Source of the DNA: a virus | Lineage: Duplodnaviria > Caudoviricetes | Strand: one strand, 5' to 3' | DNA length: 55,994 nt | Virus record (IMG/VR): IMGVR_UViG_3300025543_000030 | Location: 1-55,994 of that record | Shown here: positions 1-55,994 of the stretch, piece by piece | Layout of the letters: every line of letters begins with the position of its first letter | How positions within the stretch are numbered: position 1 is the stretch's first letter | Made by a program: the position numbers and the translations under genes | The notes under the pieces: model-generated | Seen by the model: only the letters and a program-made list of their open reading frames with translations | What the model was told of the DNA's origin: nothing | Database searches by the model: none

Positions 1-38
1 GCTTTATTTGGATTAGGGTGTAAATAAAATATATTCAT
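1..38 (-). CDS. 5' end of a gene running off the window; probable pyrimidine-dimer DNA glycosylase (DenV/Pyr_excise-like) family
   Basis: Reads MNIFYLHPNPNKA..., matching the MNIFYLxxxP start I recall for this phage family. ATGA overlap with the upstream ORF. Only ~12 codons are visible. Confidence 0.45.
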   Translation of the reverse strand, partial: MNIFYLHPNPNK

Positions 39-136
39 GTCTTATTTACTCTATTATAATGTTGATCAAGTAGCATGTTGGCAACTTCCATGCTGATCAT
101 ATTGTCGTTATATAATTGCCAAACTAGTTTACTCAT
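35..136 (-). CDS. small hypothetical protein (33 aa)
   Basis: Hand-translated MSKLVWQLYNDNMISMEVANMLLDQHYNRVNKT. Fills the gap and overlaps both neighbours; below the ORF-track cutoff. Confidence 0.65.
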   Translation of the reverse strand: MSKLVWQLYNDNMISMEVANMLLDQHYNRVNKT

Positions 137-983
137 AATTTCTAATAGTTTTAAATAGTGGATGTCTGTAACTACCGTATTGAGTACGTTCGAAATATGT
201 AAACGTAGCTCTTTGGCCCATATACTTGTGTATATTTTTAAGCATATTAGCTAAATCTTTGTAGTTGTAGCCTTTACCTGGAGGACAACCAAACTTATTA
301 CCATTGTCATCTTGCATTAAGAACTTGCCAAGAGTACCTTCACGTTTGCCTTTACCTTCTTCATAGCCAATAATTGTGGCTTCAGTGTCACTAAAGTCTT
401 TAAACTTTTGTAAGTTGTAAGATCGTTTTTGCTGATAGGGTTTATCTAGACGTAGTATAGAGCCTTCGTAACCGTTATTTAAGTTGTATTGATGTCTTAA
501 CTGTGCAGACTCTTTAGAATTAACTAGAGTAGTTTCTACATATTTAATACAGTAGTTGTACATATCAGAGCAAGTTAGTTGATCAGATCTGTAACTATAA
601 GGCTTGTTCATAACTGTTTCTATATAATCATAGCAATGAAACTGTATTAGTTTTTTAGCATCAGCCTTATCGGCATCAGTTGGTTTTTGTTTTCTAACTA
701 ATGATATAATCTTTTCGAAGTCATCTCTAAGATCATGATTGTATAATTCACCATCAAGAACTATATCTACATTAGCATAGTCAAAGAAAAATTCATTTAA
801 CGATAGTTTAATGTGTTCAAGATTGTGAAATTCTTTACCTGTACGTGAGAAACATCTAATGTTTTCTTTGTCGTCGACATATATAACACAACGTACGCCG
901 TCAAGCTTAGGTTGAATGTATACTTTCTCGGACCAGTCGACAGGTTTTTTGTCTACTTTGTATGCGAGCATTGGTTTAATCAT
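129..983 (-). CDS. lig: ATP-dependent DNA ligase (minimal adenylation + OB-fold type)
   Basis: Motif I QPKLDGVR (KxDG), III LDGELY, IIIa FHCYD, IV YEGSILR, V LQKFK; C-terminal OB-like segment ending in RHP. Confidence 0.93.
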   Translation of the reverse strand: MIKPMLAYKVDKKPVDWSEKVYIQPKLDGVRCVIYVDDKENIRCFSRTGKEFHNLEHIKLSLNEFFFDYANVDIVLDGELYNHDLRDDFEKIISLVRKQKPTDADKADAKKLIQFHCYDYIETVMNKPYSYRSDQLTCSDMYNYCIKYVETTLVNSKESAQLRHQYNLNNGYEGSILRLDKPYQQKRSYNLQKFKDFSDTEATIIGYEEGKGKREGTLGKFLMQDDNGNKFGCPPGKGYNYKDLANMLKNIHKYMGQRATFTYFERTQYGSYRHPLFKTIRNYE

Positions 984-1252
984 AATTTATCTATTTTATT
1001 TTGTAATTTAGTTATTTTATTTTTCATTATCTCAGCTTTTTCATACTCTTCATCATCAATAAATTTGTTTTGAAGTGTACACAGTCTACCGAGTTCGTCT
1101 TGTAGTATTTCACGCTCAGACAATTTACCTTCATATATAGGTTCGTCTTCTACGTATTTAATACCATAAGATGCTGTTTCAGGGTTAATAAACTCCTGAT
1201 ATAGATCGAATTTAATTCTATCTAATAGTTTTTGATACTGTCTTTCTGTCAT
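980..1252 (-). CDS. hypothetical protein with C-terminal UVR-like coiled coil
   Basis: ORF track; EEYEKAEIMKNKI resembles the UvrB/C 'E.YE.A...RD.I' motif. Confidence 0.7.
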   Translation of the reverse strand: MTERQYQKLLDRIKFDLYQEFINPETASYGIKYVEDEPIYEGKLSEREILQDELGRLCTLQNKFIDDEEYEKAEIMKNKITKLQNKIDKL

Positions 1253-1407
1253 TAATAAGTTAATTTACTAGGGTTAGCTAAAAAATATCTAATATCTAAT
1301 TGTTTTTCTTCTAAGTCTTCAATTCTTACTAATAACTCTTTAAGAGTATAAGACTCACCATCTCGATGAGACTTTACTTTTATTGGTTCTTCAGTTGGTT
1401 TAAACAT
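1252..1407 (-). CDS. small hypothetical protein (51 aa; alternative start 1416)
   Basis: Hand-translated MFKPTEEPIKVKSHRDGESYTLKELLVRIEDLEEKQLDIRYFLANPSKLTY; TAATG overlap with the next gene. Confidence 0.65.
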   Translation of the reverse strand: MFKPTEEPIKVKSHRDGESYTLKELLVRIEDLEEKQLDIRYFLANPSKLTY

Positions 1408-1439
1408 ATTATCCATTTTATATCGTATTTACTTTGTGT
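1407..1439 (-). promoter_or_regulatory. conserved bipartite motif copy 1 (putative phage early promoter)
   Basis: Minus strand ACACAAAGTAAATACGA-TATAAAAT-GGATAATA. Confidence 0.7.
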
Positions 1440-1885
1440 TTTTCTTTCCAATCAGTGTAACCATAATTGTTTTGTTTGTATTTGTCTAGTAGTTTTTGTG
1501 CACCACCGACAAATTCACAAGTGTTAGTATACTGATTATAAGCGCTTAGCCATACGTCAGGTTTACCTGTCCATATAATCCAAGTGTATTCATGGTCAAT
1601 AGAATCAACATTTGGGTATAAGTACTGACTATTATAATGAAAGTCATGTACTAAATGTGATGCTATTCTTGAACCATCACCGAAGTTTGTAAAACCTCGC
1701 TCACCTTGCATGTGCTGAATCCAGTTAGCAAGTTCTACACCTCTCCACTCAGGATAACCATCATGGTGCAGATACATATGAACATAAGCTTTATCGCTAA
1801 CCAACTGTGGTTTAACTGCAAAGCCTTTTTCAAATTCTTCTGCGTGTGATCTATCGACCACTAGTGTCATATTTCTTGTAGCCAT
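1418..1885 (-). CDS. conserved phage hypothetical protein (HHDGYP motif family)
   Basis: MATR start and YLHHDGYPEWRG motif, which I recall from uncharacterised phage proteins. Confidence 0.8.
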   Translation of the reverse strand: MATRNMTLVVDRSHAEEFEKGFAVKPQLVSDKAYVHMYLHHDGYPEWRGVELANWIQHMQGERGFTNFGDGSRIASHLVHDFHYNSQYLYPNVDSIDHEYTWIIWTGKPDVWLSAYNQYTNTCEFVGGAQKLLDKYKQNNYGYTDWKEKHKVNTI

Positions 1886-2046
1886 TATACTAATTCTTCA
1901 CCTATACTGATTATTTCAGCGATTATTAATACTGCTACACCTAATGACAACGATGACATTAGGATGCTAAAGCCCATTACTCTAAGTATAGACTTGAATA
2001 AACTCACTTTAAAATGTGGAGTGAGTTTGCTTTTAAATTTACTCAT
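1885..2046 (-). CDS. small membrane protein (53 aa)
   Basis: Hand-translated MSKFKSKLTPHFKVSLFKSILRVMGFSILMSSLSLGVAVLIIAEIISIGEELV. Hydrophobic, A/T-rich leader, TAATG coupling to the next gene. Confidence 0.7.
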   Translation of the reverse strand: MSKFKSKLTPHFKVSLFKSILRVMGFSILMSSLSLGVAVLIIAEIISIGEELV

Positions 2047-2068
2047 ATTTAATTTAATTTAATGTTAG

Positions 2069-2141
2069 TTGACTCGCTAGGGCTCGAACCTAGACTCTTC
2101 TGGACCAAAACCAGACGTGTTGCCAGTTACACCACGAGTCA
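2069..2141 (-). tRNA. tRNA-Gln (anticodon UUG), CCA not encoded
   Basis: Full cloverleaf: TGACTCG/CGAGTCA acceptor, GTGT/ACAC D stem, TCTGG-TT TTG GT-CCAGA anticodon arm, CTAGG-TTCGAGC-CCTAG T arm; followed by A-CTA. Confidence 0.93.
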
Positions 2142-2146
2142 TTATG

Positions 2147-2377
2147 CTAATCTAATAGCACTTGATAAGCTTTAGGGTTGGCTTTTCTAAACCAGTCTAA
2201 GCCTTTTCTTGTTAAATCGTACTTTTGTACCATTTGAGAACCCATAATTAAGTCATACATACTTAATTCTAAGTTGTTTAGTTCGTAAGTATCGCCTGAA
2301 AAAGGGTTTGTTACTGTTTCGCCTTTGTCGTATATTGTACCGTCGAACCATTTAGGTAATTGTGTTTTGTTTTTCAT
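2147..2377 (-). CDS. hypothetical protein
   Basis: ORF track, 76 aa, tightly packed with neighbours. Confidence 0.75.
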   Translation of the reverse strand: MKNKTQLPKWFDGTIYDKGETVTNPFSGDTYELNNLELSMYDLIMGSQMVQKYDLTRKGLDWFRKANPKAYQVLLD

Positions 2378-2606
2378 AATCTAAGTAATCTATTCTTTCG
2401 TGATCTTTTTCTATTAATGATGCTATATAATCCCACACTTCACGTTGTTGTTTTGTGTGTCTCAATACGCCTTCTAGTTGGTCTATTGTTATAAAAGGTG
2501 TTATATTATCTTTTATTTCTTGCTTTAACCTGCTAATGTCAGTGTCTAGACTGTATACATTAGCAAAAGCTTTGTCATGAGCTAAATCTTTTATTCTACT
2601 TTCCAT
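2352..2606 (-). CDS. hypothetical protein
   Basis: ORF track, 84 aa, coupled to neighbours. Confidence 0.7.
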   Translation of the reverse strand: MESRIKDLAHDKAFANVYSLDTDISRLKQEIKDNITPFITIDQLEGVLRHTKQQREVWDYIASLIEKDHERIDYLDYEKQNTIT

Positions 2607-2839
2607 TATTTATTAATTATATTGTTACCATATAATAAATCTTGAGCAGACAACTTGTAAGTTGGTATGTCACAGTAAACTGATATATCAGATACTTGAC
2701 TAACTGTTAAGTCATACCATGACGTTTTAGACATAAGTACATATTTAAGTCTTTTAGCGCTAGAATACTGTCTAGCATTTTTTTGCAGTGACGACTTAAA
2801 ACCTGGTTCTAGTCTGTCATAAATTGTTTTGATTCTCAT
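2606..2839 (-). CDS. hypothetical protein
   Basis: ORF track; ATG lies 5 nt downstream of the conserved motif. Confidence 0.75.
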   Translation of the reverse strand: MRIKTIYDRLEPGFKSSLQKNARQYSSAKRLKYVLMSKTSWYDLTVSQVSDISVYCDIPTYKLSAQDLLYGNNIINK

Positions 2840-2844
2840 ATTTA

Positions 2845-2877
2845 TATTATCCGTGTTAATTCGTATTTAGTTTGTAA
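2845..2877 (-). promoter_or_regulatory. conserved bipartite motif copy 2
   Basis: TTACAAACTAAATACGA-ATTAACAC-GGATAATA, then 5 nt, then ATG. Confidence 0.75.
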
Positions 2878-3079
2878 CATATCTTTCTTTGTTACTATCG
2901 ATTATTTCACCGATTTCATCTTGCATAGACACTATATCCATAGCAAGTAGCTGTAGTTCTGCTAAACCATTTACTTCGTAAGTACTTAGATTATTGACTT
3001 CGTTATCTTGTATAGCGTTTACGCAGTCTTGTAACGCTCTTGCAGTATTCTCGAATCTGCAGTAACTCATGTTTGGCAT
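2867..3079 (-). CDS. conserved phage hypothetical protein (MSYCRFENT family); start revised from 3112 to 3079
   Basis: MPNMSYCRFENT is preceded by the A/T leader TAAATAAATTAAAT; the upstream extension overlaps a predicted structured RNA. Confidence 0.75.
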   Translation of the reverse strand: MPNMSYCRFENTARALQDCVNAIQDNEVNNLSTYEVNGLAELQLLAMDIVSMQDEIGEIIDSNKERYVTN

Positions 3080-3102
3080 ATTTAATTTATTTAATGTTAG
3101 AG

Positions 3103-3173
3103 TGGCGACCAACCTGTGAGCAATGTCGTAAGCTTCTCACGGTGAATGCAACGTGTGACTAATTTCACCAGTC
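3103..3173 (-). ncRNA. putative structured RNA (short closing stem, two hairpins, 3' GCCA)
   Basis: GACU/GGUC closing stem, GGUGAA/UUCACC and GUGAG/CUCAC hairpins, followed by G-CCA. Confidence 0.45.
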
Positions 3174-3178
3174 TGTAG

Positions 3179-3252
3179 TGGAAGTGGGCGGAGTCGAACC
3201 GCCGTTAGACACCTTTGCTTTCGCCGCGGTTGTCTCTTACCTTATCACTCCC
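3179..3252 (-). ncRNA. tmRNA tRNA-like-domain (TLD)-like small RNA lacking an mRNA-like domain
   Basis: GGGAGUG/CACUUCC-A acceptor with G3-U70; stemless D loop AUAAGGUAAG; helix AGAC(A)ACC/GGUGUCU capped by GC-GAAA-GC; AAC linker; T arm GGCGG-UUCGACU-CCGCC. Confidence 0.7.
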
Positions 3253-3255
3253 ATT

Positions 3256-3342
3256 GGCCGGCTATTCACTTATGTGTGTGTAGCATTATCTCCAGTGGTT
3301 CTCGACACCACATACACACCTAATTAAGCTACTCGTCCGGCC
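3256..3342 (-). ncRNA. putative rod-shaped structured RNA with bulged-G (loop E/sarcin-ricin-type) motif
   Basis: Nested helices GGCCGG/CCGGCC, GCUUA/UAAGU, GUGUGUA/UACACAC, GUGGU/ACCAC; AGUA opposite GAA next to the second helix. Confidence 0.55.
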
Positions 3343-3346
3343 TCTT

Positions 3347-3535
3347 TTATTTTCTACGCCAAGCTTTGTGTACTTGATCACTTAGTTCTTGACTTACTAC
3401 TTGTATTTCTAGAACTTGTTTGTTAGCAATAATAGGTATATAGCTATATTGCTGAGTTGAACTACAGTTTACACAATTTGAATAACCTAATGCTATTCTG
3501 CCTGCCGGTATTTTGTTATTACATTTACATTTCAT
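3347..3535 (-). CDS. DksA/TraR-like C4 zinc-finger protein; start revised to 3535
   Basis: MKCKCNNKIPAGRIALGYSNCVNC resembles the C..C...IP..R.......C..C pattern of TraR/DksA fingers (first pair CxC). ATG lies 5 nt after the motif. Confidence 0.6.
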   Translation of the reverse strand: MKCKCNNKIPAGRIALGYSNCVNCSSTQQYSYIPIIANKQVLEIQVVSQELSDQVHKAWRRK

Positions 3536-3540
3536 ATTAT

Positions 3541-3573
3541 TATTATCCATTAATAATCGTATTTAGTTTGTAA
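3541..3573 (-). promoter_or_regulatory. conserved bipartite motif copy 3
   Basis: TTACAAACTAAATACGA-TTATTAAT-GGATAATA, then 5 nt, then ATG. Confidence 0.75.
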
Positions 3574-3671
3574 TTAAATCGTCTATAATATTCTACTTCA
3601 AGCCTTTCCGCTTCATACTTAGTTATTTTAAGTAGTTTAATGTGCTTATGTCTTAGTTTTCTAGTCTTCAT
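3543..3671 (-). CDS. small basic hypothetical protein (42 aa)
   Basis: Hand-translated MKTRKLRHKHIKLLKITKYEAERLEVEYYRRFNYKLNTIING; fills the gap and stops inside the motif. Confidence 0.55.
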   Translation of the reverse strand: MKTRKLRHKHIKLLKITKYEAERLEVEYYRRFNYKLNTIING

Positions 3672-3861
3672 CTAATCCAGCATGTAATTTTTCTATTGTT
3701 GCTATCATTATAGCATTGTGAACATGGTTATAATCCTCGCTGTCAAGTCCTTCAAACTCTTCAACGCCATCCATTGCCCAATTTACTGCTTCATACAATG
3801 TTTCTTTGATGTGAGACACTTGAGCGTCTGCTATTTCATCTATAATTTTCATTTTACTCAT
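3661..3861 (-). CDS. acidic hypothetical protein
   Basis: ORF track, 66 aa, ATGA coupling. Confidence 0.7.
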   Translation of the reverse strand: MSKMKIIDEIADAQVSHIKETLYEAVNWAMDGVEEFEGLDSEDYNHVHNAIMIATIEKLHAGLDED

Positions 3862-4115
3862 AATATTGCTTTTTTAACTTGTTTTAAATCGTATTTTTCA
3901 TGTGAATCACGCCACATTTTGTGCATTGTGTACTTACTTGATTGAGTATACGATGTTTTACCACGTAATTTAACCTGTTTGTACTCGCGATCGGTAAATG
4001 GTTGGCATTCACCGTGCACTTTGTTAAGCTCATAGTGTTGAAAACTACGTTGTTTACGCTTGTTTTTAACATATTGCTTTAGTTCTTGCATATTTCTACA
4101 CATATATTCTATCAT
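3858..4115 (-). CDS. basic hypothetical protein (start uncertain)
   Basis: ORF track, 85 aa. Confidence 0.65.
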   Translation of the reverse strand: MIEYMCRNMQELKQYVKNKRKQRSFQHYELNKVHGECQPFTDREYKQVKLRGKTSYTQSSKYTMHKMWRDSHEKYDLKQVKKAIL

Positions 4116-4242
4116 TTATGCGATAAAACGAAGTGTAATTTGTATACTCTATGTTTTGATGTAGTGGAGTAAGCACTTGGTAACCTTTGTCTGTTTCTAA
4201 CAGAACATTACCTGTTTCTTGATTGAATTTGATTTGTTTCAT
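4096..4242 (-). CDS. small hypothetical protein (48 aa)
   Basis: Hand-translated MKQIKFNQETGNVLLETDKGYQVLTPLHQNIEYTNYTSFYRINDRIYV; ATG lies 7 nt after the motif. Confidence 0.65.
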   Translation of the reverse strand: MKQIKFNQETGNVLLETDKGYQVLTPLHQNIEYTNYTSFYRINDRIYV

Positions 4243-4249
4243 ATACTTA

Positions 4250-4282
4250 TATTATCCATTAGTTTTCGTATTTAGTTTGTAA
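4250..4282 (-). promoter_or_regulatory. conserved bipartite motif copy 4
   Basis: TTACAAACTAAATACGA-AAACTAAT-GGATAATA. Confidence 0.75.
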
Positions 4283-4695
4283 TTTCTTATGTAGAAGTCT
4301 AACATAAATTTCATGCGAGCTAAAGTGTTCCAGATTTTAGTTCTAGTGTAACCATTGTAGATATATGTTTTAAGTGTACCTTCATCAGTTAGAAACATTT
4401 GTCTTTGCTCTCTTTTATAAACTGGATTTAGTTGATAGTTAGATGAGCAAGAGTTTACATTTCTTACATAACCTGATTTATACACTGCTAATCTTAGTTT
4501 TATTTTAGAGGCAAATCTCTCACCTTTTAAATGGAAATATCTTGATGGTACAGGAAATTCAAATTCTCTTGTGCCATTTATTGCTTGTCTTTGTGTGGTT
4601 ACTTCTTTGATATTATGCTCTATTAATAGTCTTCTAGCAAAAGAATCCTCGAGCATTTGATTTTCTTGTTGCCAAGTGTATTTATTTGTACTCAT
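4252..4695 (-). CDS. hypothetical protein
   Basis: ORF track, 147 aa; the stop lies within the motif. Confidence 0.75.
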   Translation of the reverse strand: MSTNKYTWQQENQMLEDSFARRLLIEHNIKEVTTQRQAINGTREFEFPVPSRYFHLKGERFASKIKLRLAVYKSGYVRNVNSCSSNYQLNPVYKREQRQMFLTDEGTLKTYIYNGYTRTKIWNTLARMKFMLDFYIRNYKLNTKTNG

Positions 4696-4909
4696 TGTAA
4701 TAAGGTTTAGTATAGTTAGTATTAAAGTTAATTGATTTAGCTACATTTTGTCGCCATTGCCACTCACGCTTGCGATACTCATAGCTTTGACACCATTTTT
4801 TCACAGCAGTAACTTGTGGTATTTCACCGTATTTTGCTTCATAGTCAAGACATTGTTGTAACTTTGCTTTGATTTCTGACGCTGGATAGTCTTTAAATTT
4901 TGTATTCAT
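4682..4909 (-). CDS. hypothetical protein; start revised to 4909
   Basis: MNTKFKDY... ATG lies 5 nt after the motif. Confidence 0.7.
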   Translation of the reverse strand: MNTKFKDYPASEIKAKLQQCLDYEAKYGEIPQVTAVKKWCQSYEYRKREWQWRQNVAKSINFNTNYTKPYYNEYK

Positions 4910-4914
4910 ACTAG

Positions 4915-4947
4915 TATTATCCATTAGTAGTCGTATTTAGTTTGTGA
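4915..4947 (-). promoter_or_regulatory. conserved bipartite motif copy 5
   Basis: TCACAAACTAAATACGA-CTACTAAT-GGATAATA, then 5 nt, then ATG. Confidence 0.75.
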
Positions 4948-5048
4948 GTTTCGATAATACCAAGAACATCTGCTCTTGTTAGTTTATTTTCCATTTGTAG
5001 ACCAATAGCCCACGTTAAATCATTATTATATTTATCAGTGAAAATCAT
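4917..5048 (-). CDS. small hypothetical protein (43 aa)
   Basis: Hand-translated MIFTDKYNNDLTWAIGLQMENKLTRADVLGIIETHKLNTTTNG; ATGA overlap with the upstream ORF. Confidence 0.55.
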   Translation of the reverse strand: MIFTDKYNNDLTWAIGLQMENKLTRADVLGIIETHKLNTTTNG

Positions 5049-5185
5049 ACGCCTACAAATATTACTTGATAAAACATAAATAGTATTCCTGATACTGACA
5101 TTGGTAGTAATACTCCGAAAGCATAAACTTCTAGTATTACTAAGTGTAAAGGTTTTGACTTTACATATTTTCTTATTTTTCTCAT
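5045..5185 (-). CDS. small membrane protein (46 aa)
   Basis: Hand-translated MRKIRKYVKSKPLHLVILEVYAFGVLLPMSVSGILFMFYQVIFVGV; basic N-terminus then a hydrophobic stretch. Confidence 0.65.
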   Translation of the reverse strand: MRKIRKYVKSKPLHLVILEVYAFGVLLPMSVSGILFMFYQVIFVGV

Positions 5186-5209
5186 ATTATTAAATTTTAT
5201 TATTGTTAG

Positions 5210-5250
5210 TAGACATGGTGAGAATCGAACTCACATTAACCATTATGTCT
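5210..5250 (-). ncRNA. tRNA-like minihelix (acceptor stem + T arm, no anticodon arm)
   Basis: AGACAU/AUGUCU stem, linker AAUGGUUAAU, T arm GUGAG-UUCGAUU-CUCAC, then A-CUA as in the tRNA-Gln. Confidence 0.55.
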
Positions 5251-5310
5251 TGTACTCATTCGCAATTTTATACTGTTAGAAACAAGTGGAACTCGCAGTG
5301 TTGTTAGTAG

Positions 5311-5538
5311 TTATACTAATTCTACATTTCTTAGTGCAACTGGAATATTATTAGTTGCGGTGTAAGACTTGTACTTTTGAAAGCAATTCATACTTTGTAA
5401 CTTACTTTTCATAATGTTGTACGCTATGTCATGATTGTAAGTGTATGTAATACCTTTTTTGTTAGTAAATTCTATTGTTACATTTTTTCCGATTAGTGAC
5501 TGTCTGATGACAAATCTTTTTGAAGTTATTTTACTCAT
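5311..5538 (-). CDS. hypothetical protein; start revised to 5538
   Basis: MSKITSKRFVIRQSLIGK... preceded by an A-rich leader. Confidence 0.75.
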   Translation of the reverse strand: MSKITSKRFVIRQSLIGKNVTIEFTNKKGITYTYNHDIAYNIMKSKLQSMNCFQKYKSYTATNNIPVALRNVELV

Positions 5539-5579
5539 ATTATATTTATTTATTTTATTTATTAGTTGTTTTACATTTA

Positions 5580-5612
5580 TATTATCCAATTGATGTCGTA
5601 TTTAGTTTGTAA
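5580..5612 (-). promoter_or_regulatory. conserved bipartite motif copy 6
   Basis: TTACAAACTAAATACGA-CATCAATT-GGATAATA-TAAATGTAA. Confidence 0.75.
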
Positions 5613-5727
5613 GTTCTACTACGATTTCTTCATATAGATAATCTAGTATAGTCTCATTGTACTTATCTTTACACATAGTATTGTCATATGGAAACTTTAC
5701 TTTTAACTCTTGTATTAATTCATTCAT
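5602..5727 (-). CDS. small acidic hypothetical protein (41 aa)
   Basis: Hand-translated MNELIQELKVKFPYDNTMCKDKYNETILDYLYEEIVVELTN; stop inside the motif. Confidence 0.55.
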   Translation of the reverse strand: MNELIQELKVKFPYDNTMCKDKYNETILDYLYEEIVVELTN

Positions 5728-5822
5728 AGTAGTGTATATTTATTTGGTAGTTAATATTAGTCGAATGGTATACCACACTCATTCTTATGAAGTAACTATT
5801 ATTACTTAATTACTTACATTTA

Positions 5823-5855
5823 TATTATCCAAGTAGACTCGTATTTACTTTGTAA
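5823..5855 (-). promoter_or_regulatory. conserved bipartite motif copy 7
   Basis: TTACAAAGTAAATACGA-GTCTACTT-GGATAATA-TAAATGTAA. Confidence 0.75.
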
Positions 5856-6044
5856 TATAAGAAAGTTAGTAGTGTAGAGTAAATATGTAAACATGTATAC
5901 GAATATAAACAAAAACGTAAAACATTATCACAATTGTGAAAAAAAGTGGGGCCGCCCCGCCAAACCAAAACGATTTTGTGTAACACGTTGATAACCAGAG
6001 GGATAGGGGTAACACCATACTTCTATATATCTAACAACTTTTTA

Positions 6045-6089
6045 GTGACATAAGCCTATTAATAGTATAGAGTAACAGGCTATTGTCAC
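6045..6089. repeat. imperfect inverted repeat in the divergent intergenic region
   Basis: GTGACA-TA-AGCCT ... AGGCT-AT-TGTCAC. Confidence 0.55.
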
Positions 6090-6206
6090 ACTTTGCTTTT
6101 ATTCAGTTCTATACGCAAGTAAACCTTAGCAAAAACCTGTGATATTACTAACCATAGTGCGCTTCACAAAAGTCCGTATAGAATAATGCATTAAAAAAAA
6201 TAAACA

Positions 6207-6869
6207 ATGGCAATAATCTCTTCATATCCTCAACTTACACCACAGCTTGGTGATAAAATACTAGGATCCAACGTATATGACAGCTCAGGCAATGTTGTAC
6301 CTAACAATCCTACATGTCAATTTAGCTTTTCAGACGTAAAAGCTTTAGTGGATCAAAACTACGTAGAACAATTCACATCTTCTTCTGCGGTTGCATCACA
6401 GCAATCAGGATTAAACTCTATTTATAGTATACAATTTGGAACTATAACTGGTACTAGCACTAGTAATGTTCAATTGTTACAAGGTGGTGGTTCTCCTACT
6501 GCAGGTGATAAAGTACAATTTAACACTTTAGGTACATATCAAATAACATTAACGTATTCTGTTGGTGTAAATCAATCAGCGACAAACATACCTTACTTAA
6601 TATTTAGAACATTACAAGACGGAGCAACTCAAGTTGGACCAACTATAGTGTACAATCAAAAGTTTGAAACAATAAACAACCCTGTCCCACTTATTATTCC
6701 TATAACAGTGAATATAACAACAGCAGGTACGTATTATAATTTCCAAATGGCTAGAAACGGGGTCAACGACGGAGGTTTAGTTAAAAACGCTAACCCTATT
6801 AACGGTGCTATTTTACCAGCACCTACAGCTCCTTCAATAGCAACAATAAAAATATCTAAACTAATATAA
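6207..6869 (+). CDS. virion structural protein (tail/fibre-associated)
   Basis: N-terminus MAIISSYP...DKILGS is paralogous to the next gene's MAIIYSYP...DLVLGT; beta-rich, S/T/G-rich C-terminal domain. Confidence 0.65.
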   Translation: MAIISSYPQLTPQLGDKILGSNVYDSSGNVVPNNPTCQFSFSDVKALVDQNYVEQFTSSSAVASQQSGLNSIYSIQFGTITGTSTSNVQLLQGGGSPTAGDKVQFNTLGTYQITLTYSVGVNQSATNIPYLIFRTLQDGATQVGPTIVYNQKFETINNPVPLIIPITVNITTAGTYYNFQMARNGVNDGGLVKNANPINGAILPAPTAPSIATIKISKLI

Positions 6870-6870
6870 C

Positions 6871-9800
6871 ATGGCGATAATATATTCATACCCTATAGTA
6901 ACACCAACATCTAATGACTTAGTATTAGGTACAGATGTAGATGCACAGGGTAAACCAACTAAAAACTTTACGATTCAAAGTATTGTAGACATTGTACAAG
7001 GTGGTGCAGCTGGACTAGGCGCCGTGTTAACAATTAATAACAGTGCCCAGAATACAGCAGGTGCTAATCAATCAGCAATAGACTTTTTAAACATACAAGG
7101 TACAGGTACATCAACGTTTAACACGTTTAGTGATGGTATTATGAATATATCAGGTGGTATAGGTACTGCTTTTACTAGTATAACCTCCACTGATTTTGCA
7201 GGTGATTTAACAGGTATTGTAAAAGCTGGATCTAGTATTGAAGGTACTGTAATAGGTGTTACACAAGCGGCTGGTGATAACAGTACTAAACTAGCAACAA
7301 CCGCTTATGTCGATGGTAAAGTTGATCCTTCTGTGCTACAGTATTTAGGTGATGCAACTGGTCCTTTTGATTTAAACCTGGTAACTGATGATTTTAAAAT
7401 AGCAGGTACAGCTAATCAAATAGAAACCACAGCGACTACAGTTGCTGCAAACATAGGTACAGTAACTTTAAGTTTTCCTACAGCAGGTGTAACTTTACCG
7501 GATGGTTCAGTTGCTACAACACAAGCTGCTGCAGATAACACAACTAAAGTTGCTACTGATGAGTTTGTGCAACAAGAAAACAATGCGCAAGATTTAGACT
7601 TTACAGGAGATACTGGAACATCGTCAGTTCTTTTAAATAGTCAAACATTAGACTTTGAAGGAACAGCTAACGAAATTACAACAGCAGTAACAGCTCAAAA
7701 GGTTAAATTTACTTTACCAACCGATGTTACCATTGCAGGAACATTTACAGGTACTACTTTTGCTGGTGATTTATTAGGTACAATAAATACAGCCACAATT
7801 GGTACAACTCAAACAGCAGGTGACAATTCTACTAAAATAGCCACTACAGCTTATGTAGATGCTGCTGCTGGTGCTAAAACGTTAGATTATGCCGGTGATG
7901 CTACTGGACCATTTAGTTTAAATTTAACCGATGATGATTTAGAATTTAACGGCGATTCAAATATAACAGTAACTGCTGCTGCAGTAGCTGCTAACAAAGG
8001 TATCGTAACTATTGATTTAAATAATGACGTTACTATTTCAGGGACAATGCAAGCTGGTACGCTTTCTGATGGTACATTTTCTGGCTCAGCCGGTACATAC
8101 ACTGGTGGTGTCAGCATAACGTCTACAGCTTTTGTAGGTGATTTAACCGGTAACGCAAGCACAGCAACAACTTTAGCGGTGGCAGGAACAGTTGGTGTAA
8201 CAGGTGATGTATCTACAGTACCAGCAGCTCCAACATATACAAGTGGTGGTAATATACTTATTGATACAACCATAGCTGATACTGTGGTAACTGGTAAAAC
8301 ATTATTTAATTTACCAACTGCAACATCTCAAGTTATAGCAGACTCAGATACTATATTAGAAGCTTTATCTTATTTACAAGGTCAGATAACTGGTATACCA
8401 CAAGGTTTAGTTTATAAAGGAACTTGGGATGCTAGTACTAACACACCAACACTTGCTAGTGGTACTGGTGTCACTGGTGAATTTTATATTGTAAGCGTTG
8501 CAGGTACTACAAATTTAGATGGTATTACAGATTGGCAAGTTGGTGACTGGGCTATATTTGTAGAAGTTGGGGCAACTGATACTTGGCAAAAAATTGATAA
8601 CACTTCTGCTATACTTGGTAGTGGATCAGCTAATAAAATAGCTAAATGGACAGGATCTAATACTTTGGCTACTGGGCTTATAGACGATGATGGTACGGAT
8701 GTTACAATAGGTAACTCTGGTAATTTAATAGTTGAAGGTAATACAACACTTGGTAATGCTACAACTGATACAACTACAATAGTTGGTCCTGTTGAAATGC
8801 AAGAAACTGCTAGATTTAATGTAGGTATTAGTTTAGGTGCCGCAACTTATGGTACAGCAGGGCAAGTGTTAACATCAGGTGGCGGCGCTGCCACGGTTAA
8901 CACATGGACAACACCTACTACAGGTACAGTTACAAGTGTAGATTTAACAGAAACAGGTGATGCACTTACTATAACTGGATCTCCAGTAACCAGTAGTGGT
9001 ACAATTAATATAGCTGGTGCAGGTACTGCATCTCAATACATAAACGGTGAATTAGATTTAGTTACATTCCCAACTTTAGATAATTACCAATACTGGACAT
9101 TATCTGATGGAACGAACACAAGTAATATACTTACAACTAATACAGCAACGTTCACAGGCGGTACATATATTACAACTGGAGAATCTAATAAAACATTAAC
9201 TATAACACACGATGCTACATCAAGATCAGATACAACTTCTACAGATGCGCCTGCTTTTGGTGGTACATTTGATGCTGTTACTAGTGTAACAAGTAATGCA
9301 ACAGGACACGTTACAGCAATAGATGTTTCTACTGTAACAATACCGGCTAACCCGGTTTTTGTTGGTCCTGCTGATGCAAATACTGATGGGGTTGCTGGTA
9401 TAGTTCCAGCTCCGGGTCAAGCTACTTATAATGGTGGATATTTCTTAAGACAAGATGCAACGTGGGCTATTCCACCAAATGATGATGGTGTAACAGCAGT
9501 AACGGCAACAGCTCCAATATCTTCTTCAGGTGGTGATACACCAAACATAACTCATGATGATTCTGGTGTAACAGCTGGAACTTACGATAGTGTAACCGTT
9601 GATGCTAAAGGCCACGTAACAGGTGGTAGTAATCCTGGCGGTGACGGTGGTGGTATATTTTCTGGGGATCAAGCTGTTATTACAGCTTCAGCTTCTCTAG
9701 CATTTACTTTAAATAGAGCTACTACAGGAGCGTTAATATTTGATGTATGGTTAACTTCAGAAACAAGTACAGGAACTTCTGTAACTAAAAAATACACTGT

Positions 9801-10014
9801 TGCTCATGCTAATAATGCTACCCCAGTTTATAATAAAATAATAGACACAGGACCAGTTGGATCAAATGATTTTCTAGTTACTTTCTTAAATGCAGGTTCT
9901 GGATTATCCGTTACATGTAATATACAAGCTGTTGGTGTTGCTCAAAATATAGGTTACACAGTTCAAGTCGGGCACGATAGTACAAATACTCTTACATTCA
10001 CTGCAGCATCATAA
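6871..10014 (+). CDS. long tail fibre protein
   Basis: T/G/A-rich; three DN(S/T)TK.AT..(Y/F)V fibre repeats; YKGTWDASTNTPTL module; SGVTAGTYDSVTVDAKGHVTGG tail-fibre repeat. Confidence 0.85.
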   Translation: MAIIYSYPIVTPTSNDLVLGTDVDAQGKPTKNFTIQSIVDIVQGGAAGLGAVLTINNSAQNTAGANQSAIDFLNIQGTGTSTFNTFSDGIMNISGGIGTAFTSITSTDFAGDLTGIVKAGSSIEGTVIGVTQAAGDNSTKLATTAYVDGKVDPSVLQYLGDATGPFDLNLVTDDFKIAGTANQIETTATTVAANIGTVTLSFPTAGVTLPDGSVATTQAAADNTTKVATDEFVQQENNAQDLDFTGDTGTSSVLLNSQTLDFEGTANEITTAVTAQKVKFTLPTDVTIAGTFTGTTFAGDLLGTINTATIGTTQTAGDNSTKIATTAYVDAAAGAKTLDYAGDATGPFSLNLTDDDLEFNGDSNITVTAAAVAANKGIVTIDLNNDVTISGTMQAGTLSDGTFSGSAGTYTGGVSITSTAFVGDLTGNASTATTLAVAGTVGVTGDVSTVPAAPTYTSGGNILIDTTIADTVVTGKTLFNLPTATSQVIADSDTILEALSYLQGQITGIPQGLVYKGTWDASTNTPTLASGTGVTGEFYIVSVAGTTNLDGITDWQVGDWAIFVEVGATDTWQKIDNTSAILGSGSANKIAKWTGSNTLATGLIDDDGTDVTIGNSGNLIVEGNTTLGNATTDTTTIVGPVEMQETARFNVGISLGAATYGTAGQVLTSGGGAATVNTWTTPTTGTVTSVDLTETGDALTITGSPVTSSGTINIAGAGTASQYINGELDLVTFPTLDNYQYWTLSDGTNTSNILTTNTATFTGGTYITTGESNKTLTITHDATSRSDTTSTDAPAFGGTFDAVTSVTSNATGHVTAIDVSTVTIPANPVFVGPADANTDGVAGIVPAPGQATYNGGYFLRQDATWAIPPNDDGVTAVTATAPISSSGGDTPNITHDDSGVTAGTYDSVTVDAKGHVTGGSNPGGDGGGIFSGDQAVITASASLAFTLNRATTGALIFDVWLTSETSTGTSVTKKYTVAHANNATPVYNKIIDTGPVGSNDFLVTFLNAGSGLSVTCNIQAVGVAQNIGYTVQVGHDSTNTLTFTAAS

Positions 10015-10023
10015 CAATAAAAT

Positions 10024-13000
10024 ATGGCAAATTTATCTAATATAAATAATAAATTCATCGTAGAAGATAGCGGAGATGTTGGTATTGGTGTAACTACTGC
10101 TAACACTAAACTTCATATAGGTGGTACTGCACCTGGTGATTCTATTATTCGTCAAGATTCTACAGTATCAGGTACAAACTGGGAAATTGGAGAAAGAGCA
10201 GCTGGTAAATGGCAAATATTTGAAGATGATGGTGACACTATTGTTACTACCTTTATGTCTACCGGAAACGTAGGAATCGGGGTAACAAACCCGTCAAGTT
10301 ATTGGGCAAATGCAAATAATTTAGTAGTAGGAGGTTTAGGAGCTGTTAGTGGAATTACAATAGCAACGGATGGTAACTTAACAGGTTCTTTAATTTTTGC
10401 CGATAGTACAGCAGCTGCAGATAATACAAGAGGTGGTTTACAATATAACCATAGTAATGATAGTATGTTATTTAGAGTTGATAATGAAGAAAGATTTCGT
10501 ATAGATGACGTCGGAAGTGTATATAATAGTGCATCATCAGGATCAGTAACTAAATATGGTTTTAACGCTTTAAATGGTACTAGTTTTACTGGTGACGAAA
10601 GCTCTGCTTTTGGTACCAATGCTTTAGGATCTTCTACAACTGGTAGAAACCATGCATTTGGTTTTAGAGCTCTTCAAGATTTAACAACAGGTATTTATAA
10701 CACAGCTGTTGGTGGAGAGTGTTTAGAAAATAATATTGATGGAAATGCTAACACGGCTGTTGGCGCTTTTGCAATGAGAGTTTTAACCACTGGTGATAAT
10801 AACACTGCTATTGGACGTCATGCTTTATATAATAATAATAATAGTTATAACGTAGGGGTTGGTTATTATGCTGGTACAGCTATAACTGACGGCTCAAGGA
10901 ATGTTGCTGTAGGAGCTCAGTCAATGGAAAATGGAAGTGGCGTTACTGGAGACGATAACGTAGGGCTTGGTCATTATACTTTAAATTCTGTGACAAGTGG
11001 TCATTCCAATACAATGGTTGGAAACTATGCTGGAGATTTAATTACCACTGGTATTAACAATGTTGGTTTAGGTTATAAAGCGCTTTCTGCAATATCAACT
11101 CAAAGCAATAATGTTGCTATAGGTAGAACAGCTATGCAAACCGCTCTTGCTGAAAATTGTGTAGCTATAGGTAATGACTGTTTAGAAACTACAACTGGAT
11201 CTGATAATACAGCTGTTGGAGCTTTTGCAGGAAGAGCAGTTAGTTCGGGTATCAGTAACACTTTAATAGGTTCTAGAGCAGGTTATGATGTAACAACAGG
11301 TAGTTACAATACTTTAGTTGGAAGAGCAGCAGGTCAAAGTATTGTTAGTGGTGAACGAAACACGGGTATGGGTTATGCTGCATTAAATGGTAATACCGGT
11401 AGTTATAATACTGGTATCGGTATGGAAACTTTAAACGGTGATACCCATAGTTATAATACAGCCTTGGGTTATGAAGCTGGTAGAGATAATAATGGTCAAG
11501 AAAATACATACGTAGGTTATTTCGCTGGTAGATTATCAACAGGTGGCAACGAATGTACATTTGTAGGTTCGCATGCAGGTTATAATAACGCAAATAGTGA
11601 TAATACAGCTGTTGGTCGATATGCTTTGTTTCAAAACACGGTAGCTTTTAATACGGCTTTTGGCCACCAAGCTGGTTACGGGGTTACAACTGGTAATTTT
11701 AACACTTTTGTTGGAGAAAGAACTGGGGGATCAATAGGGGCTGGAGCAGGAAATGTTGGAGTTGGTAGAAGATCATTATATAAAGCAACAAGTAGTAATA
11801 ACACTTGTGTTGGTATGCAAGCTGGATATGGAATAACCTCTGGTGATAATAATATAGCTATTGGTAATGGTGCTATGGAAGTAGCATTAACAACAGGTGA
11901 TGACAATGTAGTCGTGGGAACGAGTGCGGGTACAAACTTAACAAGTGGTAACAAGAACGTGGTTATAGGTAATTCTGCGGGATATGCTATAACAACTTCG
12001 GTTAATACTGTTGCTGTTGGTCATGAAGCATTAAAAGCATTGGTTGACGGGGCCCATAACGTAGCTGTAGGTGCATTTGCTTTACACGATGTAACAAGTG
12101 GAGGAGTTAATGTAGCTATGGGTTTAGCAGCTGGTTCTCATATAACAACTGGAAGCCATAACACTTGTTTAGGTTATGATTCTTTTCAAGCTGTAGTTGG
12201 TGCAGGTTATAATACTGGTGTAGGTTCAAGCACTGGTGTTTATCAAACTGGTAATTACAATACAGCGGTAGGTTATTTTTCTCAATATGGTGTTAGTGGT
12301 AGTTCAAGTGGAAGTTATAACACAACTAGTGGATACTTTGCAGGAGCATATAACAGAGGGGAAAATAATACATTTTTAGGCGCTCTTGCCGGTAGATTTA
12401 ATTCAACAGGTGATAGAAACACAATTGTTGGATCCCAAGCTGCAGATAACGCTGCTATAACTGGTAGTGATAACACTTCTTTAGGTTTTGGAAGTGCACA
12501 TAATATAGCAAGTGCATCTAACAATGTATATCTAGGTGCAAATGCTGGTTTTATAAATAGCGGCTCAGAAGGGAATGTTGCTATAGGATCTTCAGCTTTA
12601 TATTCCGGTACAGGAGGTGGAAATATTGCTATAGGTAAAACCGCTATGCAATCTGCAACATCAGCTTCAAGTAATATAGCTATTGGTTATGCAGCTGTAG
12701 GAGGTGCCGCAGCGACGGGCTCTGCTAATATTATAATAGGTGATGCTGCTGGTTACAACCTTACAAGCGGTTCAAATAACATTTTAATAGGGCAAAATGC
12801 GGGTAGAACAGGTTCAAACAACCCAGGTCAATTAGGTTCAGTTGTTACAGTTAGTAATGAAATACAAATGGGTAATACTAGTCATCAAGGGGCTTTTATT
12901 CAAATTGGTTGGACTACTGTTTCTGATGCAAGGGATAAGGGGCAAATTAAAGATCTGCCTTATGGATTAGATTTTATAAATCAATTACAGCCAAAATCAT

Positions 13001-13239
13001 TTGAATTTAAACCAGATAGAAATTCAGAAGAAACTGATGGAATCGAAAGATATGGATTTTTAGCTCAAGATGTTTTAGAAATAGAGGGAGAAAGTCCTGT
13101 TGTAGTAAATAAAAATGATGAAGATAAATTGAAAATGACTAATGATTATTTAGTGCCAATATTGGTAAATGCAATACAAGAATTAAAAGCAGACAACGAT
13201 AGCTTAAAAGCTAGAATAGAAACGTTAGAAAATAATTAA
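10024..13239 (+). CDS. tail fibre/spike with tandem beta-roll repeats and C-terminal intramolecular chaperone (peptidase S74-like)
   Basis: Dozens of ~14-aa N(T/V)(A/G)(V/I/L)G..A repeats; SDARDKGQIKDL..GL..INQLQPK.F, GFLAQDV and LVNAIQEL coiled coil. Confidence 0.88.
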   Translation: MANLSNINNKFIVEDSGDVGIGVTTANTKLHIGGTAPGDSIIRQDSTVSGTNWEIGERAAGKWQIFEDDGDTIVTTFMSTGNVGIGVTNPSSYWANANNLVVGGLGAVSGITIATDGNLTGSLIFADSTAAADNTRGGLQYNHSNDSMLFRVDNEERFRIDDVGSVYNSASSGSVTKYGFNALNGTSFTGDESSAFGTNALGSSTTGRNHAFGFRALQDLTTGIYNTAVGGECLENNIDGNANTAVGAFAMRVLTTGDNNTAIGRHALYNNNNSYNVGVGYYAGTAITDGSRNVAVGAQSMENGSGVTGDDNVGLGHYTLNSVTSGHSNTMVGNYAGDLITTGINNVGLGYKALSAISTQSNNVAIGRTAMQTALAENCVAIGNDCLETTTGSDNTAVGAFAGRAVSSGISNTLIGSRAGYDVTTGSYNTLVGRAAGQSIVSGERNTGMGYAALNGNTGSYNTGIGMETLNGDTHSYNTALGYEAGRDNNGQENTYVGYFAGRLSTGGNECTFVGSHAGYNNANSDNTAVGRYALFQNTVAFNTAFGHQAGYGVTTGNFNTFVGERTGGSIGAGAGNVGVGRRSLYKATSSNNTCVGMQAGYGITSGDNNIAIGNGAMEVALTTGDDNVVVGTSAGTNLTSGNKNVVIGNSAGYAITTSVNTVAVGHEALKALVDGAHNVAVGAFALHDVTSGGVNVAMGLAAGSHITTGSHNTCLGYDSFQAVVGAGYNTGVGSSTGVYQTGNYNTAVGYFSQYGVSGSSSGSYNTTSGYFAGAYNRGENNTFLGALAGRFNSTGDRNTIVGSQAADNAAITGSDNTSLGFGSAHNIASASNNVYLGANAGFINSGSEGNVAIGSSALYSGTGGGNIAIGKTAMQSATSASSNIAIGYAAVGGAAATGSANIIIGDAAGYNLTSGSNNILIGQNAGRTGSNNPGQLGSVVTVSNEIQMGNTSHQGAFIQIGWTTVSDARDKGQIKDLPYGLDFINQLQPKSFEFKPDRNSEETDGIERYGFLAQDVLEIEGESPVVVNKNDEDKLKMTNDYLVPILVNAIQELKADNDSLKARIETLENN

Positions 13240-13240
13240 T

Positions 13241-15676
13241 ATGGCGTCATTATCCAATATAAACGGATTATTTGACGTTCACTCTACAGGAGCTATACTA
13301 TTTAGTACATCTCATGGAACTAGTGGACAGATATTAAAATCAAACGGTAATGCAGCCCCAACTTGGGTTGACGCTTCAACTGTTATTGGTGGTCCTTATT
13401 TGCCTTTATCTGGTGGAACACTTACTGGCAATTTAGATATTAATGGTAGTAATAGTTTAACTGTTGGTGGAGTTTTAAATGGTACTAGTGCAACTTTTTC
13501 AGGATTAGTAAGTGGTATAACACCTACTGCTGCTGCAAATTTTGCAACTAAAGCTTATGTTGATGCTCAGCCTCAAGGTGATTTAACATCAATAACCTTA
13601 GGCAATGGTTTAACTGGATCAAATTTAAGTGGACCTATACCTGATGTATTAATGTCTGGTTCTTATACTGGAACTTTTACAGCAACAAGTTTAGCTTCAG
13701 ATTCATTTTTAAACAACGCGGGTAATTTATTATTTTCAGCAGGAAACACAACAACTGGAGCGTCTAGATCTTTAAATTTAAGAACTATTAGCCCTACTAA
13801 TGATCCATCGTCTGTTGATATAACTGATGCAACAGGTATTACATGGGGGCAAAGAACTGATAGTCAGCCATACTATATAATATATCCAAAAAAAGAAAAC
13901 TGGAATTCAAGTGGTAATTATTCTAAATTAACTTTGGCTTGGCACACAGGTATAAAAATAGGTGCAAATGATGCTTATGGTGGTACAAGATTTTATGATG
14001 ATTCACCTGATATTTCAGGTGCTGCAGTAATATTAAATGTTGGTGTTGGTAACACAAATGTTGGTGTTGTAAATGCTTTAACCGTGGGAACAACAATTAA
14101 TGCTGGTGGAGACATTAAAACAACAGGTGCGGCAATAGGAACCACTCAAGCTGATGGTGATTATTTATCTAAATTATATAGTTCAGCTTCTGATGGGTAC
14201 ATGGCATTATACACAGGACAAGCAACACCTATAGAACAAGTTAGAATTAGTTCTTACGGCCCAAGTTATATTGTTACAGGTACTTCAGGAGGTTTTGGAC
14301 TTGGTAGTTCTGTTACAACTGGAGGTTTTAATGTTAACTGGACTTTTGCAGGAAGTTATTACAATATGAGTAATAATGATTCTGGTAATTTTAAATATAC
14401 AAATCCAAACGGTAGGTTGCTTACTTCTAATGGAACTGGATGGGTTGCAGATGGTAGAGATCCGATTTTAACTTTATCTAGCGCAGGAAATGGTGGAGCC
14501 ACTACAGTGGGTTATTCTGTAGGTTTAAATCTTTACAGTAATACAGCTACAAACAACACTTATTCACCTTTAATATGTTTTAGTAATCTTTCTAATTCAG
14601 GTAATTATGCAACTGCCTATGCGGCAATTGGTGGTAAAAAAGTAGGGGCAGGTACAGATAGTAATTGGTCAACTGGAGAATTACATTTTTGGACAGCAGG
14701 TCCTACGGGATCAGGTTCAGCTTCATACATGCAACAAGCATCAGCTATGATGATAGACGATGCTGGCAAAGTCGGGATCGGGACGAATACACCTGCTGAA
14801 AAATTAGAGGTAGCCGGGAATATTAGAATGTTTAGTGCAGGTTATCCATTAATTGATATGGGTATCACAACCTCTAACTACTTTAGACTAATTCACGATA
14901 ATCCTAATGACGTATTTAAGATTGGAAAAAATGGAGCAGGAACTTTAAACATTACAGGAAGTGGCAACGTAGGGATTGGTAATTCACCAGCCTCTGATGC
15001 TAAACTTGAAGTTTGGAATGGTAATTTAAGGGTAAGAGGTGATCAAAACGCTGTTATACAATTAACTAACGTAGCTGGTAATACAAAGTCTCAATTAGGT
15101 AATGCTGGTAACGAAGGTGATTTATCTTTATATACTTCTGGAAATATTAAAACAGTTTATTTAAGTTCTTATTACGATAGTTATATAAATCCAGCTGGCG
15201 GCAGCGTCGGGATCGGGACTGATTCGCCTAGTGGACCATTTCACGTTAAAGTTGGTACAAGTACTCCACTTATTGTAGCAAGTAGTAGTTATTGTAATAA
15301 TGTAGGTATAAGAACCACAACACCAACCGCAAGTCTTCAGGTTAAAGGTAACGTTTCTTATAGTTATAATAATTACACTAATGTAGCAACTACTTGGGTA
15401 AATGTCTTTAATATGGCAAGTTACCCTACCGGTTTGTATCAGGTTAGCATTATTAAAAAGACAAATGCTTCTGCTTATATAACAGCTATAATAAAATGGG
15501 ATGCAACAGCTTCAGCTTCTACAGCAGGAACTATTGTTAATACTATAACATCAAATCAATTAGGTGTAAGTTTTAATGGCTCAACTACACTACAGTCTAT
15601 ATCAGCTCTTGCAACTGGAACTCTTATGTCAGCAAACTTACAATGTTTAGTAACAAATGAAGATTTTTGTAGTTAG
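13241..15676 (+). CDS. tail fibre protein
   Basis: YLPLSGGTLTG and ATKAYVD motifs; several G.VGIG repeats. Confidence 0.82.
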   Translation: MASLSNINGLFDVHSTGAILFSTSHGTSGQILKSNGNAAPTWVDASTVIGGPYLPLSGGTLTGNLDINGSNSLTVGGVLNGTSATFSGLVSGITPTAAANFATKAYVDAQPQGDLTSITLGNGLTGSNLSGPIPDVLMSGSYTGTFTATSLASDSFLNNAGNLLFSAGNTTTGASRSLNLRTISPTNDPSSVDITDATGITWGQRTDSQPYYIIYPKKENWNSSGNYSKLTLAWHTGIKIGANDAYGGTRFYDDSPDISGAAVILNVGVGNTNVGVVNALTVGTTINAGGDIKTTGAAIGTTQADGDYLSKLYSSASDGYMALYTGQATPIEQVRISSYGPSYIVTGTSGGFGLGSSVTTGGFNVNWTFAGSYYNMSNNDSGNFKYTNPNGRLLTSNGTGWVADGRDPILTLSSAGNGGATTVGYSVGLNLYSNTATNNTYSPLICFSNLSNSGNYATAYAAIGGKKVGAGTDSNWSTGELHFWTAGPTGSGSASYMQQASAMMIDDAGKVGIGTNTPAEKLEVAGNIRMFSAGYPLIDMGITTSNYFRLIHDNPNDVFKIGKNGAGTLNITGSGNVGIGNSPASDAKLEVWNGNLRVRGDQNAVIQLTNVAGNTKSQLGNAGNEGDLSLYTSGNIKTVYLSSYYDSYINPAGGSVGIGTDSPSGPFHVKVGTSTPLIVASSSYCNNVGIRTTTPTASLQVKGNVSYSYNNYTNVATTWVNVFNMASYPTGLYQVSIIKKTNASAYITAIIKWDATASASTAGTIVNTITSNQLGVSFNGSTTLQSISALATGTLMSANLQCLVTNEDFCS

Positions 15677-15730
15677 CAGGTACTATACAAGAATTACAAA
15701 AAAGAATAGAAATATTAGAAAATAAATAAT

Positions 15731-18421
15731 ATGGCATTATTAACAAATATAAATGGTAAATTCAGCGTTAGTGACGCAGGTGCAGTAACTTTTAATAATG
15801 CATTTACTTTTCCAACTACAGATGGTACTGCTAATTATGTGTTAAAAACAAATGGTAGTGGGCAGTTAGCTTGGGCAGCAGATAATTATGAAAACTATGA
15901 TTATTGGACTTTACAAGGTGATTCTGCTGCTAATGTGAATATAAATTCTACTAACACATTAAAATTTATTGGAGGAACATATATAGATACTTCAGCAACT
16001 TGGGCGGGTGGATCTAACCCTAGAAAATTAACAATTAATCACGAAACTACAAGTAGAACTGACACAACCTCTACGGATGCACCAGCATTCGGTGGAACTT
16101 TTGAAGCTGTGACTAGTGTTACAACTAACACAACAGGGCATGTTACAGCTATAGATGTTTCAACAATAACTATACCAACTGATCCAGGTGGAACTGTAAA
16201 AGGAACTGGTACCGCAACAAGAGTAGCTTTTTGGTCAGCAAGTGATACTATAACTAGTGATGCTGATTTATATTGGGATAACACAAATAAAAGATTAGGG
16301 ATCGGGACAACTTCACCTAGTGCAACTCTTAATATTAAAAGCTTAAATAGTTCAAATTCTGATTCTTTATCTGATGTAATTACAAATTCAGAGTTTAAAT
16401 TACAATATAGAGCCGACGATTTATCTTCAATGTATCTTGGTGGCCTAGGAAGTGAAAGAGGATATTTACAATCTATAAATAATGCTGAAAACGCTGGTAC
16501 ATCATTTTCTTTAAATCCTTATGGAGGCAACGTAGGAATCGGAACGACTTCGCCCGCAACTAAATTAAACATTAGAAGTGACGCATCTGATGATGGTATT
16601 TTATTAGAAAAATCTGATGGTACAGATATAGCTAGATTATTTTACGATGGCACTTCTACTAATGCACGACTTGATATGTTTAGTGGTGGTTCAGCCACAA
16701 TACAATTAAAAGCAAATGGAATTACACATTTTTCAGGAGGAAACGTCGGGATCGGGGTGGCTTCAGGAATAGATGCAAACTTAAGAGTAGACGCAAACTC
16801 AGCCACCTTAACACAAGAAATATTAAAAGTAAAAGGAGGCGGAAGTGGAGGTGCTTATGGCTTTTTAGTTGAAGCAAATAATGGAGATGATTTATTTAAA
16901 GTAGATACTTTATCTTATAATTCTTATTTTACTAACGGCAACGTCGGGATCGGGACGACTGGGCCGGTAAATAAATTAGGAATAGAAGTTGCAGCAAATT
17001 CAAACACAAAAGCAATTAATATATACAGTAAAAATACAAGTCCTAATTCTTATACAAGTATTGGTTCGCAGTATTCAATTTCTAATACTTATGTTGAATC
17101 AGAAATAAGGTTTGGAAATGAAACACAAAGCGGAGGAGGTTCTTATTTAGGTTTTGTTGCAGGTGGGACAAATACTGGTAATACAGAAAAAATGCGTATT
17201 ACAAGTGGAGGTAACGTAGTAATTAATTATAACGCTACAGGTGGTGTTGTAGACCCTGTTAATAGTAAATTTACAGTTGCAACACAACCTCCTTATAATT
17301 ACGCTAACTCAAAAATTGAGCCTACAACAGCAACATTCTTTTCCGATAAAATGACTAATAATGATTATAATTCTATATTACAATTAGTGTCAGTTAGAGC
17401 TTCTTTAACATCAGGGCAAAATTCTAATGGATATTTAGGATTTTCTACACTTGATAATTCTAACGCTCAAGGTGTTATTGATGCAGGTAGAATAGCTATT
17501 GTAAACGAAAATGGTGTAGCAAGAAATTCCCCAACAGCTTTAAGTTTTTGGACTAATACCCCTAATGGAAATGTAGATAATACTCCTGCTACAGAAAAAA
17601 TGCGTATTGGCTCTTCAGGAGATGTAAAAATTACAACAAATGGCAAGTTTTTACAAGGAGTAAGAAATACTGGAAGTGCGACTATTGATATGATAGGTTT
17701 CGTTAGTGGAACAGATACATTACAAATAAAAGGCGGGACAAGTGGTGCAGCAAATGCTATTAGTTTTTATGATACTGGAGGGTTTTTAGGCACATGGTAT
17801 AACGGCAACTTTGGGATCGGGACGACTTCGCCTGGGGTTAAACTTCAAGTTCAACACGATCAAGCCGCGGAAAGTAACGTTATTTTTATGAATAACAGCA
17901 CGAGCGCAGGGGCTGCAATACGACTATCATTAAATGTAGGTAATCCAGCAGGTGATGATCCTATGATTTCATTTAACATAGGTGATGGAGGTTTAGATTG
18001 GACAATGGGTGTGGATAACTCAGATAGTGATAAATTCAAAATATCAGGAGGTACAGACAGTCATAATCCAAACTTAGGAACTAATGATCAATTAGTTATA
18101 GATAGTTCAGGTAATTTAACTATGACAGGAGATGTAATAGCTTATTCTGATAAAAAATTAAAGAAAAATATTAAAACTTTAGATGGTTCTAAGGTTTATA
18201 AAATGAGGGGTGTTAGTTTTGATAGAATTGATACAGGTAAAGCAAGTTCTGGAGTTATAGCTCAAGAAATACAAAAAATAGCACCTGAATTAATAAGTGA
18301 ATCAAATGATACATTAGGTGTTGCTTATGGAAATATCTCAGGATATTTAATTGAAGCAATAAAAGAATTAAAAGCGGAAATAGAGGAATTAAAGTCTAAC
18401 AAATGTAATTGTAATAAGTAA
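15731..18421 (+). CDS. tail fibre protein with C-terminal peptidase S74-like chaperone
   Basis: Multiple GNVGIGT..P and EKMRI repeats; AYSDKKLKKNIK, GVIAQE, LIEAIKEL. Confidence 0.88.
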   Translation: MALLTNINGKFSVSDAGAVTFNNAFTFPTTDGTANYVLKTNGSGQLAWAADNYENYDYWTLQGDSAANVNINSTNTLKFIGGTYIDTSATWAGGSNPRKLTINHETTSRTDTTSTDAPAFGGTFEAVTSVTTNTTGHVTAIDVSTITIPTDPGGTVKGTGTATRVAFWSASDTITSDADLYWDNTNKRLGIGTTSPSATLNIKSLNSSNSDSLSDVITNSEFKLQYRADDLSSMYLGGLGSERGYLQSINNAENAGTSFSLNPYGGNVGIGTTSPATKLNIRSDASDDGILLEKSDGTDIARLFYDGTSTNARLDMFSGGSATIQLKANGITHFSGGNVGIGVASGIDANLRVDANSATLTQEILKVKGGGSGGAYGFLVEANNGDDLFKVDTLSYNSYFTNGNVGIGTTGPVNKLGIEVAANSNTKAINIYSKNTSPNSYTSIGSQYSISNTYVESEIRFGNETQSGGGSYLGFVAGGTNTGNTEKMRITSGGNVVINYNATGGVVDPVNSKFTVATQPPYNYANSKIEPTTATFFSDKMTNNDYNSILQLVSVRASLTSGQNSNGYLGFSTLDNSNAQGVIDAGRIAIVNENGVARNSPTALSFWTNTPNGNVDNTPATEKMRIGSSGDVKITTNGKFLQGVRNTGSATIDMIGFVSGTDTLQIKGGTSGAANAISFYDTGGFLGTWYNGNFGIGTTSPGVKLQVQHDQAAESNVIFMNNSTSAGAAIRLSLNVGNPAGDDPMISFNIGDGGLDWTMGVDNSDSDKFKISGGTDSHNPNLGTNDQLVIDSSGNLTMTGDVIAYSDKKLKKNIKTLDGSKVYKMRGVSFDRIDTGKASSGVIAQEIQKIAPELISESNDTLGVAYGNISGYLIEAIKELKAEIEELKSNKCNCNK

Positions 18422-18888
18422 TGGCAGTACCAACTTCAGGAACATTATCAATGCTAAATATAGCCCAAGAAGCTTTATACGGAACTTGGGGATCAGGAAC
18501 AATAACTGGACCAATATCCATATATGATATGATTAATGGAGGTAATAGCAATGGTTCAGGTAATTCATATCCTACGGTAAACGATGGGTGTACGCCAAAT
18601 CCTGTTGATAGGAGTTATTATCAAATTACCTTAACATTAGCTCAGTCCGGTAATGAAATAAAAACAACTGTTTTCACAACAAGAAACCCCATTACAGGGT
18701 TAGTAACAAATGATGTTTTATATGACTACGTAAATGGCTCATATACAGCTTGGACAGGAGCATCGCAAACTTATTCATATTGGATATTTGCACAAGGAAC
18801 ATTTTTTGGTTGTACATCAAGTGAGTGTCCTAACATTTCAGTTAGTTCGTCTGGGGTAGTAACTACTAACGGGTGTCTTTGCCCATAA
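18421..18888 (+). CDS. small tail-fibre-associated protein (Cys-containing)
   Basis: MAVPTSGTLSM..I..E start, which I recall from proteins following S74-type fibres; TAATG coupling. Confidence 0.65.
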   Translation: MAVPTSGTLSMLNIAQEALYGTWGSGTITGPISIYDMINGGNSNGSGNSYPTVNDGCTPNPVDRSYYQITLTLAQSGNEIKTTVFTTRNPITGLVTNDVLYDYVNGSYTAWTGASQTYSYWIFAQGTFFGCTSSECPNISVSSSGVVTTNGCLCP

Positions 18889-18898
18889 AATATAAATT

Positions 18899-19231
18899 AT
18901 GCCTATAGCTTATCCATATAGATTTTCAGATTGGTACGGTTATGATAAAGACTGTGCATCAGTAACTGGTTTTTTAGCTGGCTCTGGTCAATCAAGTAGT
19001 TCGGGAATATGTAATCAATTATCTTCGCAAACAACATATTATCACAACGGTAGCGGAACTTATCCAGTAGTAGGTGATATAGTATATACAAATTCAGCTG
19101 GAACAACACCATTAAATGGAGGTAGCGGAACTAACTGGCCTTATTTTCCATCAGGCCCTAACCCACCAGACGGCTGGTTTAGAATAACAGGAAGCACAGG
19201 AACAGTTCAATCACAAAGTAACTGTCCTTAA
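18899..19231 (+). CDS. small tail-fibre-associated protein (Cys-containing)
   Basis: FSDWYGYDKDC and TYYHNGSGTYPVVGDIVYT motifs. Confidence 0.65.
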   Translation: MPIAYPYRFSDWYGYDKDCASVTGFLAGSGQSSSSGICNQLSSQTTYYHNGSGTYPVVGDIVYTNSAGTTPLNGGSGTNWPYFPSGPNPPDGWFRITGSTGTVQSQSNCP

Positions 19232-19254
19232 ATTAATAAATTAAAACAATAAAA

Positions 19255-19614
19255 ATGGCAATTACTTACAAATGGACAATTAACCAAATGAATGCACATA
19301 TTCAAGCTGAAGGCGAGGATAATGTTATATACACAGTGCATTGGACTTACTCAGGTTCTGAAGAATCTGGAGGGCAAACTTACAGCGCATCACAAATAGG
19401 TGCTCAAAGCTTTACTTATGTAGCTGGAGAACCTTTCGTACCTTATGAAAACACTGAAGCTTTTGAAAATGTAGTAATCGGATGGCTTGAAGATGCATTA
19501 GATGTAGCTGCAATGGCAGCTAGTATTGAAGCACAAATACAAAAAGAAATTACACCAGTAAATGAAGATTTATACTTTACATGGCAAAACCCACCTGTAC
19601 CACCTGTGGAATAG
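19255..19614 (+). CDS. conserved phage protein, possible fibre assembly chaperone
   Basis: MAITYKWTI...VIYTVHW...VIGWLE family; acidic; located at the end of the fibre cluster. Confidence 0.6.
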   Translation: MAITYKWTINQMNAHIQAEGEDNVIYTVHWTYSGSEESGGQTYSASQIGAQSFTYVAGEPFVPYENTEAFENVVIGWLEDALDVAAMAASIEAQIQKEITPVNEDLYFTWQNPPVPPVE

Positions 19615-19715
19615 TGTAAGTTTTGTAAAAAACAAGTGATAGTATAACTAAACCTATATTGCTAGCGAAGCAATATTAACCAAAAATAAAGTTTAACCCT
19701 TAAAACCAAAACACG

Positions 19716-20015
19716 ATGACTTATTTTTATTCGTTGAGCTCAAGTATGGGCCAACCACAAACACCGCAGATTACCGAAGAAACTATTAACGTATGGAAAC
19801 ATTTATCCAAAAAGAAACATTGGAGAATAGTTCAGTTACCTAATGGTTATTTTCAAACCGAACACCGTGACCTTGTAGAAAAAGACAAATGGTACGATGT
19901 AACAAGACGTGAAACTATGGAAGCCGCAGAAATTGCAATTGATGGTAGTGTTGATCACTATGCAAAGAAAGTAGATTTCTTAAAAGGACCTAAAGTAGTT
20001 AAGACGTTTAAATAA
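19716..20015 (+). CDS. hypothetical protein
   Basis: ORF track, 99 aa, A-rich leader. Confidence 0.75.
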   Translation: MTYFYSLSSSMGQPQTPQITEETINVWKHLSKKKHWRIVQLPNGYFQTEHRDLVEKDKWYDVTRRETMEAAEIAIDGSVDHYAKKVDFLKGPKVVKTFK

Positions 20016-20047
20016 TATTAATCAATCAAATTAAATTAAATTAAATT

Positions 20048-21607
20048 ATGTCAAATGCAATTGTGAAAAATCTGAACTTTGGTTCAGATGCTAAAAACAA
20101 TGTGTTTGCTGGTATTACAAAACTTACACAAGCCGTTAGCTCCACTCTTGGAGCTAGTGGTAAGTGTGTTATGTTAGAAGATCAAACCGGTGAACCTATT
20201 ATTACAAAAGATGGTGTAACAGTGGCTGATGCCATTACACTTCTTGATCCTGTTGAAAACATGGGAGCAACTTTATTAAAGCAAGCTGCTAGAAAAACAG
20301 TGAGAGAAGCTGGAGACGGTACAACAACCGCAACAGTATTAGCTCATTCTATTTTAGATGAAGCTTATAAAGTTATAACAAAAGAAAACGCTAGAGATTT
20401 AAAAAAGGGTATTGAAACAGCAACTGATAAAGTTGTTGATTATTTAAACTCAATAGTTACTACAGTTAAAGACGATATGATTGATCAGGTAGCAACTATA
20501 TCTACTAATAACGACCCTGAACTTGGTAAAATTATTGCTAATGCTTTTAGATCTGTAGATGAAACTGGTGTTGTTATACTTGAAGTTTCTGATTTACCAG
20601 AAACTATATTTGAAACCATTGATGGTATACAATACGATAGAGGATTAAAAAATATACATTTTGTAACTAACAAAGAAAACAATACAGCTGAACTAGATAA
20701 ACCATTAGTATTGATAGTTGAATCAGAGGTTGAAAATGTTAGAAAAATACAAAGTGTTTTAGAGTATGCTATAAAACAAAATAGATCATTACTTATTATA
20801 GCTGATGTAGACCAACAAGTTATGTCCGCTTTAGCAATGAATAAATTAAAGGGTAATATTAAAGTTAATTTAATTGACGCTCCTGTTTACGGGGTTAATA
20901 AAAAAGAAACATTAGAAGATTTGGCTTTACTTACAGGAGCCACTGTTATAAATGAAGATCTTGGAGATGATATTGATTTAATAGGCCCTGAACACTTAGG
21001 TGAAATACAAAAAAGTGTTACAAGCCAAACAGAAACTATACTACATGTTGGTGAAGTTTGTAAAGAGGTTAAAGAAATCATTAAAGATTTAAAATCTAAA
21101 CTTAAAACAGCTAAGCACCCTGGAATAGTAGTTAATACTGAAAAAAGACTAGCTAGATTATCAGGTAAAGTTGCTGTAGTGAAAGTAGGGGCTAATTCAG
21201 AAGTTGAATTAAAAGAAAAGAAAGATAGAGTTGAAGACGCAATATGCGCAACTAAAGCTGCTATAAAAGAAGGTATTGTTCCAGGTGGTGGTATTGCATT
21301 ACTTAATGCATCACAAAAAGTTCAAACTTCTAACGCTTATGAAAACATACTTTTAAGAGCAATTAAAGCACCTTTTAAGACCATTTTAAGCAATGCAGGT
21401 ATAGTTAACCATAAAGTATCTTTAACAGAAGGAAAAGGTTTAAATGTAGTTACAGGAAATATGGTTAATATGATTGAGTCAGGGATTATTGATCCTTTAC
21501 TTGTCACAAAAAGTGCGTTAAGAAACGCGGCATCAGTAGCATCAACTATTTTATCAACCGATTGTGTAATCAATAATCTTAGAGTTAATGAAGGCAATAG
21601 GGAATAA
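20048..21607 (+). CDS. groEL: chaperonin GroEL (Cpn60)
   Basis: ITKDGVTVA, AGDGTTTATVLA, KDRVEDA..ATKAA..EGIVPGGG and GIIDP..VTKSAL.NA.S.A signatures. Confidence 0.97.
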   Translation: MSNAIVKNLNFGSDAKNNVFAGITKLTQAVSSTLGASGKCVMLEDQTGEPIITKDGVTVADAITLLDPVENMGATLLKQAARKTVREAGDGTTTATVLAHSILDEAYKVITKENARDLKKGIETATDKVVDYLNSIVTTVKDDMIDQVATISTNNDPELGKIIANAFRSVDETGVVILEVSDLPETIFETIDGIQYDRGLKNIHFVTNKENNTAELDKPLVLIVESEVENVRKIQSVLEYAIKQNRSLLIIADVDQQVMSALAMNKLKGNIKVNLIDAPVYGVNKKETLEDLALLTGATVINEDLGDDIDLIGPEHLGEIQKSVTSQTETILHVGEVCKEVKEIIKDLKSKLKTAKHPGIVVNTEKRLARLSGKVAVVKVGANSEVELKEKKDRVEDAICATKAAIKEGIVPGGGIALLNASQKVQTSNAYENILLRAIKAPFKTILSNAGIVNHKVSLTEGKGLNVVTGNMVNMIESGIIDPLLVTKSALRNAASVASTILSTDCVINNLRVNEGNRE

Positions 21608-21848
21608 TTTAATAGTAAACATGACTAAGCAAGGTGTCTCTGAAACAAAAGGAGGTCTTTTCTTAGCAGAAAAACAACGAGAGGATATAAGATACGCTGA
21701 AGGCACTGTATTATCAGCTGGAAGCAATGTTATTGGAATTAATAAAAATGATGTAATTTATTTTGATAAAAATAATTGCCATCAAATAGAAATTAATAAA
21801 GAAATATATCAAGTTGTTAATATGGCTAACGTAGTAGTTGTATTGTGA
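21588..21848 (+). CDS. groES: co-chaperonin GroES (Cpn10)
   Basis: MKAIGNNLIV, mobile loop ETKGGLFL, GTVLSAG, I..NDVIYF; 86 aa; adjacent to groEL. Confidence 0.85.
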   Translation: MKAIGNNLIVNMTKQGVSETKGGLFLAEKQREDIRYAEGTVLSAGSNVIGINKNDVIYFDKNNCHQIEINKEIYQVVNMANVVVVL

Positions 21849-22288
21849 GATTAGAAGCTAGTGACATTAGAAGTTTAAATCTTTTAAAACATTACAGAAT
21901 TATTAGAAAATGGGCCTGTAAAAATAATGATTTAAATGATGCGGATCTAGAATTACTTATATACTTCGATTGCATGGATCTTTTTAAACGAGAAGATTTT
22001 AAAATCGGTACATATTCTTATAGTTGGGATAATAGACGCTGGAACAGATTACTTAAAGAAGGTTGGATAACGGTTTGGAGAAAACACAACCGCACAACTC
22101 AAAAGTACAATATCTATAAAGTTTCCTTCAAGTGTAAACAACTAATAAGTCGAATGTACCGTATCATGCTTGGTATTGAAGATATACCGACTTCAACCTC
22201 GAGAAATAAAATAATGAAAGGCAAAACCTATATAGACAAAGTTATGATTACGTCTATAAATAATGTAAATAAAGATAAAAACCGATAA
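21845..22288 (+). CDS. hypothetical protein, possible winged-helix DNA-binding protein (GTG start)
   Basis: LNDADLELLIY...RLLKEGWI...YKVSFKCKQL pattern is MarR/wHTH-like; GTGA overlap with groES. Confidence 0.55.
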   Translation: MRLEASDIRSLNLLKHYRIIRKWACKNNDLNDADLELLIYFDCMDLFKREDFKIGTYSYSWDNRRWNRLLKEGWITVWRKHNRTTQKYNIYKVSFKCKQLISRMYRIMLGIEDIPTSTSRNKIMKGKTYIDKVMITSINNVNKDKNR

Positions 22289-22290
22289 TC

Positions 22291-22398
22291 ATGGGAAAAA
22301 AAGAAAAAAAAGTAGAAGTAAAAAAAGAAGTTTCGTCAATTGATAAAAAAATTGCTAAACTACAATTAGCTATTTCAAAATTACAAAAAAGAAAATAA
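22291..22398 (+). CDS. small Lys-rich protein (35 aa)
   Basis: Hand-translated MGKKEKKVEVKKEVSSIDKKIAKLQLAISKLQKRK; TAATG coupling. Confidence 0.6.
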   Translation: MGKKEKKVEVKKEVSSIDKKIAKLQLAISKLQKRK

Positions 22399-22793
22399 TG
22401 GCATTTTTTGGTTCAATAGCTAGTGCTCTTATAGGTGCAAAGTTATCTAAAAAGAAAACTGCTGCTAGTAGTATTGGTGGTATTCTTGGCGGAAGTCAAA
22501 CAACTTCTGACAAACCTATTGCTACAGATCACAAGCACTCAAGTGATTCATCTAAAGAAGATATACAAAATGAAGCTATTTCAGTTAGACCAGATCCAAG
22601 TTTTATGGGTAAAGGTCAAATGAAAAACTTTTCTTCATTAACAACACCTGAGAGTGTAGATAGAAGTGGTAGAGCGATTAGTTCACAAGAACTAGATCCT
22701 GTTGGTATAAAACCAGCAATGAATCCACCATTAGCTACACCAATAGATATAGATCAACAAGGAGTAAATAGTTTATACTCTGATAAATTTTAA
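22398..22793 (+). CDS. hypothetical protein
   Basis: ORF track, 131 aa, low complexity. Confidence 0.7.
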   Translation: MAFFGSIASALIGAKLSKKKTAASSIGGILGGSQTTSDKPIATDHKHSSDSSKEDIQNEAISVRPDPSFMGKGQMKNFSSLTTPESVDRSGRAISSQELDPVGIKPAMNPPLATPIDIDQQGVNSLYSDKF

Positions 22794-22796
22794 ATT

Positions 22797-23009
22797 ATGG
22801 CAAAACAACCAGGACAATTAGGACAAAATACAATATGGGACGGACCCTTATCAGAAGTAGGAAGACCTTTAGCAAAAGGTAACTCAAGATATGGTGATAA
22901 CTGTATGCAAGTATTAAAAGCTCCAACACCTTACAGCCCAGGACCAATAACTACTAAGACTTACAAAAGTCAAATGAGTCAAGGTGTCCCAGGTTTAAGT
23001 TCAAAGTAA
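22797..23009 (+). CDS. hypothetical protein
   Basis: ORF track, 70 aa. Confidence 0.7.
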   Translation: MAKQPGQLGQNTIWDGPLSEVGRPLAKGNSRYGDNCMQVLKAPTPYSPGPITTKTYKSQMSQGVPGLSSK

Positions 23010-23021
23010 AAACTCACTATA

Positions 23022-23486
23022 ATGAGTGATAGAATAAGTGAACACATCTCGCTTAAAGAAGGGATTAAATCTCACACGGCAACTAGGCTTGGTATTGACA
23101 ATACACCTAGAGAAATAGATTTAATTAACATGAAAACTATTGCAGAACAAGTGTTTGAACCTCTACGCAAATGGGTGGGTGGTCCAATCGCTATTAATAG
23201 TTTCTATCGCTCGCCCCAACTCAATTCTGCCATTGGCGGAAGTACAACCTCTCAACATTGTATTGGTTGTGCACTTGACTTAGACGATAACTATGGTCAT
23301 AAAACTAATGCAGAGATGTATGAGTATATAAAAAATAATTTAGATTTCGATCAGATTATTTGGGAATTTGGTACAGATAAAAACCCTAATTGGGTGCATG
23401 TAAGCTATGTGTCTGAAGATGCAAACAGAAGAAGATGTTTAAAAGCTTATAAAGAAAACGGTAAAACTAAATACAAAATAATATAG
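23022..23486 (+). CDS. peptidase M15 family endolysin
   Basis: INSFYRS..LN.AIGGS..SQH..G.A.D and WVHVSY zinc-ligand motifs. Confidence 0.9.
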   Translation: MSDRISEHISLKEGIKSHTATRLGIDNTPREIDLINMKTIAEQVFEPLRKWVGGPIAINSFYRSPQLNSAIGGSTTSQHCIGCALDLDDNYGHKTNAEMYEYIKNNLDFDQIIWEFGTDKNPNWVHVSYVSEDANRRRCLKAYKENGKTKYKII

Positions 23487-23488
23487 TT

Positions 23489-23689
23489 ATGTTAAATTCA
23501 CCATTATTAAAAAAATATTGTGGCGGACCATCAAAAAAATCACACGGTCCTGTTAAAAGTAGAAAAGGAAAAAGAGTATCTTGGAAATATGGAAAAGGCA
23601 CTTATTCAGGAACTTGTATAAACGATAGCTGCAGTAGAGCTAGAACTGAAAATGGAAAAATTAAAATACTACCTAAAAACAGAAAGTAA
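23489..23689 (+). CDS. small basic protein, possible SH3/Tudor-like fold
   Basis: KGKRVSWKYGKGTYSG pattern; 66 aa. Confidence 0.55.
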   Translation: MLNSPLLKKYCGGPSKKSHGPVKSRKGKRVSWKYGKGTYSGTCINDSCSRARTENGKIKILPKNRK

Positions 23690-23692
23690 ATT

Positions 23693-23992
23693 ATGGCTTA
23701 TAAAGTAGAAGGTCCAGCTATAAAAGAAAAAGCTTACGAAAAACAAAATCGTAAAATGCGATCTGACTATACTAAAGAAACTGGTAAAAAATTAGGTAGT
23801 AGACAAACGTCTGGTACTGGTGCTAGAAGAGTTTCTTTTGCTTGTAGATTTGCTGGTATGAAAGGAGCAATGAAAGGTGCTAATGGTGAGCCAACTAGAA
23901 AAGCTATGGCTTTAAAAAAATGGGGATTTGGTAGTGTTGAAGCTGCTAGAAACTTTTGTAATAAAAATAAAAATAAAAAAAATAAAAAATGA
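23693..23992 (+). CDS. basic conserved phage protein (RRxSFxxR...ALKKW family, DUF6321-like)
   Basis: RRVSFACRFAGMKG...PTRKAMALKKWG motif. Confidence 0.65.
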   Translation: MAYKVEGPAIKEKAYEKQNRKMRSDYTKETGKKLGSRQTSGTGARRVSFACRFAGMKGAMKGANGEPTRKAMALKKWGFGSVEAARNFCNKNKNKKNKK

Positions 23993-24729
23993 TTAGAAAT
24001 TATTACACAGAATCTTACAAGAGTGGAGTTGTTCCTGTTGTAAGCGCAACTCAATTAATTGATGGTACGGTTAAAGTAATACAATCGACAACAGCAACTT
24101 CTGTTGTTAATGCTGTTCCTTCTGTTACTTTAGTTTTAACTTTAAATAGAAATATTCAAGTGGGTATGTATATAACATGTCCTACAATGAATCCAGTTAT
24201 AGGTATTAACGATCATCTTATGGTGGCTCGTGTTGTACACGATACAAACACAACTGTAACTTTAAATAAATCAGTTGTAATGCAAGCTGGTCAAACACTT
24301 ACATTTTTTAGTATAAATCAAGGAAGTTGGAGTGAATATAATTTGTTTGTAGGTACATCACCTGGAGCTGATGGCTCAACTATTACTACTAATAACAACA
24401 ACGTATCAACAAACACAGCTTTAGTTTTAAAATCACCTAATACTTTAATTCAAGCAGGTATGAACGTGGGTGGTGTAGGTGTTCCTGCTGGTACTAAAGT
24501 TGCAACTGTAACTAATTCATCTAACTTTATATTAGATCAAGCTGTTAATATTGCAGCAGATATACAATTAGTTTACAGTTTTGATGTATTACCTAGTATA
24601 TCAGTTTTAACAGCTGATAATGAAACAATAACATTTACTAATCCTGCTCAAGGATTTGTATTACCAGTTTCTGTTGTTCAAATAACAGGTGTTGCTGGAG
24701 GTATATCAAACTTGGTGGCATTAAATTAA
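23989..24729 (+). CDS. probable structural protein with two internal beta repeats
   Basis: IQVGMYIT and IQAGMNVGGVGVPAGTKV repeats; V/T-rich. Confidence 0.6.
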   Translation: MIRNYYTESYKSGVVPVVSATQLIDGTVKVIQSTTATSVVNAVPSVTLVLTLNRNIQVGMYITCPTMNPVIGINDHLMVARVVHDTNTTVTLNKSVVMQAGQTLTFFSINQGSWSEYNLFVGTSPGADGSTITTNNNNVSTNTALVLKSPNTLIQAGMNVGGVGVPAGTKVATVTNSSNFILDQAVNIAADIQLVYSFDVLPSISVLTADNETITFTNPAQGFVLPVSVVQITGVAGGISNLVALN

Positions 24730-24739
24730 AAAATAAATT

Positions 24740-24958
24740 ATGGATACAAAAATAACTAAAGGTAACGCAAAAGATGCTATCAAAGATGACAAAGCTCACA
24801 TAGATTATTTAAAAAGAGATGTTTTAGATGATCAAAAAAAAGGAGGCAAATATAAAGATATTAACCAAACAGCTGATGAAAAACATATATCAAAATTAGC
24901 TGGAGACATTAGACACGATCATACTTTCTTGTCTAAACATATGCAACACAATAAATAA
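24740..24958 (+). CDS. hypothetical protein (Asp/His/Lys-rich)
   Basis: Two repeats: DDKAHIDYLKRD and ADEKHISKLAGD. Confidence 0.7.
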   Translation: MDTKITKGNAKDAIKDDKAHIDYLKRDVLDDQKKGGKYKDINQTADEKHISKLAGDIRHDHTFLSKHMQHNK

Positions 24959-24966
24959 AAAAAATT

Positions 24967-26187
24967 ATGGGATCAGCAAAACACATTAGAAACAACGGTG
25001 AACAAATAAATATTCACGGTCATGACAACTACCAAATGCCAGGCACTTACAAGCAAATGGGGGATATGAATCAAAACCAATCTCTTGGTGCTTATAAATT
25101 AGTTGGAGATCAAGAAATGATGCAACCTGGCAAAATATCAGGAGGTGCATCTAAATACATAAAAGAAGCATATGGAGCAGGTAAACTTGATGATCCAGAA
25201 ACGGCAGCTGAAAAAGCAGCTAGATTAGCTAAAGCAAAAAAAGATCAAAAACCAAAAAATTCAACAACAGGAGATGTTAGTTTTAAAATAGATGATAGTG
25301 GTGCTACTTTAAGCAAAAGCAAAACGACAACTTCAAGCACGCCTTCTAGTTCTAGCTCAAAAAGCTCAACACCAATTGTAGATAAGGGGGAGGATGTTTT
25401 TTATAACAATCTTACATCTTCTGCAAAAGATATGAGTGCTATGGCTGCAGCTGGAATTGATGTAAACGATAGAAAAGCTGTTTTAAATTATGGAAATACT
25501 AAGGCAAAAAACATGAAATCTAGTTCTAGCTCGTCTACAAGTAGCTCTTCAAGTTCTGAAAATAATCCAGTTACAATTAAATCTATTAATAGCGCTAGTA
25601 ATTACGCAATGCAATCGATGTTAGGCGATAGAAATAGAGATGTTTACGCAGGGGAAATGCAGGCTAAAAAAGACTCTGCTTCAGCTTATCAAAAAACATT
25701 TAAAAATTTATTACAAAACAATTCAAGTGCAGGTTTAGGACAAAAGGTTTTAAATGATTTTGGTGATATTGCTGGAAGATATGCTAGCAAAAAAGCTAAT
25801 ACAACAAGGAGAGGATATGGTATACCTGAAGTAAAATCTAAAAAGGATTTAAAAGGTAGAACTTATGGCAATATTGGTGGTGGTCGAACAGGCGATACTA
25901 CACCTTCATATAAAAATCCCGACGCTCCTGGTGGTAGAAGTAGAATCGCAAACTCTCCTACTACATACTCTAGATCAACTCCTATATATGCTGATTTTAA
26001 AAAGCTTTATGGGACAACGAATGATGGACCAAATAAAGGTATTCACAGCTCTAAAAGTTATGGTATAAATAAAATTTTAGGAGACTTAGATAACAGCGGG
26101 GACTTAAGTGGTTATGAAGCTAAAAGACAAGCTGCTATTGAAAAAAATATGTCTAAAGGTTCTACTAAAAAAGGATATAAACATTAA
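24967..26187 (+). CDS. low-complexity Ser/Lys/Gly-rich protein with C-terminal EF-hand-like loop
   Basis: Poly-Ser tracts; DLDNSGDLSGYE fits the 12-residue EF-hand loop consensus. Confidence 0.7.
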   Translation: MGSAKHIRNNGEQINIHGHDNYQMPGTYKQMGDMNQNQSLGAYKLVGDQEMMQPGKISGGASKYIKEAYGAGKLDDPETAAEKAARLAKAKKDQKPKNSTTGDVSFKIDDSGATLSKSKTTTSSTPSSSSSKSSTPIVDKGEDVFYNNLTSSAKDMSAMAAAGIDVNDRKAVLNYGNTKAKNMKSSSSSSTSSSSSSENNPVTIKSINSASNYAMQSMLGDRNRDVYAGEMQAKKDSASAYQKTFKNLLQNNSSAGLGQKVLNDFGDIAGRYASKKANTTRRGYGIPEVKSKKDLKGRTYGNIGGGRTGDTTPSYKNPDAPGGRSRIANSPTTYSRSTPIYADFKKLYGTTNDGPNKGIHSSKSYGINKILGDLDNSGDLSGYEAKRQAAIEKNMSKGSTKKGYKH

Positions 26188-26250
26188 ACCAAATAACACC
26201 ATTATTAGTATACCCAAATAAAAACAATTAACAAAACAAAAATTATTATT

Positions 26251-26574
26251 ATGAGTTATTTACAAATCCCGCTTACGCCAGCGGTTAATGGCCAAACAAG
26301 TGTAGTTATTCAGAAAAAGGATATTTTAAGTGTTCTTGCTGTAAACGCTACAAGCACAGTTATCAACATGAACACAGGTGTTGCCGCTGAAGACGTGCTT
26401 ACACTAACGCACACAGCTGCTGCAGCTGGATACAATGTTGCTGATGTTGTACAAGATGCTTGGGTTTCTAATCCAGGAGGTATTGTTGCAAAAATAGGAG
26501 GTATTCCTGCAACTGTTAGTGCAACTGGACAAGCTTTAACATTTGTTCAATTCTCAGCAGCAGTATTTAGCTAA
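26251..26574 (+). CDS. hypothetical (probably virion) protein
   Basis: A/V/T-rich, 107 aa, strong A-rich leader. Confidence 0.7.
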   Translation: MSYLQIPLTPAVNGQTSVVIQKKDILSVLAVNATSTVINMNTGVAAEDVLTLTHTAAAAGYNVADVVQDAWVSNPGGIVAKIGGIPATVSATGQALTFVQFSAAVFS

Positions 26575-26575
26575 G

Positions 26576-26728
26576 ATGAAACCTAAAGGCTTAGGTGATA
26601 AAATAGAGTCTTTCACTAAAGTAACTGGTATTAAAAAAGTTGTTGATGCGGTGTCACAGGGTTTAAACATACCCTGTGGCTGCCAACAACGTAAAGAGAC
26701 TCTTAATAAAATGTTTCCAGGAAAATGA
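26576..26728 (+). CDS. small conserved phage protein (GLGD...CGC..RK..LN family); start revised to 26576
   Basis: MKPKGLGDKIESFTKVTGIKK...PCGCQQRKETLN. Confidence 0.7.
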   Translation: MKPKGLGDKIESFTKVTGIKKVVDAVSQGLNIPCGCQQRKETLNKMFPGK

Positions 26729-27036
26729 GTTTTAAACTAAAACCACCTTTTGATAAATTTCCTACTCCAATAGTTAATGTTGCTTTTGAAGAAAGTGATG
26801 TTATAGGTAGAGCTGACAAAAGGGGAACCATTTTAATAAATAAAGATATAACTGATCCAGAGTTAATAAAAGAAACTATAAATCACGAAAATGTTCATAT
26901 ACATCAAATGGCAAGAGGTGATTTAGATTATGATAAAGATGCAATGTACTGGAAAGGAAAAAAATATTTAAGATCATCTTTTGATGAAGGTGATAAAACT
27001 TTACCGTGGGAAGCGCCCGCATATAAAGCAGAATAA
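26725..27036 (+). CDS. small zincin-like metallopeptidase
   Basis: HENVH (HExxH) followed by Q, plus a distal PWEAPAY. Confidence 0.7.
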   Translation: MSFKLKPPFDKFPTPIVNVAFEESDVIGRADKRGTILINKDITDPELIKETINHENVHIHQMARGDLDYDKDAMYWKGKKYLRSSFDEGDKTLPWEAPAYKAE

Positions 27037-27038
27037 AT

Positions 27039-27500
27039 ATGTCTAAACCTAAAAAAAAATTCGCAGAAACTACAGTAGGTAAACTATTGTTCGGTGCTGC
27101 ATCATTAGTTAACCCCGCGTTAGGTAGTGTGCTAAGCGGTGTAACATCACCTGCTGAAGCTATAGCCGCTATCGGTAAATCCGACGTAAGTGGTGAAGAT
27201 AAAATAAAACTACAACAGCTTATATTTGAACAACAAAATAAAGAGATGGAAGCTGTTACATCAAGATGGAAAGCCGATTCAATGTCAGATTCGTGGCTTT
27301 CGAAAAATGTACGCCCACTAGTTTTAGTGTGGTGTATTGTTATATTTTCTATTGCTGGTTTACTTGATAGCATAGATTCTATTCCGTTTCATATAGGCGA
27401 AACGTGGAACGATACTTTTGAAAAAGTAATGATGTCTGTTGTTTTAGCCTATTTCGGTGGTCGGACAACTGAAAAAGCTACAAGTTTATTTAAAAAGTGA
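27039..27500 (+). CDS. holin (3TM, GTA-holin-like)
   Basis: RWKAD..SDSWLSKNVRPL followed by two hydrophobic segments and YFGGRT.EK. Confidence 0.8.
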   Translation: MSKPKKKFAETTVGKLLFGAASLVNPALGSVLSGVTSPAEAIAAIGKSDVSGEDKIKLQQLIFEQQNKEMEAVTSRWKADSMSDSWLSKNVRPLVLVWCIVIFSIAGLLDSIDSIPFHIGETWNDTFEKVMMSVVLAYFGGRTTEKATSLFKK

Positions 27501-27552
27501 AGAAAACCTGTAACTATATTAATACATTAATAACCAATTAAATTAAATTAAA

Positions 27553-27807
27553 ATGAGTGAAGTAAAACAAATGATTACCAAAGACCAACTGAAAAAAATT
27601 CAGGACTTTCAAAAAGAATTAAACAAATTTTTAAACGAAGTTGGATTTTTAGAAGCCCAAAAAACCGCAGTATTGGGTAAGTTCCATGAAGTTAACAAGC
27701 AGACTGAAGACTTCAAAAAAGAATTAGAAGACGAGTATGGATCTATTAATATTAATTTAGAAGATGGATCATTTACTCCTATTGAAAAAGAAGAAGATAA
27801 GAAGTAA
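27553..27807 (+). CDS. coiled-coil hypothetical protein
   Basis: ORF track; LEDEYGSININLEDGSF; (TAAAT)n leader. Confidence 0.75.
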   Translation: MSEVKQMITKDQLKKIQDFQKELNKFLNEVGFLEAQKTAVLGKFHEVNKQTEDFKKELEDEYGSININLEDGSFTPIEKEEDKK

Positions 27808-28034
27808 TGTCGTCTGTAATTAGAAAGATAAGTATTGGTTCTGACTATAAAACTGATGCTATGCACTACTCGTTGGGGCAGTCAGTATATGGTGGTCATA
27901 CAATATCTCATATACTTTCCGATAAGACAGATAATTCTTATAATATTTACATCAAAAAACGAGACGAGGTATTGCCATGGAAAAAGTTCAACTGTAACAT
28001 GGCAATCTCCGTTGAGTATGATTTAGAATATTAA
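27807..28034 (+). CDS. conserved hypothetical protein
   Basis: IRKISIGSDYK.DAMHY; TAATG coupling on both sides. Confidence 0.75.
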   Translation: MSSVIRKISIGSDYKTDAMHYSLGQSVYGGHTISHILSDKTDNSYNIYIKKRDEVLPWKKFNCNMAISVEYDLEY

Positions 28035-28639
28035 TGAAAAGTTTATTTGATTTTATCGTTGAGCCTGTTGGCCAGCGATATTCTAATAAAGTCAAAGTAG
28101 GTGACAAAAGCCTTATAATCAATACCCAAGTAGAAACTTTTAAGTCTGTAAATAATATAGCTAAAGTTATAGAAACACCTTTATCATTTAAAACTGATAT
28201 TAAAAAAGGTGATTTAATAATGATTCATCATAACGTGTTTAGAAGATGGTACAACATGAGAGGTGAAGAAAAAAATAGTAAGTCTTATTTCAAAGATGGT
28301 TTATATTTTGTTCAATTAGATCAAGTTTACTTATACAAAAGAAAAGATAAATGGATAACTATCAATGATAGATGTTTCATAAGTCCAATCAAAAGTAATG
28401 ACAATACAGTGTCAGATCAGGAGCAATATCTTATTGGTGTATTAAAATATGGTAATAGTGCCTTAGAAGCGCTAGGACTCAACGAGGGAGACTTAGTTGG
28501 TTACACACCTAACGGAGAATATGACTTTGTCGTTGATGGCAAACGTCTTTATTGTATGAAATCTAATGATATTGTAATTAAACATGAACGTCAAGGAAAC
28601 GAAGAAGAATATAATCCACGCTGGGCACGTAGCGGTTGA
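28034..28639 (+). CDS. tandem GroES-like domain protein
   Basis: Two GroES-like halves: FIVEP...AKVIETP...IKKGDLI and CFISP...GVLKYG...LNEGDLVGY...VDGKRLYCMKSNDI. Confidence 0.6.
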   Translation: MKSLFDFIVEPVGQRYSNKVKVGDKSLIINTQVETFKSVNNIAKVIETPLSFKTDIKKGDLIMIHHNVFRRWYNMRGEEKNSKSYFKDGLYFVQLDQVYLYKRKDKWITINDRCFISPIKSNDNTVSDQEQYLIGVLKYGNSALEALGLNEGDLVGYTPNGEYDFVVDGKRLYCMKSNDIVIKHERQGNEEEYNPRWARSG

Positions 28640-28859
28640 AGAATTAATTAAAGTAGCTAAAGAAGCTATTGTAGATTCTGATGACGATATATCTGCTGAT
28701 AGATTAAAAAACGCCGCTGCAACTAAAAAGTTAGCTATATTTGATGCTTTTGAAATACTCAACCGTATTAAAGAAGAAGAGGATATGTTAAACGATAAAC
28801 CAAAAGAAGAAAAGAAAAAAGAAGCTTTTGGAGGTTTTGCAGAAAGAAGATCTAAATAA
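28584..28859 (+). CDS. putative terminase small subunit
   Basis: Helical 91-aa ORF translationally coupled to TerL; positional inference. Confidence 0.45.
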   Translation: MNVKETKKNIIHAGHVAVEELIKVAKEAIVDSDDDISADRLKNAAATKKLAIFDAFEILNRIKEEEDMLNDKPKEEKKKEAFGGFAERRSK

Positions 28860-31063
28860 TGTACGAGCAAACATTATACAAAGTAATTGATCATATAAAA
28901 CCACAAGCCATAAAAAGATTAAATAAATCTAAAAAATGGGATTATGGTTACAATAAAGAATATGATGTTATTGTTATATCTAAAACCGGTGAAATAGGTG
29001 AGGTTTATGAAATACAAAATTTAAAAATAGCATTACCAAAACAAAAAGATGTTAACAAGGATTACGACAAATGGCAAGTACATGAGTATCCTAAAACATT
29101 AAATAAAATTAAAACAATATTTGACTGGAAAGAATATCCAGATGATTTTAAAGAAAAATGGTATGCGTATATTGATAGAGAATTTGCTAGGCGCCACGAA
29201 GGCTATTGGTTCACTAATAAAGGTGAAGCTACTTATATTACTGGTACTCATTACATGTACCTGCAGTGGTCCAAGATTGATGTTGGGCAAGCAGATTTTA
29301 GGGAAGCAAACAGATTATTCTATATATTCTGGGAAGCTTGTAAAGCAGATTACCGTTGCTACGGAATGTGCTACCTCAAAAACAGACGGTCTGGTTTTTC
29401 ATTCATGGCATCAGGTGAAACTGTCAACCTTGCCACTATCTCTAGTGATGCTAGATACGGTGTCCTTTCGAAGTCCGGGGCTGATGCAAAGAAAATGTTT
29501 ACCGATAAAATCGTACCAATTTCCGTCAACTATCCATTTTTCTTCAAACCGATTCAAGACGGTATGGATCGACCAAAAACAGAACTTGCATATAGAGTTC
29601 CCGCTAGTAGATTTACAAGACGTAAATTAGATAGCAATGAAAAGTTAGAGGAGATAGAAGGATTAGATACAACTATTGACTGGAAAAACACTGGAGACAA
29701 CAGCTATGATGGTGAAAAATTACAATTATTAGTACACGATGAATCTGGTAAGTGGGAAAAACCTGATAATATATTAAATAACTGGAGAGTTACGAAAACT
29801 TGTTTACGATTAGGTTCTAGAATTATAGGTAAGTGTATGATGGGGTCAACATCAAACGCTTTAGACAAAGGAGGTAGAAATTATAAAAAACTATACGATG
29901 ATTCAGACGTTACCAGAAGAAACCGCAATGGGCAGACTAGCTCGGGATTATATAGCTTGTTCATACCTATGGAATGGAATTACGAAGGATACATCGATTC
30001 TTATGGGTTACCTGTCTTTGAGACACCCAAAAAACCCAAAAAAGGACCAGATGGTTTCCCGATTGAAATTGGTGTTATCGAACACTGGGAAAATGAAGTA
30101 GATGGCCTTAAGGATGATCCTGACGCGCTTAATGAACTATATAGACAGTTTCCACGTACAGAAAAACATGCTTTTAGAGATGAGACTAAACAATCTTTAT
30201 TTAATTTAACAAAAATATACGAACAAATAGATTATAACGAAGATTTAAAACACTCAAACACAGTTACACAAGGTAATTTTCAATGGGAAGGTGGGATTAA
30301 AGATACAAGCGTTATGTTTGTTCCAAGCAAACAAGGTAGGTTTTTTGTTTCTTGGGTGCCAAATGTTAGTCAACAAAACAGAGTTCTTGTAAAAAATGGT
30401 AGAAAGTTTCCAGGAAATGAACACATGGGTGCTTTTGGGTGTGACAGTTACGATATATCAGGAACTGTAGACGGTAGAGGTTCTAAAGGTTCATTACATG
30501 GTTTAACTAAGTTTAGCATGGAAGATGCTCCACCTAATTTATTTTTTTTAGAATATATAGCTAGACCACAAACTGCTGAAATGTTTTTTGAAGATGTACT
30601 TATGGCTTGTGTTTTTTATGGTATGCCTATACTTGCAGAAAATAATAAACCAAGACTATTGTATCATTTTAAAAGAAGAGGTTACAGAGGTTATTCTATG
30701 AACCGACCAGATAAAACAATGCACAAATTATCTGTAACTGAAAAAGAAATAGGTGGTATACCTAATTCGAGTGAAGATGTAAAACAAGCCCATGCTGCGG
30801 CTATTGAAGCTTATATTGAAATGTTTGTTGGCTACAACAATGAACAGTATGGAACGATGTATTTTCAAAGAACATTAGAAGACTGGGCAGCATTTGATAT
30901 AAACAATAGAACAAAACACGATGCATCTATAAGCTCTGGTTTAGCTATCATGGCTTGTAATAAAAACAAATATAGACCCATACCTGAAACTGTAAGACAA
31001 CCTGTTAATTTAAGTTTTGCAAAATATAATAACAAAGGTAGAGAATCAAAAATAATTAATTAG
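28859..31063 (+). CDS. terL: terminase large subunit
   Basis: Walker A-like LKNRRSGFS, Walker B LLVHDESGKW, coupling motif MGSTSN, nuclease GCDSYD and HDASIS; precedes the portal. Confidence 0.92.
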   Translation: MYEQTLYKVIDHIKPQAIKRLNKSKKWDYGYNKEYDVIVISKTGEIGEVYEIQNLKIALPKQKDVNKDYDKWQVHEYPKTLNKIKTIFDWKEYPDDFKEKWYAYIDREFARRHEGYWFTNKGEATYITGTHYMYLQWSKIDVGQADFREANRLFYIFWEACKADYRCYGMCYLKNRRSGFSFMASGETVNLATISSDARYGVLSKSGADAKKMFTDKIVPISVNYPFFFKPIQDGMDRPKTELAYRVPASRFTRRKLDSNEKLEEIEGLDTTIDWKNTGDNSYDGEKLQLLVHDESGKWEKPDNILNNWRVTKTCLRLGSRIIGKCMMGSTSNALDKGGRNYKKLYDDSDVTRRNRNGQTSSGLYSLFIPMEWNYEGYIDSYGLPVFETPKKPKKGPDGFPIEIGVIEHWENEVDGLKDDPDALNELYRQFPRTEKHAFRDETKQSLFNLTKIYEQIDYNEDLKHSNTVTQGNFQWEGGIKDTSVMFVPSKQGRFFVSWVPNVSQQNRVLVKNGRKFPGNEHMGAFGCDSYDISGTVDGRGSKGSLHGLTKFSMEDAPPNLFFLEYIARPQTAEMFFEDVLMACVFYGMPILAENNKPRLLYHFKRRGYRGYSMNRPDKTMHKLSVTEKEIGGIPNSSEDVKQAHAAAIEAYIEMFVGYNNEQYGTMYFQRTLEDWAAFDINNRTKHDASISSGLAIMACNKNKYRPIPETVRQPVNLSFAKYNNKGRESKIIN

Positions 31064-33472
31064 ATGAAATTAAACACTGGTGTTAATAGTGCGTTTCCTG
31101 ATCAGATGGTATCTGAAGAGGAAAAGAGAAGTTTAGAATATGGGTTATTAGTAGGACAAGCCATTGAGTATGAATGGTTTAGAGGTGGTAGAGTTAATGG
31201 TAGTAGATGGAATACAGGTTACCAAAATTTTCATAATCTTAGGTTATATGCTAGAGGAGAGCAAAACGTACAAAAATATAAAGATGAATTATCTATAAAT
31301 GGTGATTTATCTTATTTAAATTTAGACTGGAAGCCAGTACCTATTATACCTAAATTTGTAGATATAGTAGTAAATGGTATTGCATCTAAAAATTATGATA
31401 TAAAAGCTTTTTCACAAGATCCTTTTGCTTTAAAACAAAGAACTCAATATGCAACTAACATAGTTAGAGATATGTACTCTCAAGATTTGTTAGAAACAGC
31501 AAAGCAAAATACTGGTCAAGACTTTTCACAATCAAATATTCCAGCTGTAGATCTTCCAAGAACTAAAGAAGAATTAGAATTGCATATGCAATTAAGCTAT
31601 AAACAAAGTATAGAAATAGCTGAAGAAGAAGTTATAAACAATGTTTTAGCTAATAATAAATATCATTTAACTAAAAAAAGAGTTATTGAAGATATTACAA
31701 CAATAGGTATAGGATCTGTAAAAACAAATTTTACTAAATCTAATGGTGTTTTAGTAGAGTATGTTGATCCTGCTAATTTAGTATATTCTTATACTAATGA
31801 TCCTAATTTTGAAGACATATATTATATAGGTGAAATAAAGTCAATGACTTTAGCTGAAATTAAAAAAAGGTTTCCATATTTAACTGATCAAGAGTTAGAA
31901 AAAATGGTTAAATATCCAGGTAGAGATGGTTATATAGCTAATCCTAATTACGATAATGATTTAGTTCAAATATTATTTTTTGAATATAAAACATTTATTG
32001 ATCAAGTTTTTAAAATAAAACAAACTGATACCGGTTTAGAAAAAACTTTAGAAAAACCAGATACTTTTAACCCTCCACCTAGCGATAACTTTAATAGGGT
32101 TTCAAGATCTATAGAGGTTTTATTTAGTGGAGCTAAAGTAATGGGTGTACCTCAAATGTTAGAATGGAAATTAGCTGAAAACATGACAAGACCAGTTTCT
32201 GACACAACAAAGGTTAATATGAACTATACTATATGTGCGCCTAATTTATATCAAGGTCGTATAGAGTCTCTTGTTAGTAGAATAACTGGTTTTGCCGATA
32301 TGATACAATTAACATCGTTAAAATTACAACAAGTAATTCAACGTATGGTTCCAGATGGTGTTTTTGTAGATGTAGATGGTTTAGCAGAGGTGGATTTAGG
32401 TAATGGAACTAATTACAATCCACAAGAGGCTTTAAATATGTACTTTCAAACTGGTAGTATAGTTGGAAGAAGTTTAACACAAGATGGTGATCCTAATAGA
32501 GGTAAGGTACCTATACAAGAATTACAAACCTCCAGTGCAAACGGAAAAATAGCATCACTTGTAAATACATATCAGTATTATTTACAGATGATAAGAGACG
32601 TAACAGGTCTTAATGAAGCGCGAGACGGCAGTTTACCAGACAAGGACGCTTTAGTCGGATTGCAAAAAATGGCTGCCAATGCTTCTAACATAGCTACAAA
32701 ACATATTTTAGATGCTAGCTTATATTTAACTTTAAGAGCTTGTGAAAATGTTTCATTAAGAATAGCTGATGCTTTAATGTTTCCATTAACAGCCAACTCT
32801 TTAAAAGAAAGTATATCTGTTTTTAATGTTCAAACATTAAAAGAAATAGATTCTTTAAATCTTCATGATTTTGGTATATTTTTAGAACTAGAACCTGATG
32901 ATGAAGAAAAAGCACAGTTAGAACAAAATATTCAAATAGCATTACAAAATCAAGGTATTGATTTGGAAGATGCTATAGATATTAGACAAATAAAAAATCT
33001 TAAGTTAGCAAATCAAATGCTTAAGCTTAAAAGAAAGCAAAAGCAAGAAAGAGATCAAGCTAATCAACAACAAATGATTCAAGCTCAAGCACAGGCTAAT
33101 ATGCAACAGTCTGAACAAGCGGCTATGAATGAAGTTGAAAAACAACAAGCTTTAGCACAAACTTCAATACAAATTGAACAAGCTAAATCTCAATTTGAAA
33201 TACAAAGAATGGAGCAAGAAGCATTAATTAAAAAACAATTAATGGCTGAAGAGTTTAATTATCAGTTACAATTAGCACAAGCTAAAATTAACACCGATAG
33301 ACAAAAAGAACAATTTATAGAAGATCGTAAAGATAAAAGAACAAAAATACAAGCAACGCAACAATCTAAAATGATTGAGCAACGTCAAAATGACTTGTTA
33401 CCTACAGATTTTGAATCAGCAGGTATGGATAATTTAGGCGGATTTGGTTTAGAGCAGTTTGAACCGCAATAA
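31064..33472 (+). CDS. portal protein
   Basis: 802 aa directly after TerL; IIPKFVDIVVNG, IRDVTGLNEARDG; long Gln-rich C-terminal coiled coil (portal barrel). Confidence 0.85.
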   Translation: MKLNTGVNSAFPDQMVSEEEKRSLEYGLLVGQAIEYEWFRGGRVNGSRWNTGYQNFHNLRLYARGEQNVQKYKDELSINGDLSYLNLDWKPVPIIPKFVDIVVNGIASKNYDIKAFSQDPFALKQRTQYATNIVRDMYSQDLLETAKQNTGQDFSQSNIPAVDLPRTKEELELHMQLSYKQSIEIAEEEVINNVLANNKYHLTKKRVIEDITTIGIGSVKTNFTKSNGVLVEYVDPANLVYSYTNDPNFEDIYYIGEIKSMTLAEIKKRFPYLTDQELEKMVKYPGRDGYIANPNYDNDLVQILFFEYKTFIDQVFKIKQTDTGLEKTLEKPDTFNPPPSDNFNRVSRSIEVLFSGAKVMGVPQMLEWKLAENMTRPVSDTTKVNMNYTICAPNLYQGRIESLVSRITGFADMIQLTSLKLQQVIQRMVPDGVFVDVDGLAEVDLGNGTNYNPQEALNMYFQTGSIVGRSLTQDGDPNRGKVPIQELQTSSANGKIASLVNTYQYYLQMIRDVTGLNEARDGSLPDKDALVGLQKMAANASNIATKHILDASLYLTLRACENVSLRIADALMFPLTANSLKESISVFNVQTLKEIDSLNLHDFGIFLELEPDDEEKAQLEQNIQIALQNQGIDLEDAIDIRQIKNLKLANQMLKLKRKQKQERDQANQQQMIQAQAQANMQQSEQAAMNEVEKQQALAQTSIQIEQAKSQFEIQRMEQEALIKKQLMAEEFNYQLQLAQAKINTDRQKEQFIEDRKDKRTKIQATQQSKMIEQRQNDLLPTDFESAGMDNLGGFGLEQFEPQ

Positions 33473-33502
33473 ACTATTTATTAATTTTTATTATATTATA
33501 TT

Positions 33503-34660
33503 ATGTCAGAACAAGTAAAAGAAGAAGGCACGTTTAAAATTAAACGTAAACCTAAACAATTGGTAAAAGACGATGTTATTAAAGTCGATTTATCAAAACC
33601 TAAAACAGAAGAAACAGATGCCATTCAAGTCGGAGAAACAAAGAAGGTGGTTGTGGGCGAACAAACCGGAAATAGCCCTAAAGTGGACGAACAAGTATCA
33701 GAGCCCAGCCCGATTTCTGAAGTTGAAGAAGAAGTAAAACCTATAGAAGAGGTCGTTGAAGAAGAAATAGTAGAATTAGGGGAAAAAATTGAAGAAAAAG
33801 TTATTGCTCCAACTCCAGAAGAGGCAAGAGAAATAGCTAAGCTACCAGAAAACATTGAAAAAGTCGTAGACTTTATGAAAGAAACTGGTGGAACATTAGA
33901 AGATTATGTAAGATTAAATGCAGATTATTCTAACGTAGACAACGATACTCTATTAAGAGAGTATTACAAACAAGCCAAATCACACTTAGATTCAAGTGAA
34001 ATTAATTTCATGATTGAAGATAATTTTTCATATGATGAAGAAGTGGACGAGGAACGTGAGATTCGTAAAAAGAAACTTGCGTATAAAGAAGAGGTTGCTA
34101 AAGCCCGAAAGCATTTAGATGGTTTAAAAAGTAAATATTACGAGGAAATCAAGTTGAGACCTGGTATTACACGAGACCAACAAAAAGCTATGGACTTTTT
34201 CAATCGCTATAATGAAGAGCAAAACACAGCTCAACAACAACATGAGGCTTTTAAAGCTAATACTAAAGAGTATTTCACTAATGATTTCAAAGGTTTTGAT
34301 ATTAATGTTGGTGAAAAAAAATTTAGATACGGTGTTAAAAATCCAAGTGAAGTTGCAACTAAACAATCGAATATTGCAAACACAATTAAGAAGTTCTTAG
34401 ATGACAAAGGTAATGTAAAAGATGTTAAAGGTTATCATAAAGCTATGTATGCCGCTGAAAACGTTGACAAGATAGCACAACATTTTTATGAGCAAGGTAA
34501 ATCCGATGCTACTAAAGATCTTGTTGCTAAATCTAAAAACATATCCGAAGATGTTAGGCCATCGCCTACCGGAGACGTATTTGTTGGTGGATTAAAAGTT
34601 AAATCGATCAGTGGTCTTGATTCTTCAAAACTGAAGATTAAAACAAGAAAATTTAACTAA
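33503..34660 (+). CDS. acidic scaffold-like head assembly protein
   Basis: Glu-rich N-terminus, helical, located between the portal and the capsid gene. Confidence 0.6.
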   Translation: MSEQVKEEGTFKIKRKPKQLVKDDVIKVDLSKPKTEETDAIQVGETKKVVVGEQTGNSPKVDEQVSEPSPISEVEEEVKPIEEVVEEEIVELGEKIEEKVIAPTPEEAREIAKLPENIEKVVDFMKETGGTLEDYVRLNADYSNVDNDTLLREYYKQAKSHLDSSEINFMIEDNFSYDEEVDEEREIRKKKLAYKEEVAKARKHLDGLKSKYYEEIKLRPGITRDQQKAMDFFNRYNEEQNTAQQQHEAFKANTKEYFTNDFKGFDINVGEKKFRYGVKNPSEVATKQSNIANTIKKFLDDKGNVKDVKGYHKAMYAAENVDKIAQHFYEQGKSDATKDLVAKSKNISEDVRPSPTGDVFVGGLKVKSISGLDSSKLKIKTRKFN

Positions 34661-34677
34661 AAACAAAATTAATTATT

Positions 34678-36159
34678 ATGGGACAAATTACTCCTGTGTT
34701 TGGAAGTATAATACCTTCTCAACAACAATTAGCGCTACAAAACAATTATTTAGCGTTTAATACTGGTGGTGCAAACGACTTTGTACAACAGTACCTACCT
34801 GAAGTATATGAAGCTGAGGTAGAAAGATATGGAAACAGAACTTTAAATGGTTTCCTTAGAATGGTTGGCGCTGAAATGCCAATGACATCTGATCAAGTAA
34901 TTTGGTCAGAACAAAATAGATTACACGTTTCTTATAACAATGTAAATCAAACTGGTGGTGCAGGTGTTGCACAATTAGAATTTGCTTTAGGTGGTAACCC
35001 AGCTGTATCAAATGCTATTTTTCCAAATGATACAATCGTTGTAATGAACCCATCTACTGGTGTTACACTAAAAGGTGTGGTATCTACTAGTTTACCAGGT
35101 GGTATTGGACAAAGAGTTATTGCTTATCCATTTACTGCAGCTAACTGGGATGCTTTAGGAGTTGGAGCTACAAACCTTAAAATGTTTGTTTACGGTTCTA
35201 TCTTTGCTAAAGGATCTGTTGGACCTGTAGACAATGGTTTAGCCGCTGGTTCTTACAAATCTATTCAACCTTCATTTACTCAATATTCTAACAATCCTAT
35301 TATCATAAAAGATTCATTCCAAATTAATGGTTCTGATATGGCACAGATTGGATGGGTAGAAGTTGCTACAGAAGATGGTACATCAGGATACTTATGGTAT
35401 CTAAAGTCTGAGTCTGAAACAAGACTAAGATTTGATGACTACTTAGAAATGGCAATGGTTGAAGGTGAATTAGCTACTGGAGCTGGTGGACAAAGTTTTG
35501 CTGCTCAACAAGCTAACATCCAAGGATTTGGTGGTGGTATCAACGCTTATGGATCTGAAGGTCTTTTTGCTGCTATTCAATCAAGAGGTAACATACTATC
35601 TGGATTTTCTGGAGGTACTGGTATTTCTGATTTTGATCAAGTACTTAAAAACCTAGATACTCAAGGAGCTATCGAAGAAAACATGCTTTTCTTAAATAGA
35701 GGTCTTGATTTAGATTTTGATGATATGCTAGGGCAAATCTCTGCTGGACAATCTGGTGGTACTGCTTATGGTTTATTTGAAAACTCTGAAGATATGGCAC
35801 TTAATTTAGGTTTCTCTGGTTTTAGAAGAGGTTCTTATGACTTCTACAAAACTAGCTGGAAATACTTAAACGATGCTTCTACAAGAGGTGGAGTTGCAGT
35901 AAGTGGAATAGAAGGTGTATTAATACCTGCTGGAACATCAACTGTGTATGACCAACAATTAGGTACTAACATAAGAAGACCATTCTTACACGTTAGATAT
36001 AGAGCTTCTCAAACTGAAGACAGAAGATACAAAAACTGGATCACAGGATCTGCTGGTGGTGCTTACACTACTAACTTAGACGCGATGCAAGTTAACTGGT
36101 TATCTGAAAGATGTTTGGTTACTCAAGCTGCGAATAATTTCGTATTATTCCAACAATAA
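34678..36159 (+). CDS. major capsid protein
   Basis: 493 aa after the scaffold; strongly biased codons; IWSEQNRLH, GSEGLFAAI, LGFSGFRRG.YDF and SERCL...AANNF resemble crAss-like MCPs; followed by a terminator. Confidence 0.85.
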   Translation: MGQITPVFGSIIPSQQQLALQNNYLAFNTGGANDFVQQYLPEVYEAEVERYGNRTLNGFLRMVGAEMPMTSDQVIWSEQNRLHVSYNNVNQTGGAGVAQLEFALGGNPAVSNAIFPNDTIVVMNPSTGVTLKGVVSTSLPGGIGQRVIAYPFTAANWDALGVGATNLKMFVYGSIFAKGSVGPVDNGLAAGSYKSIQPSFTQYSNNPIIIKDSFQINGSDMAQIGWVEVATEDGTSGYLWYLKSESETRLRFDDYLEMAMVEGELATGAGGQSFAAQQANIQGFGGGINAYGSEGLFAAIQSRGNILSGFSGGTGISDFDQVLKNLDTQGAIEENMLFLNRGLDLDFDDMLGQISAGQSGGTAYGLFENSEDMALNLGFSGFRRGSYDFYKTSWKYLNDASTRGGVAVSGIEGVLIPAGTSTVYDQQLGTNIRRPFLHVRYRASQTEDRRYKNWITGSAGGAYTTNLDAMQVNWLSERCLVTQAANNFVLFQQ

Positions 36160-36166
36160 GATTGCG

Positions 36167-36211
36167 GTAGTACTTACCCTCGTTAAACTAACGGGGGTAA
36201 CTATTACTTTT
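36167..36211 (+). terminator. intrinsic terminator after the major capsid gene
   Basis: TTACCCTCGTTA-aac-TAACGGGGGTAA 12-bp stem, extendable by GTAGTA/TATTAC, then TTTT. Confidence 0.75.
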
Positions 36212-36233
36212 ATTAATTATATTATATTATATC

Positions 36234-36998
36234 ATGTCAAAAACTAAAGAAATACAAGCCCCTAAATGGGAGATGAAAGATAGAAGATACTATCTATTAA
36301 ACGAAAAAGAACCGTTAACATATACTTTAAATTCTAGAAACACTAGTAGACATCCATTATTATGGTTTGACGAAAAAACAGGGGAGCAAAAAGAATTAAG
36401 ATATGCAACAAATCAAAATTCACCGTTTGTTAGTGAACAAAAAGGTGAAGTAACGCTAGGACACATTGTATTTGAAGATGGAGTTTTAGCTGTTCCAAAA
36501 GAAAAACAAAATTTACAAAAACTACTTTCATTATATCATCCAAAGAAAAATACTATATATACCGAATGGGAAGCAGAAGTAGTAGCGGAAGATGAATTAG
36601 AAGATATTAACGTAGAATTAGACGCAATGCTTGCAGCAAAAGAAATGGATATAGACCATGCAGAAGCTGTATTAAGAGTTGAAATAGGATCAAAAGTTTC
36701 TTCGTTAAGTTCTAAAGAATTAAGAAGAGATTTATTACTTATGGCAAGAAAAAATCCAACTGCTTTTTTAGCTATAGCTAGTGATGAAAACGTAGGTTTA
36801 AGAAACGTAGGTATTAGAGCTGAAGAACAAGGCATAATTAAAATATCTCAAGATCAAAGAACTTTTCATTGGGGATCTAATGATAGAAAACTAATGACTA
36901 TACCTTTTGATGAAAACCCTTATTCTGCATTAGCAGCTTGGTTTAAAACTGATGAAGGTGTTGAAGTTTTTAAAACAATTCAGAAAAAGTTACAATAA
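36234..36998 (+). CDS. conserved hypothetical protein downstream of the capsid gene
   Basis: ORF track, 254 aa. Confidence 0.8.
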   Translation: MSKTKEIQAPKWEMKDRRYYLLNEKEPLTYTLNSRNTSRHPLLWFDEKTGEQKELRYATNQNSPFVSEQKGEVTLGHIVFEDGVLAVPKEKQNLQKLLSLYHPKKNTIYTEWEAEVVAEDELEDINVELDAMLAAKEMDIDHAEAVLRVEIGSKVSSLSSKELRRDLLLMARKNPTAFLAIASDENVGLRNVGIRAEEQGIIKISQDQRTFHWGSNDRKLMTIPFDENPYSALAAWFKTDEGVEVFKTIQKKLQ

Positions 36999-37013
36999 TA
37001 TGTAACTATAATA

Positions 37014-37050
37014 TAGTGAAGGGTCACTTAAAATGTGGCCCTAATCACTA
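37014..37050 (+). terminator. hairpin (terminator or processing site)
   Basis: TAGTGA-AGGGTCAC-ttaaaat-GTGGCCCT-aa-TCACTA; weak U tract. Confidence 0.5.
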
Positions 37051-37067
37051 TTAACTAAAATATTAAA

Positions 37068-38012
37068 ATGGCAATAAACGTAAATACTGTATATCAAACC
37101 GTTTTATTAATACTAAACAAAGAACAGAGAGGTTATATGACACCTGTTGAGTTTAATAAAACAGGTGCTCAAGCTCAACTGGAAATATTTGAAACATATT
37201 TCGATAGTTTAAATCAGCAGATACGTATTCCACAAACAGATACAGATTACGCAGATAGAGTGGCTAATCTTGATGAAAAAATCTCTATATTTAAAGAATT
37301 TGGAAACGCTACATCAATATCTTCAAGTAACGTTTTTAATTTACCACAACAATTTTCCGGTTCAGGATCTATAGCAACAACAACTTTACCAGCCGCAACA
37401 GCGGCAGCAACCACAGCTTATGTTATACAAACAGCTACAGCTGATCAAGTTGCTAATGGAGTTGTAGAGATATTTGCTAATGGTATATTGCTTTCTGAAG
37501 CTTCTTATGATATATCTGGTACAACAATAAATTTCTTTTCACAACCAACAGCTGGTCAAACGTTAATAGTCAATGTTTATCCAAAAGAGTTTTATAGATT
37601 AGGTGACTTGTTCTATCAAACAGGTGCTTTACCAACTCAAGAACTAGAAAGAGTAGGAACTAAAGATCTTTTCCATTTGTTAAGTTCTAAACTTACAGCA
37701 CCAACTACAACTTACCCTATATACACTTACAAAGATAATAAAATAACTGTATACCCTAGTTCTATAACCAATGGTGTTACAGTATCTTATATAAGAAAAC
37801 CAATTGCTCCTATATGGAATTTTACAACTGGTTTAAATAATCAATATATATTTAATGCTTCTACTTCATTTAATTTTGAATTACATCCAGCTGAACAAAT
37901 TGAATTAATATTAAAAATATTACTATATGCAGGTGTTGTAATTAGAAGCCCAGAAATAGTACAAGTAGCAGCTCAACAAGTTGCACAAGAAAATATTAAT
38001 CAACAAAGATAA
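37068..38012 (+). CDS. head-tail ring/adaptor protein
   Basis: LNKEQRGYMTP.EFN..AQLEIF, YIRKP, FELH; position after the head genes. Confidence 0.65.
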   Translation: MAINVNTVYQTVLLILNKEQRGYMTPVEFNKTGAQAQLEIFETYFDSLNQQIRIPQTDTDYADRVANLDEKISIFKEFGNATSISSSNVFNLPQQFSGSGSIATTTLPAATAAATTAYVIQTATADQVANGVVEIFANGILLSEASYDISGTTINFFSQPTAGQTLIVNVYPKEFYRLGDLFYQTGALPTQELERVGTKDLFHLLSSKLTAPTTTYPIYTYKDNKITVYPSSITNGVTVSYIRKPIAPIWNFTTGLNNQYIFNASTSFNFELHPAEQIELILKILLYAGVVIRSPEIVQVAAQQVAQENINQQR

Positions 38013-38018
38013 TAAATT

Positions 38019-39452
38019 ATGCCAACACCTAATGGAGGTTTAATAACCGAAACTAATAGACAATATTACGCTGGAGCTCAGCAGTTTACATCTAATGGTA
38101 CAGCTAATCAAACATTTACAAGTACATTTAACACTGATTTAGTTGTTGGTTTAGGTAATTATTCTGATCCTGGAACCAATGGATATAATTTAAATAATTT
38201 TAAAATTTTTACTAGCCCTGATGCAAATGTTTGGACTGAGTTAACGCCTAAAAATACTGATTTTGACGCTACACTTAATTCTCCTGCGGCAGGAAGTCAA
38301 AACGATGTAGACGTTATTGCAGATCCTAACATTGTTGGTGGTAATATTTTTTCTTTAGTAAATAAAACAACTGGTTTTGTTTATGGAACAATTGTTACAT
38401 CTGTAAACAATGGTGGTTTTGATACATTAACTTTAAATCAAGCTTTGCCAGCTGCTGGTATTGTAGCTGGAACCTTACTTAGTATTAGAAGAAATGTAAC
38501 TTGGACAATGTCTAGTCCTGGTGTTATTACAGTGCCTCAAGCTTTAACTGTAAACACTTATTTAAAAATACAATTAAACGACAATACTATAGATAATGTT
38601 CATGGAGATTATGAATATACTAGACTAGATGATGTTATTAATAATTTTTTAATTGCTTATGTTGGTGCTGGTAAACTTATAACAAGTGTAAAAAGAACAG
38701 ATGTTATATTTCACGCTAGACGTGGTTTACAAGAATTTAGTTACGATACTCTTAAAAGTATAAAATCTTCTGAATTAACAGTTCCTTCTAGTTTAAGTTT
38801 AACTATACCACAAGATTACGTTAACTATGTTAAATTATCTTGGACAGATGAATTAGGTGTCTTACACACTATATATCCTACAAATAATTTGAATCAAAGC
38901 CCTTATTATACGTTTAGTCAAGATGACGAAGGTAATCCTATACAAGATAGTAATGATGCAAATACTGAAGTAACTTCTAAAGCAAATGCAGCGTGGAATA
39001 AAACAGATCCTAGATATATAAGTGGAGGTTTTAGAAATGATTTAGATAATGCTAATGTATTAGATAGAAATTATACAGACGGAGCTTTAGGTCAAAGATA
39101 TGGTTTAGAGCCACAAACAAGTCAAAAAAATGGTTGGTTTAAAATTGATGAAAGAAAAGGTACGTTTAATTTTACCAGTAATCTAGCTAATAAATTAATA
39201 TTATTACAGTATATTTCAGATGGTAATGCCTATGATCTTGACGCTAGAATACCTAAACTTGCTGAAGAAGCTTTATATGCTTATATATTGCACGCTATAT
39301 TATCTGTATCCTCTAACGTTCAAGAGTATATAGTAAGAAGATTTAAACAAGAAAAAAGTGCTAAATTAAGAAATGCAAAAATTAGATTATCTAATCTTAA
39401 ACTTGATCAAATTATTCAAGTTATGAGAGGTAAATCTAAATGGATTAAATAA
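38019..39452 (+). CDS. tail ring/structural protein
   Basis: RRGLQEFSYD, IPQDYVNYVKLS, LQYISDG; position in the tail module. Confidence 0.65.
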   Translation: MPTPNGGLITETNRQYYAGAQQFTSNGTANQTFTSTFNTDLVVGLGNYSDPGTNGYNLNNFKIFTSPDANVWTELTPKNTDFDATLNSPAAGSQNDVDVIADPNIVGGNIFSLVNKTTGFVYGTIVTSVNNGGFDTLTLNQALPAAGIVAGTLLSIRRNVTWTMSSPGVITVPQALTVNTYLKIQLNDNTIDNVHGDYEYTRLDDVINNFLIAYVGAGKLITSVKRTDVIFHARRGLQEFSYDTLKSIKSSELTVPSSLSLTIPQDYVNYVKLSWTDELGVLHTIYPTNNLNQSPYYTFSQDDEGNPIQDSNDANTEVTSKANAAWNKTDPRYISGGFRNDLDNANVLDRNYTDGALGQRYGLEPQTSQKNGWFKIDERKGTFNFTSNLANKLILLQYISDGNAYDLDARIPKLAEEALYAYILHAILSVSSNVQEYIVRRFKQEKSAKLRNAKIRLSNLKLDQIIQVMRGKSKWIK

Positions 39453-39458
39453 TAATAC

Positions 39459-42400
39459 ATGGCAGAAATTAAAAATAGTTTTCTAAGGTCCAAGATGAAT
39501 AAAGACTTGGATGATAGATTAATACCTAACGGTGAATACAGAGATGCGCAGAATATATCTGTAGGAAAGTCAGAAGCTGATGATATAGGTGCTTTAGAAA
39601 CTGTTTTAGGTAATACTTTAGTTACTAATTTTGGTTTAAGTGGTGTAGAAACAATTGGTTATAAAACAATAGAAAACACAAATCAAATTATTGTTTTTTT
39701 AACTGATAACACTAATCACTATATATATAGTTACATACCTAATACAACTCCTGTTCTTTTAGTAACAGGTTCTTTTTTAAATTTTTCTACTAATAGCCCT
39801 ATAACTGGTATAAGTGTTATAGAAAATTTATTATTTTGGACAGATAACAGAAATCAACCAAGAAAAATAAATTTAAATTCAACTAACAATGGTGCGTACT
39901 ACACTAAAGAGAATCATATATCTGTAGCTAAATATAATCCTTATCAACCTATAGGTCTTTTAAGTAAAACTTCTAAAATCACATCTGGTTTAGTTGGTGA
40001 CATATTAACTGTTCCAAACACTACTGGCATAGTAAAAGGAATGTCTGTGGTAGATTATTCTAACAATACTTTAGGCCCTGAAGATTATGTTTATGTTTTA
40101 GATATACCTTCTTCAACAACAATACAATTAAAAATTCCTATAGGTCACACTATCACTGGTGTAACAAGTGGAGACACTATATATTTTCTTCAAACAACAA
40201 TGACAGGTGAGTCTATTACTTTTGATTTTAATCAAGGTAATACTTGGCCTGGTGATCCTGATTATTTAGAAAGTAAACTTGTAAGATTAAGTTATAGGTT
40301 TAAATTTGATGACGGTGAATATTCTTTAATGGCTCCTTTTACTCAAATTGCTTTTATACCTAAACAAAAAGGTTATTTTTTAGGAAGTGGAGAAAGTACT
40401 CCTGGCGCAGGTGATCAAACGACTGAAGATGAAAACAGTGCGTATAGAAGCACTATTGTAGAATTTATGGAAAACGGAGTTCAAAATATTAAATTATTAA
40501 TTCCTTTTCCTGATACATTAAATAAAATTCAACCTTCTTCAGAAGCATCTTATAAAATAAGATCAATTGATATACTTTATAAAGAATCTGATGGTTTAGC
40601 TGTAAAAGTTATTGATACAATAGATTATAACGAGCCTTTTAATGAAACTAATGGAGATGCTTGGACAGCAACAACCGATACTAATATTTTAACATATAAT
40701 TATCAGTCTAGAAAGCCGTTTAGAACACTTCCCACCGCACAAACTACAAGAGTTTATGACAAAGTACCTGTTAAAGCTTTAGCTCAAGAAACAGCAGGTA
40801 ATAGAATTATATATGGTAATTTTTTAGATAAATATACTTCTCCTAGGTTTTTAGAATATATAATTGGTGTTGGGCCAAAATCATTAGCTAAAAATTACGA
40901 CAACTGGGCAGAGTATCCAAATCATACCGTAAAACAAAATAGAAATTATCAAGTAGGTTTTGTTTTAGTTGATAAATTCGGTAGACAATCAGATGTTATT
41001 TTATCTGGAGTAAAAACTCAAGCAACAGTAGCTGTTGATGGTACAGTATATGGTGGTGACACTATTTACAACCCTTATAATTCTAGCGTAAGTGATTTAA
41101 AAAATTGGTTTGGAGATGCATTAAAAATAGATATAAGTTCACCAATAACTGTTGCAAAAGATGATACTGTTGGAACTCCTGGTTTATATGCTAATCCTGG
41201 AACTGGTTATAATACATATAATGCTACACCTGGAAACCAACCTGTTATAAACGGTAATACATACACATTTACGTTAGGTTCTGGTCAAACACAAGTGCCA
41301 ACTATTGGTTCTTTTTTAGAGGGTGAGTTTACGGATTATGTTAAAGTTGCAAACGTTACAAATGTAAACAATGATTACACTATAACAACAATCGGTCAAG
41401 TAAGTTCTATATATTTGCAACAATCACCATCTGATCCTGATGTAAAATATAAATACACTATTAATCCTACTGGTTGGTATTCATATAAAGTTGTTGTTAA
41501 ACAACAAGAACAAGATTATTACAATTGTTATTTGCCTGGTTTTTTAAATGGTTATCCTGAGTTTCAATCAGGTGCGACACCTTTTCCAACTGGTGAAGAT
41601 AATAAAACGGCACATACGGTTTTAATAAATGACAACATAAATAAAATACCTAGAGATTTGTCTGAAGTTGGACCTCAGCAAAAACAATTTAGAAGTTCAG
41701 TTCAACTATTTGGTAGAGTTGAAAACACTTTAATAGTTAGTTCTCCACCTACAGTTAATGATCCTAAAAATAATAGACAGTTTTTTCCAGGTGTAAACAC
41801 TGATACGGCTATTACTATAGGTACAGCCACTGATTTAAACATGAGCTACTCTGATTTAAAAGAGCCTCAAGGTCATAATAACTTTTATCAATTAGATACA
41901 GATCCTCTTATAGCTAGAATTAGTACATCTCAACCTATTGGTCTAATACATACTAATAATGATAATACGAACATGTATTATAATTTATCTATTTATGAAA
42001 CCGAGCCTCAGGATTCTTTATTAGATATATTTTGGGAAACGCCAACGGTAGGTTTAATATCAACATTAAATGACGCTATTCTTTCTGAATATGAAGGCGC
42101 TGTTGGTTGGTCAACTTATAGTTCTAGCGGTTTCACAGAAAGCATGAGTGGTGATTTTATAACAGGATTATCACCAGTTGATCAATCTGGTAACAATCTT
42201 TTTAATACATCTGCTTCAGCAATAACTGTTCTTGACGGGGCTGATAATGATGTTTCAGGTCAATTCAGTATCACAAGAACTGGGGCTGGAACTTTAGGTG
42301 ATCCGTATTTATATAATTTTGGAAAAATTGGTGATGATTTTGTTTACAATTATAACCCAAACCCAAGATCTTACACTATATCAGCGGTAATAACAAACAA

Positions 42401-43094
42401 TGAACCTGTTAGTCCTGTTACAAACCCAACACCTTTACAATTAAACGTTTTTTTACAAAACACTCAGCCAATTATAAACAGCGGTAATCCTTTACCAGCT
42501 GTAAACGATGTTAATCAAAATTTTGAAGGAACTATAGTTACAATAACCGGTGAAAACGGTGCGGCTAGTTCTAGTAGAAAATCAGAGCAATTAAAATGGA
42601 GTATTTCAAACGTCAGTCCTTCGTTATACGCTGGAGTTTTTTCTATAAATGAAACAACAGGGGTTATAACTAAAACAGGCACAGGAACAAACCCTGGCAC
42701 ATGTACATTAACTGTAAAATTAGAAGATGCTTATAATGGTTCTGCTTTATCTAGTGGTTCTTTAAGTCAAACTGCAACACAAGAAATTGGTATTGTTTCA
42801 GCTGTTATAGGTTATGCATTTTATGCATCACCTCCTGGTGTGTTTAATGCATCTTGTAATATTGATGGTTCACAAAATAATGCTTGTGGCTCTAATTTAT
42901 ACTACAATACTACAACAAACAGTGCTACGCCACAAGTTAATGATATTATAAGACAAGGACCAAATGGAACTAGTTCACCGTTTGCTGATGCAGGATATTA
43001 CTCTTATAATTGCGCAGAAACTGGTTTAAACAATAGAAGAGTATTTTTTATTCAAGGAAATGATGGTAAAGTTACACAAGTAATTACATGTTAA
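39459..43094 (+). CDS. tail stabilisation/nozzle protein (P22 gp10-like), N-terminal part
   Basis: KMNKDLDDRLIPNGEYRDAQNI, LLFWTDNRNQPRKIN, GNRIIYGN, VKQNRNYQVG. Confidence 0.75.
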   Translation: MAEIKNSFLRSKMNKDLDDRLIPNGEYRDAQNISVGKSEADDIGALETVLGNTLVTNFGLSGVETIGYKTIENTNQIIVFLTDNTNHYIYSYIPNTTPVLLVTGSFLNFSTNSPITGISVIENLLFWTDNRNQPRKINLNSTNNGAYYTKENHISVAKYNPYQPIGLLSKTSKITSGLVGDILTVPNTTGIVKGMSVVDYSNNTLGPEDYVYVLDIPSSTTIQLKIPIGHTITGVTSGDTIYFLQTTMTGESITFDFNQGNTWPGDPDYLESKLVRLSYRFKFDDGEYSLMAPFTQIAFIPKQKGYFLGSGESTPGAGDQTTEDENSAYRSTIVEFMENGVQNIKLLIPFPDTLNKIQPSSEASYKIRSIDILYKESDGLAVKVIDTIDYNEPFNETNGDAWTATTDTNILTYNYQSRKPFRTLPTAQTTRVYDKVPVKALAQETAGNRIIYGNFLDKYTSPRFLEYIIGVGPKSLAKNYDNWAEYPNHTVKQNRNYQVGFVLVDKFGRQSDVILSGVKTQATVAVDGTVYGGDTIYNPYNSSVSDLKNWFGDALKIDISSPITVAKDDTVGTPGLYANPGTGYNTYNATPGNQPVINGNTYTFTLGSGQTQVPTIGSFLEGEFTDYVKVANVTNVNNDYTITTIGQVSSIYLQQSPSDPDVKYKYTINPTGWYSYKVVVKQQEQDYYNCYLPGFLNGYPEFQSGATPFPTGEDNKTAHTVLINDNINKIPRDLSEVGPQQKQFRSSVQLFGRVENTLIVSSPPTVNDPKNNRQFFPGVNTDTAITIGTATDLNMSYSDLKEPQGHNNFYQLDTDPLIARISTSQPIGLIHTNNDNTNMYYNLSIYETEPQDSLLDIFWETPTVGLISTLNDAILSEYEGAVGWSTYSSSGFTESMSGDFITGLSPVDQSGNNLFNTSASAITVLDGADNDVSGQFSITRTGAGTLGDPYLYNFGKIGDDFVYNYNPNPRSYTISAVITNNEPVSPVTNPTPLQLNVFLQNTQPIINSGNPLPAVNDVNQNFEGTIVTITGENGAASSSRKSEQLKWSISNVSPSLYAGVFSINETTGVITKTGTGTNPGTCTLTVKLEDAYNGSALSSGSLSQTATQEIGIVSAVIGYAFYASPPGVFNASCNIDGSQNNACGSNLYYNTTTNSATPQVNDIIRQGPNGTSSPFADAGYYSYNCAETGLNNRRVFFIQGNDGKVTQVITC

Positions 43095-43113
43095 AATAAG
43101 TGATAATAAAATT

Positions 43114-44457
43114 ATGGCAATAATAGAAATAAAATACTTTAATTCTTTTTTACTTAAAAAAATTAAGACTATTGTAGATGCTGCTACAAAACCTGCAGCG
43201 CCATACGCTAACGTGCCTGGTGACTATGCGGCTGTTGCGGCAAATGATTGGTATATAGAAGAGGCTAGAATACGTGGAGGTTACAATAACACAACTGTTG
43301 ATTTTGGTGTTAAAGCTTATTTAGATGAAGAAAATACTGATCAACAAAATAGATTTAATACTTTAATTTATTCTGGTATTTTTAATTCTAGAACTGGAGT
43401 TAATGATACTAATCAATTTTCTGTAGGTCAAGACATAACTAGATCTGCCGATCCAGCAAACGGTTCTATACAAAAGCTTTATGCAGAAGATACTAACTTA
43501 ATTATATTTCAAGAAGATAAAGTTAGTAGAGCTTTAATAGATAAAGATGCTATATATTCAGCAGAGGGTGGCGGTAGTGTAACCTCTAGCAATTTAGTAA
43601 TAGGACAAATAGTAGCTTATGCGGGTGAATACGGTATTGCTACAGATCCTTTTAGTTTTGCTGTATATGGTTATAGAAAATATTTTACAGATAGAAAAAA
43701 AGGATGTGTATTAAGGTTGTCTGCTGATGGTATTACAGAAATATCATCTTATGGTATGCATGACTTTTTTAGAGATGAATTAGCCGGTGTAAACAATAAC
43801 ACTGGTAACGCTGAACCAGTGCAGCAAATAAGAGCTGGATGGGATATTCACACTAAAAATTATGTTTTATCTATTCAAAAAACAAACGGTTCTTATAAAA
43901 CAGTTTCATTTGATGAAGGTGTTTTAGGTTGGACAAGCTTTTTTGATTATAAACCTGATTTTTTAGTTAGTTTGCAAAATAATTTTTATAGTTTAAAAAA
44001 TGGACAGCTTTGGCTACACAATGCTGGTAATTATGGTAGTTTTTATGGAACTACTTATGACTCAAACGTAACAGTTATTTTAAATAAAGAACCATCATTA
44101 GTTAAAAACTTTAAAACAATTAACTATGAAGGAGGCGATGGTTGGCAGCTAGAAAGCATGGTAACTAGCTCTGGTGATATTTCTGTTCCAGTTGGTGCAT
44201 ATACATTGCAAACAACATTAAGCTCCTTAGAATCAAATTTATTTGTAAATAATTTTAAAAGAAAAGAAAATAAGTTTTTTGCAAATTTAATAAATAATTC
44301 ACCTGCAACTGGAGGTGAAATACTTTGGGGAGCTTCATCTACGGGTTTAAAAGGTTTCTTTACAGAGGCTAAAATAAAACTTGTTAATAGTGACTACCCA
44401 ACAACTAAAAAAGAATTATTTGCAGTATCATCTGATATTGTAGAATCATCATATTAA
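43114..44457 (+). CDS. tail stabilisation/nozzle-related beta-propeller protein
   Basis: GSIQKL, YAGEYGI...P.SFA.YG...YFTD, GITEIS.YGM, GWTSF, KNFKTINYEG. Confidence 0.7.
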   Translation: MAIIEIKYFNSFLLKKIKTIVDAATKPAAPYANVPGDYAAVAANDWYIEEARIRGGYNNTTVDFGVKAYLDEENTDQQNRFNTLIYSGIFNSRTGVNDTNQFSVGQDITRSADPANGSIQKLYAEDTNLIIFQEDKVSRALIDKDAIYSAEGGGSVTSSNLVIGQIVAYAGEYGIATDPFSFAVYGYRKYFTDRKKGCVLRLSADGITEISSYGMHDFFRDELAGVNNNTGNAEPVQQIRAGWDIHTKNYVLSIQKTNGSYKTVSFDEGVLGWTSFFDYKPDFLVSLQNNFYSLKNGQLWLHNAGNYGSFYGTTYDSNVTVILNKEPSLVKNFKTINYEGGDGWQLESMVTSSGDISVPVGAYTLQTTLSSLESNLFVNNFKRKENKFFANLINNSPATGGEILWGASSTGLKGFFTEAKIKLVNSDYPTTKKELFAVSSDIVESSY

Positions 44458-44462
44458 ATTAA

Positions 44463-44870
44463 ATGGAATTAAACATACGTATGCTAAAAGATTCTGATTG
44501 GGATACTTTAGTAGAATGGTGGGATGCTTGGCCAAACTGGGTTAATCCACCTAAAGAATTTTTACCAAATAATGGTACAGGAGGGTTTATGGTTGAAAAA
44601 AATAGTCAACCAATAGTTGCAGGGTTTTTATATACTACAAACTCTAGAGCAGCTTTACTTGAGTGGATTGTTTCTAATCCTAAATATAGAGAAGACGATA
44701 GGCAGAAAGCTATAGAGCTTTTAATAGAGGGTGCTGAAAGCGTTTGTAAAAAACAAGGTATAAGATATATATTTAGCATAGGAAGAACTAAAAAACTTAT
44801 AAATACACACAAAAAATTAGGTTATCATGTAGATGATAATCCTTCATATGAAATAACAAAAAAATTATAA
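44463..44870 (+). CDS. GNAT-fold acetyltransferase-like protein
   Basis: 135 aa; IVAGFLY, EWIVSNPKYR, LIEGAESVCKKQG and HKKLGY match the GNAT motif A/B layout. Confidence 0.65.
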   Translation: MELNIRMLKDSDWDTLVEWWDAWPNWVNPPKEFLPNNGTGGFMVEKNSQPIVAGFLYTTNSRAALLEWIVSNPKYREDDRQKAIELLIEGAESVCKKQGIRYIFSIGRTKKLINTHKKLGYHVDDNPSYEITKKL

Positions 44871-44871
44871 T

Positions 44872-45609
44872 ATGGCAGCATTTACAGCAATAGCCGCTGG
44901 TGTTAGTGCAGCAGCAGCAGTAGGAGGAACAATAGCTGGTGTTTCAGGCGCTAACAAACAACGAAAAGCCGCGGAAAGAGATAAAGCGAGAGCGCAGAGA
45001 GAAGTTGAGTCTTTAATAAGATCTAGAGAGACGGTTATAAACCCTTATGCTGGCACTACAGATTTAAGTTCTATGGCTAAGGATTTGTCAGGACAAATGT
45101 CTAATCCTTTTGCTAGTTTAGGCGTTGCTACGCAAGCCGCTGAAATTAAAATTGAAGAAGCTGATATAGCGTTAGCAAATACTTTAGATACATTGAGAGC
45201 CACAGGCGCTAGTGCTGGCGGTGCAACCGCTTTAGCACAGGCCGCGTTGCAAAGTAAAAAAGGTGTTGCTGCGAGTATAGAACAGCAAGAGGCTCAAAAT
45301 GAAAAACTAAGAGCTCAAGGCGAACAGCAGTTGAATCAAATGAAAATTTCTGAACAACAAAGATTACAAAGTATAGCTATATCTGAAGGTCAAAGAGTCC
45401 AAGCTGCTGATGCTGCGGGTAAACAGTTTGTGTTTAATACTGAAGAAAATAGATTAAATGCTGATTTAGATAGAGCTTCTGGTTTACAGACTCAAGCTCA
45501 ACAAAGTATTGCAGATGCTAATGCTGCAAAATCTTCTGCTATTGCTGGTGGAATAAGTGCTGTAGGATCTATTGGAGCTGCATTTGCAACCGCGCCGGGA
45601 AAGCCGTAG
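44872..45609 (+). CDS. Ala/Gln-rich putative internal virion (ejection) protein
   Basis: Ala/Gly-rich hydrophobic N- and C-termini around coiled coils; precedes the large internal proteins. Confidence 0.65.
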   Translation: MAAFTAIAAGVSAAAAVGGTIAGVSGANKQRKAAERDKARAQREVESLIRSRETVINPYAGTTDLSSMAKDLSGQMSNPFASLGVATQAAEIKIEEADIALANTLDTLRATGASAGGATALAQAALQSKKGVAASIEQQEAQNEKLRAQGEQQLNQMKISEQQRLQSIAISEGQRVQAADAAGKQFVFNTEENRLNADLDRASGLQTQAQQSIADANAAKSSAIAGGISAVGSIGAAFATAPGKP

Positions 45610-45636
45610 GGAGTGGTCCCTCTAATACCTCCGCTT
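45597..45636 (+). other. putative -1 programmed ribosomal frameshift signal
   Basis: In-frame G GGA AAG heptamer just before CCG TAG; predicted downstream pseudoknot AGGG/CCCU + AGUGG/CCGCU; the -1 frame is open to TAA at 45702-45704. Confidence 0.65.
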
Positions 45637-45714
45637 CTGTAAATATTCCAAAATATAAACCTAATGATACTGTAGGCTTTTACTCAAGCTTATTTGATGA
45701 TTAAAATTAAAAAT

Positions 45715-47367
45715 ATGAGTTATAGAAACCCACAAATAATACGAGACACCTCAGGTCAAGCATATGGTCAAGCTGTGGCAAACATAGGTCAATCTTTAGC
45801 TAAAGGTATAATTACAGCAAGTGCTAGAAGAGAACAACAAAGAAAAGAAGCTGAAGCAGAAAGAAAAAGAACTCAACAGATAGGTTACGGTATACAAAGT
45901 AAAGCTTACGAGCAAAGAAACAAAGTGTATTCAGAAATGCTTAAAAAAGAACCTGGTTTAGCTGAGCAATTTAAGCAGCAAACTGAAATATTATTAATGG
46001 GAGGTGAAGGAGTAGAAATGGGTGCTATCGAAGCTAGAACTCTGCTTGCTACATCAGATAATTTAGATATAAAAGAAAAACAAAAACTACAAGGTATAAT
46101 AAATAGATATGATGTTTTTCAAAACGGATTACAAGGTAATGCTGGTAAAATACTAGCTGAAACAGAAGTTTATAGTAAAACTTCACCTGCTGATTTTGAT
46201 AGTAAATACCGTTGGACCGGTTCTAATCAATATGAAAGAACCGCATCACAATTTGCAGCCGCAGCTTTGTCTAATGAAGAAATACCAGGCGCAAGATATG
46301 AAAAAAAATTATACACACCTACAACCGATGGTGAGCAAGTGGTGGGTATAAAAGTTTTTGTAGATCCAAACGATCCTTCAATGAAAGGTAAATTTGATGA
46401 TGAAAAAATGTACCCAAGAAATCAAAATGGAGAAGTAGAAATAGAATGGAAAAAAGATTTAAATAAATGGGACGAAGGTTTGTTAGAAGAAATAGTTAAA
46501 GTTCCTGATAGCGTAGAATTATTTAAAACATCAGGTATCACTAATGATGAAGGTAAATTTAATGAAGATCAATATTTAAACATATCTGGTACATCTGAAA
46601 AAATAAAAGGTATAACTCAATATAGTCAAGTTAAAACCACTAGAGATGTTAATGTAGCGGGTTGGGCTAATAATACTGTACTTCAAGATGAAATTTTAGC
46701 CAAATCAGAAGGTTTACAAGGTATGAGAGATGATGAATTATCTGCTTTTATGGAAGTAAAAATGCAAATAGGTGGATTTGATATAGCAAAATTTAGAGAA
46801 AAAAGTACGGAAGATCAAGTTTTAGAAATAAAAAAAGAACTTAACGAAGAGTATATTATCCAAAAAACTAAAAACTTAGACAAAAGATCAGCTAAAGAGG
46901 GTGAAGCGGGTGCTGTAAAAGATCCTTTAAATTCAGAAAACTATGTGATATATTACGAGGGCACTTCTGATATAAGGTCTACGCCATCCGATGACGGGAC
47001 TTATACTAAAACGCAAGTTTCTAATAGTATTAAAGTAAATAAAAACTGGACTAAAAATGAATCTGTTCTTAAAGGAATATTTAACTCATTAACTGCACCA
47101 GGCAGTACTCAGCCACCTGCTAAAAAAGTTATGGCTGATTTTGCAAAAACAAATATAGCGGCTATGCCAATATATGGTGAAGATGACAATCTAATTGGTT
47201 ATGAGTTAAAAAATCAATTAGTATCTACAAAACCAGCACAAATATTGCTAAACGAATCACCAGAGTCTATAAATCAAGCGATTAAAGTTGCTTCTGGTTT
47301 ATCTTATTCAATTGGAACTGAATGGGCTGATTTGATGCCAGATGAATTTAGTGTTTATGAAGAATAA
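45715..47367 (+). CDS. putative internal virion protein; start revised to ATG 45715
   Basis: MSYRNPQ with an A-rich leader; charged and helical; position. Confidence 0.65.
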   Translation: MSYRNPQIIRDTSGQAYGQAVANIGQSLAKGIITASARREQQRKEAEAERKRTQQIGYGIQSKAYEQRNKVYSEMLKKEPGLAEQFKQQTEILLMGGEGVEMGAIEARTLLATSDNLDIKEKQKLQGIINRYDVFQNGLQGNAGKILAETEVYSKTSPADFDSKYRWTGSNQYERTASQFAAAALSNEEIPGARYEKKLYTPTTDGEQVVGIKVFVDPNDPSMKGKFDDEKMYPRNQNGEVEIEWKKDLNKWDEGLLEEIVKVPDSVELFKTSGITNDEGKFNEDQYLNISGTSEKIKGITQYSQVKTTRDVNVAGWANNTVLQDEILAKSEGLQGMRDDELSAFMEVKMQIGGFDIAKFREKSTEDQVLEIKKELNEEYIIQKTKNLDKRSAKEGEAGAVKDPLNSENYVIYYEGTSDIRSTPSDDGTYTKTQVSNSIKVNKNWTKNESVLKGIFNSLTAPGSTQPPAKKVMADFAKTNIAAMPIYGEDDNLIGYELKNQLVSTKPAQILLNESPESINQAIKVASGLSYSIGTEWADLMPDEFSVYEE

Positions 47368-47382
47368 TTAAAATTTAATATT

Positions 47383-50300
47383 ATGCCAAGATATAAAGCT
47401 AACGGAAAAATATATAATCTTCCTGAGGAAAAAGTAGAGCAATTTTTGCAAACTTATCCAAATGCAATTTTAGTTGAAGATGAAGAAGTAAAGTTAAACG
47501 GTATTGCGGAGACGGATGCGTCTGTAATACCAGGGAAAAATATGGCGTCCACATCGGATCCTGGTTCTTCGGGTTTACCAAAAATACCAACTCAAATAGG
47601 TGATGAGTTGCAAGGTGTATCTATAGATGATATACCAAGAGAAACACCAACTAATGGTGAATTAGTATTTGGTGACCCTAGAGATTTAAATACGCAGATT
47701 ACAGATTATAGAAAAGATTATATTGATGCTTTTAATGGTAGAGGTCGATTTGCTGAAATGTTGGTTGATAAAAATCCTAAAGAACGTTTAGAATTAATTG
47801 AGAGATTAATACCTAAACCTAAGTATGTAGATAAAAAATACAATAAACAAACAGATTCTTATGATGAAAAACCTACAGAAGAAGCTGTAGAAATTTTTAG
47901 CTCTTATTTACCTTCTGATTTTGATTTATTTGATAAACCTGAGCAGTTTAACAAAGCTATGGAAGATGCTAAAGTGCAAGCTTTAAATAATGATCCTGTA
48001 GTTAAAATTATGTTAGGCGCAAGAATGTCTATTGTAACTAAAGAAGCTGAGCAATATAAATTAGATTTAGCTAAAAAATATAATTTAAACGATCCTAATG
48101 ATTATGACAAAGCCGAGAAGGATTATCAAAATTGGTTTAATACAAATGTTGTACAATATGTAGAAGATTCTGAAACCGTGCAAGCAATAGAAGATCAATT
48201 AGAAGATGTTGGAAACGTTGCTATGTCAAATAGAAACACAGAATATGGTCGTGATAAAGATTTTATGCTTTCAGCTTTTGATTTTGACAAAGATTCTAGT
48301 GTTTTAGATTTTGGAGAAGCAATGTATAAAAGTGTAAGACAAATGGGTGTTAGTTATAGAAAATCTGTAACTAGTCAATTTCATGGTAATATAATAAAAT
48401 ACGATAAAAAATTACAAGATTATAAAAAAAGACTGGATGCTGGAAAAATTAGTCAAGAAAAATATGATGGCTTAGTTAAGTATTATGAAAATAGAAAAGA
48501 AAAAGCTCAACGCTCTATAGTAAACAACGTTAAAGCTATTTCTGAAACTGAAGGTTATTTAAGTTTATTTGAAAAATCTGATTTAAAAGATGGTGCGCAA
48601 TTTGAGGATCTTATAAGAATAGTTGGTGAAGCAATACCTCAATTTGCTGCTGCTGGCGCAGGTGCTGTAACAGGTAATCCAGCTTTGGCGAGCATGGGTT
48701 TAATTTCTATATTTGGTCAAGAGTATGGCAATAATTACTACGAAGCAATAGCAGAAGGTCTTTTAGCTGAAGGTATTAAACCCACGGAAGAAAATATAGC
48801 TAAAGCCATAAGCGATGGTAAATATGCTAATAGAGCTGAAGCTGCTGCTTTTGCTGCTTTAGGAACTGCTTTAGAAAGAGTTGGAGCTAAAGGCATTATG
48901 AAAGATCTTGCTAAAAACATAGGTTTCCAAAATCTTAAAAAAATGTCTTCATCAATATATAAAAATGGTATAAAAGATTTTGTTAAAAAATTAGTAAAAA
49001 AAATACCAAGTTTTGCTAAATCCCCTGCAAGAGAATATTTAACTGAAGGCGCTCAAACAGGTTTATCACAATTATCTGTTGGTTCACAACTAGAATTAGA
49101 AACAGATTTAAACTTAGGGTATACAAAATTTTTAAATGGAGAAGAAATATTAGAAGCCGCTGAAGCAGGTGGTTGGGTTGGTGGAATACTACGCGTAGGC
49201 GGCGCAACAATAAACCAAACAACTCTTGAACTTAGAAATTCAGCTAGAGATGTTGCTACTAAATTTGATTTAAAAGGTAGTATGCTTAAAAAAGTTAATG
49301 GATTTTTTAAAGCTGTAGAACAAGATTTAAAAGTTAGGTTTGAAAAAGGAGAACTTACACAAGATCAATATCAAGAAGAATTACAAAATCTTAGTAACAC
49401 TAGAAATACAGGTATTAAAATACCTAAAAATTACAGCGAAGAAAGCAAACAAAGAGCTTTTGATTTAATTTTTGAAAAAACTAAACTTACTAATGAAATA
49501 GCTGGTTTAGATGAAAGTTCAGTTGAGCCTCAAAAAGAACAAATAAAAGATATAAACACAGAGTTAGCTGTAATATCTTTAATTGAAAAAGGTAGAATTA
49601 AAGCTGATCAAGACAGTGCACAAGATACCGCTAGCGCTACTAAAATAGGTAAACAGTTAGGTTTTAGTGTTAACAAGCTAACGCCAGAACAGATAAAAGA
49701 AAAAGGATATAACGTTAAAGAAGATTTAGGTTTTATAGAAGGTGATCAAATATTTTTAAATGAAGATTTGATTGGTAAAAGTACAAACGTTAAAACAGCT
49801 TCTCACGAGCTGTTGCATGGTATACTGTATAATTCTATAAAAAATGGTAAACTAAGTAGATCTATTATAGAAAAATGGTATAAAAATAATTTGTCAGAAG
49901 AGCAAATAAAAGTTTTAGATCAAAGAATGGAAGATGGGGGTTATAAAACTCTTAAAACTAAAGAAGGTAAAAACTATTTAGATGTAAGACCCGATGAATA
50001 TTTAACTCAAATATACGAAGCTGGTTTAATTGATCAACCTGGTATGTTTGAAAAAGTAAAACTTTTAGTTCAAGATATTTTAAATTTAATCCCTGGCGTA
50101 AATGTTAAGTTTGTTAAAAAAGATGATTTAAAAGATTTTTTAAGAGCTTATCAAACAAGCATAAAAACAGGCAAGTTATCTCAAAAAGTTGTAGATGTAG
50201 TGGGTGGTAGAATTGATGTTAAAGCACCGGTTGCTTCTTCAAAAATAACACCTAAAGCTCAAGAATTTATTGCATTAAATAAAGAAGGTGTTATTACTAA

Positions 50301-53300
50301 CGAAGCGTTAGTAGATATTATAAATTCTCCTTCATCTACTTCGGTAGATAAATTTGGAGCTATAGAAGCTGTTGTAGAGGCTAATTGGCCTGTTATAAGT
50401 AATGCTATAAAGTTTAACCCAACAGGTGCTATACCTATGGATGCTGTTAAAACAGCTGTAACAGAGCAAATTCAAGGTATATTTCCAGGTAGAAAAGTTC
50501 CTTTGTTTAAAGGTTATAATGAAAGCCAAGGTAAAGTAAATACTGTTATTAGTAGTTTTTTAAGACCAAGACAAGCTGAAATATTAGAAAGAGCTAAAAA
50601 AATAGGTGGAATAACACAAGAAGGTGCTAGTGTTGACTCTAAAGAAGCTAAACAAATTAAAGATACTACTACAGAAAAACTTACAGAACAAGTTGCTACA
50701 AAACCTGTAAAGGCTAAAGAAAGTTTAAGAAAAAAAATTAAACTTACTGATGCTACGAGCAAAAAAGTAGTTGATGCTGTTGTAAAAACATTTGGTACTA
50801 AGTTACCTCCTGCAGATTCTAAACAATTTAAACAAGCGTTGTTAAAAGCTTTTAAAACAGAATTAAAAACAACTATAGCTAAAGACGTTTTAGGATCAAG
50901 AGCGGCTTATGAAACTTTTTTAAGAGATAACTTTGAAGCTATAATAGAAGCATTACCTCAAGACGTTATAAATAAAAGGTTTAGACCGTTTGCAGAAGAC
51001 ACTGGTAAAAGAGAAAAAACCAAAGAAGGTAAAAAGATATTTAAGAAAAAAGATATTACTAAAGCGGAATTTATAAAATACTTTTTAGGTAGAAATGTAG
51101 GTACATCAACTAAAGGTACTAGAAAAGATGCTTTAGCAGAGGCTTTAGCTCAGGAATTTGCAACAGATGCTACTATGCAAACTATACAAAGACCTGATGT
51201 AAAAGAAAAAAGAGAGTTTGTAGACAAAACACAGACTACGGAAAAAGTTAGTAAAGCAATAGATAGACCTACAGATTTTGCTTTTAGTAAAGTAGCTCAA
51301 GACGCAATAGATAATATTGATTTTGCAGTTGAAGCTGCTCAAGGAAGAGTTAAAGTTGATGGTTTATTAAAGTTTTATAAATTACAAAACACTTTAGTTA
51401 TTAAAAGTGAAAAAGATATAGATGCTTATGTTGATAAAATGATTGAAGATGTTTTTCCATTACTACCAAGAGAAGCATTTTTTGGTCCTAGTGGAGGAAC
51501 TGCATTTACAAGTAGTAGTAAAATATTTGGTTTTAAAACATCAAAAGATCCTTTATGGGAAAAGGTTGTAAATAAATTTAAATCTTTAAATAAACCTAAA
51601 ATTGATGGTAAAGATAATCCAAACTACGTTCCTGATAGCGCTTTTGGTAAACCAATATTAGATAATAGAGGTAATCCTATTGATTTTAAAGTTTCTTCAT
51701 ACGCTACTTTGTTTAAAAATCCAGCTACTATAGAAAAAAATATTAAAAATGGAAACATTGATAAATTTAATACTAAAGTTAGATTGATTCATGAAACTTT
51801 ATGGAAAAGAATAAATGAATCTATTTCAAAAAACAAAAATGCAGCTACAGGAATAGCTACATATTTAAGAATAACAGCGAACGATACTAAACATTGGCAC
51901 AAACAAGGCGCTGCTTTCGTAGGGTATTCTACAAAACCTGTTGGAAAAGTTAATTCCAAAGGTAAAAGAACGTTATATGAATATGAGCACGCTATGCCTG
52001 CTACCGCTGCTTACTTATATTTATTAGATGTTGCTTTGAGTAAGGGCAATTTTAAACCTGCTTATAATGCTGTAATGGATAATTACAAGTTAATTGCATT
52101 AGACAAGGCAGATAATGCTAAATTAGCTAAGGCTAAACTTGGAATTGGTATGCCTAAAGGCTGGAAGCTAGGTGAAAATTTTTGGTGGCAAAGATATTTT
52201 AACAGTGAAGTTGCTAAGTTCGACGGCGGAATAAACCCTATTTCTTTAACATTCACCAATGGAAGAACTTTTGCTGACCAACTTCAAATAAATTCATCTG
52301 GTAATTTTTCAACACCAGCTTTTTCTAAAGCTAGAAAACAGGCTAAAGTTTATAATGAAAAAATATTACCACCTGTTATAGATAAAAAGTTTGACAAAAA
52401 TACAACTAATGATCAGGTTTTAGATGAAATGGAAAAACTTGATAAAGAAGCTTCAGACGCTAGAGTTGCTTTTAGTAAAACTCAAGATCTTAATAAAGAT
52501 TTTAATGATATAATTGAAAGAGCTACAGGTATTGGTACGGAAAAAAGATATGGTCAAACTAAAGCTAGAGCTGTAGGCGCAGATAAAGGTAAATTTAATT
52601 TACTAGGTATACCACCGTCTGCTCAAGACTTTGTAGGTTTAACTAGGTACTTTGCTGGTAAAGGAAAACAAGGTGATGAAACTATTGCTTGGGTAAAAGA
52701 AAACTTTTTAGATCCATTTGCTAGAGCTAATATAGATATATCAAATGCTAGAGTTGCTTTAGCTAATGACTTTAAAGCTTTAAAAAAGCTATTAGGTGTT
52801 AGTCCTAAAGATTTAAATAAAAAAATAACTGGTGAACCTTATACTGTAGGTAATGCTGTTAGAGTTTATACGTGGATACAACAAGGTATGACTATACCAG
52901 GTTTATCTAAGACTGATCAAAAAATACTAGAAGACTATGTTACTGCAGATGAAAACCTAGTTACATTTGCTAATGAGCTTATAGCTATAAACAAAGATAA
53001 CGGTTACCCTAAACCTACTGATGGTTGGTTGGCTGGAACTATTACTACAGATTTACTTTCAGGTTTAAACACTGTAGTAAGAGCTAAGTATCTAAAACAA
53101 TGGCAAAATAATGTTGATGAAGTATTTAGTGAAACTAACATGAACAAGCTCGAGGCAGCTTATGGTAAAGGCTACAGAGATGCTTTAGAAAACATGCTTG
53201 GTCGTATGAAAACTGGTAGTAACAGAGGTTTTAAAGGTGATACATTAACTGGTAGATTTATTGATTGGATTAATAATTCTGTTGGGGCTATCATGTTTTT

Positions 53301-54495
53301 TAATATGAGATCTGCTGTGTTACAAACTATATCAGCTGTTAACTTTGTGAACTGGTCTGATAACAACCCATTAAAAGCAGCGGCTGCATTTGCAAATCAA
53401 CTTCAGTATTGGAAAGATGTAATGAAACTCATGAACTCTGATTACTTAGTTGAAAGACGTAATGGTTTAAAAATAAATGTTAGTGAAGCTGATATTGCTG
53501 AGATCGCTGCTGAGTCTAAAAACAAAGCTAAAGCTTTTATAAGTAAAATATTAAAACTAGGTTTTCTACCTACACAAATAGCAGATAGTTTTGCCATTGC
53601 TTCAGGTGGTGCTACGTTTTATAGAAACAGATATAAAAGTTTAAAGAAAGAAGGTTTATCTGACAAAGAAGCTGAGGCGCAAGCATTCCAAGATTTTAGA
53701 GAAATAGCTGAAGAGTCACAACAATCAAGTAGACCTGATAGAATTAGTCAACAGCAAGCAGGGCCAATGGGACGTATTATATTAGCTTTTGCTAATACCC
53801 CAGCCCAATATGCTAGATTAATGCAAAAAGCCGCTAGTGATCTTAAGAATCGCCGAGGAGATGATAAAACTAATATATCTAAGATATTATATTACGGAGC
53901 TATACAAAATGTTATATTCAACGCTTTACAACAAGCTTTATTTGCTATGGCGTTTGGAGATGAAGAGCCTGATGAAGAAAAACTAAACAAAAAGTATACA
54001 GGTATAGCAAACGGTATGGCTGACTCATTATTAAGAGGTGTTGGTTTTCATGGTGCCGCTATATCTACACTTAAAAATGTAGTAATGAAATTAGCAGAAG
54101 GTAAAGAAGCTCAAGACGCTGCAATAGAGTTGTTAGATATTTCACCTCCTATATCTTCTAAAATAGGTAAATTAAAATCTGCAGGTAGAACGTGGGACTG
54201 GAATAAGAAAGAGATAATAGAAAAAGGTTGGTCATTAGATAACCCTGCTTATTTAGCTGCTGGCCAAGTTATTAGTGCTGCTACAAATGTACCGCTTGAT
54301 AGAGGTATAAGAAAGTTACAAAATTTAAAAGATGCGTCTGATGCTGAAAATGAAGAGTGGATGCGAGTGGCTAATGCTTTAGGTTGGGCAAAATGGGAAT
54401 TAGAGTGGCAAAAAGATAAACCAAAAAAGAAAAAGAAAAAAAGAACATTAGGTAAAAGTTTAAGAAAAAGTTTTGGAAAAAAATTAAAATTATAA
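47383..54495 (+). CDS. very large (2370 aa) putative internal virion/polyvalent protein with a zincin motif
   Basis: HELLH (49804-49818) with distal DEYL; Ala/Gly-rich amphipathic segments; Lys-rich tail. Confidence 0.75.
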   Translation: MPRYKANGKIYNLPEEKVEQFLQTYPNAILVEDEEVKLNGIAETDASVIPGKNMASTSDPGSSGLPKIPTQIGDELQGVSIDDIPRETPTNGELVFGDPRDLNTQITDYRKDYIDAFNGRGRFAEMLVDKNPKERLELIERLIPKPKYVDKKYNKQTDSYDEKPTEEAVEIFSSYLPSDFDLFDKPEQFNKAMEDAKVQALNNDPVVKIMLGARMSIVTKEAEQYKLDLAKKYNLNDPNDYDKAEKDYQNWFNTNVVQYVEDSETVQAIEDQLEDVGNVAMSNRNTEYGRDKDFMLSAFDFDKDSSVLDFGEAMYKSVRQMGVSYRKSVTSQFHGNIIKYDKKLQDYKKRLDAGKISQEKYDGLVKYYENRKEKAQRSIVNNVKAISETEGYLSLFEKSDLKDGAQFEDLIRIVGEAIPQFAAAGAGAVTGNPALASMGLISIFGQEYGNNYYEAIAEGLLAEGIKPTEENIAKAISDGKYANRAEAAAFAALGTALERVGAKGIMKDLAKNIGFQNLKKMSSSIYKNGIKDFVKKLVKKIPSFAKSPAREYLTEGAQTGLSQLSVGSQLELETDLNLGYTKFLNGEEILEAAEAGGWVGGILRVGGATINQTTLELRNSARDVATKFDLKGSMLKKVNGFFKAVEQDLKVRFEKGELTQDQYQEELQNLSNTRNTGIKIPKNYSEESKQRAFDLIFEKTKLTNEIAGLDESSVEPQKEQIKDINTELAVISLIEKGRIKADQDSAQDTASATKIGKQLGFSVNKLTPEQIKEKGYNVKEDLGFIEGDQIFLNEDLIGKSTNVKTASHELLHGILYNSIKNGKLSRSIIEKWYKNNLSEEQIKVLDQRMEDGGYKTLKTKEGKNYLDVRPDEYLTQIYEAGLIDQPGMFEKVKLLVQDILNLIPGVNVKFVKKDDLKDFLRAYQTSIKTGKLSQKVVDVVGGRIDVKAPVASSKITPKAQEFIALNKEGVITNEALVDIINSPSSTSVDKFGAIEAVVEANWPVISNAIKFNPTGAIPMDAVKTAVTEQIQGIFPGRKVPLFKGYNESQGKVNTVISSFLRPRQAEILERAKKIGGITQEGASVDSKEAKQIKDTTTEKLTEQVATKPVKAKESLRKKIKLTDATSKKVVDAVVKTFGTKLPPADSKQFKQALLKAFKTELKTTIAKDVLGSRAAYETFLRDNFEAIIEALPQDVINKRFRPFAEDTGKREKTKEGKKIFKKKDITKAEFIKYFLGRNVGTSTKGTRKDALAEALAQEFATDATMQTIQRPDVKEKREFVDKTQTTEKVSKAIDRPTDFAFSKVAQDAIDNIDFAVEAAQGRVKVDGLLKFYKLQNTLVIKSEKDIDAYVDKMIEDVFPLLPREAFFGPSGGTAFTSSSKIFGFKTSKDPLWEKVVNKFKSLNKPKIDGKDNPNYVPDSAFGKPILDNRGNPIDFKVSSYATLFKNPATIEKNIKNGNIDKFNTKVRLIHETLWKRINESISKNKNAATGIATYLRITANDTKHWHKQGAAFVGYSTKPVGKVNSKGKRTLYEYEHAMPATAAYLYLLDVALSKGNFKPAYNAVMDNYKLIALDKADNAKLAKAKLGIGMPKGWKLGENFWWQRYFNSEVAKFDGGINPISLTFTNGRTFADQLQINSSGNFSTPAFSKARKQAKVYNEKILPPVIDKKFDKNTTNDQVLDEMEKLDKEASDARVAFSKTQDLNKDFNDIIERATGIGTEKRYGQTKARAVGADKGKFNLLGIPPSAQDFVGLTRYFAGKGKQGDETIAWVKENFLDPFARANIDISNARVALANDFKALKKLLGVSPKDLNKKITGEPYTVGNAVRVYTWIQQGMTIPGLSKTDQKILEDYVTADENLVTFANELIAINKDNGYPKPTDGWLAGTITTDLLSGLNTVVRAKYLKQWQNNVDEVFSETNMNKLEAAYGKGYRDALENMLGRMKTGSNRGFKGDTLTGRFIDWINNSVGAIMFFNMRSAVLQTISAVNFVNWSDNNPLKAAAAFANQLQYWKDVMKLMNSDYLVERRNGLKINVSEADIAEIAAESKNKAKAFISKILKLGFLPTQIADSFAIASGGATFYRNRYKSLKKEGLSDKEAEAQAFQDFREIAEESQQSSRPDRISQQQAGPMGRIILAFANTPAQYARLMQKAASDLKNRRGDDKTNISKILYYGAIQNVIFNALQQALFAMAFGDEEPDEEKLNKKYTGIANGMADSLLRGVGFHGAAISTLKNVVMKLAEGKEAQDAAIELLDISPPISSKIGKLKSAGRTWDWNKKEIIEKGWSLDNPAYLAAGQVISAATNVPLDRGIRKLQNLKDASDAENEEWMRVANALGWAKWELEWQKDKPKKKKKKRTLGKSLRKSFGKKLKL

Positions 54496-54528
54496 TTATG
54501 TAAAAAATGTGGAGAATAAAATTAAAAT

Positions 54529-54900
54529 ATGAAACTATGGAAAATTGTCCTTTTTGCGGCAGCTGCACTTGTCACTAGCTGCTCAATACAACAAAAAAAA
54601 CCTAAAATACAGATAACCCATGTGTTAGCTGTAACGGAACAAGGTGACACCTTGAGATTACCTATAAACATGATTAAACCAAATGTTTATTATAATATTG
54701 TATCGTATCCCAGTTATCCTAGATATTATAGCAACTGGTACAATGAAGGCTATTACGGATATAGGAGTAAACCTATTTATGTACCTAGCAATAATAATTC
54801 TAATAACAATAACAATAACAGTAGTAATAAAGGTTCAGTTGAATCTAAAGACATATCAAGACTAGATGTTAATGCTACTAAGGTAAAAATGAAAAATTAA
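54529..54900 (+). CDS. lipoprotein
   Basis: MKLWKIVLFAAAALVTS-C lipobox; Tyr-rich and poly-Asn segments. Confidence 0.7.
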   Translation: MKLWKIVLFAAAALVTSCSIQQKKPKIQITHVLAVTEQGDTLRLPINMIKPNVYYNIVSYPSYPRYYSNWYNEGYYGYRSKPIYVPSNNNSNNNNNNSSNKGSVESKDISRLDVNATKVKMKN

Positions 54901-55185
54901 ATGGCTCAAAAAATTTCAGAAAACACAGAAATACAATTAGATTTAAAAACAATCGGTATGCTAGTTGCAGGTGCCGTGAGTTTAGCAGCTATGTATTTTA
55001 CTTTGCAAAAAGATATTGATCTCGCAAAAGAATTACCTAAACCAGAGGTGAGTAGAACAGAGTATGATCTTAAAGATGAGCTAGTAAGATCTACTATCAT
55101 GGACATTGACGAAAAAGTTCAAGACAATAGTGAAAAGCTAGATAAAATCGACGACAAACTGTTCACAATTATAAACAACAAATAA
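54901..55185 (+). CDS. single-TM coiled-coil membrane protein
   Basis: TM segment IGMLVAGAVSLAAMYFTL, then a coiled coil. Confidence 0.7.
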   Translation: MAQKISENTEIQLDLKTIGMLVAGAVSLAAMYFTLQKDIDLAKELPKPEVSRTEYDLKDELVRSTIMDIDEKVQDNSEKLDKIDDKLFTIINNK

Positions 55186-55189
55186 TCAA

Positions 55190-55543
55190 ATGAAAAAGCT
55201 TTTAATTATATTTACTTTAATGTGTGGTTATTTTTCAAGTGCACAATACGAAGTATTACACATCAATAGCGCATGGAACTCTAGACATAATTTAGATTTA
55301 AGTGGGCTTAAACATGCTAAGGTAAAATATATGTTTTTAGAAGATCAACCACCTTCTTTTAAACAGCAAATCAAGTCTGTGCCAACTATACTAGTTTTAG
55401 ATAAGAATAAAAAGACTAAAGGTCTTTGGAATGGAGGTATTGCATTAAAATTAAAGATAACAAAACAAGACATTCAAGATCATATTGATAAATTAATAGC
55501 CCAAGAAGCTGCCAACCTTTCAAGAAGAAGATCAACAAATTAA
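55190..55543 (+). CDS. secreted thioredoxin-like-fold protein lacking CxxC
   Basis: Signal peptide; HINSAWN in place of WCxxC; IKSVPTILVL cis-Pro motif. Confidence 0.55.
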   Translation: MKKLLIIFTLMCGYFSSAQYEVLHINSAWNSRHNLDLSGLKHAKVKYMFLEDQPPSFKQQIKSVPTILVLDKNKKTKGLWNGGIALKLKITKQDIQDHIDKLIAQEAANLSRRRSTN

Positions 55544-55624
55544 GACATCTGCAAAAGTGATTTTAAGGGTGTAAATAACAGGCAATCAAGTGATTATAAT
55601 AATGTAACGCTTTAATTATTATAA

Positions 55625-55954
55625 ATGAACTTAATTTTATCTTTCTTGTTATTTTTCAATATGTCAAACGATATTGAAACAGAACTGTTAAACGCTATTA
55701 ATGAAGGGAATTACAACAAAGTAAATTCAATGTTGATAGTAAACCAAATCCACGCCACAGAAAAAATTGATGGTAAACCACTATTAGTCCATGCTATTAT
55801 AGCGGATAAAGCTAATATTGTTTACTTATTATGTTTAAGAGGAGCACAGCCTTATGTAGATATGTGTGATGAAGGCTATAATGCTATGGATTGGGCAAAG
55901 AAAAGTGGTAGTTATTACGCACGAGCCGAGTTAATAATGATAACCACACAGTAA
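55625..55954 (+). CDS. ankyrin-repeat protein with N-terminal hydrophobic segment
   Basis: LLNAINEGNYNKV, GKPLLVHAIIADKANIVYLLCLRGA and EGYNAMDWAKKSG ankyrin-like repeats. Confidence 0.75.
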   Translation: MNLILSFLLFFNMSNDIETELLNAINEGNYNKVNSMLIVNQIHATEKIDGKPLLVHAIIADKANIVYLLCLRGAQPYVDMCDEGYNAMDWAKKSGSYYARAELIMITTQ

Positions 55955-55994
55955 GGAATAACAAAATGGGCACCATACCCAAACATTCCTGTAA

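Follow-up and report, generated by a model that had tools for sequence, protein, structure and literature searches.

A putative tmRNA reduced to its tRNA-like domain beside a small zinc-finger gene in relatives of Flavobacteriaceae phages

Trans-translation, a drug target, is the main bacterial route of ribosome rescue, and, to our knowledge, little is understood of how phages cope with it. A tmRNA that consists only of the tRNA-like domain (TLD), a form also called CDS-less, is on record for mycobacteriophage DS6A according to passages of PMC4131195 and PMC11915505. The same passages, citing Mao 2009, describe strong inhibition of tmRNA in E. coli by a TLD-like molecule, perhaps via titration of SmpB. 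Peptidyl transfer to TLD-only tmRNA in vitro is given in a passage of PMC3895274, which cites Shimizu and Ueda 2006. Fragments of ssrA are described as frequent in phages and islands in part of PMC4131195, where the mycobacteriophage Bxz1 group is also named as carrying full-length phage tmRNA. For the Cellulophaga phages Calle_2 and phi38:1, an excerpt of the corresponding paper (PMC8776804) lists one tmRNA gene, and full 362-nt tmRNAs were found here in the two phages with scores of 86.6 and 87.6 bits, respectively.

The DNA analyzed in this work, hereafter called the window, is the whole of IMG/VR record IMGVR_UViG_3300025543_000030 (55,994 bases, estimated to be 87% complete). To judge from its sequence, the element at positions 3252-3179 of the minus strand is a tmRNA cut down to its TLD, with a short variable hairpin replacing the body. 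Comparative analysis demonstrates that such TLD-only elements constitute a large family in this phage group, with sequence-level homology to the TLD of tmRNA, conservation, covariation, and loss of the coding part.

Phage kinship and layout of the unit

The large terminase of the window matched 87 GenBank phage records, all but one of which have Flavobacteriaceae hosts (Flavobacterium, 68; Cellulophaga, 15; Tenacibaculum, 2; Maribacter, 1). The best match was an uncultured podovirus with 62.5% identity, followed by Elemovirus with 44.5%. The left 6 kb of the window is occupied by small minus-strand genes, after which come plus-strand structural genes. A 32-nt gene-start (promoter-like) motif, taken from positions 3541-3572 of the minus strand, was searched for with up to three mismatches allowed, for which 100 shuffles gave an expectation of 0.00. 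The minus strand between 1407 and 5854 accounts for all seven copies found in the window, and every one lies directly 5' of an ORF start. The copy at 3541-3572 has no mismatches and stops 5 nt short of the start codon, an ATG at 3535, of a gene encoding a 62-amino acid zinc-finger protein with four cysteines (3347-3535, minus strand; Cys 3, 5, 21, and 24). The repeated promoter-like motif that a preliminary description of this DNA had placed before the zinc-finger gene is therefore well founded.

Downstream of this gene, positions 3346-3080 of the minus strand contain stop codons in all three minus-strand frames and are thus non-coding. The GC content of positions 3103-3342 is 0.508, compared with 0.333 window-wide, in agreement with the GC-enriched non-coding stretch first described. 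Three folds on the minus strand tile this region with spacers of 3 nt between adjoining folds: a hairpin RNA module termed E1 (3256-3342; -30.1 kcal/mol, z -3.57), the putative TLD-only tmRNA or mini-tmRNA (3176-3252; -29.2 kcal/mol, z -3.08), and an optional RNA module termed E3 (3103-3173; -15.2 kcal/mol, z +0.44), which is directly upstream of the next gene. Among 200 shuffles, the number at least as stable as the native sequence was 1 for E1, 2 for the TLD, and 134 for E3. The near-gapless tiling noted earlier was borne out, and the end assigned to the central fold, at 3179, coincides exactly with the discriminator of the TLD. The accompanying view that all three folds are self-contained stands for E1 and the TLD, where stability and covariation agree; it does not stand on stability for E3, in which a single helix displays two double changes.

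The unit is closed by a 70-amino acid gene on the minus strand (2867-3079) that matches phrog_8760 (E 1.9e-13) and has 95 relatives on viral contigs, aligned from residue 1 (MPNMS...). A scan of positions 2000-6300 called only two terminator-like sites, both on the plus strand, and none between the cassette parts on the minus strand. The gene-start motif, the zinc-finger gene, E1, the TLD, E3, and the next gene would form a single cassette in one orientation. The earlier proposal of a non-coding RNA cassette is thus upheld, as the structured RNAs share the strand of the flanking genes with no terminator-like site between them, and their modules are recombined in relatives. The sole ARAGORN call in the window is a tRNA-Gln at 2068-2141. 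RNA-library contigs from four runs in three studies span related early regions, cassette included; these are assembled contigs, so that ends and strand are unreadable and DNA is not excluded. Searches of GenBank phage DNA with the region, the cassette, and the type-a TLD gave no match.

The TLD-only element and its relatives

Against the Rfam tmRNA model (RF00023), positions 3252-3176 of the minus strand scored 36.0 bits at a relaxed threshold, a value that is below the cut-off of 47 and counts against the assignment. The alignment spans model positions 1-374 and comprises both ends only: on the 5' side the acceptor strand and the first part of the D-loop analogue, and on the 3' side the T-arm, the acceptor strand, and the discriminator. 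The tmRNA family was the best-scoring one of its Rfam clan on this element, with the tRNA model scoring lower. The acceptor stem has 7 bp, formed by GGGAGUG with CACUUCC followed by A, and contains G3:U70. A D-loop-like GG and a T-arm with a UUCGA-type loop are present, without a D stem or an anticodon arm. The discriminator A is at 3179 and the trailer CUA at 3178-3176, and CCA is not encoded. A stretch of 33 nt, which forms a single hairpin, replaces 328 positions of the tmRNA model. These 33 nt leave no room for the pseudoknots PK1-PK4, and the mRNA-like region (resume codon, tag frame, and stop) is absent from the element. ARAGORN did not recognize the element as a tRNA, and a variable hairpin is found instead of an anticodon-type arm. 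The flank of the D-loop analogue in the window copy departs from the canonical tmRNA 5' motif, which also counts against the assignment, whereas a related type of about 82 nt keeps the motif. A two-piece tmRNA was considered and rejected, since E3 offers no 5' acceptor strand complementary to the 3' strand of the TLD. The window contains neither an integrase gene nor an SmpB gene. The central element had been called tRNA-like from inspection alone, and its homology to the TLD of tmRNA both confirms that description and gives the accompanying guess of ribosome rescue a real basis.

Related elements were sought in 80 viral loci collected through the downstream gene, phrog_8760. A covariance model built here from the TLD family, termed R1 and used with a hit threshold of at least 48 bits, scores the window TLD at 63.2 bits and gave 44 hits in 39 of the 80 loci, every one on the gene strand. 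Two copies are present in some contigs (L027, L031, L040, L042, and L053), and an exact 28-mer of the commonest type, in which the acceptor strand is GGGCGUG, was present in 55 IMG/VR stretches. In an alignment of 35 elements, G2, G3, G5-G7, and the D-loop-like G13 are invariant, and the bases of the T-loop vary little or not at all. The acceptor stem and T-arm contribute 12 pairs, which are intact in 100% of 420 cells, compared with 45-56% in slid controls, and six of the pairs are altered on both sides. The G3:U70 pair is found in 33 of the 35 members and G3:C70 in two; three members have A1:U72 together with a U discriminator, and two of these three have G3:C70. Alanine identity is therefore not universal in the family. 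The minimum-energy fold consists of the acceptor, a central hairpin, and the T-arm in 31 of the 35 members. The central arm is hypervariable in length and sequence almost everywhere, with element lengths of 71-127 nt. The sub-type to which the window belongs is common to L002-L005 and one small metagenome contig, L233, and within it five different central arms go with one and the same core (L002-L004 and L233). The sub-type of about 82 nt is near the canonical tmRNA ends and passes the Rfam cut-off of 47, with scores of 64.9, 64.7, and 53.1 bits. No TLD was called by ARAGORN in seven related loci that hold one.

A further R1 hit at 5207-5331 was mis-drawn as aligned. The actual element is a 44-nt acceptor and T-arm structure at 5207-5250, for which 12 covarying variants were found; it is without G3:U70 and hints at a role of tRNA-like ends that is independent of alanylation. 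Beyond the viral loci, a degenerate pattern of the TLD 3' half was run against 185,579 species genomes and gave 101 stretches, from which 80 loci were kept. Only five short contigs were strong (59-77 bits); all belong to metagenome-assembled genomes and none is a host ssrA end. The other loci were set aside as weaker look-alikes or as the ends of unrelated tRNAs or tmRNAs.

Within this clade, the zinc-finger gene lies almost always directly upstream of the TLD. A G3:U70 tRNA-like element was located 1-523 nt downstream (median 168) in 57 of 61 distinct contexts of the gene, in which the encoded proteins are 37-98% identical to that of the window. Among the 80 loci, which are related and not independent, 37 carry the gene and the TLD, three the gene only, two the TLD only (both cut by the contig end), and 38 neither. 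Distant homologues of the finger in other phages had no TLD or Rfam match within 1.5 kb at any of six loci, and the gene was absent from all five GenBank relatives examined, so that the linkage is not shown beyond this clade.

The modular RNA cassette and the zinc-finger protein

E1 lies right next to the stop codon that ends the upstream gene. Its closing stem leads into a 7-by-5 internal loop, in which AGUA faces GAA, and beyond the loop are a second stem of 5 bp and an arm that varies. The AGUA/GAA loop is what we take to be the signature of bulged-G motifs of the loop-E or sarcin-ricin type, and such motifs are often protein-binding. E1 was found in 26 distinct relatives, in which 95.6% of the cells of its 13 pairs are paired, compared with 17-44% when slid, and six pairs are changed on both sides, including a C:G to G:C change of the second stem in four sequences. 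The preliminary description had looked to synteny and covariance for corroboration; the TLD was found in 39 of the 80 loci, and there are six covarying pairs each in the TLD and E1. Rfam gave no match to E1 in the window (E up to 10) or in nine related loci (E up to 0.1), and none to E3 in the window (E up to 10) or in L007 and L027, which also contain E3 and were among the nine loci scanned at E up to 0.1. Matches to mir-3064 and permuted-tmRNA (E 0.82 and 1.4) were dismissed as chance. Contigs of two RNA-library runs join 3252 straight to 3346, with E1 missing, and the TLD in some loci begins about 4 nt past the stop codon; E1 is for these reasons considered an optional insert. E3 has counterparts in L006, L007, and L089 (identity of 99-100%) and in L027/L132 (90%). 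Its helix of 3169-3164 with 3146-3141 retains all six pairs in the sole divergent variant despite two double changes, and these two compensatory changes, among two variants in all, weakly favor the structure. In close relatives, the slot of E3 holds tRNA-Met or nothing.

A further conserved module of 100-170 nt, termed M, is found in relatives and is absent from the window. The order of modules after the upstream gene is E1, TLD, and E3 in the window; E1, M, TLD, and tRNA-Met in L002 and L004; and M, TLD, and tRNA-Met, preceded by a different element in the place of E1, in L003. L006 and L007 have E1, M, tRNA-Met, and E3 after another upstream gene, with neither the zinc-finger gene nor the TLD. 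Because relatives combine the same modules differently, a modular non-coding RNA cassette is a fair description of the region. The variable arms of the TLD, E1, and M have sub-modules of 16-48 nt in common, with 83-100% identity in 11 cross-scaffold pairs, and the presence of identical arm modules on three RNA scaffolds represents an unexplained kind of RNA shuffling. The possibility that M, which has a possible 5-codon frame, is a displaced mRNA-like domain was rejected, because M is nucleotide-invariant and self-folding, would be cut off by RNase P, and is absent from the window.

The zinc-finger protein has 106 homologous clusters, mostly of 62 amino acids, in which C3, C5, R13, and C24 are invariant, C21 is present in at least 90%, and a basic C-terminus is conserved. 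The window protein itself matched no Pfam family at E up to 10 and no PHROG, and a PDB sequence search with it gave no match at E up to 10. In the ESM Atlas, the nearest named cluster was PF01258 with a score of 0.87, which is a lead only. A profile search of 1.84 billion proteins returned 299 relatives, and many relatives have an additional C-terminal region of 90-130 amino acids that corresponds to no Pfam family. When ten distant homologues were scanned against PF01258 (zf-dskA_traR; cut-off 24.9 bits), three passed, with 35.6 bits for P0219, 27.4 for P0237, and 25.7 for P0248 (E 2e-10 to 7e-9 with the window-family profile), and one was just under the cut-off. A search with P0148 led to no viral locus. 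Three of six distant homologues matched phrog_54, annotated as a DksA-like zinc-finger protein, with the match confined to profile positions 35-62 or 35-63 of 75. As far as these alignments go, the protein forms a divergent branch within the DksA/TraR-type finger family, to which it is linked only through its distant homologues.

In TraR and DksA, the part that precedes the finger, an N-terminal helix or coiled coil, reaches into RNA polymerase through the secondary channel. The finger of the window protein begins at residue 3, and the approximately 34 preceding positions of the phrog_54 profile are missing. With this N-terminal region absent, takeover of RNA polymerase or of the stringent response is unsupported. 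The preliminary description was in part right about a DksA/TraR-like finger, insofar as distant homologues pass PF01258, although the window protein is unmatched at E 10 and lacks the N-terminal region; the action on RNA polymerase that it had proposed is unsupported.

Possible action on trans-translation and relation to known systems

We consider it somewhat probable that the TLD RNA acts on trans-translation, either by titration of SmpB or by tag-free ribosome rescue, a combined reading in which the maturation of the RNA, its charging, its binding to SmpB, and any effect on the host are extrapolated from tRNA and tmRNA biology. Host RNase P would cut the transcript at G1 and the 3' tRNA-processing enzyme would cut after the discriminator, after which CCA would be added. 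The G3:U70 pair together with A73 would permit charging by the host alanyl-tRNA synthetase, and the charged RNA could then bind host SmpB (and EF-Tu). Having no resume codon or tag frame, it could not tag proteins. It might soak up SmpB and so block host trans-translation, or it might take the stalled peptide and free the ribosome, leaving the product unmarked for proteolysis. Both options would spare unfinished phage proteins from tagging. Trans-translation is the best guess because a TLD-like RNA inhibits tmRNA in E. coli and a TLD-only form accepts a peptide in vitro.

The same RNA could instead serve only as punctuation, that is, as an RNase P/RNase Z cut site that parts the zinc-finger mRNA from the downstream mRNA, with E1 and E3 protecting the ends and the freed RNA functionless. 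This would suit the placement of the elements, 3 nt apart, between two genes that seem to belong to one unit, the adjoining of E1 to the upstream stop codon, and the tRNA genes that fill the same slot in L006, L007, and L008. Any tRNA-like fold would be enough for such cutting, yet G3:U70, the GG, the T-loop, and the tmRNA-type architecture are all kept across loci with finger proteins 37-98% identical, and some contigs carry duplicate TLD copies, so we regard this reading as unlikely. A ribonucleoprotein is also conceivable, in which the zinc-finger protein and the mini-tmRNA would act together on stalled or translating host ribosomes independently of host SmpB, the basic C-terminal tail of the protein replacing the SmpB tail and the hypervariable arm of the RNA displaying exchangeable modules that are also mounted on two other scaffolds; we hold this to be distinctly unlikely. 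The model offered in the preliminary description, with a TraR-like protein that reprograms RNA polymerase via the secondary channel and three RNAs that jointly take over ribosome rescue and stringent signaling early, draws on the link of the finger family to PF01258 through P0219, P0237, and P0248 and on the tight linkage of the finger gene to the TLD. It is difficult to reconcile with a protein that starts with the finger and lacks the N-terminal part (phrog_54 matches at 35-62 of 75) and that has no Pfam or PDB sequence match at E up to 10. No feature found here bears on (p)ppGpp, and the model appears very improbable.

Two further explanations were weighed. Anticodon-less tRNA mimics might flood the cell as decoys against host factors, for example defense toxins, that attack the acceptor stem or the CCA end. 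The phage group does contain several kinds of anticodon-less acceptor and T-arm RNA, including the 44-nt element at 5207-5250 and the G3:C70 forms, and the hypervariable arms suggest a common constraint on the acceptor/T-arm end only. However, no such toxin or target was identified here, and the alanine identity pair and tmRNA-like features kept by the commonest types would be superfluous for a general decoy, which makes this function quite improbable. An inert remnant, whether a decayed tmRNA gene or an att-site fragment from integration into host ssrA, would be in keeping with the frequency of ssrA fragments in phages and islands stated in part of PMC4131195 and with the full tmRNA of related cultured phages. 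Both halves of the domain are nonetheless present and covarying, the core stays constant within the window's type despite five different central arms, no integrase is found in the window, and the 80 loci of the species-genome scan gave no host ssrA end; a remnant is thus extremely improbable. An aquatic phage clade as a whole has retained nothing of tmRNA but its tRNA-like head, under strong constraint on sequence and structure, beside a conserved small zinc-finger gene. The TLD variants provide a natural set with which to ask whether a tag-less tmRNA is an inhibitor or a tag-free rescuer in vivo, and which features SmpB and the alanyl-tRNA synthetase need.

Among cultured relatives, the tmRNAs of Calle_2 and phi38:1 have the same acceptor and T-arm design as the window TLD, and the Calle_2 copy, which was the one read, has the same ACUA trailer; the TLD relatives of about 82 nt resemble the ends of the Calle tmRNA. 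The tmRNAs of Calle_2 and phi38:1 cover the whole Rfam model, in contrast to the window TLD, which has 33 nt where the model has 328 positions. Maribacter phage Panino contains a 92-nt TLD-like element at 27560-27651, and its annotated 333-nt tmRNA, which overlaps two tRNA genes, looks like a mis-call. As ARAGORN called none of the tested TLDs and the Panino call looks mis-drawn, censuses of phage tmRNA probably undercount the TLD-only form. Elemovirus elemoB gave no R1 match, and the closest GenBank record, MW202828, gave only a tRNA-like match of 30 bits without G3:U70. A path from full tmRNA to the TLD-only form within this phage group is plausible, and we infer it from these comparisons. 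With TraR and the phage DksA-like proteins (PF01258, phrog_54), the window protein has in common a C4 finger and the IP..R...C..C pattern; it differs in having CxC and not CxxC at the first knuckle, in the location of the finger at the extreme N-terminus, and in the lack of a counterpart to phrog_54 positions 1-34. The CDS-less tmRNAs of jakobid mitochondria and some plastids, as described in a passage of PMC11915505, have likewise been reduced to about 65 bp of tRNA-like sequence that lacks a tag frame. According to the same passage, those RNAs are organellar and co-occur with SmpB, whereas the RNA described here is viral and the window has no SmpB gene.

The published full texts that were searched gave no account of this TLD family, the zinc-finger link, or the modular cassette in Flavobacteriaceae-type phages. 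The element of DS6A is the closest in kind, being, by its published description in the passages available, a phage tmRNA homologue with little beyond the tRNA-like domain and with SmpB and trans-translation as the proposed target. The preliminary description knew of no described system of this layout, a claim that went too far for the TLD-only tmRNA itself, which is already on record for DS6A and in organellar CDS-less forms (passages of PMC4131195 and PMC11915505). The window phage, with its relatives among Flavobacteriaceae podophages, belongs to another phage group and host phylum than DS6A. Where DS6A is a single case, the elements described here form a large family (39 of 80 loci and 55 exact 28-mer matches), and they have a hypervariable arm with modules from other RNAs and a fixed linkage to a zinc-finger gene. 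Relative to those passages, what is new here is the large Flavobacteriaceae-phage-related family, its linkage to the zinc-finger gene, and the modular cassette in which it is found.

Structured RNA modules with shared inserts

The variable arms of three RNA scaffolds, the tRNA-like domain of tmRNA (TLD), the conserved hairpin module E1 that lies 5' of it, and module M, hold the same sub-modules, seen as 11 cross-scaffold pairs of 16-48 nt with identities of 83-100%. These occur in TLD arms at loci L018, L029 and L002, in E1 arms at L011, L086, L092, L093, L116, L126 and L135, and in M arms at L003, L006, L026 and L053. From these sequences, structured inserts look to have been swapped among the TLD, E1 and M scaffolds. 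Judged by eye, one shared arm sub-module seems to contain internal covariation.

Module M is a conserved structured RNA of 100-170 nt found in relatives immediately 5' of a TLD or tRNA (L002:2658-2819, L018:1169-1285, L045:907-1008 and seven further loci), and is missing from the window. It contains three stems, a single pair that covaries and an extended single-stranded stretch without variation, and no match was found in Rfam.

Additional tRNA-like elements

A 44-nt 'micro' tRNA-like element is present at 5207-5250 of the window (minus strand), in which an acceptor stem of 6-7 bp is joined to a T-arm through a linker of AUGGUUA type and followed by an ACUA trailer. It lacks a central arm as well as G3:U70, the acceptor-stem pair tied to alanine identity. 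Both of its stems covary across 12 distinct variants from the window and related loci. A second tRNA-like family of about 100 nt, ending in ...GTTACAAA, was identified at L009, L012, L023, L025, L029, L036, L038 and L044. Its members have a T-arm and an acceptor-like stem, again without G3:U70; they share an ACGAGUA loop motif with E1, and their 3' end extends into the gene-start motif.

Early-region motif and other window genes

Seven sites of a 32-nt motif were located between 1407 and 5854 on the minus strand, each immediately 5' of an early-region ORF, against a chance expectation of 0. The motif has no likeness to the sigma-70 hexamers scanned for, and could serve as a promoter or start signal specific to the phage. 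On the plus strand, the phage encodes a GroEL-type chaperonin (20048-21607; phrog_5725, E 1.4e-136) with about 40-43% identity to Flavobacterium and Vibrio phage counterparts. Two long plus-strand ORFs, of 2370 aa (47383-54495) and 1211 aa (39459-43094), gave no Pfam match with an E-value of 0.001 or below.

TLD-like elements in other genomes

In Maribacter phage Panino (PP540027.1; L163, L148), the genes for tRNA-Asp and tRNA-Thr are overlapped by an annotated 333-nt tmRNA at 27557-27889. The true feature behind this annotation seems to be a TLD-like element of 92 nt at 27560-27651, which scores 26-27 bits. Elements of 98 nt that resemble tmRNA ends, in Fusobacterium and Fusobacteriaceae genomes (L219:3706-3803, L209:3760-3857, L189:7406-7503) scored 42-44 bits with R1, the covariance model built from the TLD family. 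Both G3:U70 and an encoded CCA are present in the L219 and L209 elements, the two of the three whose sequences were inspected. These elements may represent a further TLD-only lineage.

Follow-up and report, generated by a model that had tools for sequence, protein, structure and literature searches.

A 74-nt stretch on the minus strand of an uncultured virus genome raises the question of whether a phage can carry a tmRNA gene reduced to its tRNA-like domain (TLD), and what such an RNA may do to its host. The window analysed here is a whole IMG/VR virus record (55,994 bases, estimated to be 87% complete, approximately 33% G+C), with genes for a large terminase, a portal, tail fibres and a GroEL homologue. 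The terminase shares 62.5% identity with that of the uncultured podovirus record MW202828, the nearest GenBank relative, and 30-45% with those of phages of Flavobacterium, Maribacter, Cellulophaga and Tenacibaculum; because of these relatives, the host is probably a member of the Flavobacteriia. Neither an integrase nor SmpB nor an RF-1/ArfB-type domain was found in the window at that level of completeness. Among ten neighbouring minus-strand open reading frames (ORFs) that were scanned, the DNA ligase (129-983) alone has a clear family; the ORF at 980-1252 has a weak match to a UVR motif, and two others match PHROG families of unknown function, one of them a conserved small ORF (phrog_8760; 2867-3076, minus strand) downstream of the RNA array.

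The element itself (3179-3252, minus strand), whose sequence is exactly that quoted in the original prediction, reads as a TLD-only tmRNA-type gene. In its minimum free energy (MFE) fold, the 5' strand of the acceptor stem, GGGAGUG (3246-3252, with G3 at 3250), pairs over 7 bp with the 3' strand CACUUCC (3180-3186, with U70 at 3182 by sequence, fold and alignment). Between them lie a D-loop analogue of 10 unpaired nt, AUAAGGUAAG (3236-3245), which contains GG, has no D stem and is near-invariant in subfamily 1; a central arm of 29 nt (3207-3235), the equivalent of tmRNA helix H2/P2, with one bulge, an internal loop and a variable module capped by GAAA; a linker of 3 nt, AAC (3204-3206), whose AC preceding the T stem is tmRNA-like; and a T arm with a 5-bp stem, GGCGG-UUCGACU-CCGCC (3187-3203), supported by the fold and by alignment to the Rfam tmRNA model RF00023. 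The discriminator A73 is at 3179, and the trailer reads CUA (3176-3178) where CCA would be, so that CCA is not encoded and is presumably added to the mature RNA. The fold, at -29.2 kcal/mol, is more stable than those of shuffled sequences (-19.4 +/- 3.2; z -3.05; 3 of 200 shuffles equal it), and the 29 nt between D loop and linker leave no room for the pseudoknot ring PK1-PK4. Sequence and MFE fold thus reproduce the predicted acceptor with G3-U70 and A73, the canonical T arm, the 3-nt linker and the stemless GG loop. An attP or integration remnant was considered and rejected, both acceptor strands being present, unlike in attP, and the window having no integrase.

These parts fit the published definition of a TLD, namely a stemless GG loop, a helix, an AC linker and a T arm (PMC3968760). 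According to the same source, AlaRS recognises its substrate by G3:U70 and A73, SmpB attaches to the elbow of the TLD and stands in for the anticodon and D stems, a long variable arm is mimicked by H2, and every known partner but S1 binds the TLD. The 74-nt element would presumably be expressed, alanylated and bound by SmpB. A sigma-70 promoter scan of 1900-4300 gave nothing usable beside it. Public runs that hold the stretch or part of it number 20 of the 23 listed, 6 of them on record as RNA; the four RNA runs examined consist of assembled contigs of relatives, from which start, end, CCA and transcript are unreadable. In two RNA runs the depth in the bin containing the TLD exceeds that of its neighbours, a quantity that is no measure of expression.

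Covariance models place the element closest to tmRNA. The best Rfam family on 2800-3600 in E-value mode is tmRNA (RF00023; 36.0 bits, E 1e-12 in an 801-base search), with an alignment running end to end over model positions 1-374 in which 328 positions are replaced by 33 nt, and the tRNA model (RF00005) scores lower. The check by Rfam models proposed with the original prediction bore out the family, but the score stays under the gathering threshold of 47 bits, as do those of its relatives (35.3-41.5 bits). Over the whole window, ARAGORN and Rfam at gathering scores were silent at the element, and each reported one gene, tRNA-Gln(UUG) at 2068-2141 on the minus strand, the sole canonical tRNA. 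An ordinary tRNA is ruled out by the lack of a D stem, an anticodon arm and an ARAGORN call, together with the higher score of the tmRNA model. Similarly, a permuted tmRNA is rejected, since the acceptor 5' and 3' strands stand in standard order and not with the 3' piece first; RF04321 gives only a partial match (14.4 bits, E 1.4). An ordinary tRNA-Ala(GGC) of a Bacteroidaceae genome likewise aligns end to end with RF00023 at 29 bits, so this score alone discriminates weakly, and the case therefore rests on architecture together with the comparative data on family and covariation. A covariance model built from the family, R1, scores the element at 77.6 bits.

The mRNA-like portion of a tmRNA, comprising the resume codon, the tag frame and the stop codon, is lacking from the element. 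No frame running from GCN to a stop was found in the insert of the window, as the original prediction had it, and across the family such frames of at least 2 codons occur in 41 of 120 inserts, fewer than in shuffled inserts (50.9 +/- 4.8). None of the frames among the 120 inserts ends in the manner of an Ala-rich tag. When given isolated elements, ARAGORN returned short 'tags' for four of them, and three (L220, L193 and L231) share one 'tag' that falls on a common module with identical nucleotides. A tiny tag frame is accordingly rejected: frames are not enriched, and the shared module has no synonymous variation.

To ask whether the element belongs to a family, an exact-pattern scan of IMG/VR with both acceptor strands fixed yielded 24 loci with elements of 73-86 nt, and two further scans with the acceptor stem freed yielded longer and more divergent members. 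In the early collection the acceptor stem, GG loop, AAC linker and T arm are near-invariant; the stretch between these constant parts is unrelated from phage to phage and still closes into a helix. In alignment A2 (27 distinct sequences, from which R1 was built), pairing holds in 93.7% of cells; the figure drops to 81.4% in shuffles and does not exceed 57.3% when partners are slid. All five basal pairs of the central helix change on both sides, the seven acceptor pairs are standard in 27 of 27 sequences, and A48 and C49 are invariant. The family and its covariation mark the element as more than a product of chance.

As RNA-based fishing is biased, the small ORF at 2867-3076 was used as a protein anchor to escape that bias. 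Relatives of it are encoded by 282 viral contigs, of which the best 80 were kept with flanks of 2.5 kb; R1 at E <= 0.001 gave 48 matches in 44 of these best 80 loci, all on the strand of the ORF. Among the 42 distinct sequences, the commonest lineage is GGGCGUG/CACGUCC with loop AAAUGGUUAG (25 of 42), followed by the pairing of the window, GGGAGUG/CACUUCC (9 of 42), and by GGGGGUG/CACCUCC with loop AUAUGGUUUUGAC (4 of 42). Of all cells, 94.9% pair, whereas shuffles give 73.3% and slid partners no more than 48.2%; both sides change in every one of the five central-helix pairs and in four of five T-arm pairs, counts that lean toward structure because the alignment was fitted to the model. The pair 3:70 is G:U in 39 of the 42 sequences; this anchored set is the only one in which the G:U is fairly testable, most other members having been fished with the acceptor 3' strand fixed, and R1 was itself trained on G:U sequences. 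The adjacent pair 4:69 is C:G in 27, A:U in 10 and G:C in 4. A constant wobble beside a covarying neighbour is what selection for recognition by AlaRS would predict. Fold, RF00023 match, covariation and the lack of any enriched tag-like frame concur with the predicted TLD architecture that has no anticodon.

A wider census points in the same direction. A search of IMG/VR for the exact 3'-terminal 25 nt gave 90 stretches for the GGGCGUG lineage, 80 of which were taken as loci, and 41 for the window's lineage. R1 found matches of 47-185 nt in 87 of the 88 loci newly fetched; exceptions in kind among the fetched loci are a full-length tmRNA (L285), a permuted tmRNA (L281) and a true tRNA-Ala (L287), and L283 gave nothing. 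To pass a further filter, an element needed a 7-bp acceptor with every pair formed, a T arm of 5 bp whose loop reads UUC(G/A)A, and GG in the D-loop analogue; of 124 distinct elements from IMG/VR phage contigs, 116 passed, 47-185 nt long (median 89.5). Of these, 114 have G3:U70, 113 have A73 and 106 have AC ahead of the T stem, in keeping with the predicted alanine identity; as the pool was fished mostly with the 3' strand fixed, only the 5' half is informative on the G:U. The two exceptions are an A3:U70 element, which is the upstream copy of a tandem pair in L048 (the same contig as L109), and a G3:C70 element (L256). A second tandem pair lies on a 208-kb contig (L020), where, read by eye, it stands between a promoter-like site (TTGACA-17-TATCAT) and a terminator-like hairpin. 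Among the 120 pooled sequences that have a 7-bp acceptor, 102 are followed by CUA and 2 by CCA. Taken together, the sequences show several independent acceptor lineages, all keeping the alanine identity pair, and a form that is common and under selection throughout a group of aquatic phages.

Where might such genes have come from? The 25 nt comprising the T arm and acceptor 3' strand of the window are identical in 12 bacterial genome contigs. In 11 of these, all Patescibacteria and Bacteroidales assemblies, ARAGORN finds a full-length tmRNA of 343-409 nt ending exactly at the 25-nt stretch. The twelfth (L033, 903 bp) carries a TLD-only element of 116 nt next to tRNA-Met and tRNA-Gly, and looks like phage DNA in a bin. 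The data show the architecture, its conservation and covariation, and its kinship with tmRNA.

Comparison with host genes argues against recent capture. In a sample of 101 Bacteroidia genomes (including one, G095, flagged as unpublished), 89 have a tmRNA above the Rfam cut-off. ARAGORN was run on 30 tmRNA loci, 29 of them from this sample (the G095 locus, L081, being left out) and one further locus, L050; 23 of the 30 returned a tmRNA, mostly starting with GGGGYYGAC.GGUUUUGACAGC and mostly ending with ...UUUGGAC followed by the T arm and acceptor stem, and CCA is not encoded in most of the 23. The window's lineage has a 10-nt D loop and AAC, without the ...UUUUGAC / ...GGAC junction of Bacteroidia tmRNAs. 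Because of this shorter loop, and of AAC in place of GGAC, the lineage is not a recent copy of a host gene; for the same reasons, a 10-nt D-loop analogue and a missing junction, recognition by SmpB is not guaranteed. The GGGGGUG lineage keeps the loop GGUUUUGAC, typical of real Bacteroidia tmRNAs, along with a GGAA junction. When the element of locus L044 was used as query against 401 Bacteroidia genomes (G095 included), no TLD-only element of the family was found, and the single match below E 1e-3 is a tmRNA 3' end.

Related phages carry the full-length gene. The acceptor stem GGGGGCG/CGCCUCC of the element in locus L038 is that of the full-length tmRNA of Cellulophaga phage Calle_2, a standard tmRNA at 86.6 bits for which ARAGORN gives a tag; in one paper, Calle is reported as having 'one tmRNA gene' and no more. 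Maribacter phage Panino has a permuted tmRNA inside its tRNA array. Searches with the tmRNA model gave no match in phi19:3 and elemoB, and in Gundel only a 17-nt T-loop match, while R1 found nothing in MW202828 except a 16-bit match. GenBank phages have neither a near nor a distant DNA match to 2800-3700, and a 111-nt query matched there only the T arms of Streptomyces phage tmRNAs and of Pseudomonas phage PA_L9, the latter a permuted tmRNA. Judged from these sequences, the simplest history would be the reduction of phage-borne tmRNA genes.

A phage TLD-only tmRNA is not without precedent. The original prediction had named protist mitochondria alone as a source of such forms and thereby overstated the novelty: Mycobacterium phage DS6A is listed among tmRNAs as 'TLD only' (PMC4131195), having been catalogued since 2009/2014 (tmRNA Website; Mao et al. 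2009, cited in PMC4131195 and PMC11915505). A DS6A-like molecule 'strongly inhibits tmRNA, perhaps by titrating SmpB' (PMC4131195; repeated in PMC11915505), an inhibition reported whether or not the molecule was chargeable (PMC4131195). We located the DS6A gene at 28478-28557 of JN698994, where it matches RF00023 end to end at 43.2 bits and is followed by CUA. Like the element, it is a phage gene of approximately 80 nt with a 7-bp acceptor, G3:U70, A73, a stemless GG loop, a short hairpin closing H2, AC ahead of the T stem, an A-CUA end and no tag frame, and both score under the RF00023 gathering threshold (43.2 and 36.0 bits). On the other hand, no sequence kinship is detectable beyond the tmRNA core, and the D loop is 14 nt in DS6A as against 10 nt in the element. 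R1 missed the TLD gene when DS6A was searched, so that counts made with R1 cover the present family only. DS6A is a temperate actinophage with an integrase, whereas the contigs that carry the present family are podophage-like, contain no integrase and have their nearest cultured relatives among phages of Flavobacteriia. Unlike the DS6A TLD, the element stands in arrays with tRNAs and structured RNAs, and its family has several lineages, tandem copies and a hypervariable modular cap.

Other known RNAs resemble the element in part. With standard tmRNA (RF00023) it shares the acceptor stem, G3:U70, A73, the T arm, the stemless D loop and the start of H2, but it lacks pseudoknots, resume codon and tag frame and is 74 nt long instead of 343-409 nt. 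With the CDS-less tmRNAs of organelles (RF02544 in jakobid and other mitochondria; plastids) it shares reduction to the tRNA-like domain, described as having no tag frame in PMC3590771; PMC11915505 reports CDS-less plastid tmRNA genes of approximately 65 bp in Mallomonadaceae, a mitochondrial tmRNA apparently without a tag frame, and persistence of CDS-less tmRNAs with SmpB in mitochondria and some plastids. Those organelle genes are usually permuted and are thought to serve their own ribosomes, whereas the element is a virus gene that would act on the host. The permuted tmRNAs of phages (RF04321; Panino, PA_L9) have a related TLD core and also lie in phage tRNA arrays, but place the acceptor 3' piece before the 5' piece and then a tag frame, unlike the standard order and 74 nt seen here. 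tRNA-Ala has the same G3:U70, A73, T arm and tRNA-type processing context, and the tRNA-Ala of L287 even the same 3' 25 nt, but the element has no D stem, anticodon arm or anticodon. The 2025 tmRNA database (PMC11915505), which draws on RefSeq viruses, holds 9 'standard, no CDS' sequences and 79 bacteriophage entries, and members of the present family could be among them. The literature searched contains no description of this family, or of a TLD-only gene in any Flavobacteriia-type phage. The kind of object and the mechanism of SmpB interference are therefore already in print and are not new; the size of the family, its several lineages and its hypervariable helix cap are.

We consider it somewhat probable (roughly 55%) that the element interferes with tagging and ribosome rescue in the infected host, be it through titration of SmpB or through occupation of stalled ribosomes once one alanine has been added. 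The original prediction had proposed sequestration of SmpB or tag-less entry into ribosomes, a reasonable suggestion which appears plausible and agrees with what is in print on such molecules (PMC4131195, PMC11915505). The transcript would be cut from the RNA/tRNA array by the tRNA-processing enzymes of the host. An A-CUA(A) end is common to the tRNA-Met genes of related loci, the Calle_2 tmRNA and the DS6A TLD; that the array tRNA-Met genes share the A-CUAA end fits tRNA-type release followed by addition of CCA. CCA would then be added to the released TLD, host AlaRS would attach alanine by way of G3:U70 and A73, and host SmpB would bind the RNA at its elbow. Charged and SmpB-bound, it would vie with the tmRNA of the host for SmpB, EF-Tu and stalled ribosomes, where trans-translation would remain unfinished, the resume codon and stop codon being missing from the TLD. 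Pure titration of SmpB would not explain a strict G3:U70, because the published inhibition (PMC4131195) is reported to be independent of chargeability. The strictness of the charging determinants instead suggests that charging matters and that the RNA goes to the ribosome rather than merely soaking up SmpB, which is an argument and not a result.

The cap and its array were unexpected. The original prediction had rightly placed a GAAA-capped helix where the anticodon arm would be, but had taken it for an irregular leftover; it is instead a hypervariable slot holding modules common to other RNAs. The TLD is flanked by other closed-stem RNAs without an Rfam match at E <= 1. Directly 5' of it lies module A (3256-3342, minus strand; fold z -3.57; no Rfam match), for which 24 distinct homologues were collected; in these the core is constant, the closing stem (GGCCGG, GCUAG, GCAGG, GCCAG and others) covaries and the hairpin varies. 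Further modules, B, C and D, occur in related loci. When TLD inserts were compared by blastn-short with approximately 370 kb of loci (E <= 0.01), 14 of 14 matches fell within 230 nt of a TLD and shared its strand; they lay in module A, module B, a GAGGC...CCUC module, a free hairpin or a second TLD. For example, module A of L044 contains the same core as the window's cap, and so do TLDs of the GGGCGUG lineage (L127, L166). Modules are also common to TLDs of different subfamilies (the window, L127 and L166; L041, L142 and L154; L003 and L156), the TLD of L133 encloses an entire module D of the free-standing kind, and in L193 and L231 modules sit inside other modules. Internal loops of the modules are conserved in sequence and apical parts vary, and many modules of the pool have GNRA loops and UAGG/CCUAA internal loops. 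In 401 Bacteroidia genomes, the L044 element gave scattered matches of 17-40 nt in 72 genomes. A CRISPR-repeat mimic was rejected for the 41-nt shared module of L044, which showed no array-like multiple matches in those genomes, the test covering that module and that set.

The conservation of these modules and their presence in other RNAs hint that the cap, and not the TLD only, may carry function. Helix H2 of tmRNA points away from the ribosome. This orientation would explain the tolerance of nearly any module of approximately 25-140 nt and fits the length range of 47-185 nt. Either H2 simply tolerates whatever recombination in the array places there, or the caps do the work and the TLD serves as one carrier among others. 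Under the second option, which we regard as a rather unlikely alternative to interference, the TLD would be one of several array scaffolds through which the variable H2 module, as the working part, would gain stable ends, processing of the tRNA type and perhaps transport to SmpB, EF-Tu or the ribosome. The recurrence of cap modules in other scaffolds, all 14 matches lying close to a TLD, is what a working part would lead one to expect, as are the same modules in different TLD subfamilies, the nesting in L133, L193 and L231, and internal loops that stay constant while apical parts vary. Frequent recombination into a tolerant site could equally cause module sharing, however, and a carrier leaves the kept G3:U70 and A73 unexplained, a G:U pair being needless for processing or stability. 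A target or partner was not found for the one module compared with the 401 Bacteroidia genomes, where matches were short and scattered.

A version of this idea that retains the charging determinants is more doubtful still as a whole: the TLD may be an aminoacylatable, SmpB- and ribosome-directed carrier within a phage 'RNA toolkit' that displays a pool of exchanged modules. The common pool would be displayed by arrays comprising no fewer than three families of scaffold RNA (TLD, module A and module B), and the TLD would deliver modules to stalled ribosomes or SmpB, or join them into a larger RNA complex.

Interference with host rescue, our preferred reading, has also to be weighed against productive rescue without a tag, in which an alanyl-TLD with SmpB would free ribosomes stalled on fragments of host or phage mRNA, to the benefit of the phage and without marking their peptides for proteolysis, with release through a further factor as proposed for the CDS-less organelle tmRNAs. 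Strictly kept charging determinants would suit a need for aminoacylation and delivery by EF-Tu, CDS-less tmRNAs do persist with SmpB in organelles (PMC11915505), and full tmRNA genes in related phages imply that the lineage has a use for trans-translation. We nevertheless think it unlikely, because the stop codon is absent, the window yielded no domain of the release-factor or ArfB type, and the sole experiment on such a molecule in the papers surveyed is reported to have given inhibition and not rescue (PMC4131195).

A role outside translation is very improbable. The element could serve as an alanine donor, as substrate of an aminoacyl-tRNA-dependent transferase, or as a decoy for a host nuclease attacking tRNA or tmRNA, to which its kept alanine identity and tRNA-like shape, and nothing else, would lend themselves; no candidate transferase or nuclease was found among the 10 neighbouring ORFs scanned, and the tmRNA-specific stemless loop and AC linker would be needless. 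Least credible of all is a functionless remnant of a decayed tRNA-Ala, a decayed tmRNA or an attachment site, as might be suspected from the silence of ARAGORN and Rfam at gathering scores, the near-equal score of a tRNA-Ala on the tmRNA model and the shared 3' end of a real phage tRNA-Ala (L287), for decay would hardly leave 116 distinct copies intact, with each of the three helices showing compensatory changes, an element in 44 of the best 80 anchored loci, or a tandem pair between what by eye are promoter-like and terminator-like signals.

In the papers surveyed, the TLD-only form in phages previously consisted of one catalogued case, DS6A, and one inhibition experiment. The present family would turn it into a recurrent and testable phage strategy against the host's main ribosome-rescue system, and its natural variants are available for asking whether charging, SmpB binding or the cap matters. 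Furthermore, a modular cap held in common with unnamed RNAs of the same arrays points to an undescribed exchange of structured RNAs in phage genomes.

The gene at positions 3179-3252 (minus strand), which consists of the tRNA-like domain (TLD) of tmRNA alone, is directly preceded on its 5' side by a second structured RNA without a name, module A (window 3256-3342, minus strand). Module A has a fold z-score of -3.57 and 24 distinct homologues from related phage loci, among which the core is constant (…ACGAGUAGCUUAAUUAGG / CACAUAAGUGAAU…), the closing stem covaries and the hairpin is variable; Rfam holds no match to it. In contigs of relatives from RNA libraries, found in two runs, position 3252 is joined directly to 3346 (window coordinates), which indicates that those relatives lack module A. 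Other RNA-library contigs match the 3' part of the TLD as far as window position 3207 and diverge beyond it, indicating that the cap, the hypervariable module closing the central helix, differs in the relatives concerned.

Three further conserved closed-stem RNAs, modules B, C and D, flank TLDs in several of the loci collected for comparison (L003, L009, L019, L022, L041-L043 and others). As located by its core motif, module B is present in 19 of 36 and 19 of 80 loci, while modules C and D occur in 12 and 8 of 36 loci, respectively. Rfam holds no match to B, C or D at E ≤ 1 for the loci tested (L043, L046 and L048). On L033, a contig of 903 bp assigned to a Planctomycetota MAG, a 116-nt TLD-only element and a module C occur together with phage-type tRNA-Met and tRNA-Gly genes; this contig is probably phage DNA that ended up in a bacterial bin.

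TLD-only genes stand in tandem in two contigs. L048, from the contig that also yielded L109, has copies at 79-158 and 162-257, the upstream one with A3:U70 in place of G3:U70. In L020, from a 208-kb contig, the two copies are on the minus strand (6560-6638 and 6458-6534), and the pair is flanked, as judged by eye, by a promoter-like sequence (TTGACA-17-TATCAT) and a hairpin resembling a terminator. The element at 499-582 (plus strand) of L201, called tRNA-Arg(CCG) by ARAGORN, shares its acceptor stem (with G3:U70) and T arm with the TLD family and has, in addition, a D stem and an arm like that of an anticodon. Possible readings are a chimera and a tRNA of alanine identity whose anticodon is not one for alanine. 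Relatives of the window's phage group also carry full tmRNA genes in both gene forms: standard in Cellulophaga phage Calle_2 (L180; 42950-43311) and the IMG/VR relative L285, permuted in Maribacter phage Panino (L181; about 27.5 kb in the record) and the IMG/VR relative L281. These genes lie within tRNA arrays and share the A-CUAA trailer. Elsewhere, the window encodes a GroEL homologue (20048-21607, plus strand; phrog_5725, E 1.4e-136) and an ORF of 2370 aa (47383-54495, plus strand).

The variable hairpins of TLDs recur in other scaffolds of the same arrays, within approximately 250 nt of each TLD (L002-L048, L095-L174). These scaffolds are modules A and B, another module of the form GAGGC…CCUC, free hairpins and, as a further case, a second TLD. 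Short-blast comparison gave 14 significant matches, every one of them within the arrays and on the same strand. Nesting of one module in another occurs in L133, L193 and L231. Furthermore, GNRA tetraloops (mostly GAAA) and UAGG / CCUAA internal loops recur in many cap modules (for example, L010, L018, L041, L142 and window 3216-3223), a combination that we take to be reminiscent of the pairing of a tetraloop with its 11-nt receptor. Such a likeness, if real, would suggest RNA-RNA docking of one module with another.

Follow-up and report, generated by a model that had tools for sequence, protein, structure and literature searches.

Why should a short peptide, repeated within and between the tail-fibre genes of a phage with a genome of 33% G+C, be encoded by codons that are rare in the rest of that genome, and what might such a string of codons do for the genes that carry it? 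The window analysed here is a stretch of 55,994 nucleotides of viral DNA in which ten copies of a peptide of the GNVGIGTTSP type are spread over three fibre genes (Table 1). The original prediction had listed nine of them and proposed that selection on the nucleic acid had made of these sequences either recombination sites for the exchange of fibre modules or programmed pauses for the ribosome. Our analysis confirms the observation and supports its interpretation, taken as a whole, in part.

The repeated word and its host genes

All nine of the sites listed prove to be G-x-[VFL]-G-I-G motifs, read in frame within three open reading frames. The one placed at 16292 was one codon out of register (its aligned start is 16289). 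Their codons are as described in the copies generally, the copy at 14963 departing from the description in reading GGG ATT GGT. As reported originally, GGGATCGGG occurs six times in the window, in every case on the + strand (14774, 15209, 16298, 16748, 16946 and 17813), against a mean of 0.02 occurrences in shuffled sequence (six or more were reached in 0 of 100 shuffles), and GGAATCGG is present in the copies at 10264 and 16526; the 9-mer was found nowhere in the genome outside the motif copies. The copy at 10072, which had rightly been set apart for its ordinary codons (GGA GAT GTT GGT ATT GGT), sits 10 nt past a conserved N-terminal adaptor, at the point where likeness to relatives stops, these being 91-95% identical over 10016-10062 and diverging beyond.

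Table 1. Fibre genes, motif copies and half motifs of the window.
Feature	Position	Strand	Remarks
Fibre gene 1, 1071 aa	10024..13239	+	ORF; two motif copies near N-terminus
GDVGIGVTTA	10072..10101	+	Ordinary codons, 0/10 G/C-ending
GNVGIGVTNP	10264..10293	+	5/10 codons G/C-ending
Fibre gene 2, 811 aa	13241..15676	+	ORF; three motif copies, C-terminal third
GKVGIGTNTP	14765..14794	+	6/10 codons G/C-ending; includes GGGATCGGG
GNVGIGNSPA	14963..14992	+	4/10 codons G/C-ending
GSVGIGTDSP	15200..15229	+	7/10 codons G/C-ending; mosaic junction
Fibre gene 3, 896 aa	15731..18421	+	ORF; five motif copies and two half motifs
KRLGIGTTSP	16289..16318	+	3/10 codons G/C-ending; includes GGGATCGGG
GNVGIGTTSP	16526..16555	+	6/10 codons G/C-ending; GGA ATC GGA version
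GNVGIGVASG	16739..16768	+	6/10 codons G/C-ending
GNVGIGTTGP	16937..16966	+	9/10 codons G/C-ending; mosaic junction
Half motif GGT AAC GTA (G-N-V), then unrelated sequence	17210..17218	+	
Second half motif, G-D-V after E-K-M-R-I-G-S-S	17621..17629	+	
GNFGIGTTSP	17804..17833	+	7/10 codons G/C-ending

Fibre genes 1 and 3 carry a C-terminal Peptidase_S74 domain, the mark of fibres with an intramolecular chaperone (PF13884 in Pfam; E 1.4e-10 at residues 967-1020 in the first and E 1.2e-8 in the third). In PHROG, fibre gene 1 matches tail spike (E 6.8e-98), and fibre gene 3 matches 14 PHROG tail or tail-fibre families; fibre gene 2 had no Pfam, PHROG or NCBIfam match, PF13884 included. The shaft is built of modules of about 70 residues (66-79), each opened by the motif, which are 17-29% identical to one another and in which G-I-G is the sole invariant part; a short motif is repeated within and between fibre genes and separates variable segments, as is characteristic of module exchange of the T-even type. 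No GenBank phage matched the fibre region at the nucleotide level, the match in a PDB sequence search was weak (E 0.031) and confined to the C-terminal chaperone region, the ESM Atlas returned unnamed neighbours only, and four modules modelled with AlphaFold2 from a single sequence gave a mean pLDDT of 38.8, too low for use.

The rarity reported for the motif codons holds outside the fibres, where GC3 is 0.17 and these codons make up fractions of 0.029-0.085 for their amino acids (GGG 0.048, GGC 0.085, GTC 0.035, ATC 0.056, ACG 0.065 and TCG 0.029). With the window's own codon usage for the same amino acids as the expectation, the bias is significant: 53 of the 100 codons in ten copies of ten end in G or C against 13.0 expected (exact P 1.3e-22; 53 was reached in 0 of 200,000 Monte Carlo draws), and genes 2 and 3 alone have 48 of 80 against 10.3. 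Among the 28 pairs formed by the eight copies of these two genes, the 30-nt motif is 69% identical, whereas the 60 nt upstream and the 60 nt downstream are each 33% identical, random in-frame 60-mers from the same genes giving 31%. Since the flanks stand at random identity, the copies are not a recent duplication, and the similarity of flanking DNA by which a plain duplication was to be recognised was not seen. Exact in-register identity between word copies of the window spans 5-16 nt, with a median of 11, and the word is the sole nucleotide likeness between otherwise unrelated modules.

The word within and beyond the phage family

Relatives were gathered through the GroEL gene, a query with fibre protein 3 against viral contigs having given distant partial matches only; from 251 GroEL relatives 80 loci were kept, which with the window make 81 sequences. 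These phages are Elemovirus-like freshwater podophages, with probable hosts among the Flavobacteriia. The nearest isolates (Elemovirus) have a TerL 44.5% identical, the sole tail-fibre gene annotated in the first 33 kb of one Elemovirus record is short and putative (249 aa), and no cultured phage bearing the word was found.

Word copies numbered 152 in 37 of the 81 sequences, or 118 after dereplication, and their consensus forms a 30-nt GC island, GGM AAC GTM GGR ATY GGR ACG ACT TCG CCT, set in flanks with a GC3 of 0.155; the word of the window reads GGC AAC GTC GGG ATC GGG ACG ACT TCG CCT and encodes GNVGIGTTSP. Codon counts in the family are AAC 60/73, GTC 41/96 (background 0.03), GGG 39/118 (background 0.06), ATC 54/118 (background 0.03), ACG 55/82 (background 0.06) with ACT 46/61 next to it, TCG 35/62 (background 0.03) and CCT 70/91. 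The choice is specific to position, ACG being followed by ACT and GGC standing at the first glycine with GGG around the isoleucine, and the third positions are linked into haplotypes, 58 copies having 0-1 or 6-8 G/C-ending codons of 8 where independent sites would give 9.9 such extremes. The type of word varies by contig, the observed spread being reached in 0 of 5000 permutations. Conservation of nucleotides beyond what the protein requires, the mark of a linker in Botstein's sense, is therefore found both in the window and in the position-specific codons of the 118 family copies, and the nucleotide-level constraint that had been proposed for the window recurs there in the same pattern.

Outside the family, the same codons are favoured in at least 110 unrelated loci of intermediate GC3. 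In non-family ORFs with a GC3 of 0.25-0.45, counts among the matches listed were 52 for ACG against 14.1 expected and 5 for ACC against 17.5, with GGG at the last glycine 43 times against 11.4 and GGC at the first 65 times against 24.6. Unrelated very AT-rich ORFs have a small G/C excess (102 against 89.4 of 504 among the matches listed), and in GC-rich ORFs the excess is gone, motif GC3 being 0.79 and ORF GC3 0.77 among the matches listed. Family members make up 44 of the 56 AT-rich contigs with the exact 17-mer, again among the matches listed, and the strong GC lock is largely a family trait; viral contigs of 50-72% G+C hold the exact 17-mer as well. Queried with 33 nt spanning the word, GenBank gave four plausible fibre matches among 42 records (one uncultured Caudoviricetes, two Synechococcus phages and one Parabacteroides phage), the remaining matches being chance ones in GC-rich actinophages. 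In our literature search the peptide string was absent in a phage context, and a codon-locked word at fibre junctions was absent from titles and abstracts.

Mosaic junctions and candidate recombination machinery

Comparison of the window with its relatives places mosaic junctions on individual motif copies. At 15200..15229, the 90 nt upstream have an identity of 38% with the relatives L270 and L262 and the 120 nt downstream one of 93%, and at 16937..16966 identity rises from 24% and 39% upstream to 93% and 94% downstream for L282 and L255. The last two have the same upstream module as the window at the half motif 17210..17218, and a full motif there, past which they enter two further, differing modules, so the alignments identify this place as a three-way junction inside the word. 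The second half motif (17621..17629) runs into K-I-T-T-N-G in place of G-I-G-T-T-S-P.

For the family as a whole, module edges were taken from an all-against-all megablast of the loci, and of the 106 distinct edges 34 are no more than 6 nt from a motif and 45 no more than 15 nt, against 15.1 (maximum 28) and 20.9 (maximum 35) over 2000 randomisations. The 123 clusters of the strict motif comprise 44 junctions, 1 that is collinear only and 78 without a partner; junctions account for 44 of the 45 informative clusters, whereas control sites shifted by -105 and +105 nt gave 0 of 8 and 0 of 13, the rest being collinear. Since mosaic junctions lie on the motif and not on the shifted controls, the reading of the word as a recombination site is supported, and as judged from these natural mosaics the word has been shown to be a place of module exchange between phages. 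In unrelated viral contigs, among the matches listed, 26 junctions stand against 10 collinear cases (26/36), and the shifted controls gave 2 of 14 and 0 of 14.

The change of state lies within -10 to +39 of the word's first base in 28 of 30 distinct junction pairs. Along the word, third-position identity is 0.65, 0.74 and 0.76 in the 22 pairs with a common downstream module and 0.83, 0.62 and 0.53 in the 8 pairs with a common upstream module, with 0.39, 0.37 and 0.45 as the baseline from random word pairs; it decays away from the shared side, and on the unshared side it is still above baseline. The recombination-site proposal is not supported as far as a need for the G+C-rich codons themselves is concerned: junctions were found at 18 of 18 informative AT-type words, 7 of 7 mid words and 19 of 20 GC-type words, and because the frequency of junctions is alike in the AT-type and GC-type copies, these codons are not required for a junction to exist. 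An apparent excess of junctions at GC-type over AT-type words (p = 0.04) included a G-I-G match in the portal gene and was gone with the strict motif, and a comparison of synonymous divergence between word and flanks in collinear pairs was set aside, being affected by the same match.

In the assembled contigs, whose joints are ambiguous, no recombination in progress was seen, ongoing deletion or duplication within the genome included. Among the 24 loose ends listed, out of a set with 258 more, 8 fall at motif copies, and several contig joints connect two motif copies, with joint sides of merely 20-24 nt. Contigs of other phages with only the word in common would yield the same picture of joints.

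As stated in the original prediction, no recombinase was found within the window, here by profile searches; yet all five relatives of at least 94% completeness encode an ERF annealase (PF04404), and a PDDEXK nuclease gene (DUF3799) adjoins that of ERF in G001, the one relative examined. ERF was not found in the window (87% complete) nor in five fragmentary relatives (57-85% complete). Its syntenic place lies about 2.4 kb past the window's left end, and from this synteny we infer that the phage of the window encodes it as well. The RecT and AAA_24 families were missing from the five near-complete relatives, and neither these nor the window had a match to Phage_integrase (PF00589), Resolvase (PF00239) or RVT_1. 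RecA-type recombination needs longer identity than 5-16 nt. According to passages of a study of phage recombinases (PMC3945230), an Erf/Exo pair outperforms the RecA pathway 20-fold on identical DNA and 100-fold on DNA with 22% divergence.

Origin of the word and comparison with known systems

The best reading of these observations is, in our view, that the word is a microhomology linker for the shuffling of fibre modules which is itself homogenised by recombination, and we give this a probability of roughly 0.58. Exchange would be guided by the short homology of the word, the likely route being single-strand annealing or template switching during lytic replication, and the most plausible agent would be the family's ERF annealase with the PDDEXK nuclease, host functions aiding or replacing them. 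Because crossovers fall inside the word, recombination would both use and spread it. Such spreading would homogenise its synonymous sites over non-homologous modules within one gene pool, and could account for the linkage between third positions, for a word type that differs by lineage and for codons that depend on position. The high G+C content of the word may stabilise annealing where the genome as a whole has 33% G+C, or may be a by-product of GC-biased heteroduplex repair, and the outcome would be a combinatorial diversification of receptor-binding fibres.

Junctions at such joints could also be left by selection for foldable chimeras after random breakage. The corresponding alternative, that the motif is merely a structural joint at which selection keeps boundary chimeras from random breaks, with the G/C third positions a passive footprint (of GC-biased heteroduplex repair, for example) or of unrelated cause, and the DNA word having no part in steering exchange, is the strongest of those considered, and we judge it unlikely. 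It would agree with the equal frequency of junctions at AT-type and GC-type copies, with a motif that opens each 66-79-residue module and is its only invariant part, and with the loss of the excess in GC-rich ORFs (0.79 against 0.77), which a GC-favouring process predicts. However, the junctions keep exact register with the word (28 of 30 pairs), and the two at 17210 and 17621 in the window halve the motif and lose G-I-G, so that the peptide is not in every case preserved whole. Plain GC bias would furthermore leave unexplained the ACT (46/61) and CCT (70/91) interspersed with ACG and TCG, as well as the preference for ACG (55) over ACC (1 of 82), and third-position identity on the unshared side, at 0.65 and 0.53, exceeds the 0.39 and 0.45 of random word pairs.

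Ribosome pausing, in which a cluster of rare codons slows translation at the module start for co-translational folding or trimer registration, was the other mechanism originally proposed, and it now appears improbable. GGG, GTC, ATC, ACG and TCG each account for 3-6% of the codons of their own amino acid and are placed at module starts, as pausing would have it, but equally rare synonyms are not interchangeable in the family copies, where ACG occurs 55 times and ACC once, GTC 41 times and GTG once, and where GGC is preferred to GGG at the first glycine (29 against 9) and GGG to GGC at the later ones (39 against 2-3). The same codons are favoured at an ORF GC3 of 0.25-0.65, where they are not rare, GC-rich genomes have no shift to rare A/T-ending codons, and the sole tRNA gene in the window is a tRNA-Gln.

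There is very little probability that the word is a conserved RNA or DNA structure or a protein-binding regulatory site. It contains CGTC...GACG around GATC and a tandem TCGGGA, and for three of six copies the predicted fold is better than in shuffled sequence (z -2.7 to -3.7), but the six folds are mutually different, the other three have z between -0.03 and +1.3, and RNAalifold found 0 pairs over 48 GC-type copies; the 9-mer is found nowhere else in the genome. GATC itself is frequent, with 161 sites in the window where 96 are expected, and in view of its genome-wide over-representation, readings of GATC in terms of methylation or restriction are set aside. We give equally little credence to G+C-rich words left by recent duplication or by the import of modules from GC-richer phages: the presence of the exact 17-mer in contigs of 50-72% G+C would suit an import, but the flanks of the copies share no more than random identity, those of GC-type words have a GC3 of 0.17 and 0.15, as low as the 0.20 and 0.14 beside AT-type words, and the fibre genes have a GC3 of 0.159 against 0.171 in the rest of the genome. 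Least credible is a target of site-specific rearrangement (shufflon, Gin/Cin-type invertase, tyrosine recombinase or diversity-generating retroelement), since although short repeats inside fibre genes are a hallmark of such systems, every copy is a direct repeat on one strand, the profiles for their enzymes went unmatched in the near-complete relatives and the window, and the flanks of the copies are unrelated, contrary to a retroelement.

The reading as a homogenised microhomology linker has a stronger form, in which the word, a Botstein linker below the scale of the gene, would be kept up actively as an adaptor for recombination. Modules with its common version would be those that ERF-type annealases can move, so that the word would spread as a driven element over non-homologous modules and over phage lineages, with its G+C tuned for annealing in A+T-rich genomes; this we put forward tentatively, as possible though doubtful. 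If it were true, a whole guild of uncultured aquatic phages would draw its fibres from one combinatorial library with a common connector. The signature, a G+C island of 30 nt whose synonymous codons are locked while the surrounding fibre gene is A+T-rich, is simple and countable, and the statistics place natural junctions on it in one large freshwater family and, more weakly, outside that family. It could be used for cutting unannotated fibre genes into exchangeable modules, it points to an ERF annealase and PDDEXK nuclease as the likely enzymes, and it suggests a natural splice point for laboratory module swaps that change host recognition. A direct test would also become possible of whether short coding homology guides the evolution of host range or merely survives it.

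The exchange of modules through conserved connectors was proposed decades ago, with Botstein's linkers and the work on T-even motifs, and to our knowledge clear sequence-level cases in phages are few. The Gin system of Mu, the Cin system of P1, shufflons and retroelements diversify the C-termini of fibres or adhesins through short intragenic repeats, and these invertible and retroelement systems depend on an enzyme of their own, a recombinase or a reverse transcriptase, and on repeats that are inverted or serve as template; here, in contrast, neither such an enzyme nor such repeats were found. In phages of Streptococcus thermophilus, collagen-like repeats border the variable part of the host-specificity gene and have been proposed as recombination hot spots. 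There, as here, receptor-binding segments that can be exchanged lie between copies of a glycine-rich motif in the coding sequence, but the repeat is a simple Gly-X-Y whereas the joint described here is a unique one of 10 residues, and we know of no claim of a GC-rich codon lock for those repeats.

With regard to enzymes, passages of De Paepe et al. (2014, PMC3945230) describe a relaxed recombination by the Rad52-like annealases Red-beta, RecT and Erf with exonucleases, pairs that drive mosaicism through short, diverged homology. The family resembles such systems in the ERF of all five near-complete relatives and in the adjoining PDDEXK gene of G001; the assays described in those passages worked with homologies hundreds of bases long, against the 30 nt, with exact runs of 5-16 nt, that the word offers, and the role of the enzyme here is one that we infer.

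In the T-even adhesins, as cited in the relevant part of Trojet et al. (2011, PMC3157838), recombination occurs between conserved motifs, the His boxes of gp37 and the glycine-rich motifs of gp38 (Tetart et al. 1996, 1998). Both cases have short conserved motifs among hypervariable segments of fibre genes, as far as that account extends, although the peptide motif, the phage group and the fibre architecture are different here, and a G+C-rich island with locked synonymous codons and linked third positions in an A+T-rich genome sets the present word apart. The support for it is comparative, whereas the T-even paradigm also calls for crossovers within the motif in crosses. A related concept is that of the 'linker' sequences of Botstein and Campbell, to which the part of Arbiol et al. 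(2010, PMC2839356) concerned with PeSL cassettes in T4-type phages refers: in that account conserved DNA flanks interchangeable modules, directs their exchange to suitable places and is common to different phages, features that the word may share. As described in that source, however, linkers and PeSLs are regulatory or non-coding stretches that separate genes or groups of genes, whereas the word described here lies in coding sequence, in frame and at the scale of domains, within about 30 nt.

A codon-biased word at the starts of fibre modules

The viral record (55,994 bases, about 33% G+C, rated 87% complete) encodes terminase, portal and virion proteins together with GroEL, GroES-like proteins and DNA ligase. 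In a terminase comparison the cultured phages closest to it, 44.5% identical, are Flavobacterium phages (genus Elemovirus) and Cellulophaga phages. The fibre region is present in public runs labelled freshwater or aquatic metagenomes, and GroEL follows the fibre genes 2 kb further downstream; GroEL, Cpn10 and a second GroES-like protein are common to this phage and the Elemovirus Flavobacterium phages. GATC sites number 161 in the whole window (96 expected), a count reached in 0 of 100 shuffles.

Positions of fibre genes, repeats and other features in the window
Feature	Position	Strand	Remarks
tRNA-Gln (anticodon TTG)	2068-2141	-	Sole tRNA gene, amid early genes
Fibre gene 1	10024-13239	+	C-terminal Peptidase_S74 intramolecular chaperone domain
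Fibre gene 2	13241-15676	+	Consecutive with fibre genes 1 and 3
Fibre gene 3	15731-18421	+	C-terminal Peptidase_S74 intramolecular chaperone domain
N-terminal adaptors	10016-10062, 13204-13500, 15685-15879		First 50-270 nt 80-95% identical to relatives, downstream unrelated
S-Y-N-x-G-[IV]-G repeat (fibre gene 1)	10855, 11413, 11758, 12217		Spacing 345-560 nt; codons mostly ordinary
E-[RK]-M-R-I boxes	17189-17200, 17597-17608		
Motif reduced to G-N-V	17210-17218		
GroEL	20048-21607		PHROG E 1.4e-136
Cpn10	21588-21845		Adjacent to GroEL
Second GroES-like protein	28034-28639		
Large ORF	47383-54495		2370 residues, at virion-module end; no match in Pfam or PHROG

The original prediction held that a G+C-rich stretch written in locally rare codons recurs at fibre-module junctions. 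All the sites it named proved to be in-frame copies of G-x-[VFL]-G-I-G, mostly extended by T-T-S-P-x-x-K-L; GGG, GGC, GTC, ATC, ACG and TCG each make up only 3-9% of the codons for their amino acid outside the fibres, and the copy at 10072 does use ordinary codons. Outside the fibre genes GC3 is 0.17, and in ten copies of this ten-codon word G or C is the last base of 53 of the 100 codons, where 13.0 would be expected (exact P = 1.3e-22; reached in 0 of 200,000 Monte Carlo draws). GGGATCGGG occurs six times, on the + strand only and confined to fibre genes 2 and 3 (shuffle mean 0.02).

The eight copies that fibre genes 2 and 3 hold are 69% identical to one another over the 30-nt motif but 33% identical over the flanking 60 nt on each side, close to the 31% of random in-frame 60-mers, which excludes the plain recent duplication that equally similar flanks would have indicated. 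Modules between motifs span 66-79 residues and share just 17-29% protein identity. Upstream of many copies stands an E-[RK]-M-R-I box (family positions -8 to -4). CGT encodes its second Arg in 19 of 25 family cases, although the window writes 24 of its 388 Arg codons as CGT; this box may be a second codon-locked word. For the box, ATGCGTAT has 3 matches in the window against 1.3 expected, which is no over-representation.

Word versions within and beyond the phage family

A GroEL query returned 251 relatives among viral contigs, from which 80 loci were retained to give, with the window, 81 sequences. Motif copies number 152, spread over 37 of these, and merging those with alike flanks left 118 dereplicated copies, those from related contigs being still partly non-independent. 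Codon choice in the word is position-specific: AAC 60/73; GTC 41/96 and GTA 44/96; GGG 39/118 and GGA 49/118; ATC 54/118; ACG 55/82, with ACT at the next Thr in 46/61; TCG 35/62; and CCT 70/91. Equally rare synonyms are avoided (ACC 1, GTG 1, GGC 2-3 at later Gly positions), and flank GC3 is 0.155, making the word a 30-nt island. Third positions are also linked, since in 58 copies the number of G/C-ending codons among eight is 0-1 or 6-8, against 9.9 if independent, and G+C-rich and A-rich versions thus act as haplotypes. These versions segregate by contig (observed spread reached in 0 of 5000 permutations), and values peak in the window's closest clade (GroEL 92-95% identical); around the G+C-rich version, the flanking G+C is no higher than around other copies.

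An exact 17-mer of the word matched at least 120 viral contigs; among the matches listed, 44 of the 56 below 40% G+C belong to the family, so the extreme form is for the most part peculiar to it. An unbiased search that allowed every coding of G-N-V-G-I-G-T found at least 223 copies in at least 120 viral contigs, and removal of family members left 200 copies at 110 loci among the matches listed. In these, G/C-ending codons numbered 102 of 504 (89.4 expected) in ORFs with GC3 below 0.25, a small excess in other very A+T-rich phages, 403 of 693 (239.8 expected) at GC3 0.25-0.45, and 137 of 203 (112.2 expected) at GC3 of 0.45 or more. The family's specific codons are likewise preferred at these 110 listed loci: at GC3 0.25-0.45, ACG was used 52 times (14.1 expected) and ACC 5 (17.5 expected), GGG 43 times at the last Gly (11.4 expected) and GGC 65 times at the first (24.6 expected). 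Bacterial and archaeal assemblies of many phyla show a weaker G/C excess (109 loci among matches listed), which is gone in their G+C-rich ORFs (motif 0.79, ORF 0.77, again among matches listed). The peptide, often in several copies per locus, occurs in assemblies that bear the labels Patescibacteria groups, Planctomycetota, Omnitrophota, Bdellovibrionota and Bacteroidota, and in some labelled as archaea (Methanosarcinales and Nanoarchaeota).

Mosaic junctions at the word

Natural exchange points match the position of the word to within a few bases. At 16937, comparison of the window with two related contigs (L282 and L255) gives 24% and 39% identity over the preceding 90 nt and 93-94% over the following 120 nt, and the same low-to-high switch occurs at 15203 against two others (L270 and L262). 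Where the window motif is reduced to G-N-V, L282 and L255 share its upstream module, have a complete motif and then continue into two other, differing modules. An all-against-all comparison (alignments of at least 85% identity) yielded 141 qualifying ends, or 106 distinct module edges, of which 34 are no more than 6 nt, and 45 no more than 15 nt, from a motif; random placement within the same ORFs gave means of 15.1 (maximum 28) and 20.9 (maximum 35) in 2000 trials. Just 7 more edges lie 16-60 nt away, and the remaining half fall at other places. Many of these are where the conserved N-terminal adaptors of the three fibre genes end, a second class of mosaic boundary that explains many non-motif edges.

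In a motif-centred test using the strict motif (128 copies, 123 clusters) and ungapped flank comparison, a junction was defined by a partner at least 80% identical across one flank but not across the second. There were 44 junction clusters, 1 collinear-only and 78 without a partner, whereas control sites moved 105 nt in either direction (-105, +105) gave 0 junctions and 8 and 13 collinear clusters. Counted from the word's first base, the change of state fell in the interval -10 to +39 for 28 of 30 distinct junction pairs. Within the word, third-position identity drops with distance from the shared side, and at the far side it still exceeds the baseline for unrelated word pairs. Contigs unrelated to the family behaved similarly among the matches listed, with 26 junctions and 10 collinear cases at the motif against 2 and 12, and 0 and 14, at controls.

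In four relatives (L262, L271, L278 and L253) the C-terminal module of fibre gene 2 (window 15203-15675) abuts backbone beginning at window 19229, with no match to fibre gene 3 or the genes at 18421-19228 in between, so whole fibre cassettes are gained and lost too.

Module exchange, candidate enzymes and known systems

Nucleotide-level bias thus exists at each module start, both position-specific and linked, and we infer that the short homology of the word guides module exchange. The main rival, less likely but plausible, holds that the motif is a mere structural joint at which chimeras stay foldable; this leaves unexplained both the specific codon choices and the two window junctions that halve the motif. 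Rare-codon ribosome pausing, the alternative offered in the original prediction, conflicts with position-specific choice among equally rare codons, with the recurrence of those codons in phages that use them commonly, and with the lack of an A/T shift in G+C-rich genomes; motif copies share no common RNA structure. Import from G+C-rich donors and recent duplication are both ruled out by the flanks, and site-specific systems lack both an enzyme and the repeat geometry.

Guided exchange would proceed by annealing or template switching, with the ERF annealase and nuclease encoded in the family as the likely agent. As originally noted, the window itself contains no recombinase. An ERF-family annealase is encoded in all five relatives rated at least 94% complete, and in one near-complete relative (G001) its gene adjoins a PDDEXK (DUF3799) nuclease gene; ERF was not found in five fragmentary relatives (57-85% complete). 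Collinearity of window 132-4924 with G001 21419-26442, ERF lying at G001 18557-18964, would place the gene about 2.4 kb past the window's left end. In an Elemovirus record an annotated ERF protein adjoins a 5'-3' exonuclease. Searches for RecT, AAA_24, tyrosine and serine recombinases and reverse transcriptase gave no match in the five complete relatives. De Paepe et al. 2014 (PMC3945230) report far better recombination of identical and 22%-diverged DNA by an Erf/Exo pair than by the RecA pathway, and mosaicism driven by Rad52-like recombinases through short homology.

Repeated crossovers inside the word could homogenise it across the non-homologous modules of one gene pool, which would explain its haplotypes and the lineage sorting of its versions. 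Its G+C richness would reflect either selection for stable pairing or a side effect of biased repair. Against a causal role of the G+C-rich codons, copies with ordinary codons are junctions as often as G+C-rich ones, exact runs between window copies are just 5-16 nt, and other very A+T-rich phages show little excess.

Among the openly accessible papers listed, we found none that names the peptide in a phage context, and no title or abstract that mentions a codon-locked word at the junctions of fibres. Exchanges within or near conserved motifs are established for T-even adhesins (Tetart 1996, 1998, as cited in PMC3157838), as is the linker idea of Botstein and Campbell with its PeSL variant (PMC2839356). 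The principle of conserved connectors for module exchange is old; what is new is the motif, its G+C-island signature, junction counts with their statistics for uncultured aquatic phages, and a candidate enzyme.
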